Positions 1 through 32,000 of a DNA stretch of 32,000 nucleotides are shown here, one piece after another (the stretch's first letter is position 1; each line of letters starts with the position of its first letter). A program made the position numbers and the translations under genes. This stretch comes from Candidatus Nanosynbacter lyticus. GTDB taxonomy: Bacteria; Patescibacteriota; Saccharimonadia; Saccharimonadales; Saccharimonadaceae. The stretch lies in the NCBI RefSeq assembly GCF_000803625.1, contig NZ_CP007496.1, positions 30,001 through 62,000 of the forward strand, read 5' to 3'. A model generated the notes under the pieces. It did not search any database. It saw only the letters and a program-made list of their open reading frames with translations, and was not told the origin of the DNA.

Positions 1-900
1 GTGCCAATTGAGGCGGCGGTGATGACTAACTTGACTCAAGATCACCTGGATTACCATAAAACAATGGAAGAGTATGCAGAGGCAAAGGCTAAATTATTTG
101 AAAAGCAGCCAAAATATATCGTGTTAAATCGCGATGATAAGTGGTTTGAATATTTCAATAAGTTTAATGCTTCTGGCGAAAAGATGACGTACGGTGTGAG
201 TCCGGAGGCCGAGGCTCGGATAACACACATTAAGCTTTATAAAAAGGGCACTGAAGCAAGTTTGCTCATTGACCATCAGACCCATTTGGAGTTGGCGACT
301 AATTTACCTGGTGAATTTAATGTACTTAATATGTCAGCGGCAGTGTCTTTGGCGTATTTGCTCGGTATAAAGCTAGAAGATATTCAAGAAGGCGTGGCAA
401 ATCTGGAGACGATTCCAGGGCGTTTTGAGCGAGTGGATAATAAGCGCGGAATTGATATTATCGTGGATTATGCGCACACGCCAGATGCATTGGAGAAATT
501 GTTAAAAACGACACGGAGAATTGCTAAAGGGAGATTATTCTTAGTCTTCGGCGCGTGTGGTGACCGAGATAAAACAAAGCGACCAATTATGGGAGAGCTG
601 GCGGCTAATTTGGCGGATAGAATTTTTCTAACAGACGAAGAGAGCTATAGTGAGAATCCAGATGATATTCGGGCAATGATTCGACAGGGAATTGAGCGAA
701 CAAAGAAGGTTCATAAGATGACGGAAATTGCTGATCGAAAACAAGCGATTTATCAGGCACTAAAATCAGCCGTACGTGGCGATACGGTTCTAATTACCGG
801 TATGGGTCATGAGCAGTATCGAATTGTTAACGGTAAGCGAATTCCGTGGAATGATAAGACGGTTGTAAAAGAAGTTCTCGGGATAGAGAAAAATAAATAA
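1..900 (+). CDS. murE: MurE-type Mur ligase (UDP-MurNAc-L-Ala-D-Glu:diamino acid ligase), C-terminal ~299 aa; the 5' end lies outside the window
   Basis: The ORF runs off the left edge. Mur-ligase central and C-terminal motifs are present: TNLTQDHLDYH, VDYAHTPDALEKLL, FGACGDRDKTKRP, GMGHEQY. It aligns colinearly with my recollection of the E. coli MurE C-terminus. Confidence 0.85.
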   Translation: MPIEAAVMTNLTQDHLDYHKTMEEYAEAKAKLFEKQPKYIVLNRDDKWFEYFNKFNASGEKMTYGVSPEAEARITHIKLYKKGTEASLLIDHQTHLELATNLPGEFNVLNMSAAVSLAYLLGIKLEDIQEGVANLETIPGRFERVDNKRGIDIIVDYAHTPDALEKLLKTTRRIAKGRLFLVFGACGDRDKTKRPIMGELAANLADRIFLTDEESYSENPDDIRAMIRQGIERTKKVHKMTEIADRKQAIYQALKSAVRGDTVLITGMGHEQYRIVNGKRIPWNDKTVVKEVLGIEKNK

Positions 901-981
901 TTCGGCCAACTATTTATCAAGCTTTTATGAACAGTTAATGATATCTGTCGGTCTATCGATTGGATAGTGAATTAATTAAAA

Positions 982-2259
982 CTAATAAGGTTGATCGAAA
1001 AATTGCTGTTTCTTTTTAAGCCAGGTTTCTGATTGGCGGACAAGTTTTTGGCTGTCAGCGGGGTTATTGAGCAGTGGTTTAATAGTTTCCTCGAGATATA
1101 TGCCGCCCTGTGAGCCCTTGAAAAGGATTGTCGTGTCTTTAATTCCTTTACTCTTTAAGAACTCTCCAGCTTCTGGTGATTTGTCAAATGACAAAACCTT
1201 GCAACCATTTTTTTCAGCAATTGGTGCAAGGTGTTTTTTAGCTAATTTACCGACGGTAATCAGTAGGTCTAATTGCTTGGGGTCACACAGTCTACCAATT
1301 TTTTCATGCTCCAGCTTAGAGGAATCGCCAAGCTCATTCATGTCGCCTAAAACCGCAATTTTACGACTTGCTTCCAGAGAGTAAAGTGTTTTTAGGGAAT
1401 TTTCCATAGCAACGGGACTGGCGTTATAGGTGTCGTCTAGTAGGGTGCATCCTTGCGTGCCGCGTAGAATATTCATCCTACCGGAGACAGGTTTAATTTT
1501 CGTTAAGGCTGCTGCGACTTCGTCAATATTCATGCCGCAAGCTAGACCTGCTGCTGCCGCGCCAGTGATAGAGCGGATGTTGTGCTTGCCTAATACGGAG
1601 ATATTGATGTTGCGAGACTCTTCTTGATTGTGCCGTAAAGTTGCAATGTAGCCGTCGCTAGTAGTTTCTTTAATTTGCAAGAGAACATCGGCAGATTCAT
1701 CGCCGTAGCTTATTTTTTTGCCAATTATAAGTGAGTGATATTTTTTATCAATATCGTGAAAATTGAAGATGGTTTTTTTAGCAACTTGACTAATGGACAA
1801 TTCTTCGCGCGCCACCACGTCAATTGTTTTAAAAAACTCCATATGTTCTGGTGCGACAGAGGTGATTATAGCGATATCAGGCTGAATGTAGCGCATAAAT
1901 GTTGCCATTTCACCCGGACAATCAATGCCACATTCTTGGATAATGATGTCAGGCGATTGCGGATTTTTAATACTAGAACGGGCAGCGGAGAAGACTTTTA
2001 GCCAATCTAGGGGCGATTTGACGTTTTTTGGTCCGTCAATACCAAGAATTTCTAAAGGTGCGCTTAAGGTGGTATTCAAGTTGCCGCGGCTGTGACGAAC
2101 GATAAACTTTTCCGATAAAACGGTGGTAGTTGCTGATTTGACGCTGGTTTTACCGACGCTACCAACCACAGCGATTAATTTAACATTGGAATGAGATTTA
2201 AAATATTTTTTAACGTAAGATCCAAGGATTTTTTCTAAGAGGTGTTTGAATAATTGCAT
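982..2259 (-). CDS. murF: UDP-MurNAc-tripeptide--D-alanyl-D-alanine ligase (MurF-like), lacking the usual N-terminal domain
   Basis: 425-aa ORF. It has the P-loop VVGSVGKTS at residues 32-40, APEHMEFF, the MurF-typical DDTYNASP, VLGDMNELG and KGSQGG. Confidence 0.8.
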   Translation of the reverse strand: MQLFKHLLEKILGSYVKKYFKSHSNVKLIAVVGSVGKTSVKSATTTVLSEKFIVRHSRGNLNTTLSAPLEILGIDGPKNVKSPLDWLKVFSAARSSIKNPQSPDIIIQECGIDCPGEMATFMRYIQPDIAIITSVAPEHMEFFKTIDVVAREELSISQVAKKTIFNFHDIDKKYHSLIIGKKISYGDESADVLLQIKETTSDGYIATLRHNQEESRNINISVLGKHNIRSITGAAAAGLACGMNIDEVAAALTKIKPVSGRMNILRGTQGCTLLDDTYNASPVAMENSLKTLYSLEASRKIAVLGDMNELGDSSKLEHEKIGRLCDPKQLDLLITVGKLAKKHLAPIAEKNGCKVLSFDKSPEAGEFLKSKGIKDTTILFKGSQGGIYLEETIKPLLNNPADSQKLVRQSETWLKKKQQFFDQPY

Positions 2260-2274
2260 GAGGATATTATATCA
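2260..2274 (-). promoter_or_regulatory. Extended -10 promoter placed for a leaderless murF mRNA
   Basis: The minus strand reads cTGaTATAAT-atcctc-ATG. The -10 is at 2271..2266 and the ATG at 2259. There is no SD between them. Confidence 0.55.
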
Positions 2275-2292
2275 GACTGATAGTAATTAAAA

Positions 2293-2319
2293 TTAGCACT
2301 CAAGCTTGACGAGTGCCAA
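2293..2319 (+). promoter_or_regulatory. CIRCE operator (HrcA-binding inverted repeat) upstream of groES-groEL
   Basis: TTAGCACTC-aagcttgac-GAGTGCCAA compares with the CIRCE consensus TTAGCACTC-N9-GAGTGCTAA with one mismatch. It overlaps the -35 of the groES promoter. Confidence 0.9.
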
Positions 2320-2335
2320 ATTGGTGCGTTACAAT
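2306..2335 (+). promoter_or_regulatory. Sigma-70-type promoter of groES-groEL
   Basis: TTGACG (2306-2311), an 18-nt spacer, then TACAAT (2330-2335). It lies about 30 nt upstream of the groES start. Confidence 0.65.
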
Positions 2336-2365
2336 AGGTTTATTGTTAACGAAATGGAGGATATT

Positions 2366-2632
2366 GTGAGCGTACCTATTCAGCCTCTTGGCGACCGTGT
2401 GGTAGCGGTGCGGGAAGAAGCAAAAACGCAGACGGCGAGTGGAATTTACTTGCCTGATAATGCTAAAGAAAAGCCAATAATTGCTGAAATTAAAGCAGTT
2501 GGCGGCGATGTTAAGAATGTTAAGATTGGCGATCGAATTATCTACAAGGAATATTCGACCACGGATTTGAAAATTGACGGTACGGAATATTTGATTGTCC
2601 GCGAGGAAGATATTTTAGCAACGGTTGTTTGA
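2366..2632 (+). CDS. groES: Co-chaperonin GroES
   Basis: VPIQPLGDRVVAV...GIYLPD...GDRIIYKEY...YLIVREEDILATV is colinear with GroES. A GTG at 2366 lies 5 nt after GGAGG (2356-2360). An in-frame ATG at 2354 is the alternative start. The tracked TTG at 2306 would lie inside CIRCE and the promoter. Confidence 0.9.
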   Translation: MSVPIQPLGDRVVAVREEAKTQTASGIYLPDNAKEKPIIAEIKAVGGDVKNVKIGDRIIYKEYSTTDLKIDGTEYLIVREEDILATVV

Positions 2633-2651
2633 GAAAAGGGGAGTTTTTATT

Positions 2652-4295
2652 ATGGCAAAAAAAGTTTTTTACGATGACGATGCGCGCGCTCGCGTGTTGG
2701 GCGGCGCCGAGGCGCTGTATAATGCAGTTAAGGTAACCTACGGGCCAAAGGGCCGCAATGTGGTGATTGCCAAGGGGTTTGGCGGGCCAACCGTGACGCA
2801 CGATGGCGTGACAGTGGCGGAAGGAATTGAATTACCAGAGAATGACGATGAGACGCTAGGCTACAAGGTTGGTGCGGATTTGATTAAACAAGCGGCCAAG
2901 AACTTGAACAAGCAGGCTGGTGACGGTACCACGACGGTGACGGTGCTGACCTATTCGATTTTGAAAGAGGCCAACCGGTTGATCGCGGCAGGGCACAACC
3001 CGATGGAGCTACGCAAAGGTATCGAGCAGGCTGGCGCGGAAATTGTCAAAGAGCTGAACAAATTAGCTGAGCCAATTGAGGGTAAGTCCGATCGCGTGGC
3101 CGAGGTAGCGACCATTTCGGCGGGTGACGCGGAAATTGGCAAATTGATCGCTGGTGTCATCGAGAAAGTTGGCAAAGACGGCGTGGTGACGGTTGAAGCT
3201 GGCCAAGGTTTGGAGCTGGAAGCCGAGGTTGTTGAGGGCTTCAGCCTAGATAAGGGCTGGGTCAGTCCGTTCTTCGTCACCGACACTGGTCGACAAGAGG
3301 CGGTTTACGAAAAGCCAGCGATTTTGATTACCGATAAGAAAATTTCCAGCGTGCAAGAGTTCCTGCCGATGCTAGAGAAATTAGCACAATCTGGTAAAAA
3401 GGACGTGGTACTAATCGCTGATGAAGTTGAGGGCGAGGCGCTGAGCATTTTGGTATTGAACAAGCTCAAGGGTGTATTTAATACCGTGGCGGTCAAGGCA
3501 CCAAGCTTTGGCGACCGCCGCAAGGAGATTTTGCGTGACATCGCGGTGCTGACCGGCGCAACGGTGATTTCTGAAGATCACGGTTTGACGTTTGAGAATG
3601 CTGGCCTGGAGGTCTTGGGCTCAGCACGCAAGGTGATTGTCGGCAAAGACGAAACCACCATCGTTGAGGGCGCGGGCAAGCCATCAGCCGTGAAGGAGCA
3701 GATCGCTCAGATCAAGGCACTGTCCGACAATGCTTCCAGCGAATACGAAAAAGAACAATTCGACAAGCGGGCGGCGGCGCTATCTGGCAAAGTTGCCGTT
3801 ATCAAAGTCGGCGGTGCGACCGAGACAGAAATTGACGAAAAGAAGTTCCGCGTGGACGACGCCGTGGCAGCCACTAAGGCAGCCTTGGCTGAGGGTATCG
3901 TCGCTGGTGGTGGCGTAACCTTGGTTAATTTGGCTGGCGGTCTGAAGGTGACTGGTGCAGACAGCATCGCGGCTGGCCGGCAGATTTTAAAGGACGCCCT
4001 GAAGCACCCATTCCTGCAGATTATGCGTAACGCTGGTTTGAACGCCGACGCACTACTAGCGCAAGTCGAGGCGGGCAAGGCTGGCTTTGGTGTTAATGTC
4101 ATGAAACCCGAAAATGAATTGGTGGATGTCAAAAAAGCTGGTGTCATCGACCCAGCGCGTGTCACCAAGGAAGCGGTGCAGAACGCGGTATCCATCGCTT
4201 CGACCGCAGCGACCATGGGCGCATTAGTCGTCGACGTGCCAGAGCCAGAAGCTCCAGCTGCGCCTGGCGGCATGCCGGGTATGGGGATGATGTAA
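2652..4295 (+). CDS. groEL: Chaperonin GroEL (Cpn60)
   Basis: MAKKVFYDDDAR...AGDGTTTVTVL...VGGATE...GIVAGGG, with a C-terminal GGMPGMGMM tail. The SD AAGGGGGAG sits upstream of the ATG at 2652. Confidence 0.97.
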   Translation: MAKKVFYDDDARARVLGGAEALYNAVKVTYGPKGRNVVIAKGFGGPTVTHDGVTVAEGIELPENDDETLGYKVGADLIKQAAKNLNKQAGDGTTTVTVLTYSILKEANRLIAAGHNPMELRKGIEQAGAEIVKELNKLAEPIEGKSDRVAEVATISAGDAEIGKLIAGVIEKVGKDGVVTVEAGQGLELEAEVVEGFSLDKGWVSPFFVTDTGRQEAVYEKPAILITDKKISSVQEFLPMLEKLAQSGKKDVVLIADEVEGEALSILVLNKLKGVFNTVAVKAPSFGDRRKEILRDIAVLTGATVISEDHGLTFENAGLEVLGSARKVIVGKDETTIVEGAGKPSAVKEQIAQIKALSDNASSEYEKEQFDKRAAALSGKVAVIKVGGATETEIDEKKFRVDDAVAATKAALAEGIVAGGGVTLVNLAGGLKVTGADSIAAGRQILKDALKHPFLQIMRNAGLNADALLAQVEAGKAGFGVNVMKPENELVDVKKAGVIDPARVTKEAVQNAVSIASTAATMGALVVDVPEPEAPAAPGGMPGMGMM

Positions 4296-4313
4296 GTTCA
4301 TTCTGTTAGTAAT

Positions 4314-4344
4314 AAAAATCCCGCCAGAGTCAGCGGGATTTTTT
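4314..4344. terminator. Bidirectional rho-independent terminator between groEL and the convergent orphan gene
   Basis: Perfect 11-bp stem aaaaatcccgc/gcgggattttt with the 8-nt loop cagagtca. It is flanked by A-runs and T-runs on both strands. Confidence 0.8.
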
Positions 4345-4358
4345 ATTGGAGGAATTAA

Positions 4359-4865
4359 CTAGCGGGGATTTGAAAGATAATCAATCTCTTTAATGATATC
4401 CAGCAAGGCTTGAGCGCGACGAGCTTCGTCGGCAATAGCTATAGCCGCATCGTGTGCTGGTGCAATAAGGCTTTTATCATCAGTAGAGCGCAACAATAAT
4501 AGGTAAGTGTCAAACTTTTCTTCTGGTGAAACATCAAGCTTATCAACCAACGGACGAAGTTCATTTAAAGCAGTCTGCTTAATGCTGTCAAGCGTAGGGT
4601 CTGTAGTTGGGTGTGATGAATCCGTGGATATCGTTGGTGTTGGATTTACAGCTACTGGATTTACAGAAGGCTCAACTACAGGCTGGCTATTGTCTTCATC
4701 TGTAGTAACAGGGTCTGGTGAAATAGTTGCAGGATTAACCGTTGGAGTAACTATATTATTTGTTTCTTCAAATTGTAAATTATTATCTGTGTCTTGTGAC
4801 ACACCAGCTAATACCTTAGCTAACTCCTGGTCGTCACTGATTGATTGATTAGCTCGAGAATCCAT
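4359..4865 (-). CDS. Hypothetical acidic protein with a Pro/Thr/Val-rich low-complexity centre
   Basis: 168-aa ORF with the SD AAGGTGGG 7 nt upstream of the ATG. I recognise no family motif. Confidence 0.6.
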   Translation of the reverse strand: MDSRANQSISDDQELAKVLAGVSQDTDNNLQFEETNNIVTPTVNPATISPDPVTTDEDNSQPVVEPSVNPVAVNPTPTISTDSSHPTTDPTLDSIKQTALNELRPLVDKLDVSPEEKFDTYLLLLRSTDDKSLIAPAHDAAIAIADEARRAQALLDIIKEIDYLSNPR

Positions 4866-4942
4866 TTATAACCCACCTTATATGTTAAATTGTTTAAGCT
4901 TATTATGTTATACTATAGCATGAGTGAATTGAGGAGTGCAAG

Positions 4943-5983
4943 ATGTTAGATGACATAAATGTGATAAAACAGTATGATCCAGGAGATGTGCTTAGTGGTG
5001 TTTTGAACATTCCGGAACAAGCACGCTACGAAGTAGTAGTTCACGAGGGGTCAAATCAGCGACGTGATTTTAAGAATATTGTAATTGCTGGAATGGGTGG
5101 ATCAGCGCTGGCGGCAGATATGGTCCGAGTATTAACTGCAGGTTGGTTGCATCTTCCACTAGAAGTAGTAAAGGGCTATGATTTGCCGGGTTTTGTTGGT
5201 GAAGAAACGCTGGTTATTGCGGTTAGTCATTCAGGTAATACCGAAGAAACATTGAGTTGTTATCAGCAAGCATTAGATAAAAAATCTTGCTTAGCAGTAA
5301 TGTCAACTGGCGGAGAATTGATTAAGCGAGCAAATAACGACAATATCACGTACGCTCAGATTCCAGCGGGCACTCAGCCACGCATGTCGACTGTTTATCA
5401 TTTGCGAGGGCTATTGAAATTATTACAGTATTTTTGGGTGATTGACGGCGATTTATATAATCAGGTGGCGGATAGTGCTGACTGGCTGGAGGGTGAAATT
5501 TCTCATTGGACGCCTGCAGTGCCAGAGAAAAATAATCTAGCTAAGCAGATTGCTAAAATGACAATTGGTAAAACGTTAGTTATTTTTGGTGGTGAATTAA
5601 CTTGGCCGCTGGCTTACAAATGGAAGATTAGTTGGAATGAATCAGCAAAGAATTTGGCGTTCTCTAATCAGTATCCAGAGTTTAACCATAACGAGTTTAT
5701 TGGCTGGTCGTCACATCCAGTAGAAAAACCGTTTACGGTCTTTGATATTCGTAGTAATTTGGAGCAAGCTAGGATCCGCGAACGGATGGAATTAAGCGAC
5801 CGTCTGTTGAGCGGCAAGCGACCAAAAGCGCACGTACTGGAACTCCAGGGAAGGACGCTGATGCAACAATTATTATGGGGATTAGTATTGGCTGATGCAG
5901 CTAGTATTTATACAGCAATTCTCAATGGCGTTAATCCGGGGCCAGTCCATCTAATTGAAAAGTTAAAGGCTGAGTTAAGTTAA
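4943..5983 (+). CDS. SIS-domain bifunctional phosphoglucose/phosphomannose isomerase
   Basis: GMGGSALAADMVR and AVSHSGNTEETL are SIS motifs, and the length is about 346 aa. The SD GAGGAG sits upstream of the ATG at 4943. Confidence 0.75.
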   Translation: MLDDINVIKQYDPGDVLSGVLNIPEQARYEVVVHEGSNQRRDFKNIVIAGMGGSALAADMVRVLTAGWLHLPLEVVKGYDLPGFVGEETLVIAVSHSGNTEETLSCYQQALDKKSCLAVMSTGGELIKRANNDNITYAQIPAGTQPRMSTVYHLRGLLKLLQYFWVIDGDLYNQVADSADWLEGEISHWTPAVPEKNNLAKQIAKMTIGKTLVIFGGELTWPLAYKWKISWNESAKNLAFSNQYPEFNHNEFIGWSSHPVEKPFTVFDIRSNLEQARIRERMELSDRLLSGKRPKAHVLELQGRTLMQQLLWGLVLADAASIYTAILNGVNPGPVHLIEKLKAELS

Positions 5984-7191
5984 TATCTTAGTGATTCAAT
6001 TGGGTCTCGTTTGGTGGCGCGGGCTGCTGGATAGACACCAGAAATTACACCAATAATCAACGAAAGTCCAATTGATAAGACGGCTGTTTGCCAATATATG
6101 TATGGCGTGAGAGGAAGATATAAGCTTACTAAATAAACTCCAGTGATTCCTAATCCGTAGCCAAATATACCGCCTAGTAGTCCAATGATGGCTGCTTCGA
6201 TTAAGAATTGGTTGATAATGTCCCAACCTGTAGCGCCAACTGCTCGCCTAACGCCAACTTCTCGCTGACGTTCGGCAACGTTGACTAACATTACGTTCAT
6301 AATACCAACTCCGCCGATTAATAGAGAGATGATACCGATAACTGTGAGGATTATTGAGATAAACTTTGCTAGGTTAGATTTCTTCTCATTGATTTCATCG
6401 CCAGAAACAATTCGATAATTTTTGTCGCTATCGTGGTTTTTCTTCAGGATATTATTAGCAGATGCTATGGCTGATCCAAGATCTTGATGGCTATTGGTGG
6501 TCATGACAATTTGCTGAATTTGCGGCGTTCCTTGTGTGAATTTTTTAACCACCGAAAGAGGTGTAATGGCGGCATTATTAAAATCTATATCCAGGTAACT
6601 AACTGGATTTTCGATATTTTTTAATACACCGACAACCGTTAGGGGTTGATTGCGGATAAAAATAACATTACCAATAGATTTCTCGGTGCCGAATAAATCA
6701 ATTGATAGCTGTTGACCAACTACAACTCCGCCTACTTCGTTGATAAATTCTCCATGAGCAATTTGCAGATTAGTGACATCTTTAAGAGACTCCGTGCTGC
6801 CAATTAGCGTGGCGTTTTGAGTATCAATTTTACCATCACGGGCGCGTAGTTCAGTATGTAAAAAGGCAATAGGTGCGGCTTTTGTATTGGTTATTTTACT
6901 AATATCCTTAGAATCTTTCTCGGTCAGAGTATTAACAGTGGTTGCGTTATCTGATTCTGTTAGTAGATTAGTGACATCTTTTTTATTGCCAGACTTAACT
7001 ATAGCAACAGGCTCACTGGAATGTTTAGTGGTACCACCGAATAGTTGATTAATGCCACTAGTTAAGGACAGAACCATGGTAATACTGGCAATACCAATCG
7101 TCACACCCATGACTGTTAAAAAGGTACGTCCACGATTAGCCTTCAGTGCTTGAGTGGCGCTCTCAAAATGATTTCTTATCAATATTTTCAT
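5980..7191 (-). CDS. ABC transporter permease, MacB/FtsX-like
   Basis: It has an N-terminal TM (RTFLTVMGVTIGIASIT), a large periplasmic-type domain and a C-terminal FtsX region (REVGVRRAVGAT...). Its ATG overlaps the stop of the upstream ATPase gene (ATGA). Confidence 0.85.
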   Translation of the reverse strand: MKILIRNHFESATQALKANRGRTFLTVMGVTIGIASITMVLSLTSGINQLFGGTTKHSSEPVAIVKSGNKKDVTNLLTESDNATTVNTLTEKDSKDISKITNTKAAPIAFLHTELRARDGKIDTQNATLIGSTESLKDVTNLQIAHGEFINEVGGVVVGQQLSIDLFGTEKSIGNVIFIRNQPLTVVGVLKNIENPVSYLDIDFNNAAITPLSVVKKFTQGTPQIQQIVMTTNSHQDLGSAIASANNILKKNHDSDKNYRIVSGDEINEKKSNLAKFISIILTVIGIISLLIGGVGIMNVMLVNVAERQREVGVRRAVGATGWDIINQFLIEAAIIGLLGGIFGYGLGITGVYLVSLYLPLTPYIYWQTAVLSIGLSLIIGVISGVYPAARATKRDPIESLRY

Positions 7192-7982
7192 GATTTTTTT
7201 GCCTTCTTTTTAGTCGAAGATTTTTTATTCCTATACTTATCTTCTTTTTCATCATCTTCAATAAGTTTCTTAGTGAATTTACGCTTTTCTTTATGCTCAT
7301 CAGTATCAATTTTACCGTCCAGCATAGTGATGACGCGGCTGGCGTAATGGATCAGTTCTGGGTTATGAGTAACCATAATTATGGTATTACCACGACGATG
7401 CAGGTCTGATAGCTCTTCCATGATAAGGTGACTTGATTTACTATCAAGGTTACCTGTTGGCTCGTCGGCAAGGATAATTGATGGGCTATTAACTAGTGCC
7501 CTGGCAATTGCTACACGCTGGACTTGACCGCCGGATAATTGATGTGGCATGTAGTATTCACGCTGGCCTAGGTGAAAGGTTTTTAGGATACGACTAGCCT
7601 CTTGTAGACGTTTAACTTTTCCTAGCCCCTTGTAAGTCAAGGGTAGTGCTACGTTTTCGATGACAGTTAATCGAGGAATTAGGTTAAAATTTTGAAAAAC
7701 AAAGCCAATGTGTTTGGAGCGAATTTTAGCGCGTCGTCGTGAATTTAGGTTATCTACGGCAACGTCATCTAGGTAGTATTCTCCTTCGGATGGCTGGTCT
7801 AATAGACCGAGGGTATTTAAGAGGGTGGTCTTGCCGCAGCCGCTTGGGCCCATAATAGCAATAAACTCACCTTTTTTAACGGTTAAATTAACGTTATCTA
7901 AGGCGCGAATTTCAGCATCGCCAAAGCCAAATTTTTTGGTGACATTAACAAGCCTAATGCGTGGTGGAATTGCTTCTTTCAT
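7188..7982 (-). CDS. ABC transporter ATP-binding protein (MacB/LolD-like) with a Lys-rich C-terminal tail
   Basis: Walker A GPSGCGKTT, Q-loop, signature LSGGQVQR, Walker B ILADEPT and an H-loop are present. I place the start at ATG 7982 (MKEAIPP...). The longer tracked ORF reads through the antisense of the tRNA gene. Confidence 0.88.
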   Translation of the reverse strand: MKEAIPPRIRLVNVTKKFGFGDAEIRALDNVNLTVKKGEFIAIMGPSGCGKTTLLNTLGLLDQPSEGEYYLDDVAVDNLNSRRRAKIRSKHIGFVFQNFNLIPRLTVIENVALPLTYKGLGKVKRLQEASRILKTFHLGQREYYMPHQLSGGQVQRVAIARALVNSPSIILADEPTGNLDSKSSHLIMEELSDLHRRGNTIIMVTHNPELIHYASRVITMLDGKIDTDEHKEKRKFTKKLIEDDEKEDKYRNKKSSTKKKAKKS

Positions 7983-8041
7983 CTTTTCTTCATTATAAGA
8001 ATAGGTATTGATAAGTGCAACCATAAGTGATAATAAAATTG

Positions 8042-8059
8042 TGGTATAATTATCAACAA
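8042..8059 (+). promoter_or_regulatory. Extended -10 promoter of tRNA-Ser
   Basis: TGgTATAAT occupies 8042-8050 and ends 9 nt before the predicted mature tRNA 5' end at 8060. Confidence 0.5.
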
Positions 8060-8149
8060 GGAAGGGTGCAGGAGTGGTTGAACTGGCACGCCTGGAACGC
8101 GTGTAACGGAGCAATCTGTTCGAGGGTTCGAATCCCTCTCCTTCCGCCA
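8060..8149 (+). tRNA. tRNA-Ser (anticodon GGA), class II, with encoded CCA
   Basis: Manual cloverleaf: acceptor GGAAGGG/TCCTTCC (one G-U), D stem CAG/CTG, anticodon stem CACGC/GCGTG with loop CT-GGA-AC, a long variable arm, T arm GAGGG-TTCGAAT-CCCTC, discriminator G, then CCA. Confidence 0.9.
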
Positions 8150-8228
8150 CGGAGGAGTCTCTAGTGTGTTTGAATTTATCTAATATTTTATTCGTGCAGT
8201 AGATATTGTTTTACCTGATGTTATTAAA

Positions 8229-8259
8229 AAGATAAGAAGACAGCTTCTTTGATTATCTT
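8229..8259. terminator. Hairpin between tRNA-Ser and the convergent orphan gene (possible terminator)
   Basis: aagataa/ttatctt (7 bp) plus gaag/cttc (4 bp), with a 4-nt loop and a 5-nt bulge. T-rich sequence follows on the + strand. Confidence 0.35.
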
Positions 8260-9169
8260 AGTTATTTTTATGATTCCAGCCAACAATTTCTATAGATCTC
8301 CGAAGATATTTAGTTGTATCTTGAACAACTTTTTTCTTGATGTCATTGGGAATTTCTTTATAAAATAAAGCAAAAGTTCTTTCTATATAGACGTCTAGTG
8401 GCCAATCTGAATTAAAAAAGCTCGTATTGTTGGCTATCAGATCTTGGTAGGCCATTACGGTTTCTGCAAAATCATTTAGACAATCAGATATAATACTGGT
8501 CTTGACTTTTGATTTACGACTTCTTGTAGTCTTTTTTATAATGATATAGGAAAGATCTGAGGACTCTTCGTAGACATCATATTTTTCTGGTTGACGGTCC
8601 TTGTGAAACTCTAGTGCCTGATACTCGTTAACTATTTTATTGTAGTATCCTTCACTCTGAAATATTCGAGCTTTTTCTACTAGATAATTAACTGCCCGCT
8701 TGATTTTTGCATGGTTGTTGTCTATAAAGTCTACGCCCTTTATAGATTTATTTTTAGTGCGGGTGTTTATCCAGTCACCCAGTAATATGGGCGGTATGCG
8801 TTTGCTATTTTTATAGAAATCTATAAAATCTTCTACCTTTAGCACTTGGATATCTTTTATAAATTTTCCGCCAGCACCAGTTTCTCTTGGCGTTAATAAC
8901 TGGCGAATATCCAGCATAAATCCTTTTTCATGGGTTTCAAATATATTCATTAAGAGACCCGCATTGTCTGGATCAAAATCACCAAATGATACGCTACCGT
9001 TTTCATGCTCTTCTTCGCTATGTCGTGCTTTTGAAACTTCCACGAGGACATGAAGAATTACTTCACGTTGGATAGCAGCACGAAGTGTTTCAGCGAAGTC
9101 ATCTTTTATATAGGTTTTCTTTTTATCTTCGCCGAAATATTCTTTATTAATATCTGATACCACAGGCAT
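8258..9169 (-). CDS. Hypothetical protein (303 aa) in an AT-rich islet
   Basis: This is a long ORF in a region much more AT-rich than its neighbours. I recognise no family motif. The ATG at 9169 is preceded by TATAAT-ataagt. The tracked TTG at 9205 is the alternative start. Confidence 0.6.
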   Translation of the reverse strand: MPVVSDINKEYFGEDKKKTYIKDDFAETLRAAIQREVILHVLVEVSKARHSEEEHENGSVSFGDFDPDNAGLLMNIFETHEKGFMLDIRQLLTPRETGAGGKFIKDIQVLKVEDFIDFYKNSKRIPPILLGDWINTRTKNKSIKGVDFIDNNHAKIKRAVNYLVEKARIFQSEGYYNKIVNEYQALEFHKDRQPEKYDVYEESSDLSYIIIKKTTRSRKSKVKTSIISDCLNDFAETVMAYQDLIANNTSFFNSDWPLDVYIERTFALFYKEIPNDIKKKVVQDTTKYLRRSIEIVGWNHKNN

Positions 9170-9181
9170 ACTTATATTATA
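9170..9181 (-). promoter_or_regulatory. -10 box placed for a leaderless transcript of the orphan gene
   Basis: The minus strand reads TATAAT (9181..9176)-ataagt-ATG(9169). Confidence 0.4.
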
Positions 9182-9573
9182 TGGTAGATAGTGAGCTGGC
9201 AACAATCTGGTGTCGACGGCTTTCTATATCATAATTACCTACGCCATGACAAACCAGAACATGAGAGTAGAATCAATTGCAAAAATCCTAACTAACAATT
9301 GTGACGGTAATGTTTTAAATTTGACTTTGAGCGAACATTTAAAATATCCAAGAGAAATTGTATCAGCCAGAGATATTGCGATGTGAATAGCGGGAATTTG
9401 TTTTTGTGGATACCAAGAATCTCCAGAATATGTGTCGCATATGTAGGCTAATCATGGTTTTCGGGTAGATGAGTAATAAGCTTGTCCAGAAAATAAGTGA
9501 CGTTGCAGATTGATATAAATTTCATACGGTATCTGATTATAGTAAAAATAGGTTGTAATTTTTACCAAATTAC

Positions 9574-9603
9574 TTGCAAAACACTAGATATAGCGGCTAT
9601 AGT
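9574..9603 (+). promoter_or_regulatory. nrdA promoter
   Basis: TTGCAA (9574-9579), an 18-nt spacer, then TATAGT (9598-9603). Confidence 0.55.
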
Positions 9604-9628
9604 TAGTGTTGTACGCTATATGTATAGC
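9581..9628 (+). promoter_or_regulatory. Tandem NrdR-box-like palindromes (candidate nrd operator)
   Basis: ACACTAGATATAGCGG (9581-9596) matches 13 of 16 positions of the remembered NrdR consensus acaCwAtATaTwGtgt. ACGCTATATGTATAGC (9613-9628) matches 11 of 16 and lies within the near-perfect palindrome CGCTATAT/GTATAGCG. The centres are about 32 bp apart. The first box fills the -35/-10 spacer. Confidence 0.6.
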
Positions 9629-9722
9629 GAGCCCATAAATAAACAAAAACACAAGCTATTAAGATGGGCTACCAGATGAGGTGCTGGTGGTCTGTTTTGG
9701 CGGGGTAAATTAAGGAGGGTAT

Positions 9723-12125
9723 GTGAAAGAAATTAACGTGATTAAGCGTGATGGCACAAAAGAGCCATTTGATGCTAATAAAATTAACACAGCTATTTTG
9801 AAAGCCTGTGATGGCTTGCCGGATCAAATTTCTAAAGTTGTTCAGGTGGCAACCGAATTGCAATTGACCTTATTTGACGGGATTACCACTGAACAGTTAG
9901 ATGAGGCAGTGATTCAGACGGTTTTACAGAATGTTAAGGATGATCCAGATTATGATAAGATTGCGGCACGTTTACTGCTTAAAACGGTCTATAAGCAGAT
10001 TCTAGGTGATTATGAAACAGCAGCAGAATTGAAGAAGCTTCACGCTCGTGAATTTCCTAAGTTTATTAAGGCTGCGGTTAAAGATGGACTGTTAGACAAG
10101 CGAATGGCAGATGGCCGGTTTGATTTGAAAAAGTTGGCAGCGGAACTTGATCCAGCAAGAGATGATTTAAGTAAATATTTGGGTGTGGTGACCAATAAAA
10201 ATCGTTATGCTCTTCGTAGGCAAAACGGTTCACCAATTGAAACGCCGCAATTCACTCATATGCGTATTGCTATGGGGCTTAGCTACAACGAGACTGATCC
10301 GACTGCTGCAGCGATTGAGTTTTATAATCACATGAGCAATCTGGAGTATGTTCCGGGCGGCTCAACGCGAGTTAATGCTGGCGGCTCCTTCCCGCAGCTC
10401 AGTAACTGTTTCTTGCTTAATGTTGACGACGATATGGAATCAATTGCTAAGGCGGTGCGTGACACGATGTGGATTGCCAAAGGTACTGGTGGTATTGGTA
10501 TTGGTTTTACAAAGCTACGTGCAGCGGGCAGTCCAGTTAAAACCACCAACACCGAATCAACCGGTCCGATTCCGTTTATGAAGATGATTGATACGGCGCT
10601 GTTTGCAGTTTCTCGTAAAGGTAAGAAAGCCGGTGCGGCTGCGATTTACATAGAGAACTGGCATTTGAATTTTGACCAATTTGTCGATCTTCGCCAAAAC
10701 TCTGGCGACCCGTATCTAAGAACCAGGTTTGCTAATACGGCAGTCTTTATCTCTGATGAATTTATGAAGAGAGTAGAGAAAGACCAAGATTGGTATTTGT
10801 TTGACCCTGCGGAAACTCCAGACTTGACGGAATTATATGGTGAAGATTTCTCGGCACGATATAAAGAATATGTAAAGATGGCAGAAGATGGGAAATTGCG
10901 TACGTTCGATAAGGTATCGGCTCGTCAGCAATTTAAGCGTATTTTGACCAGCCTACAAGCAACATCGCATCCGTGGTTGACTTGGAAAGATACAATTAAC
11001 GTGCGGGCGCTGAATAATAATACCGGTACAATTCATCTCAGTAACTTGTGTACGGAGATTACCTTGCCGCAGGATAAAAACAATATTGCAACCTGTAATT
11101 TGGTGAGTATCAATTTATCGGCATTTCTGAGCGAGGATAAAACTTGGGACTGGGATCGATTGAAAGAAGCGGCTCGTGCGGCGGTGCGACAATTGGACAA
11201 TTTGTGTGATATTACTCAAACTCCAATTCCAGAAGCAATGCACTCTAATCAGCAGACGCGAGCAATTGGTTTGGGTATGATGGGATTTTCTGACGTGCTG
11301 GAAAAATTGGGCTATTGCTATGAATCAAAAGAGGCTTACGATTTAATTGATCAATTGACGGAATTTATTAGCTATCATGCCATTGATCAGTCAGCTGATT
11401 TGGCGGCGGAGTTGGGTAGTTATCCAACATTTACCGGCAGTGGCTGGAGTAAGGGATTGTTGCCGATTGATACGGTTGATAAGTTATCTAAAGATCGCGG
11501 CGTGAAGGTGAAAATAGACCAAAAGACACGACTGGACTGGGATAGCTTGCGAAAGAAGGTGAAGAAGGGAATGCGAAATGCGACTATTATGGCAATTGCG
11601 CCAACGGCTAATATTGGGCATGTGGCGGGAACGACTCCTGGAATTGATCCGCAATTTGCACAGATTTTCAGTCGTTCGACTTTGAACGGTAAGTTTCTGG
11701 AAGTGAACCATAATTTAGTTCGCGATTTGAAGAAGCTTGGTCTGTGGGACAATTTGAAGGATGAGATTTTTGCGGCGCAGGGCGATATTCAAGATATTGA
11801 TGGTATTCCGCAAAACATCAAGGATGTCTATAAAACAAGTTTCCAGCTTAGTCCGTACGCGTTTATTGAGGTGGCGGCTAGGGCTCAGAAGTGGGTCGAT
11901 CAAGCGATTTCTCGAAATATGTACCTGGAGACGCGAGACATTGATGAATATGTGAAGATTTATTCGGAAGCGTGGAAGCGTGGCTTGAAAACGACATATT
12001 ATCTGCACGTTAAGCCGCGTCACCAGTCGGAGCAGACAACAGTTTCAGTTGATAAAATTGCAGAACAAAAAGTCCGCACAAATAGTAAAGTGCGCGGATT
12101 TGGATTTGCGAAAATTAATAAATAA
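9723..12125 (+). CDS. nrdA: Class I ribonucleotide reductase alpha subunit with an N-terminal ATP-cone
   Basis: ATP-cone VIKRDGTKEPFDANKI; active-site regions LSNCFLL, NLCTEITLP and ATCNLVSINL; the radical-transfer pair KTTYYLH. The GTG start lies 4 nt after the SD AAGGAGGG. Confidence 0.95.
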   Translation: MKEINVIKRDGTKEPFDANKINTAILKACDGLPDQISKVVQVATELQLTLFDGITTEQLDEAVIQTVLQNVKDDPDYDKIAARLLLKTVYKQILGDYETAAELKKLHAREFPKFIKAAVKDGLLDKRMADGRFDLKKLAAELDPARDDLSKYLGVVTNKNRYALRRQNGSPIETPQFTHMRIAMGLSYNETDPTAAAIEFYNHMSNLEYVPGGSTRVNAGGSFPQLSNCFLLNVDDDMESIAKAVRDTMWIAKGTGGIGIGFTKLRAAGSPVKTTNTESTGPIPFMKMIDTALFAVSRKGKKAGAAAIYIENWHLNFDQFVDLRQNSGDPYLRTRFANTAVFISDEFMKRVEKDQDWYLFDPAETPDLTELYGEDFSARYKEYVKMAEDGKLRTFDKVSARQQFKRILTSLQATSHPWLTWKDTINVRALNNNTGTIHLSNLCTEITLPQDKNNIATCNLVSINLSAFLSEDKTWDWDRLKEAARAAVRQLDNLCDITQTPIPEAMHSNQQTRAIGLGMMGFSDVLEKLGYCYESKEAYDLIDQLTEFISYHAIDQSADLAAELGSYPTFTGSGWSKGLLPIDTVDKLSKDRGVKVKIDQKTRLDWDSLRKKVKKGMRNATIMAIAPTANIGHVAGTTPGIDPQFAQIFSRSTLNGKFLEVNHNLVRDLKKLGLWDNLKDEIFAAQGDIQDIDGIPQNIKDVYKTSFQLSPYAFIEVAARAQKWVDQAISRNMYLETRDIDEYVKIYSEAWKRGLKTTYYLHVKPRHQSEQTTVSVDKIAEQKVRTNSKVRGFGFAKINK

Positions 12126-12138
12126 GGAGGAAATTAAG

Positions 12139-13116
12139 ATGGGAATTTTAGGTTCAGGTCTGCGTGACGGTTTGTCACTTCACCCAATTCGTTACCCTTG
12201 GGCATATGATCTTTATAATCAAGCAGTGGCTAACACGTGGTTTCCAAATGAAGTTCAATTAGTTCAAGATTTGGCAGATTTTGAAAAATTGTCAGATGAT
12301 GAAAAGCACGCATTGAAAACAGTTATTAGTTATTTGAACCCAAACGAGTTATTGATCAATAAATCGTTAGCGTTCGGTATTTATCCATATGTGAACGCGG
12401 CGGAAGCTCAACTATACTTGTCAAAACAGATGTGGGAAGAAGCTAATCACTTCATGACGTTTGAATACATTATTGAGACATTTCCGTTTGATCGCGAGGA
12501 GATTTACGCTGCGGGCTTTGGTAAAAAATCATTGGCAGATAAGGCTGACTTCCAGAATAAGCATTTGGATGTGATGCTTGATCCGAATTTGGATATTTAT
12601 TCGCTGGAAGGTAAGAAGGACTTTGTTCGTTCATTGGTGGCATATAACATTGTGCTGGAGGGAATTTGGTTCTATTCGGGCTTTATGGTTGGCATGAGTT
12701 TCCGTCAGCGTAATTTGTTGCGCAATGTTGGCTCACTACTGGACTGGATTACTCGCGATGAAAATCTTCATTTGACGTTTGGTATCAATTTGCTTTTGAC
12801 GATTTTGGACGAGAATCCAGAATTGCAAACACAGGAATTTGCAGAAGAAATCCGTGGCTTGATTTTGCAGGCGGTAGAGCTTGAAAAAGCTTATAACAAA
12901 GATATGCTACCAAAGGGCATTTTGGGCTTGAACGCTGATTATGTCAATCAATATGTCATGCATATGACGGACCGTCGTTTGCAAGAATTGGGCTTTGAGC
13001 CAGAGTATAATGTGCCAAATCCAGCTAAATGGATGGCGGCCGCTAATGACACGTTGGAATTGGTAAACTTCTTTGAGAGTACAAATACTAGCTATGAAGT
13101 TAATACCACGAAGTAA
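12139..13116 (+). CDS. nrdB: Class I ribonucleotide reductase beta subunit, class Ic-like (R2c)
   Basis: Ferritin-like ligand pattern E70...E101-x2-H104...E174...E208-x2-H211, with F108 at the radical-Tyr position. It strongly resembles my recollection of Chlamydia R2c (WEEANHFMTF vs FEEAVHTHTF). The SD AAGGAGG lies 8 nt before the ATG at 12139. Confidence 0.92.
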   Translation: MGILGSGLRDGLSLHPIRYPWAYDLYNQAVANTWFPNEVQLVQDLADFEKLSDDEKHALKTVISYLNPNELLINKSLAFGIYPYVNAAEAQLYLSKQMWEEANHFMTFEYIIETFPFDREEIYAAGFGKKSLADKADFQNKHLDVMLDPNLDIYSLEGKKDFVRSLVAYNIVLEGIWFYSGFMVGMSFRQRNLLRNVGSLLDWITRDENLHLTFGINLLLTILDENPELQTQEFAEEIRGLILQAVELEKAYNKDMLPKGILGLNADYVNQYVMHMTDRRLQELGFEPEYNVPNPAKWMAAANDTLELVNFFESTNTSYEVNTTK

Positions 13117-13131
13117 TAAGGATGTAATTTT

Positions 13132-13527
13132 ATGAACGAACTGGCAAAAGAAATATTAGATACTGTTGAAGTTGGCGCCCTGGCTACTGTTAATGCTGAT
13201 AGGACACCACTGGTGACGCCAATACATTTTGCACGACTGGACGATTCAATAATTTGGATATCAGAACCGACTGCGCGACATTCAGTAAACGCATTTCGCA
13301 GCGGCAAGGCAGAATTTGTGGTTTGGGATGATCAAAAGCGGGCAGTTTTCTTAAAAACTAATGTAACTGAATTGTCAGAATCTGAAAAAGAAGCGGCTAT
13401 GGCGGCCTATAAGAAGAAATTGCCTAGCTTTATGCCACGCTGTCAGAATCCGCAATTATATATTGCACCAATCGGTAAACTTGATGAAAAAACCACAACA
13501 GGAAGTTGGCTACACTTTATTGCATAA
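13132..13527 (+). CDS. Pyridoxamine-5'-phosphate-oxidase-like (FMN-binding split-barrel) family protein
   Basis: 131 aa. The N-terminal pattern GALATVNADRTPLVTPIHF...IIWIS is typical of PNPOx-like small flavoproteins. It starts 15 nt after the nrdB stop with the SD AAGGA, so it is probably co-transcribed. Confidence 0.6.
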   Translation: MNELAKEILDTVEVGALATVNADRTPLVTPIHFARLDDSIIWISEPTARHSVNAFRSGKAEFVVWDDQKRAVFLKTNVTELSESEKEAAMAAYKKKLPSFMPRCQNPQLYIAPIGKLDEKTTTGSWLHFIA

Positions 13528-13575
13528 GCGCTATATCTAGCGTACAATTAGTTAAGTAACTACTAAATATAGGGG
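13520..13575 (+). promoter_or_regulatory. Promoter plus tandem NrdR-box-like operator upstream of the 57-aa mini-ORF
   Basis: TTGCAT (13520-13525), a 17-nt spacer, then TACAAT (13543-13548). Box GCGCTATATCTAGCGT (13528-13543) fills the spacer. A second box, CTACTAAATATAGGGG (13560-13575), is centred exactly 32 bp downstream. The reverse complement of the first box differs at 1 of 14 core positions from the nrdA box. Confidence 0.6.
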
Positions 13576-13584
13576 AAAATGAAA

Positions 13585-13758
13585 ATGAACGCAAGTCAAA
13601 TTATTACTGATGATATGACATTGGAAGAAAAATTGAGCGCTATTGATGCTGCCTTGAAAGCTGCTCAAGATGTGGCCGATGATCAAGCAAAGGCAAATGG
13701 TACTGTTGCTGCGCCAATTGATCCGGCAAGTTTGACTATCTGCGACGGTTGCGAATAA
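13585..13758 (+). CDS. Acidic 57-aa mini-protein ending in C-D-G-C-E
   Basis: It is below the ORF-track size cutoff and I translated it by hand: MNASQIITDDMTLEEKLSAIDAALKAAQDVADDQAKANGTVAAPIDPASLTICDGCE. The SD AGGGG lies 9 nt upstream. An in-frame ATG at 13579 is the alternative start. Confidence 0.55.
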   Translation: MNASQIITDDMTLEEKLSAIDAALKAAQDVADDQAKANGTVAAPIDPASLTICDGCE

Positions 13759-13779
13759 GAAACTCTCGGAAGCTTTTCA

Positions 13780-13808
13780 TTGACAAATTAAAAATAATGT
13801 GATATCAT
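13780..13808 (+). promoter_or_regulatory. Near-consensus promoter upstream of the second mini-ORF
   Basis: TTGACA (13780-13785), a 17-nt spacer, then TATCAT (13803-13808), preceded by TGtGA. Confidence 0.55.
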
Positions 13809-13843
13809 TTTACTATATAAAAATTAAAACAAAAAGGAATAAA

Positions 13844-14002
13844 ATGGCTGAAGAAAAAGACGTTCATGGGCTCACGGAAAGTGTATTAAGTCGAGATGAT
13901 ATGTCAGCGCTAGCATATGTATTGCAACATGTGAAAGGCGCCAGTCCAAGTTCGGTGACGAAGCTGAGTTTGGAGTTGGAAGAACTTGACGAAGCGGTGT
14001 AA
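13844..14002 (+). CDS. Acidic 52-aa hypothetical mini-protein
   Basis: MAEEKDVHGLTESVLSRDDMSALAYVLQHVKGASPSSVTKLSLELEELDEAV. An AAAGGA SD-like element sits upstream of the ATG at 13844. The tracked start at 13799 lies inside the promoter. Confidence 0.45.
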   Translation: MAEEKDVHGLTESVLSRDDMSALAYVLQHVKGASPSSVTKLSLELEELDEAV

Positions 14003-14037
14003 GTAGTTACTTTAGCTAGATAATAAACCACCTCTGT

Positions 14038-14052
14038 TGTATACTGTAGGTT
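14038..14052 (+). promoter_or_regulatory. -10 box placed for a leaderless argS mRNA
   Basis: tTG-TATACT (14040-14045)-gtaggtt-ATG(14053). Confidence 0.5.
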
Positions 14053-15684
14053 ATGGAACAGATTATTTATCAGGCGGTGAAGCAACTTTTTGATCAAGAA
14101 GTATCAGTGCAGTTGACGCGTCCTGATCCAAAGTTTGGTGACTTTGCGACGAATGTGGCGCTGCAGCTAGCGAAGCCGCTGGGTAAGAATCCGCGCGAGA
14201 TTGCCGAGGCAATCGCGGAAGAGTTGCGCGGTCATGAGGAACTGGGCGAGGTGAGCGTGGCTGGACCAGGCTTTATCAACGTGACGTTAAGCGATCAAGC
14301 GGTGCTTGAGTTATTGAAAGTGCGACCGGCCACCAATCGCTCAGGGCAAACAGTGGTCATTGAAACCAATTGCCCAAATCCGTTTAAGGCCATGCATATT
14401 GGTCACGCTTTGAATGCGATTTTGGCGGACACGATGGCGAATTTGCTAGCGGTGGATGGTGCGTCAGTACACCGAGTGAGTTACCACGGCGACGTCGGCA
14501 CACATGTCGGCAAGAGCATGTGGGCGATTCTTCGCGAAATTGACGGTGATGTCAGCAAACTAGATGCCATTCCGGCCGACAAGCGCAACGAGTTTATGAG
14601 CCGTATGTATGTTGAAGGGGCGCGGGCAGCTAAGGAATCGCCAGAGGTGCGGGCAGAAATTGATGAGCTAGCCAAGCAATCGTTTGTGCTGGACGACCCG
14701 CTGTACAAGCAAGTGTATGAGATTTGTAAAGCCTGGAGTTTTGATGAAATTGATACCAATGTGGCACGGCTGGGTAATGTGCCGATTGAGCGGCGCTACG
14801 TTGAGAGCGAAACCGAAGTGCCAGGCAAGGCCTTGATTAAAGCAAAAACCCCAGAGGTCTTTACGAAGTCTGATGGTGCGTATATCTTCAAAGGCAGCCA
14901 ATACGGTACGTTTGATAATGTGTTCATCGGTTCGCACGGCAACGGACTATACGGCGCGCACGATATGGGGCTGATTCAGTTGAAACATCAAGATTATCCA
15001 AATCTGGACCTATCGATTACGGTCAACGGCGAAGAGCAGGCGGCGTATTTCCGTGGGGTGATCGCGGCTAGTGAATTGGCGATTCCAGAATTGAAAGGTA
15101 AATTGTTTAATTATGTGACTGGCCTGGTTAAATTGACAACTGGAAAAATGAGCTCGCGAACGGGTGAGGTTGTTACAATTGGCTGGCTGTTTGACGAGTT
15201 TAAGAAGGCAATTGAAAATGCTGGTGGTGAACCAACTGACGACGTGATTGCTGGCGCGCTTCGTTATCAATTCTTGAAGGTGAAGATCGGTGGCGACGTC
15301 ATATTTGATATAAATGAAGCTGTAAGCCTGACGGGTAACACCGGTAGCTATCTGCAATACGCACACGCTCGGGCGCGCGGGATTTTGGCAAAGTCTGAAC
15401 AAGCAGCCACGTTCCCGACAGAATTGTTCGACGAAGACCGGCTGTTAGTCAGGAAATTGAGTGAATATACGGAGGCGGTTAACCGTGCCACCGAGAGCTT
15501 GGAGCCGCATCATATCTGTGCCTACCTGTTTGAGTTGGCACAGGAGTTCAATCGTTACTACGAGAAAAATCAAGTTGTCGGCAGCGATAAAGAAGTGCAT
15601 CGTGTCGGTCTGGTGGCGGTGTATGCTGATATTTTGAAGGCGGGATTAACCGTTTTGGGTATTGTAGCACCAGAGAGATTGTAA
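14053..15684 (+). CDS. argS: Arginine--tRNA ligase
   Basis: N-terminal Arg-tRNA-synthetase add-on domain, the class I HIGH motif (AMHIGHALN), a KMSS-like GKMSSRTGE and a C-terminal anticodon-binding DALR-type region. 543 aa. Confidence 0.93.
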   Translation: MEQIIYQAVKQLFDQEVSVQLTRPDPKFGDFATNVALQLAKPLGKNPREIAEAIAEELRGHEELGEVSVAGPGFINVTLSDQAVLELLKVRPATNRSGQTVVIETNCPNPFKAMHIGHALNAILADTMANLLAVDGASVHRVSYHGDVGTHVGKSMWAILREIDGDVSKLDAIPADKRNEFMSRMYVEGARAAKESPEVRAEIDELAKQSFVLDDPLYKQVYEICKAWSFDEIDTNVARLGNVPIERRYVESETEVPGKALIKAKTPEVFTKSDGAYIFKGSQYGTFDNVFIGSHGNGLYGAHDMGLIQLKHQDYPNLDLSITVNGEEQAAYFRGVIAASELAIPELKGKLFNYVTGLVKLTTGKMSSRTGEVVTIGWLFDEFKKAIENAGGEPTDDVIAGALRYQFLKVKIGGDVIFDINEAVSLTGNTGSYLQYAHARARGILAKSEQAATFPTELFDEDRLLVRKLSEYTEAVNRATESLEPHHICAYLFELAQEFNRYYEKNQVVGSDKEVHRVGLVAVYADILKAGLTVLGIVAPERL

Positions 15685-15738
15685 CCATCCCGTAATAGTA
15701 TGGTACAATCAAGGCGTTACTTAATGTAAAGGAGCTAT

Positions 15739-16173
15739 ATGGCAGAGAAAAAAGTAGCCAAGAAAGTGGCAGTCAAAAAAACTACAACCAAAAAGTCAAT
15801 CATTAAAAAACCAAGCGTAGCAGTGTTGAAAGAAAAAGTAGGCGCGGTAAAAAGCCATGGTGGTGGCTTTATGATGTTTATTCGCGAGCAGGGTGTCGTT
15901 GGCCTGGCTGTCGGTTTGGCGATTGGTACTGCGGCTGGTGATACAGTCAAGAAATTGGTCACAGCGTTCATCGACCCACTTGTGCAGTTAATCGTTGGAT
16001 CACAACAGGGTCTCCAGGCAGCATCTTTTACTGTTGAATTTGCTGGACGTCGGGGTGAATTTTTGTACGGAGCATTTATCAGCTCATTGATCACCTTGTT
16101 GGCAGTTGCCTTTGTGGTCTATGCAATTGTTCACTTTTTGAAACTTGATAAATTAGACAAGAAAAAAGACTAA
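15739..16173 (+). CDS. mscL: Large-conductance mechanosensitive channel MscL with a Lys-rich N-terminal extension
   Basis: FIREQGVVGLAVGLAIGTAAGDTVKKLVTAFIDPLV is colinear with MscL TM1, a second TM follows, and the protein ends in a KKKD tail. The SD AAGGAG is present. Confidence 0.85.
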   Translation: MAEKKVAKKVAVKKTTTKKSIIKKPSVAVLKEKVGAVKSHGGGFMMFIREQGVVGLAVGLAIGTAAGDTVKKLVTAFIDPLVQLIVGSQQGLQAASFTVEFAGRRGEFLYGAFISSLITLLAVAFVVYAIVHFLKLDKLDKKKD

Positions 16174-16194
16174 AACGCTTACGTTTGCTATTTT

Positions 16195-16233
16195 ACACTC
16201 TCCTATCTACAATGTGAGTATAAAGGAGAGTGT
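16195..16233 (+). promoter_or_regulatory. Perfect 10-bp inverted repeat whose right arm contains the SD of the helicase gene
   Basis: ACACTCTCCT (16195-16204) and AGGAGAGTGT (16224-16233) flank a 19-nt loop that itself contains TACAAT (16208-16213). The GTG start is at 16237. Confidence 0.5.
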
Positions 16234-16236
16234 AGC

Positions 16237-18783
16237 GTGAAAGATGGAGTCCGGAGGGCGGGTTATTTACCTAGGCCAAAAGAGCGTAGTAGTAGCCATT
16301 TGTTGAGTCGAAATATTGAAGGTCCTTGGCGGTCGTCGTATTGTTATGGTGAATCACCTGAACAGAGGCGACAACGCCTTGAAGAATTACGGAAACGGTA
16401 TAGTAAGCTACCAGAAACTTCTTTCGCTGGCTATGATCTTGGCGACAAAGAATTGCCTGCGTATAAGCATAAAGCAGAGATATTAGATACACTTTCAGAG
16501 AACAAAATATCTTGGTTGTGTGGACCGACAGGTAGTGGTAAAACGACACAAACCGCTCAGTATGCACTTGAGCGGTTTGATCGTGTTGTGGTGTTGATGC
16601 CGCGGCGGGTGATTGTCGATAATGTTACTGAGTATGTCGAGCAGAGTTTGCGTGGACAGTTGGGTAAGCAATATCCTGATCACCTGGTGGGAAAGATTCA
16701 TGGACGTGCTACTGAGGCAACGCCGGACACCAGGCTCTGTTTCATGACAGCGGCAACCTTTACAAAAAAGCTGGAACAATTTTCTAGCGACTGGCAGGAC
16801 GAGAAGACGCTTATCTTGGTTGATGAAATACATGAAGCCAATTTGGAGATGGAATTTGCTACCGCTCTGGCGGCAAAATCGATAGAGAATACCGACAAAT
16901 GGTATATGGCTTTTTCCAGCGCCACGCCTGATACGGAAGTTTCTCAGGCGATGTACGAAGGCATCAACGAATCAGCATTGCCAGTCGTAACCATCGAGGG
17001 TCGGCCGCATGATATTGATATTGAAGAAGATAAGGTGAATACCGTATCCGAAGCCTACCTTGAATATGGTAAGGACTCGAAAAAATCACTAATCTTTGTT
17101 GAAGGTGTGAGGAGTATTGATGAGACCATTGCGTCAATCAAACGCCACGCCCGCCATCAACCCAGGAAAATACGATTCTTCAAACTACATTCTGGCATAT
17201 CAGAAGCTGCGCGCCGAGAGATTTTTACTGCCAAACCAGTAGAAGATGAGTCGTTTGTCATCGTTTCGACCTCGGCTGGACAGTCTGGTATCACCATCCC
17301 CGAGGTTGATTTGGTGCTGTCAAATGGACTGACGAAGAGTAAAGAAATTGGTGAAGAGGGCACGGAGGGGTTGCCACCTCGATTGTGTACTCAAGCAGAG
17401 CTGATGCAGCAGGCGGGGCGGGGCGGTCGTGATATTGATGGCGCTAAGTTTGTATTGGCTCGTCCGATATCTTACGATAAGATTTATTTGCCAGATGAGC
17501 TAAAAGGATTTTATGATATTGCGTCCCGTGAACAGCATATTCCACCGGAGATATATCACACGAATATTGTGCGCAACGTTTTGTCGGCTATCCATCTGAA
17601 TGGTGATTTTGAGGATCTGAACCGATACCTGATGCATCCTGTTGCTAGTAAAAAAGTTATTCAAGAGTCGTACGATTTGCTGGAAACCCTGGAAGCAATT
17701 GATGGAGAGGGGCAGATCACAAAAATTGGTGAGTTTATGGATAATTTGCCATTGTCACCAGAGTTGTCTCGGGCATTAGCAGAAATGATTAAGAATGGGG
17801 GAAGCTTACGTGAAGTGTTGGCATTATCGGCCATGGCAGCCTCCGTCTCGGGTGGTGGCTTTGCCGCCTGGCATCAACCAAAGGAATTGTTCCAGGAATT
17901 TGTCAGCCCCGATACAACAGATGACTTTTTTGCCGAATACGATGCTTTTTTGAAAACCAGAGAGATTTATGACGGCTGTCGTACTGACAATGACGTCTAC
18001 TTGACTAATGGTATTGATCCCAATAAGGCGGACAATATTCACTATCAATTTAGTAAAATATGTCGGCGTCTGTTGGTTAATCCAAAAGATATCGACATGG
18101 GTGAATTAAACAGCGAGGAAAAACATAATATATCAGTAGCTTTGGTGTGCGGGTTTCAGGAATTATTGTATGCTAAAGCTGGTAGTCGGCGCATTGGACG
18201 AACAACGGTCAACCAATACACCAACATTTACACTGGCGAACGTGGTATTTCTGACTATGAAATTAGTTCGCACAGCTTAGTACGACGTATGGGCTCGGAG
18301 GCGTTGACGTTAGTGCTGGCTTTACCGTGGTGGTATGATACGCATGATGGTCGTAGATACACACTCAACACAATTTTATCAGTAACCAAGAATCAAGTTG
18401 CTCAAGCCTTGAGTAGTAGCGCTGTGTCTGAATCCCTTGGTGACAGAGTTGCTCCTAATGGTGATTTAATTCGTGTGGCGCAGCCGAAAGTTGGCTCGCT
18501 GATACTTGGTCCAGAGCGGCAGCAAAAAATCCCCGCCACAACAGATGAGCAAATTGCGCTGATAGTGGACGCAATGAAAAACAAGGCTAATAAACAAGTA
18601 AGAGTATTGTTTGATTTACAACATCAGCGAGTTATCACCAAGGGTCAATTGCATCAGGTCCTAGACGGGTCTGCGGTAAATAGTCACAATGTCCATGAAG
18701 CAGAGGCTAAGGTTTGGGCTGTGGTGCAAGAGGTATTAACGAGCGAGCAGCAGGAAGTTTTTTATAGTCAGATAAATGGATGA
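16237..18783 (+). CDS. DEAH-box / HA2-domain ATP-dependent helicase (HrpA/HrpB-like)
   Basis: Motif I GPTGSGKTT, motif II DEIHE, motif III SAT, motif V-like TSAGQSGITIP and motif VI QQAGRGGRD are present. An HA2-like segment follows (LETLEAIDGEGQITKIGEFMDNLPLSPELSRAL). Confidence 0.85.
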   Translation: MKDGVRRAGYLPRPKERSSSHLLSRNIEGPWRSSYCYGESPEQRRQRLEELRKRYSKLPETSFAGYDLGDKELPAYKHKAEILDTLSENKISWLCGPTGSGKTTQTAQYALERFDRVVVLMPRRVIVDNVTEYVEQSLRGQLGKQYPDHLVGKIHGRATEATPDTRLCFMTAATFTKKLEQFSSDWQDEKTLILVDEIHEANLEMEFATALAAKSIENTDKWYMAFSSATPDTEVSQAMYEGINESALPVVTIEGRPHDIDIEEDKVNTVSEAYLEYGKDSKKSLIFVEGVRSIDETIASIKRHARHQPRKIRFFKLHSGISEAARREIFTAKPVEDESFVIVSTSAGQSGITIPEVDLVLSNGLTKSKEIGEEGTEGLPPRLCTQAELMQQAGRGGRDIDGAKFVLARPISYDKIYLPDELKGFYDIASREQHIPPEIYHTNIVRNVLSAIHLNGDFEDLNRYLMHPVASKKVIQESYDLLETLEAIDGEGQITKIGEFMDNLPLSPELSRALAEMIKNGGSLREVLALSAMAASVSGGGFAAWHQPKELFQEFVSPDTTDDFFAEYDAFLKTREIYDGCRTDNDVYLTNGIDPNKADNIHYQFSKICRRLLVNPKDIDMGELNSEEKHNISVALVCGFQELLYAKAGSRRIGRTTVNQYTNIYTGERGISDYEISSHSLVRRMGSEALTLVLALPWWYDTHDGRRYTLNTILSVTKNQVAQALSSSAVSESLGDRVAPNGDLIRVAQPKVGSLILGPERQQKIPATTDEQIALIVDAMKNKANKQVRVLFDLQHQRVITKGQLHQVLDGSAVNSHNVHEAEAKVWAVVQEVLTSEQQEVFYSQING

Positions 18784-18787
18784 CGAG

Positions 18788-18802
18788 TGTATAATAGATA
18801 AT
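18788..18802 (+). promoter_or_regulatory. -10 box placed for a leaderless orn mRNA (inside the helicase 3' end)
   Basis: TG-TATAAT (18790-18795)-agataat-ATG(18803). Confidence 0.45.
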
Positions 18803-19354
18803 ATGAAAGCAACTTTTAAGCCAAAAAAGATTTTGTGGATGGATCTGGAGATGACCGGGTTGGATCCAGTGCATGATGAGATTTTGGAAGTGGCGGCAAT
18901 TGCTACGGATTGGGATTTTACGGAAATTGCGACGTATGAGGGCGTGGTGCAGCATGACCCAGCAAAATTGGGTAAGCTGCTGGACCGAAACGCCAGTTTT
19001 TGGAATGAGCATCCAGAAGCACGGCGTGGTTTGGAGGAACAGAACGAAGACGGTAAGCCATTAGTAATGGTTGAGCAAGAATTATTGGTATTTTGCTATG
19101 AGCATTTTGCGGATGAGCCACGGATTTTATTGGGTGGCAATTCGATTCACCAAGATCGGCGGTTTATTGATCAGTGGTGGCCTATGTTGTCAAAAAGACT
19201 ACATTATCGGATGTTGGACGTCAGTGCTTGGAAGGTGGTGTTTGAAGGCAAATATGGCAAGAAATTTGCCAAACCAGAAGAGCATCGGGCGCTGGAGGAT
19301 ATTCGCGGCAGTATCATGGAATTAAAATATTATCTAAAGAAGGTGAAGCCATGA
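18803..19354 (+). CDS. orn: Oligoribonuclease (DEDDh 3'-5' exoribonuclease)
   Basis: ILWMDLEMTGLDP...EILEVAAI...GNSIHQDRRF...YRMLDVS...HRALEDIRGSI is colinear with E. coli Orn. An in-frame ATG at 18776 is the alternative start. Confidence 0.9.
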   Translation: MKATFKPKKILWMDLEMTGLDPVHDEILEVAAIATDWDFTEIATYEGVVQHDPAKLGKLLDRNASFWNEHPEARRGLEEQNEDGKPLVMVEQELLVFCYEHFADEPRILLGGNSIHQDRRFIDQWWPMLSKRLHYRMLDVSAWKVVFEGKYGKKFAKPEEHRALEDIRGSIMELKYYLKKVKP

Positions 19355-19689
19355 CCCATAAACAATTTGAAGAGTTTATTCTTAGTTTGCCTGGTGTATG
19401 GCTGGACTATCCGTTTGGCGAGGATATAGCGGTGTATAAATTTGGCAAGAGTAATGATGGCGCAGGGAAGATGGTGGCGCTGGTGGCTGAGGGCTCAAAT
19501 CCGCTGCGGGTGAGTTTGAAGTGTGACCCATTGCTGGCGCAGAACTTGCGGGAAAAATACGAAACAGTATTGCCGGGCTATCATTTGAACAAAAAGCACT
19601 GGAACACCATCATCTGCTCAGGGCAGTTGAGTGACGAAGAGATATTTGACCTGGCGCGATTAAGCTACCAATTAGTTGCAGAAGCTTAG
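19351..19689 (+). CDS. MmcQ/YjbR-family protein
   Basis: 112 aa. FGEDIAVYKF...RVSLKCDP...GYHLNKKHWNTI is typical of the YjbR/MmcQ fold family. Its ATG overlaps the orn stop (ATGA). Confidence 0.7.
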   Translation: MTHKQFEEFILSLPGVWLDYPFGEDIAVYKFGKSNDGAGKMVALVAEGSNPLRVSLKCDPLLAQNLREKYETVLPGYHLNKKHWNTIICSGQLSDEEIFDLARLSYQLVAEA

Positions 19690-20297
19690 CTTGATTTAAT
19701 TATATGATTAATTTGCTTTTGGATATTTTCCAAATCCGTAGCAGTTTTTTCCAGCCATTGACGCATAGTTTTTGATTTGGTCGATTTATATACTTTCGAC
19801 ATCATGGCAATTGTGTCTGTTATTTGGACATTCATTTCGTGTGCATAAGTAACGTCCAGCTGCGTATTCAGGTTGGCTTCATCTAGTTTTTCCTCCAGTT
19901 TATCCGAAGGGTCTAGGGCGAGAATATCTTTCTTCTTCTCTTTGTAACTAATGCCCGCCGCCTGAAGTGGATCGCTCATTGATGCTTCAGCGGTAGTTAG
20001 GACGGAAATTAAAGAACTATTAGTGGTTTGAAGTTCGGTTGATCGGAATTTGTTATTGTATTTCTGAGAAATAGTCAGTAGTTTATTGACCCGTGCAGCA
20101 ACTTGGGCTGGAGTGGTTTTTGGCATGGAATTTTGCGAAAAAATAAAAATTGCAATGATGGTTAATATTCCGATTAGACTGAGAACAGCCATGATTATTT
20201 TGGTTTTTTTATCAAAACCTTCTGCTGGTGGAGGTGTGGCAATTTGATTTAGATAATCGATACCTTGTGATTGGTTGTCCAAATTGTCAGGATACAT
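19686..20297 (-). CDS. Hypothetical single-pass membrane protein
   Basis: The ORF has one TM (IIMAVLSLIGILTIIAIFIF) after a short Pro-rich N-terminus. I place the start at ATG 20297 (MYPDNL...), 6 nt after TGcTTAAAT. Confidence 0.6.
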   Translation of the reverse strand: MYPDNLDNQSQGIDYLNQIATPPPAEGFDKKTKIIMAVLSLIGILTIIAIFIFSQNSMPKTTPAQVAARVNKLLTISQKYNNKFRSTELQTTNSSLISVLTTAEASMSDPLQAAGISYKEKKKDILALDPSDKLEEKLDEANLNTQLDVTYAHEMNVQITDTIAMMSKVYKSTKSKTMRQWLEKTATDLENIQKQINHIIKSS

Positions 20298-20350
20298 GTT
20301 TCTATTTAAGCACAAACAATAACAGAGGTAAAGGGTGATATAATAAAAAC
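20298..20350. promoter_or_regulatory. Back-to-back extended -10 promoters for two divergent leaderless genes
   Basis: The minus strand reads TGcTTAAAT (20312..20304)-agaaac-ATG(20297). The plus strand reads TGaTATAAT (20336-20344)-aaaaac-ATG(20351). Confidence 0.55.
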
Positions 20351-22084
20351 ATGAATAATGCCAAAGAAGAAGTACGAGCGCGGCTGAACATCGAGGATGT
20401 AATTGGTGAGTATGTTCATCTGAAACGAGCAGGTCGTAATCTAAAGGGTCTTAGTCCGTTTACAGACGAGCGAACACCGAGTTTCATGGTAAGTCCAGAG
20501 AAGCAGATTTGGCATGATTTTTCTTCTGGCAAGGGCGGCGACATTTTCACCTTTGTGATGATGGTTGAGGGGATGGATTTTCGGCAAGCTCTGGAGCATT
20601 TGGCGCGTAAAGCAGGTGTGGATTTGACATTATTTTCTAATGGCGATGGGCGAACTTCCAAGCGACGGGCCAGGGCTAGAGAAGCGCTTAAATTGGCCGC
20701 TAATTTCTATCAGCAAAATTTGGTAAAAAATTCGGTGGCGCTGGACTATGTAGTAAAAAAACGACGATTAAATCGACAGACAATTGGTGATTTTCTGATT
20801 GGATACGCACCAGATAAGGGTGATGCGCTAACAAAAGCGCTAGAGAAAAAAGGGTTTTCAAAACGTGAGTTGTCTGATGCTGGATTAACAAATCGTTTTG
20901 GCGGAGATTTATTCCGCGGACGGATGATGGTGGTGCTGAGTGATGGTAGTGGCGAAGTGGTTGGTTTTACTGGTCGGATTATTCGGGATGATCCGCGCGC
21001 GCCAAAGTACCTAAACACGCCGCAGACTTTATTGTTTGATAAGTCGCGTTATATTTTTGGATTGTCGCAGGCTAAAGAGGCGATTCGTAAGAATGATACT
21101 GCGGTTATTGTCGAGGGAAATCTGGATGTGATTAGTAGTCATCAGGCGGGCATAAAAAACGTGGTGGCAACTTCCGGTACGGCGATGACGATTCAGCATT
21201 TGAAATCGTTAAGTCGGCTGGCGGGGCGGATTCGCTTGGCTTTCGATGGCGATCGGGCGGGGGTGAATGCAACGGAGCGGGCGATTAATCTGGCGCAGGA
21301 AGTTGGTATGGAATTGGAGGTAGTGAGTTTGCCTGATGGTGTTAAAGATCCAGACGAGTTAATCCAAAAAGATCCAAACTTGTGGCAGATGGCAATTGAT
21401 AAATCCCAGCCGGCGGTGGACTGGGTAATTGCCAGATATGCGGAAATGGAAAATTTGAAATCAGCAGAAGGTAAGCGCCGTTTCTCAACGATTGCTTTGA
21501 GAATTGTCAGAAGTCTGAAAGACCCGGTAGAGCAGGAGCATTATTTGTCGGTGATTTCTGAGAAAACTGGCGCGTCAATTACTGCTTTGAAGGCAAAATT
21601 GTCGAATGAAAAAGTTGCCGAGCACCAATTGAAAAAGACTAAAGTTGATAAAGAAAAACCACAGCCAGTTCAAGATGAGACCGAGGATATATTGGCAGGG
21701 CTGGCGGCGAGCGAAAAGTCTGTGCGACGTTGGCTGGCGGTGATTTCTGGTGAGATGTTGGACGGCGACAGTGCGCGGCAATTGATTGGCTATCTGCGAA
21801 AAAACCCAGACTTAGAATTAAGCGAAGTTCCGCTGGACTTGCAAAAAATCGAACAGTATGTGAAAATAGTACAGTTGAAAAGTGAAAGTCGTTACGCCAA
21901 TTGGGAGCAAAAAAGCTTGGATGAAGAAATGGCTCGGCTAGTCAGGCAAATAACAATAAAACATCGCGAAAACAAAAAGAATCAATTATTAACACAGCTT
22001 AGAGAGGCCGAGGCGTCGGGTGATGAGGTTTTGTCTCAGGATTTACGCCAGAGCTTAAATAATCTGATTAAGGAGAAAATGTGA
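20351..22084 (+). CDS. dnaG: DNA primase DnaG (zinc-ribbon ligands substituted)
   Basis: The zinc-ribbon-like segment [13 protein letters not shown]...[11 protein letters not shown] is followed by the TOPRIM region ([11 protein letters not shown]...AFDGDRAG...DPDE) and a C-terminal helical domain. Confidence 0.92.
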
Positions 22085-23040
22085 GCGACGAAAATACGAC
22101 AAAGCCGACAAATTTAAATGATGATGATTTTGATCCAACGCTTATAGACGAAGAAGAATCAGAAGATTTGGATTCGTTGACGACTGGTCAATATTTGGAT
22201 GACGTGTCAGATGACTCGGTGCGGTTGTATTTAAGGGAAATTGGTAAAATTCCACTACTGAGCGCCGAAGAAGAAATGGACTTGGCGCGCCGGATTATTG
22301 AAGGGGATAAGAAGGCTAAAGATAAGATGGCTGAGGCAAATATGCGCCTAGTGGTATCAATTGCCAAGCGATATTCGGGCCGTGGTTTGGACTTTTTAGA
22401 TTTGATTCAAGAGGGAAATACTGGACTCTTGCGCGCGGTGGAGAAGTTTGATCCAGATAAGGGATTTAAGTTCTCAACTTATGCGACTTGGTGGATTCGT
22501 CAGGCGATTACCCGGGCGATTGCTGATCAGGCGCGTACCATTCGTATCCCAGTTCACATGGTGGAAACTATCAATAAATTGCTGCGTACGCAGCGACGGA
22601 TGACACAGGAATTGAATCGTGAGCCGACGATTGACGAGCTGGCTAAAGAGTTGGATATGGAGCCAGAGAAAATCGAATACGTCATTAAGATTAAGCAGGA
22701 TATTTCTTCTCTGGATGCTGGTGTTGGTCGTGACGGTGAGGATGATGACTCAGTGCTGCAAGATTTTATCGTTGATGAAGATACGGTTTCGCCAGAAGAT
22801 TCAGCATCAAACCAATTATTGAAAGAGCAAGTTCAGGATATATTATCAAGCCTGAGCGACCGTGAGCAGAAAATTGTTCGAATGCGCTTTGGTCTGGACA
22901 ATGGTAAAAACCACACTTTGGAAGAAGTTGGTCAGGAATTTGCCGTAACACGTGAACGAATCCGCCAAATTGAGGCTAAGGCACTAGCAAAACTTCGCAA
23001 GCACAAAGATGCGAAAAAACTTTACGAGTACTTGGATTAA
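22081..23040 (+). CDS. rpoD: Primary RNA polymerase sigma factor (sigma-70 family, RpoD/SigA)
   Basis: An acidic N-terminus is followed by region 2 ([32 protein letters not shown]), region 3 and region 4 ([24 protein letters not shown]). The GTG overlaps the dnaG stop, and the SD AAGGAG lies upstream. Confidence 0.95.
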
Positions 23041-23628
23041 TTAGCACTGCTCGGGTGATTTACAGAAATGGGCGTCGTGAGTTACGGCGTCTATTTTTTG
23101 GTGTAATTGATCAAGGTTGCCGTCATTTATGACAAAGTAATCAGCAATGGCAATTGGTCCGCCTTTTTCCAGATTTTCAATTTCCGACCAATCTCGCTGA
23201 TCAACTTCGTGTGGCTGCATTGGGCGTTCGGGGCGTTTTACCATACGTTGATAACGGAGGTGTTTTGGGGTAACAATAGCGATAACAACCACCTGGCCAG
23301 GAAATTCATGTTTGATAATTTTATATTCACTCCACGTATATAACCCGTCCAAGACGATTTTATTTTGTCCAGCGTTAATTAAATCACGAACATTTTTTAT
23401 AACGCGCTTAATTACAAAGTCTTTACCTTCGCGTTGGCGGATTTCTTCGCGGAATTTTTGTTGATTGTCCCAAGTTTTTTCAATTCCGGCCTCGTCCATG
23501 GCCTTATAAATAACGCCGCCAAAATAAATTTTTGGAAATCCTTTTTCTGTCAAATACTCGACAGCCGAACTCTTACCGCTACCCGCTAGTCCAACCAGGG
23601 CGATAATTCTTGCATGTGGTTGTGTCAT
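23041..23628 (-). CDS. P-loop nucleotide/nucleoside kinase-like protein (dephospho-CoA-kinase / adenylate-kinase-like fold)
   Basis: Walker A GLAGSGKSS lies near the N-terminus, the protein is 195 aa, and its layout is kinase-like. The exact substrate cannot be determined from the sequence. Confidence 0.6.
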   Translation of the reverse strand: MTQPHARIIALVGLAGSGKSSAVEYLTEKGFPKIYFGGVIYKAMDEAGIEKTWDNQQKFREEIRQREGKDFVIKRVIKNVRDLINAGQNKIVLDGLYTWSEYKIIKHEFPGQVVVIAIVTPKHLRYQRMVKRPERPMQPHEVDQRDWSEIENLEKGGPIAIADYFVINDGNLDQLHQKIDAVTHDAHFCKSPEQC

Positions 23629-23643
23629 AGACCAATTCTAGCA
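23629..23643 (-). promoter_or_regulatory. Extended -10 promoter placed for a leaderless kinase mRNA
   Basis: The minus strand reads TGcTAGAAT (-10 at 23640..23635)-tggtct-ATG(23628). Confidence 0.5.
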
Positions 23644-23690
23644 ACTTGTTGACATTCTTCCAAATAAAGCGTATGTTTAGGGTAAGTATT

Positions 23691-24362
23691 ATGGAAACGT
23701 TTCATAATCATACTGAAGATTTATCTCAGAATTCACTTTCTGATCCTGATATCTGGGGCCGTTTAATAGAATATCGTAAAGAAGAGACTCAATGGGATAA
23801 TATACTAGACCAAGTTGAGGAATTAGAATCGAAATTTGATCTTAATCCAGATGGCAGTAAAGCATGGAAAAGATTTGTTAACAAACCGGTTATTGATCAG
23901 TATGGTCAGGTGTGGATGATTTGGAAGTCTGGGGATTGTTATCAGATATATAAGATGCCAGACGATAAAGATAAGTTTAATTATGTTTTCATAGATGATC
24001 TTGAGGTTACTCCCACCTTAGGTGAGCCGATTTATAAATTTTCTGTCGGATTTGATAATTTTGGCGATGCAGAAGTCTTAAATATACAGATGAGTGACGA
24101 GAGAACCGGGCATTGCCTCCTCTCCAACAATGAAAGAGATCGGTGGGAGACGTATAGGCGGTGGACAAAACACGACAATAACTCCTACAGTGCCATGGAA
24201 GACCTTAGAAGAAGCTATGAGAGATATGAGAAAATGCAGAGAAAATTGGGTAATTATTCTTTCAGTGCTGCAAAAAGGTTTGGGGAGATTTATGATAAGT
24301 ATGGGAGAATACAACGAAAACTTGGTGATGCATCAATTAGAGATCTGGCAATAGCGGCTTAA
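23691..24362 (+). CDS. Hypothetical protein (223 aa) with a C-terminal tandem Y-x-(R/K)-Y-x4-RKLG repeat
   Basis: An ORF with no recognised motif. TTGACA (23648-23653), a 17-nt spacer and TATGTT lie upstream. ATG 23691 is chosen as the first ATG downstream of the predicted transcription start. Confidence 0.5.
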   Translation: METFHNHTEDLSQNSLSDPDIWGRLIEYRKEETQWDNILDQVEELESKFDLNPDGSKAWKRFVNKPVIDQYGQVWMIWKSGDCYQIYKMPDDKDKFNYVFIDDLEVTPTLGEPIYKFSVGFDNFGDAEVLNIQMSDERTGHCLLSNNERDRWETYRRWTKHDNNSYSAMEDLRRSYERYEKMQRKLGNYSFSAAKRFGEIYDKYGRIQRKLGDASIRDLAIAA

Positions 24363-24363
24363 A

Positions 24364-24378
24364 TGCTACAATAGAAGT
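24364..24378 (+). promoter_or_regulatory. Extended -10 promoter placed for a leaderless polA mRNA
   Basis: TGcTACAAT (24364-24372)-agaagt-ATG(24379). Confidence 0.55.
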
Positions 24379-26913
24379 ATGAAACGTCTAGTGGTTATTG
24401 ATGGAAAATCGGTGTTTTACCGAGGTTATTATGCTATGCCGGGGCTCAGTACGGCGGACGGTACGCCGACTGGCGGGGTGTATGGGTTTGTGAGTTTGGC
24501 GATTGAGCTTATCAAGAAATTGGAGCCGGATTATGTGGTGGTGGCCTGGGACAAGCGCGGTACCAACATCCGTAAGCGGCGGGAATTATATCCAGAATAC
24601 AAGGCCGGTCGCAAGCCGGCGCCTGATGATTTTTATCAGCAAATTCCAATCTTGATGGAACTGCTGGATGCGTTTGGCTGGCCACTGTATGAACTGGATG
24701 ATTATGAGGCGGACGACATCATGGGTGCATTTGCCAAGCAAGCGGAGGCGCGTGGTGTGCAGACCTGTCTATTGACGTCCGATTTGGATGCGCTGCAATT
24801 GGTGTCGCCTCTCACCAAAGTCTATGCTATGAAAAATGGCCTGAGGAATATCGAGGAATTTACGGCAGAATATTTTGAACAAAAATATGGTATTCGGACG
24901 GACCAGTTTTTGGATTTGAAGGCGCTAAAAGGTGATTCTAGCGACAATTTGCCGGGTGTGCCGGGCGTTGGTGAAAAGACAGCGGTCAAATTATTGCAAG
25001 CATATGAAACATTGGACGGCGTGTACGCACATGTGGATGAGCAAAAAGGTGCTCTACGGACAAAGCTGGAGAACGGCCGTGAATCTGCGTACTTAACTAA
25101 GCAAGTGGCAGAAATCTGGACGGACGCGCCGGTGGAGCTGGACTGGGAGGTGGCGGATGTTAATGATTGCGATTTTGCTCGGGTGGCGGAGATTTTGCGG
25201 AAACTGGAGTTTCATTCGCTGATTGGGCGGCTGCCAAAGACAATGCAAGCGGTGGATGAGGTAGTGGAGACGGCGGAGTTAGAGTTGCCGCAGGTTGACA
25301 ATTTGCCAGCTGAGCCGCTGTTTGAAACAGAGAATATTATCTATATTGATCCATCGGAACCGGACACGGTCTATATTAATTCTAAGCCTGGTGTAGCGTG
25401 GCGGGCCAAGATGAGTGAAATTGGTCAACATGTTTGGCAACTGTTGGCGCAGGGCGTAGTAATCGCGGCGGACGTCAAGGATCTATATCATGCGCTGGAC
25501 GCTCACGGTGTGACGGTGCGGTTTCATGAGGTCTGGGATGTTGGACAGGCGGCGTTTTTGATCGATCCATTGAGGCGCGACCGCAGTTTAGCGGCACTGG
25601 CGGGCGATTTTTCTGAGGATGATTCCGCGTCGCGACAGCTGGCACGACTACGCCAGATTTACCGCCAGCAGCAGGATTATATGGCAGCGCATCAGCAAGT
25701 TGCTCGGGTGCTCCGTGAGTTTGATTTTCCAGTAATTTGGTCGCTGTTTCAGATGGAAAAGCGCGGCATGAAACTGGACACAGCGCTGCTTGAGCGGATG
25801 GGCGAGGAGCTGAGGGCGGAGGTGAGCCAACTTGAACAACAAATGTATGCGATGGCTGGGAGTGAGTTCAATGCTGCTAGTCCGGCGCAGCTGTCTGAGG
25901 TGCTATTCACCAAGTTGCAGCTGCCGACGACTGGTATCAAAAAAGGAAAAACTGGCTATTCGACAGGGCAAAAAGAGCTGGATAAACTGCGTGGCCAACA
26001 CCCGATTATTGAACTGATTGAGCGGTACCGGGAGCTTACTAAATTGATTAGCACCTACATTGAAGCGCTGCCGAAGTTGGTGGCCGCGGACGGGCGGATT
26101 CACACCACATTTAATCAAGACGTCACCAGCACTGGGCGGCTGAGCAGCGCAAATCCTAACCTACAGAATATTCCGGTGCGTACGGAATTGGGTCGGAAAA
26201 TTCGCCAGGCATTTGTACCGAATGAGGATAAGGTCTTCGTTGGCGCGGATTATTCACAATTTGAGCTGCGGTTGGCAGCGGTGCTGGCGGGCGATGAGCA
26301 GCTGATTAACGATTTTAATAGCGATGTGGATATTCATACTAAAACGGCGGCCGAGACCTACGGCGTGCCGATGAGCGAGGTGACAAAATTACAGCGCCGC
26401 GCGGCTAAGGTGATCAACTTTGGGGTGCTGTACGGCATGAGTCCGCACGGATTGGCGGCGGCCACTGGCATGACATTTACTGAGGCGAAACAGTTTATTG
26501 AACACTATTTTGCGGTGCGCCAACCAATCCGCCAATATCTGGATACAATTTTAGTTCAAGCGCGCGAACAAGGTTTTGTCGAGACTTATTTTGGCCGGCG
26601 GCGACCAACGCCTGACGTTAAGTCGAGCAATTTTATGGTGCGTTCGGCGGCCGAGCGGGCAGCGATGAATATGCCAATTCAGGGCACGGAAGCTGATTTG
26701 ATGAAGCTGGCGATGATTCGACTGGAGGATAAATTAGCCGGGTTGGCTGAGCCGGTTCTACAAGTCCACGACTCGATTTTGGTGGAGTGTCGGCCAGAAG
26801 ACGCTGAGCGGGTCAGCGAAATAATGCGTGCGGAGATGGAAGGAATTTGTCCAGATCTGCCAATTAAATTAAAAGTTGACGTCGGCATGGGTGCTCATTG
26901 GGATGAAGTGTAG
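24379..26913 (+). CDS. polA: DNA polymerase I
   Basis: The 5' nuclease domain (VIDGKSVFYRGYYA, GDSSDNLPGVPGVGEKTA) is followed by family A polymerase motifs (DYSQFELRLAA, RRAAKVINFGVLYG, LQVHDSILVE). The central 3'-5' exo-like region lacks a recognisable DxE Exo I motif (IYIDPSEPD), so proofreading is probably absent. Confidence 0.95.
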   Translation: MKRLVVIDGKSVFYRGYYAMPGLSTADGTPTGGVYGFVSLAIELIKKLEPDYVVVAWDKRGTNIRKRRELYPEYKAGRKPAPDDFYQQIPILMELLDAFGWPLYELDDYEADDIMGAFAKQAEARGVQTCLLTSDLDALQLVSPLTKVYAMKNGLRNIEEFTAEYFEQKYGIRTDQFLDLKALKGDSSDNLPGVPGVGEKTAVKLLQAYETLDGVYAHVDEQKGALRTKLENGRESAYLTKQVAEIWTDAPVELDWEVADVNDCDFARVAEILRKLEFHSLIGRLPKTMQAVDEVVETAELELPQVDNLPAEPLFETENIIYIDPSEPDTVYINSKPGVAWRAKMSEIGQHVWQLLAQGVVIAADVKDLYHALDAHGVTVRFHEVWDVGQAAFLIDPLRRDRSLAALAGDFSEDDSASRQLARLRQIYRQQQDYMAAHQQVARVLREFDFPVIWSLFQMEKRGMKLDTALLERMGEELRAEVSQLEQQMYAMAGSEFNAASPAQLSEVLFTKLQLPTTGIKKGKTGYSTGQKELDKLRGQHPIIELIERYRELTKLISTYIEALPKLVAADGRIHTTFNQDVTSTGRLSSANPNLQNIPVRTELGRKIRQAFVPNEDKVFVGADYSQFELRLAAVLAGDEQLINDFNSDVDIHTKTAAETYGVPMSEVTKLQRRAAKVINFGVLYGMSPHGLAAATGMTFTEAKQFIEHYFAVRQPIRQYLDTILVQAREQGFVETYFGRRRPTPDVKSSNFMVRSAAERAAMNMPIQGTEADLMKLAMIRLEDKLAGLAEPVLQVHDSILVECRPEDAERVSEIMRAEMEGICPDLPIKLKVDVGMGAHWDEV

Positions 26914-26918
26914 AAATA

Positions 26919-26933
26919 TGGTATAATTACGCC
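26919..26933 (+). promoter_or_regulatory. Extended -10 promoter placed for a leaderless mRNA of the 214-aa gene
   Basis: TGgTATAAT (26919-26927)-tacgcc-ATG(26934). Confidence 0.5.
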
Positions 26934-27578
26934 ATGAAATACACCCAGCGACGCAATTCATTTTCTCGATTTGTACCAATCTTGCTAGTTATTGTCATTA
27001 CTATTGTGGCAGTGGCGGCGGTTATTGCAATTGGTCGAGCTTTATTTGGTAAAAATGATTCAGGACAAGCAGATCAGAATGTTAATACGGGTCAAGTTGC
27101 GCTGCTGTCAACAGAGGAAGGCAGTGCGGTGCGGTTAACAGTTCGTGGCCCAATTGTAGCTAATGAGAATTTTCGATCGTATAGTGTTGTTATCTCGCCA
27201 AGTTCTCGTGATATGACAACATACGAAGGTTATTTGGATAAAGAAATTAATCAGAAAAAATTAGACAACAATGTGAAGGCTTATGCGGAGTTGGTCTATG
27301 CGCTTGATAAGCGGAAAATGATGAATGGTACGCAACTTACTGAACAACAAAACGATTTACGCGGCATCTGTGCTAGTGGTAAAGTGTATAAATTTGAGAC
27401 ACTGAAGGATAATTCAGTCGTGAAGAGTTTATGGACGTCGGATTGTAGTGGCTCTAAGGGTTCGGCGCAGGCAAATGTTAATGAAATCTTAGATATGTTT
27501 TTGAAGCAAATTCCTGACGGCAAGAAGATGGCGGCTGGTATTGGTCTTAGTCAGGAAGAGGCGTTGTTTAAGTTATAG
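26934..27578 (+). CDS. Hypothetical N-terminally membrane-anchored protein
   Basis: 214 aa. One TM (FVPILLVIVITIVAVAAVIAI) is followed by a soluble domain with two Cys residues. Confidence 0.6.
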   Translation: MKYTQRRNSFSRFVPILLVIVITIVAVAAVIAIGRALFGKNDSGQADQNVNTGQVALLSTEEGSAVRLTVRGPIVANENFRSYSVVISPSSRDMTTYEGYLDKEINQKKLDNNVKAYAELVYALDKRKMMNGTQLTEQQNDLRGICASGKVYKFETLKDNSVVKSLWTSDCSGSKGSAQANVNEILDMFLKQIPDGKKMAAGIGLSQEEALFKL

Positions 27579-27585
27579 GATTGAT

Positions 27586-28554
27586 ATGCCGGAACTACCT
27601 GAAGTTGAGACAGTGCGCCGCGGTTTGGCAGATTTACTGCCTGGCCAATCTGTAGTGCGAGCAAAAGTTTTTGACTCACCGAAGAGTTTTCCAAATTCGC
27701 CTGCTGATGTTGAGAAGTTTTTATACGGTGCGCGTGTAAGGGCGGTGCGACGGCGAGCAAAAGTATTAATGATTGATCTAGATACTAACTACTCGCTGGT
27801 AATTCATTTGAAGATGACAGGGCAACTTATTTTTCGTCAGGACTCTCGTCATGCTGCTCGGATATCCTCAAAAATATCTCGGGACCCACGTAAAGTTTCC
27901 CAAGATTCTTCTGGGGATACTACTCGCAACGTTGGAGAATTTGCTGGTGGTCATCCAAATGATAGTTTGATTGGCGAGTTACCTGATCGATCGACGCGAG
28001 TGCAGATTGATTTTGTGGATGGGTCGCGACTATTTTTTAACGATCAGCGCAAATTTGGTTGGATGAAGTTGCTGCCGACTGATGAGATAAAGAATCTGCC
28101 ATTTATGAAAAAAGTTGGACCAGAGCCTCTTGAGAAGGCAACTCGTGCTGAAGATTTTATTAAGCGGATTCGTCGTCGCCAAAATTCGATGATTAAGCCG
28201 GCATTTCTTGATCAGGCGGTAATTGCTGGGGTGGGTAATATTTACGCTGACGAGGCTTTGTGGGCAGCAAAAATTCACCCTCAAACTCGAGTGAGAAATG
28301 TTGGTGACGAGCAGCTGGCAACTTTATTTAATGAGTTGCGCCAGATTTTGCAATTAAGCATTGACCAGGGTGGTTCAACGGATAAAAATTATGTTGATGC
28401 TGAAGGTCGGAGGGGTAATTATCTGAAGTTTGCCCATGTATTTCGTCGGGAAGGCCAGCCGTGCCATCTTCATCCTGACCAGGAAATTGTGAAATTAAAA
28501 GTTTCTGGCCGTGGGACGCATGTTTGTCCGGTGTGTCAGGTAGAGGCAGAATGA
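27586..28554 (+). CDS. mutM: Formamidopyrimidine-DNA glycosylase (Fpg/MutM) with an internal insertion
   Basis: It has the catalytic N-terminus MPELPEVE, the H2TH region (GVGNIYADEALWAAKIHP) and a C-terminal zinc finger CHLH...CPVC. The tracked start at 27541 overlaps the upstream gene. Confidence 0.9.
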   Translation: MPELPEVETVRRGLADLLPGQSVVRAKVFDSPKSFPNSPADVEKFLYGARVRAVRRRAKVLMIDLDTNYSLVIHLKMTGQLIFRQDSRHAARISSKISRDPRKVSQDSSGDTTRNVGEFAGGHPNDSLIGELPDRSTRVQIDFVDGSRLFFNDQRKFGWMKLLPTDEIKNLPFMKKVGPEPLEKATRAEDFIKRIRRRQNSMIKPAFLDQAVIAGVGNIYADEALWAAKIHPQTRVRNVGDEQLATLFNELRQILQLSIDQGGSTDKNYVDAEGRRGNYLKFAHVFRREGQPCHLHPDQEIVKLKVSGRGTHVCPVCQVEAE

Positions 28555-29450
28555 TCTATCTTCTTTATGGTGAAAATGAGTTTGAAAAGCGAGCAGCGCT
28601 AGCAGAGTTGATTGGCGGTGAGAACGTGGAGCGTCACGATGGCGAGAGTCTGTCGCTAAATGGTATGCAGGAAATAGCAATCGGTCAAACATTATTTATG
28701 GATTCCTCAAGATACTTGATTTCGAGATTAAGTGAAAATAATGAAGTTTGGTCGCAACTACCAGATATGAAGTTTGATGAAGATCGGACAATTATTCTGG
28801 TAGAAGATAAAATTGACAAGCGAACAAAAACCTACAAATGGCTTCAAAAAAATGCTCAGGTTAGAGAGTTTTTACCGTTAAGCGAGCGCCAAAAGTCACA
28901 ACTTTTAAAGTGGTGCCAAGCAGAGGTAAAAAATCGTGGATATGATTTAACGAATCAGCAGGCGGAGATAATTGTTGGCCGCTTAGGGTTTGATCAGTTG
29001 CGATTGAGTAATTTTCTGGATCAGCTAGCGTTAGCGGAGGACGTTACAGATGAATTGATTGATGATTTCATTCCGCTGGCGCGAGCAGAAAACGTATTTG
29101 ATTTGTTCGTTTCGGTGCTAGCAGGAGACCGCGATAAAGTTCACGACATAATTGGCTATCTGGAGTCGGAAAGTGGCATTGATGGTGCTTATCAGACAAT
29201 GGGATTATTAGCCTCTCAGGCAACCAATTTGACGGCGTTAATTTTAGCGGATGGTGATAGTGGTGCGGTGGCATCAGATTTTTCTGTTAATCCGTATGTT
29301 TTACGGCGATTGGCCTCATTGTCAAAAGGTATTGATAAAAAGCGGTTGAGGCGAATTAACGAGGCTTTATTTAGGGCTGATTTACAGATGAAAACAACCT
29401 CGGTCAATCCGTGGCTTCTTATAGAGGTGGCTTTGGCTGACATCGGCTAG
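28551..29450 (+). CDS. holA: DNA polymerase III delta subunit (HolA)
   Basis: MIYLLYGENEF..., a length of about 300 aa and a HolA-like domain layout. The ATG overlaps the mutM stop (ATGA). Confidence 0.7.
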   Translation: MIYLLYGENEFEKRAALAELIGGENVERHDGESLSLNGMQEIAIGQTLFMDSSRYLISRLSENNEVWSQLPDMKFDEDRTIILVEDKIDKRTKTYKWLQKNAQVREFLPLSERQKSQLLKWCQAEVKNRGYDLTNQQAEIIVGRLGFDQLRLSNFLDQLALAEDVTDELIDDFIPLARAENVFDLFVSVLAGDRDKVHDIIGYLESESGIDGAYQTMGLLASQATNLTALILADGDSGAVASDFSVNPYVLRRLASLSKGIDKKRLRRINEALFRADLQMKTTSVNPWLLIEVALADIG

Positions 29451-29456
29451 CATAAA

Positions 29457-29481
29457 AACACCCCAGATAGACTGGAGTGTT
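29457..29481 (-). terminator. Hairpin terminator downstream of rpsT
   Basis: AACACCCCAG / CTGGAGTGTT pair at 9 of 10 positions with the 5-nt loop ataga. On the minus strand the hairpin is followed by TGTTTTTATG. Confidence 0.55.
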
Positions 29482-29502
29482 ATAAGAAAAATAACTAATG
29501 AA

Positions 29503-29871
29503 TTACTTTGTAGTTTTCTTGGCAGCCGACTTCTTTGCCGGAGCCTTTTTAGCTGTAGTTTTCTTAGCAGTTGCTGGTTTTTTAGTGGCAGCTGGCTTGA
29601 CAGCTGGCTTTTTGGCAGCTTCTAAAGTAACACCTGCTTTTTTAGCAATTTTGCTCAACGCGCTTTTTCGGCGAGCAGCAGTATTCTTTTTAATCAGGCC
29701 CTTTTTAACAGCGGCGTCGATTTCACTTTGAGCTGCAGAAAGTGTCTTGGCGCTTGGGGCTGCAGAGAAAGCCTTAACGGCAGTCTTGATATCTTTTTTA
29801 ATGCCGATATTGCGTTCACGGCGTTTTAGAGTTTGTTTAGCGCGCTTGATGGCGGATTTGATTATTGGCAT
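29503..29871 (-). CDS. rpsT: 30S ribosomal protein S20 with a ~40-aa Lys/Ala/Pro/Thr-rich C-terminal extension
   Basis: MPIIKSAIKRAKQTLKRRERN...KGLIKKNTAARRKSAL is colinear with S20. The SD AAGGAG lies 6 nt upstream, and TTTACA-17-TATAAT lies further upstream. Confidence 0.9.
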   Translation of the reverse strand: MPIIKSAIKRAKQTLKRRERNIGIKKDIKTAVKAFSAAPSAKTLSAAQSEIDAAVKKGLIKKNTAARRKSALSKIAKKAGVTLEAAKKPAVKPAATKKPATAKKTTAKKAPAKKSAAKKTTK

Positions 29872-30030
29872 GTTACTCCTTTACCTCTATAGATTTGTAT
29901 CGCTAATCAGGAAGAATTATACAGAAAACAGTGCAAATTGTAAAGAGGCGGTACAGATATTGACTTTATGGTAGTGCTTATGGTATAGTGATGCCAAGCG
30001 TAATTACAAAAAACAAACATAGGAAAAGTC

Positions 30031-31728
30031 ATGTCAAACGGATCAGCAAAACAAAAAGTAGTCCAGAGCATCAAGGATGTAACTAATATTTTGGTGACGG
30101 TCAGCTCCAGTCCGTCAGTCGATGAATTATCGGCAGCATTAGGATTGACGATTTTCCTTAACAAACTTGGCAAACACGCTACAGCGGTGTTTAGTGGTGA
30201 TATTCCGCCAGCTATTACTTTTCTTAATCCTGATAAAACGTTTGAGCAGACAACAGATTCTTTACGTGATTTTATTATTGCCTTAGATAAGGAAAAGGCT
30301 GACCATTTGCGCTATAAACTTGTTGATGATGCGGTGAAGATCTTTATTACGCCATACCGAACGACGATTTCTGACAAAGATTTAGAATTCTCACAGGGTG
30401 ATTATAATGTTGAGTTAGTTTTGGCGTTGAATGTTGAGAATAGTGAAAGTATTGATACAGCGTTAACGGCACACGGTAAGATTTTGCATGATGCTACGGT
30501 TATCTCGATAACAGCGGGCGACGTAAAGAGCGGCTTGGGGTCGATTGATTGGCATGAGGGTAGTACTAGTGGCGTAAGTGAGATGATTGTTGAACTGATT
30601 AATGACTTGAAGACGCCGAAGGTAACTTTGGATGAACAGATGGCAACCGCACTGTTGACGGGAATTGTGGCCGTTACTGAGCGCTTTAGTAATGACAATA
30701 CTTCATCAAAGGTTATGACTACTGCAGCAGAACTGATGGCAGCAGGGGCAAATCAGCAATTAGTAATATCAAAGATTGCCGAGAGCGAGACAGAAGATAA
30801 GCCTAAGGAAATTGAACAAGTTAAAAAAGAAGTTCCAGCCAAAGACAAAGATGATTCATCCGAAGATAAGGCAGATGAAGTAGAGGAAGCCGAAGAATCA
30901 GAGCAGGCAGACGGAACGTTGTCAATTAGCCACGAAAAGAAGGGTGACGTTGATGAAGTAGCTGAGCAGACGGTAAAAGAAAAGCAGGAAGAGTCTGCTA
31001 GGGTTGCTGAAGAGAAATTAGCCAACATTAAGCCGATTAAGGAAGAAGTTCGAGTAGAGGAAGAGGAGCCTAGCGAAAAAATAGTCGCCAAAGAGCTTTC
31101 CTTTGAGGAAACGCCATTGATGGGTGGCACGCTAAATGCGACTACTACGCAGGCTGCCGAGGATAAGATAAGGGCGCTAGCTAGTGACCAGAATAAGACC
31201 ATCTTAACTCATAGTAAGTATGTGGGTGATAGCACACCATCATTTGGCGACACGCCGTTGAATGCGGCTATGGGGGCTTCTGACGAACCGCCAAAAATTG
31301 ACCCATTTGCTACAACTAACGCTGAACAAAGATTGTCGACAATACCTGTTGCTCCTCAATCTGATGAGTCAATTATTGCGGCAATTACCAATGATACAAA
31401 CCAACTAAGCGCGCCGGTAGCCGTAGAGCCAAATCAAGTTAGTGTCTCTCCTGAGCCTGTTCTAGCTGCTCCGTTACAACCTGAGAATACGGCTAACGAG
31501 ATTTCTTTACCGATGCCACCAGCAATTCCAGATTTTAGTGCACTGCCACCAATGCCACCAGCGCCAACCGGTGTTGATACCGCTGGATTACCGCAACTTT
31601 CGCCACTAGGCGTAGCGCCTGAACCGGTAGCTGCTGAAGTAGCTCCAGCACCGGCGCTGCCGACTCAGCCAATTCAAAATACCGGGGAATTTAATCCAGG
31701 TCAATTCCAGATTCCAGGGCAAAAATAG
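30031..31728 (+). CDS. Degenerate DHH-domain protein with a long acidic and proline-rich disordered C-terminal half
   Basis: The N-terminal ~230 aa follow the DHH phosphoesterase layout with altered motifs (VSSSPSVDELSAALGL, IDWHEGSTSGVSEMI). A Glu/Lys-rich linker and a Pro/Ala-rich tail follow. The promoter is TTGACT-18-TGgTATAGT and the SD is AGGAAAAG. Confidence 0.6.
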   Translation: MSNGSAKQKVVQSIKDVTNILVTVSSSPSVDELSAALGLTIFLNKLGKHATAVFSGDIPPAITFLNPDKTFEQTTDSLRDFIIALDKEKADHLRYKLVDDAVKIFITPYRTTISDKDLEFSQGDYNVELVLALNVENSESIDTALTAHGKILHDATVISITAGDVKSGLGSIDWHEGSTSGVSEMIVELINDLKTPKVTLDEQMATALLTGIVAVTERFSNDNTSSKVMTTAAELMAAGANQQLVISKIAESETEDKPKEIEQVKKEVPAKDKDDSSEDKADEVEEAEESEQADGTLSISHEKKGDVDEVAEQTVKEKQEESARVAEEKLANIKPIKEEVRVEEEEPSEKIVAKELSFEETPLMGGTLNATTTQAAEDKIRALASDQNKTILTHSKYVGDSTPSFGDTPLNAAMGASDEPPKIDPFATTNAEQRLSTIPVAPQSDESIIAAITNDTNQLSAPVAVEPNQVSVSPEPVLAAPLQPENTANEISLPMPPAIPDFSALPPMPPAPTGVDTAGLPQLSPLGVAPEPVAAEVAPAPALPTQPIQNTGEFNPGQFQIPGQK

Positions 31729-31731
31729 TTG

Positions 31732-32000
31732 ATGGATGAAGTCATTCTTATAGATAAGCCACAAGGTTTGACTAGCTTTGGGGTGGTGGCGCGCTTGCGA
31801 CGAGTTTTATCTAATCAAGCGGGTAAGAAAGTGAAAGTTGGCCACACGGGTACGCTTGATCCGTTTGCGACAGGATTAATGATTATTGTGACAGGAAAGA
31901 AATGTCGGGAAGCCGAGACGTTTACTAAGCTAGATAAATGGTATGAGGCGGAGATTGTCTTAGGAGAGAAAAGCTCGACGGGTGATCCTGAGGGCGAAAT
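31732..32000 (+). CDS. truB: tRNA pseudouridine(55) synthase TruB, N-terminal 89 aa (continues beyond the window)
   Basis: Hand translation gives MDEVILIDKPQGLTSFGVVARLRR...VGHTGTLDPFATGLMIIV, which includes the catalytic Asp motif. An in-frame TTG at 31729 is the alternative start. Confidence 0.85.
   Translation, partial: MDEVILIDKPQGLTSFGVVARLRRVLSNQAGKKVKVGHTGTLDPFATGLMIIVTGKKCREAETFTKLDKWYEAEIVLGEKSSTGDPEGE

Follow-up and report, generated by a model that had tools for sequence, protein, structure and literature searches.

What question does an RNR gene cluster raise when its catalytic subunit ends without the cysteines through which such enzymes are normally reduced, and when a small gene just behind it encodes a protein that ends in C-D-G-C-E? 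Ribonucleotide reductase (RNR) alone supplies the precursors of DNA de novo, and in classes I and II its tail cysteines are the point of electron entry. In an ordinary class I RNR, NrdA has a flexible tail with two cysteines at its end (C754/C759 in Escherichia coli, CXXC in most class I enzymes). After each turnover this pair enters the active site and reduces the disulfide there; thioredoxin, glutaredoxin or NrdH then restores the pair to its reduced state. The locus of Candidatus Nanosynbacter lyticus considered here lacks this arrangement in its NrdA, and the small downstream gene, referred to below as the mini-protein gene, is a candidate for supplying what has been lost.

Gene content of the nrdAB locus

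The window, meaning the whole 32,000-nucleotide stretch of DNA that was analysed, contains the following genes and protein features at this locus:

9723..12125, + strand: nrdA, large subunit of a class Ia RNR, 800 aa with one ATP-cone (Pfam; NCBIfam NF005101, 1317 bits)
12136..13116, + strand: nrdB, RNR small subunit, 326 aa (Pfam Ribonuc_red_sm, 1.6e-72; NCBIfam NF007186)
13132..13527, + strand: gene of a PNPOx-like FMN-binding split-barrel protein, 131 aa (Pfam PF01243, 1.9e-08)
13585..13758, + strand: mini-protein gene, 57 aa; an alternative ATG at 13579 gives 59 aa
13621..13698, + strand: predicted long amphipathic helix of the mini-protein, residues 13-38 (AlphaFold2), holding the conserved MTLEEKLxAIDxAM block
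13714..13755, + strand: tail motif P-I-D-P-A-S-L-T-I-C53-D-G-C56-E with the proposed redox-active cysteine pair

The absence of a C-terminal cysteine pair from this NrdA, as claimed in a preliminary description of the locus, was borne out. The protein matches NF005101 only up to profile position 788 of 822, ends in ...RGFGFAKINK and has zero cysteines past the TTYYL motif, while the active-site cysteines are kept in PQLSNCFLL, SNLCTEI and IATCNLVSINL, which align with the motifs of Pseudomonas aeruginosa and human R1. The PNPOx-like gene is the final gene of the nrdAB unit in the Nanosynbacter lyticus clade, and its stop codon falls inside the predicted promoter of the mini-protein gene, just past the -35 hexamer (13520-13525). 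The mini-protein is encoded 1460 bp past the nrdA stop as a separate chain rather than as a covalent part of the catalytic subunit, and its gene has a start codon, a ribosome-binding site and a predicted promoter to itself.

A conserved gene for a small acidic protein

The open reading frame had been described as unannotated, which proved wrong: exact look-up identified the 59-aa form as AJA06692.1, hypothetical protein TM7x_00240 of Ca. Nanosynbacter lyticus, and the 57-aa form as WP_158386480.1. Its description as an acidic 57-aa product ending in C-D-G-C-E agrees with the translation: the net charge is about -8, and the cysteine pair falls within the last few residues (C53-D-G-C56-E57-stop). 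Judged by its pattern of substitution, the frame at 13585-13758 is a real gene: the median dN/dS over 68 alleles was 0.033, indicating strong purifying selection where a value near 1 would have spoken against a coding role, the variable columns were distributed over codon positions 1, 2 and 3 as 31, 20 and 55, and 0/68 alleles were disrupted.

The mini-protein had no meaningful match among Pfam or NCBIfam profiles, only coiled-coil noise (E 0.03 or worse) among PDB sequence profiles, and a marginal match to an unnamed PHROGs family (phrog_14482, E 0.0067). The AlphaFold2 model built from alignment A1 (mean pLDDT 84.6) consists of a single helix plus the tail; the N-terminal helix is a possible docking element and is missing from the 25-35-aa actinobacterial and phage versions described below. 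In the 75 sequences of alignment A1, D46 is invariant and P47, C53 and C56 are conserved in at least 90%, which answers the question of conservation of the C-terminal CxxC. Two proteins of 371-375 aa that fell into the 90% cluster of the mini-protein were unrelated in sequence and were set aside as a clustering artefact.

Predicted NrdR operators at nrdA and at the mini-protein gene

The preliminary description had also proposed that the mini-protein gene carries a copy of the promoter/operator module of nrdA. The elements recognised at the two sites are:

9574..9603, + strand: predicted nrdA promoter (-35 TTGCAA at 9574-9579, 18-bp spacer, -10 TATAGT at 9598-9603; 9/12 in the consensus scan)
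9581..9596, no strand assigned: NrdR box 1 of nrdA, ACACTAGATATAGCGG, filling the -35/-10 spacer; 6/6 conserved positions
9613..9628, no strand assigned: NrdR box 2 of nrdA, ACGCTATATGTATAGC, 16 bp past box 1; 5/6 conserved positions
13520..13548, + strand: predicted promoter of the mini-protein gene (-35 TTGCAT at 13520-13525, 17-bp spacer, -10 TACAAT at 13543-13548)
13528..13543, no strand assigned: NrdR box 1 of the mini-protein gene, GCGCTATATCTAGCGT (reverse complement ACGCTAGATATAGCGC); 6/6 conserved positions
13560..13575, no strand assigned: NrdR box 2 of the mini-protein gene, CTACTAAATATAGGGG, 16 bp past box 1; 6/6 conserved positions

Most of the proposed common architecture held, namely the palindrome in the spacer, the second palindrome and the -10 box; the -35 part did not hold equally, because the hexamer of the mini-protein gene matches TTGACA at only 3/6 positions and its promoter was therefore missed by the consensus scan. 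The near-identity of the spacer palindromes (14/15 between 9581-9595 and 13529-13543) was confirmed, and over the full box the reverse complement of box 1 at the mini-protein gene equals box 1 of nrdA at 14/16 positions. With up to two mismatches allowed, ACRCTAGATATAGCG occurs in the window solely at 9581-9595 and 13529-13543 against a chance expectation of 0.05, so that within the window the palindrome is confined to these two sites and is not spread over unrelated promoters. The core CTANATATAG matches at 9584, 13531 (- strand) and 13563, with 0.10 matches expected. The second palindromes lie 32 bp downstream, centre to centre, at 9613-9628 and 13560-13575, as had been stated.

NrdR is a repressor that senses dATP/ATP, and its involvement had been suspected when a check for an nrdR gene was suggested. 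Its boxes are described as 16-bp partial palindromes with C4, A6, A8, T9, T11 and G13 (PMC13584703), and the published linkers between paired boxes measure 15-16 bp, or 24-27 bp in some groups (PMC13584703 among other sources). We scored box pairs on these six positions with a linker of 15-16 bp. Both loci have two conserved boxes separated by 16 bp, the one deviation being T in place of G at position 13 in box 2 of nrdA, and at both of them box 1 lies between the predicted -35 and -10 boxes. Pairs scoring at least 11/12 in the window were those of nrdA and of the mini-protein gene only, compared with a mean of 0.23 in Markov simulations. By published sequence rules, both sites are thus canonical NrdR operators, and the module noted earlier corresponds to this known type. 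At the mini-protein gene, the tandem 16-bp boxes, the linker of 15-16 bp and the overlap with the promoter are all as in other NrdR operators; unlike usual NrdR operators, this one would control a gene that is no recognised RNR subunit, and it is a second copy, which follows the last gene of the operon directly at a distance of 4 kb downstream from the operator of nrdA. Box 2 there overlaps the ribosome-binding site GGGG (13572-13575), and transcription would be expected to start near 13555. Since a canonical NrdR box pair occupies its own predicted promoter, the mini-protein gene is likely to be co-regulated with nrdAB, and read-through from nrdAB-PNPOx may add to its expression because no terminator was found.

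The pair was present upstream of nrdA in 63/63 distinct relatives and upstream of the mini-protein gene in 49/60 distinct upstream sequences, including all Nanosynbacter-like loci; box 1 occurred without box 2 in L041, L057 and L128, and the -10 behind box 1 was kept in relatives. Boxes upstream of the mini-protein gene track the presence of its own promoter, and there are none where the gene lies inside the nrdA-nrdB operon. A zinc-ribbon regular expression, run over the 32-kb window and over fetched loci of Saccharibacteria totalling about 1.4 Mb, found no nrdR. The supplements of PMC10633639 list an NrdR, SEML1_0176, for Southlakia epibionticum, and by analogy with this relative an nrdR is presumably present in the Nanosynbacter lyticus genome. 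Searches for literature on NrdR in Saccharibacteria or Patescibacteria found nothing, and no nrd genes or locus tags were found in the supplements of a TM7x transcriptome preprint. A riboswitch or leader RNA was ruled out since Rfam gave no RNA family over the whole window. A box-pair-like site at 26500, with a 14-bp linker and inside polA, was taken as chance.

Linkage to tail-less NrdAs in Saccharibacteria

Relatives of the mini-protein were found in the genomes of 317 Saccharibacteria species; clustering gave 638 groups at 90% identity and 91 representatives at 50%. This answers the question of conservation in related genomes. The proposed synteny was confirmed as well, the gene adjoining nrdAB in 80/80 genome loci inspected. 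In these 80 loci, 81 of 4101 open reading frames end in the tail motif. Two arrangements were found: in the "after" loci the PNPOx-like gene separates nrdB from the mini-protein gene, and in the "between" loci, where the PNPOx-like gene is missing, the order is nrdA-mini-nrdB (8 loci plus L122), with the mini-protein gene 25-125 bp past the nrdA stop. The reading frames of nrdA and the mini-protein gene agree in 4/8 of the "between" loci, a split that gives no hint for or against a recent fission or read-through. Every NrdA linked to a mini-protein gene ends in ...GFGFAK(x), has lost the tail cysteines and keeps the three active-site cysteines.

Tail endings and known systems

The mini-protein family ends in PxDPAxLTxCxGC[QE] before the stop, also written as ...DPxxLTxC(E/D)GC(Q/E), and NrdAs of nine organisms from five phyla (Halorussus, Natrinema, Acaryochloris, Pseudomonas, Acinetobacter, Legionella, Azospira, Phyllobacterium and Nonomuraea) end in ...[DN]Px(0-2)CEACQ, so that both share DP..C[ED][AG]CQ at the extreme C-terminus. 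A divergent family member (L128) has a bridging form, ending in FACPIDPAERALCEACQ directly before the stop, with a third upstream cysteine as in ACSIDNPDCEACQ. A free tail peptide was absent from all ten of the loci whose NrdA has a tail. Profile-profile comparison (hhalign) of the mini-protein with NrdA tails aligned five columns only, CeGCQ with CEACQ (P 0.0037, probability 8.9%); the shared motif of about 5-14 residues is too short for statistical proof of homology, and convergence may account for it.

Class I RNRs carry the tail motif "almost exclusively" on the catalytic subunit (PMC9669993), and it is by way of this tail that thioredoxin, glutaredoxin or NrdH delivers electrons to the disulfide in the active site (PMC4520616, PMC9669993). 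As in the tails of class I and class II RNRs, the cysteine pair of the mini-protein stands at the extreme C-terminus behind a flexible acidic stretch, and its C-E/D-G-C-Q/E ending is almost identical to the CEACQ ending of NrdA tails from the same broad family, whose job it presumably shares. Unlike those tails, it belongs to a separate 57-aa product with its own predicted promoter/operator and an extra N-terminal helix.

A precedent is known from class II: in the split enzyme of P. aeruginosa NrdJb, encoded next to NrdJa, supplies the C-terminal redox cysteines in trans and is required for turnover with physiological reductants (PMC4520616). Here too, a catalytic chain has no tail cysteines and an adjacent gene provides a pair, and by this analogy the mini-protein and NrdA would be a class I counterpart of NrdJa/NrdJb. 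Unlike the adenosylcobalamin-dependent class II NrdJa/NrdJb, the enzyme in the window is a class Ia NrdA/NrdB. The mini-protein has no sequence relationship to NrdJb; it contains no domain known to Pfam or NCBIfam, and the prediction for it is a single helix plus tail.

NrdH-redoxin, glutaredoxin and the phage thioredoxin NrdC of T4 are small CxxC partners of RNR, NrdR-regulated in many bacteria and often phage-borne. The mini-protein resembles them as a small CxxC protein that is encoded with RNR genes and carried by phages; it differs from such thioredoxin-fold redoxins, whose CxxC is N-terminal, in its C-terminal CxxC, its helical AlphaFold2 model and its lack of a Pfam or NCBIfam match. 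As for an RNR tail acting from outside its own chain, the C-terminal CX2C of yeast Rnr1 is said to act on the neighbouring protomer, the tail still being in the R1 chain, which gives a precedent for service to an active site that is not covalently adjacent. The NrdA of phage Aeh1 is reportedly functional although encoded in pieces, the split lying inside the catalytic domain and being caused by a homing endonuclease; it gives a precedent for an NrdA that works when so encoded.

Actinobacterial and phage versions

Shorter members of the family were found outside Saccharibacteria. On Actinobacteria-like contigs, tail peptides of 25-35 residues stand beside tail-less nrdA: in these independent lineages, NrdAs that are 60-65% identical to the one in the window and have a GFG ending without cysteine come with peptides of 28-35 aa ending in ...DPM(D/E)LL(Q/N)C(D/E)SCQ. 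The peptide gene shortly precedes nrdA in L136-L138 and separates nrdA from nrdB in L212 and L214. For most actinobacterial micro-ORFs the surroundings are a tRNA-Thr/tRNA-Met ... hadAB-murB locus, and RNR genes are missing for 4 kb around them.

Phage copies, which come solely from IMG/VR and metagenome assemblies (tblastn against the INPHARED collection of GenBank phages gave no match), were inspected at 43 loci; in 43/43, neither nrdA nor nrdB was present in the flanking sequence that was available, which extended to at most 10 kb. An NrdH or glutaredoxin-like gene directly follows the mini-protein gene or lies near it in 11/43: NrdH is directly 3' in L096, L098 and L127, with CVQC and WSGFRP features and TIGR02194 scores (93 and 89 bits) above the cutoff of 85.75, and a CAFC glutaredoxin-like gene is directly 3' in L102, L103, L106, L130 and L131 and one open reading frame away in L110-L112. 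As the phage mini-protein gene adjoins such redoxin genes and does not replace them, it was suggested to act one step downstream of their products. The phage genes are situated in replication/nucleotide-metabolism modules with thymidylate synthase, SSB and RusA. A possible weak NrdR box pair was seen about 200 bp upstream of the mini-protein gene in 6/9 of the 65-kb phage loci and was given no weight.

Proposed mechanism and alternatives

Given these comparisons, the mini-protein is probably a trans-acting C-terminal redox tail of NrdA under NrdR control. The preliminary description had raised a co-regulated redox tail as a hypothesis, and it gains support from the tail-less NrdAs linked to the gene, the matching endings, the clade of nrdA-adjacent peptides and the pairing with NrdH or glutaredoxin in phages. 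The cysteine pair, within the motif DP...C(E/D)GC(Q/E)-COOH, would have moved onto a separate polypeptide, with NrdA keeping its active-site cysteines. The mini-protein most likely re-reduces the RNR in each cycle, because it carries the lost tail and its gene has the same predicted repressor-binding sites. We infer that thiol-disulfide exchange takes place, which reductant serves it, that the helix docks and that NrdR binds: electrons could pass from NADPH through thioredoxin reductase and NrdH or thioredoxin to Cys53/Cys56 and on to the active-site disulfide of NrdA, the N-terminal amphipathic helix may anchor the mini-protein to NrdA, and NrdR could repress and derepress the gene jointly with nrdAB. 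The high local concentration of a tethered tail is lost by a free peptide, and this was counted against such a tail acting in trans.

The mini-protein could instead be another RNR accessory, such as a metal or cofactor chaperone for NrdB using CxxC as a ligand, an adaptor recruiting NrdH, or a regulator or inhibitor of NrdA resembling yeast Sml1, which we regard as unlikely. The synteny with nrdAB and the predicted shared NrdR control are compatible with any role tied to RNR, metal binding is within the reach of a terminal CxxC, and the long AlphaFold2-predicted helix could bind a protein; none of this explains why the mini-protein ends like an NrdA, nor why the tail cysteines are lost in exactly those NrdAs linked to it. 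Moreover, the 25-35-aa versions are scarcely more than the tail motif, and the NrdH and glutaredoxin-like neighbours point toward thiol-disulfide exchange.

Somewhat less likely still is a general thiol-disulfide shuttle, or a zinc-dependent dimerising microprotein, that serves several partners, with RNR as one of them or as a historical neighbour and with a redox use in phages unrelated to RNR. As RNR genes do not adjoin the copies in phages or, for the most part, the 25-aa copies in Actinobacteria, with nrdA and nrdB missing from all 43 phage flanks and RNR absent around the tRNA-Thr/tRNA-Met ... hadAB-murB micro-ORFs, the family could serve other thiol-disulfide partners. Against this, all 80 inspected Saccharibacteria loci place the gene at nrdAB, behind NrdR boxes or inside the operon; NrdH, whose phage copies were recognised by the NCBIfam match, is a redoxin dedicated to RNR; the phage copies sit in replication/nucleotide-metabolism modules; and a phage peptide can act on the tail-less RNR of its host. 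That the shared palindromes and the frame are coincidental, and the frame unexpressed or functionless, would fit the weak -35 hexamer but is highly improbable, being refuted as far as sequence evidence allows by the purifying selection and intact alleles, the hundreds of conserved homologues, the boxes kept across relatives and the low chance expectation of the motif.

Other ideas were rejected on simple grounds. Modification enzymes, as for a RiPP precursor, adjoin the mini-protein gene in no arrangement; a Pup-like tag, which the terminal Q/E had brought to mind, would end in GGQ/E and not in C-x-x-C-Q/E, and the context is unsupportive; and the FFE...Y motif that a mimic of the NrdB tail would have is absent.

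Implications

Extending the preferred reading of a trans-acting NrdA tail, we tentatively suggest, at somewhat less than even chances, that tail peptides of 25-60 residues ending in ...DPxxLxxC(D/E)(S/G/A)CQ form a class of microproteins that is widespread but has gone unrecognised, in Saccharibacteria, in Actinobacteria such as Microbacteriaceae and others, and in their phages. As diffusible thiol-disulfide shuttles they would link NrdH or thioredoxin to a whole clade of tail-less class Ia RNRs, and phages, often with an NrdH or glutaredoxin of their own, would use them to drive the host RNR in the course of infection. If so, the electron-entry point of RNR would be a separately regulated and horizontally mobile part, with a bearing on phage takeover of host dNTP synthesis. 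The factor had been put forward as undescribed, and our searches, including one of the literature by peptide sequence, likewise found no published description of a free-standing class I tail peptide.

Were the pair indeed to sit on a separate, repressor-controlled microprotein, the annotation of RNR genes would change, because such NrdAs give the impression of being defective, while annotation calls the peptide "hypothetical" or, wrongly, NrdB. The reduction step of RNR could also be regulated in a new way, since the amount of tail could be set independently of the amount of enzyme, and a function could be assigned to the conserved Saccharibacteria gene TM7x_00240 and its relatives. According to the supplements of PMC10633639, the cultivated S. 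epibionticum encodes an NrdH-redoxin and a thioredoxin besides NrdR, and has a 195-bp hypothetical gene, the candidate orthologue SEML1_0030, in the equivalent spot after nrdA-nrdB-PNPOx. In the Tn-seq data of the same supplements (PMC10633639), nrdA, nrdB and this positional counterpart were all scored non-essential, so that loss-of-function phenotypes may be weak in co-culture. The redox-tail idea is directly testable because TM7x and S. epibionticum are both cultivated and S. epibionticum is genetically tractable.

Conservation and genomic context of the mini gene

The genes concerned are as follows.

9723-12125 (+), nrdA
12136-13116 (+), nrdB
13132-13527 (+), gene for a PNPOx-like FMN-binding split-barrel protein
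13585-13758 (+), mini gene, encoding the mini-protein

The mini-protein has 57 aa (59 aa from an alternative upstream ATG at 13579), a net charge of about -8 and the C-terminus CDGCE. The preliminary description took its ORF as unannotated, but GenBank already holds it as hypothetical protein TM7x_00240 / WP_158386480.1. Homologues fell into 638 clusters in a search of 5.8 billion proteins, and 91 of 1.84 billion representatives matched at E <=0.001 in an exhaustive search, nearly all of 45-80 aa and with the alignment mostly reaching the last residue. The family consensus is MNAxxIIxDxMTLEEKLxAIDxAM...PxDPAxLTxCxGC(Q/E), in which D46 never varies and conservation at P47, C53 and C56 is at least 90%. 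A scan with one genome per species found a relative in 317 genomes, and the 80 of these that were listed are all Saccharibacteria or Patescibacteria. The median dN/dS over 68 distinct alleles was 0.033, with no disrupted copies. The mini gene adjoins nrdAB in 80/80 loci kept, either as nrdA-nrdB-PNPOx-mini, the window type, or as nrdA-mini-nrdB with only 25-125 bp from the nrdA stop to the mini start (loci L031, L032, L036-L040 and L050, and also L122, whose member is 44% identical). Judged from these comparisons, the ORF is a real, conserved and RNR-linked gene; its spread among relatives, C-terminal CxxC, coding signature (dN/dS not near 1) and synteny with nrdAB, on all of which the earlier proposal depended, are borne out.

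The PNPOx-like gene, directly 3' of nrdB and 5' of the mini gene, is kept in Nanosynbacter-like loci, is present as SEML1_0031 in the cultivated Saccharibacterium Southlakia epibionticum and is missing from nrdA-mini-nrdB loci; its product might maintain the NrdB cofactor as a flavin reductase or belong to the redox relay. In the related loci L001-L080, the interval from the mini gene to the 52-aa ORF/argS is enlarged by 1-6 kb of inserted DNA; its window length is <90 bp, and the S. epibionticum insert is a CTP synthase gene. The interval looks like a variable insertion spot beside a conserved nucleotide-metabolism cluster. The 52-aa ORF (13844-14002, MAEEKDVHGL...) lies just 5' of argS, matches no family and is preceded by the region's strongest promoter-like site (TTGACA, 17 bp, TG-TATCAT, 13780-13808); it is kept 5' of argS in related loci at 40-96% identity, and S. 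epibionticum has a 168-bp hypothetical gene at this position. Upstream of nrdA, a 315-aa ORF (8258-9205, -) without a Pfam match has a homologue in one of 80 related loci (L080, Ca. Minimicrobia vallesae, 100% identity) and is a strain-variable gene adjoining the conserved cluster.

Predicted NrdR operators

NrdR binds two partially palindromic 16-bp boxes, 15-16 bp apart, in a site that generally overlaps the promoter (PMC13584703, PMC12051234, PMC9110341). Modules of this form were read from the sequence at both nrdA and the mini gene.

Elements of the two promoter modules, with NrdR rule scores over six conserved positions
9574-9579, nrdA -35, TTGCAA
9581-9596, nrdA box 1 palindrome, ACACTAGATATAGCGG, 6/6
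9598-9603, nrdA -10, TATAGT
9613-9628, nrdA box 2 palindrome, ACGCTATATGTATAGC, 5/6 (one conserved position deviant)
13520-13525, mini-gene -35, TTGCAT, at the stop codon of the gene 3' of nrdB
13528-13543, mini-gene box 1, GCGCTATATCTAGCGT, 6/6
13543-13548, mini-gene -10, TACAAT
13560-13575, mini-gene box 2, CTACTAAATATAGGGG, 6/6

The sequence at both places agrees with the shared module reported in the preliminary description, and the box linker is 16 bp at each. Two palindromes do stand at each locus, although nrdA box 2 departs from the rule at its one deviant position; likewise, the elements of the claimed mini-gene promoter are present, but the -35 is weak and the promoter was missed by a consensus scan. 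The degenerate 15-mer ACRCTAGATATAGCG with <=2 mismatches matched only these two promoters in the window (0.05 expected), so that the palindrome is not widespread there at unrelated promoters, and the core CTANATATAG gave 3 matches against 0.10 expected. No other box pair with at least 11/12 and a 15-16 bp linker occurs in the window (mean 0.23 in Markov-chain simulations). Both modules are well supported by sequence rules as NrdR operators, and NrdR binding is predicted. A box-pair-like match at 26500-26545 (GAACACTATTTTGCGG, 14 bp, CGCCAATATCTGGATA; scores 5/6 and 6/6) was taken as chance because its 14-bp linker is off-rule and it lies inside the polA coding region.

In relatives, all 63 distinct regions upstream of nrdA contain a box pair, as do 49/60 distinct regions upstream of the mini gene, these 49 being exactly the Nanosynbacter-like loci with the mini gene downstream of nrdAB-PNPOx. 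Three divergent loci whose mini gene has its own promoter (L041, L057, L128) retain a perfect box 1 and -10 before it, and in L043 the box is absent. Eight nrdA-mini-nrdB loci have no box directly before the mini gene, as co-transcription from the nrdA operator would predict. Every chromosomal arrangement of the mini gene has either a predicted NrdR-type operator or operon membership. No nrdR was found in the window or any fetched locus; S. epibionticum encodes NrdR, SEML1_0176 (supplement of PMC10633639).

Tail-less NrdA and the ending of the mini-protein

In the window, nrdA encodes a class Ia large subunit that has a single ATP-cone and whose match to NCBIfam NF005101 stops at profile position 788/822. 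This NrdA keeps PQLSNCFLL, SNLCTEI and IATCNLVSINL, which align with the redox-active-pair and thiyl-radical-cysteine motifs of P. aeruginosa and human R1, and with these active-site cysteines retained, the active-site disulfide should still form at each turnover. The 39 residues after TTYYL contain no cysteine and end in RGFGFAKINK, confirming the earlier remark that this NrdA lacks the C-terminal cysteine pair, or tail; all linked NrdAs of relatives share the cysteine-free end and a conserved GFGF motif. By sequence, the linked NrdAs have lost the tail cysteines that the mini-protein carries and kept those of the active site.

The window NrdA C-terminus (12086-12125) contains a conserved basic GFGFAK motif, which was present in every tail-less NrdA examined (Saccharibacteria, the viral contigs L136-L138, and the metagenome loci L212 and L214) and in 0/10 cysteine-tailed homologues, and may be the docking site for a free tail peptide.

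Comparison NrdAs from plasmid/chromid records (n=9; two haloarchaea, a cyanobacterium, an actinomycete and alpha-, beta- and gamma-proteobacteria) all end in ...[DN]Px(0-2)CEACQ-stop, mostly ACSIDNPDCEACQ, nearly the ending of the mini family, and the divergent chromosomal member in L128 ends in FACPIDPAERALCEACQ, which is CEACQ itself with an extra upstream cysteine. Endings of the form C[ED][AGS]C[QE] were found in 81/4101 ORFs of 80 loci (the mini genes and one other), and any CxxC in 106. In ten loci with a tailed NrdA, neither the nrdA-nrdB spacer nor the available flanks encoded a free tail peptide. Since the profile-profile comparison of the mini family with NrdA tails aligned just five columns, CeGCQ against CEACQ (P 0.0037, probability 8.9%), homology between the two, whose shared motif is short, is considered likely rather than proven.

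Phage-borne copies and putative tail peptides in other lineages

Many mini homologues lie on contigs of ~63-68 kb. L086, with a copy 81% identical to the window protein, is assigned to a phage because of its YqaJ, Rad52-like, RusA, SSB, RNA ligase and 7-deazaguanine genes. In 43 phage/viral loci of several lineages (G+C 0.37 to 0.53), nrdA/nrdB are absent from the flanks available around the mini gene (up to 10 kb). An NrdH-redoxin gene (CVQC and WSGFRP motifs) directly follows the mini gene in L096, L098 and L127, phage NrdH scoring 93 and 89 bits against TIGR02194 (cutoff 85.75). A CAFC glutaredoxin-like gene comes next in L102, L103, L106, L130 and L131, in some of which its start codon overlaps the mini stop, and lies one ORF away in L110-L112. 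Since NrdH and glutaredoxins reduce RNR tails and their genes adjoin the mini gene, such apparent translational coupling is expected for the next link of a relay.

A DUF6378 (PF19905) gene is often beside or near the mini gene (L086-L094, L096, L098, L108, L109, L114, L116, L117, L123, L125), directly downstream in the 65-kb phage group; the label 'phosphofructokinase' on some related PHROGs is doubtful. Tandem tail peptides occur in L095 (10159-10308) and L100 (304-480), where a second small ORF directly 3' of the mini gene has an unrelated N-terminus and a same-type end (...IPIDPMDELQCDSCQ and ...VPTDPMDDLQCDSCQ), forming a small subfamily of 3 clusters. L086 also encodes an 867-aa protein with faint Hint/intein matches.

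When viral contigs were searched with the window NrdA, L136-L138 yielded NrdAs 60-62% identical, ending in ...KKGFGFAVAKN without cysteine, and a tiny ORF just 5' of nrdA ending in ...CPVDPM(E/D)LLNCESCQ or ...VPQDPMDLLQCDSCQ; in L139, NrdA is 38% identical and has its own tail (...VCSLEEGCESCQ), and a tail peptide is absent. The L138 NrdA (1736-5098, 1120 aa) matches the window NrdA in two pieces, which suggests an intein, and in L137 an ORF of 315 aa separates the tail peptide from nrdA.

A metagenome scan with the tail-peptide motif returned >600 stretches, 541 of them confirmed, and 78/80 loci kept (L140-L219) contain an ORF of 25-29 aa, typically MNEDNVGGYAVPVDPMDLLQCDSCQ, with the form M(N/D)NEDNVGGYAVPVDPMDLLQCDSCQ (e.g. 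L187 4001-4075, L152 4001-4084). Its coding signature is clear (dN/dS 0.067; 24/25 third codon positions variable), and the contigs, with G+C of 0.50-0.69, look actinobacterial. In L212 and L214 the micro-ORF lies between nrdB and nrdA, and the NrdA, 64-65% identical to that of the window, has a cysteine-free GFG-motif end. In most other loci the micro-ORF has tRNA-Thr and tRNA-Met genes on its 5' side and hadAB and murB on its 3' side, and RNR genes are absent within 4 kb. Among named isolates, the peptide occurs in Microbacteriaceae (Yonghaparkia, Alpinimonas, Salinibacterium), and GenBank labels the 25-/28-aa peptides 'ribonucleotide-diphosphate reductase subunit beta' or 'hypothetical protein', a label rather than a described function. 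The short forms lack the N-terminal helix, and the tail motif is therefore the common functional core.

Proposed mechanism and relation to known systems

The sequence analysis shows a conserved gene, a near-identical C-terminal ending and, in phages, adjacency to redoxin genes. We propose that Cys53/Cys56 of the mini-protein could reduce the NrdA active-site disulfide and would then be re-reduced by NrdH or thioredoxin, while a predicted helix of residues 13-38 (AlphaFold2, mean pLDDT 84.6) could tether the mini-protein, possibly close to the conserved NrdA terminus GFGFAK. Read-through into the mini gene is probable because no terminator was detected before it, and together with its own promoter this could make the tail in excess of the enzyme; phages might add extra tail and redoxin, pushing the host RNR. 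The phage and actinobacterial copies located away from RNR genes would be compatible with a redox function of the family that extends beyond RNR.

The tail chemistry and this type of split are already known. In the nearest described system, the split class II RNR of P. aeruginosa, catalysis resides on NrdJa and the C-terminal redox cysteines are supplied in trans by NrdJb (PMC4520616). Unlike the mini-protein, NrdJb is a folded protein of IscU-like and zinc-finger type, from a different RNR class. RNR surveys place the class I double-cysteine motif almost exclusively on the catalytic subunit (PMC9669993). What is new is that the putative split concerns another RNR class and takes the form of a microprotein, which has a predicted NrdR operator to itself and phage-borne copies. 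In line with the preliminary description, which knew of no such factor, no account of a free-standing class I tail, the mini family or the peptide sequence was found in a literature search mostly without subscription journals, which is absence of evidence only.

S. epibionticum encodes an NrdH-redoxin and thioredoxin (PMC10633639 supplement), and its SEML1_0030 is a candidate counterpart of the mini-protein by position and size. Tn-seq scored nrdA and nrdB as non-essential, together with the PNPOx gene, the 195-bp gene in the mini-gene position and NrdH (PMC10633639); with the first four all dispensable by this score, knock-out phenotypes may need stress conditions. NrdR was scored essential (PMC10633639), and an essential NrdR repressing a dispensable RNR is odd; unregulated RNR may be toxic, or NrdR may have further targets.
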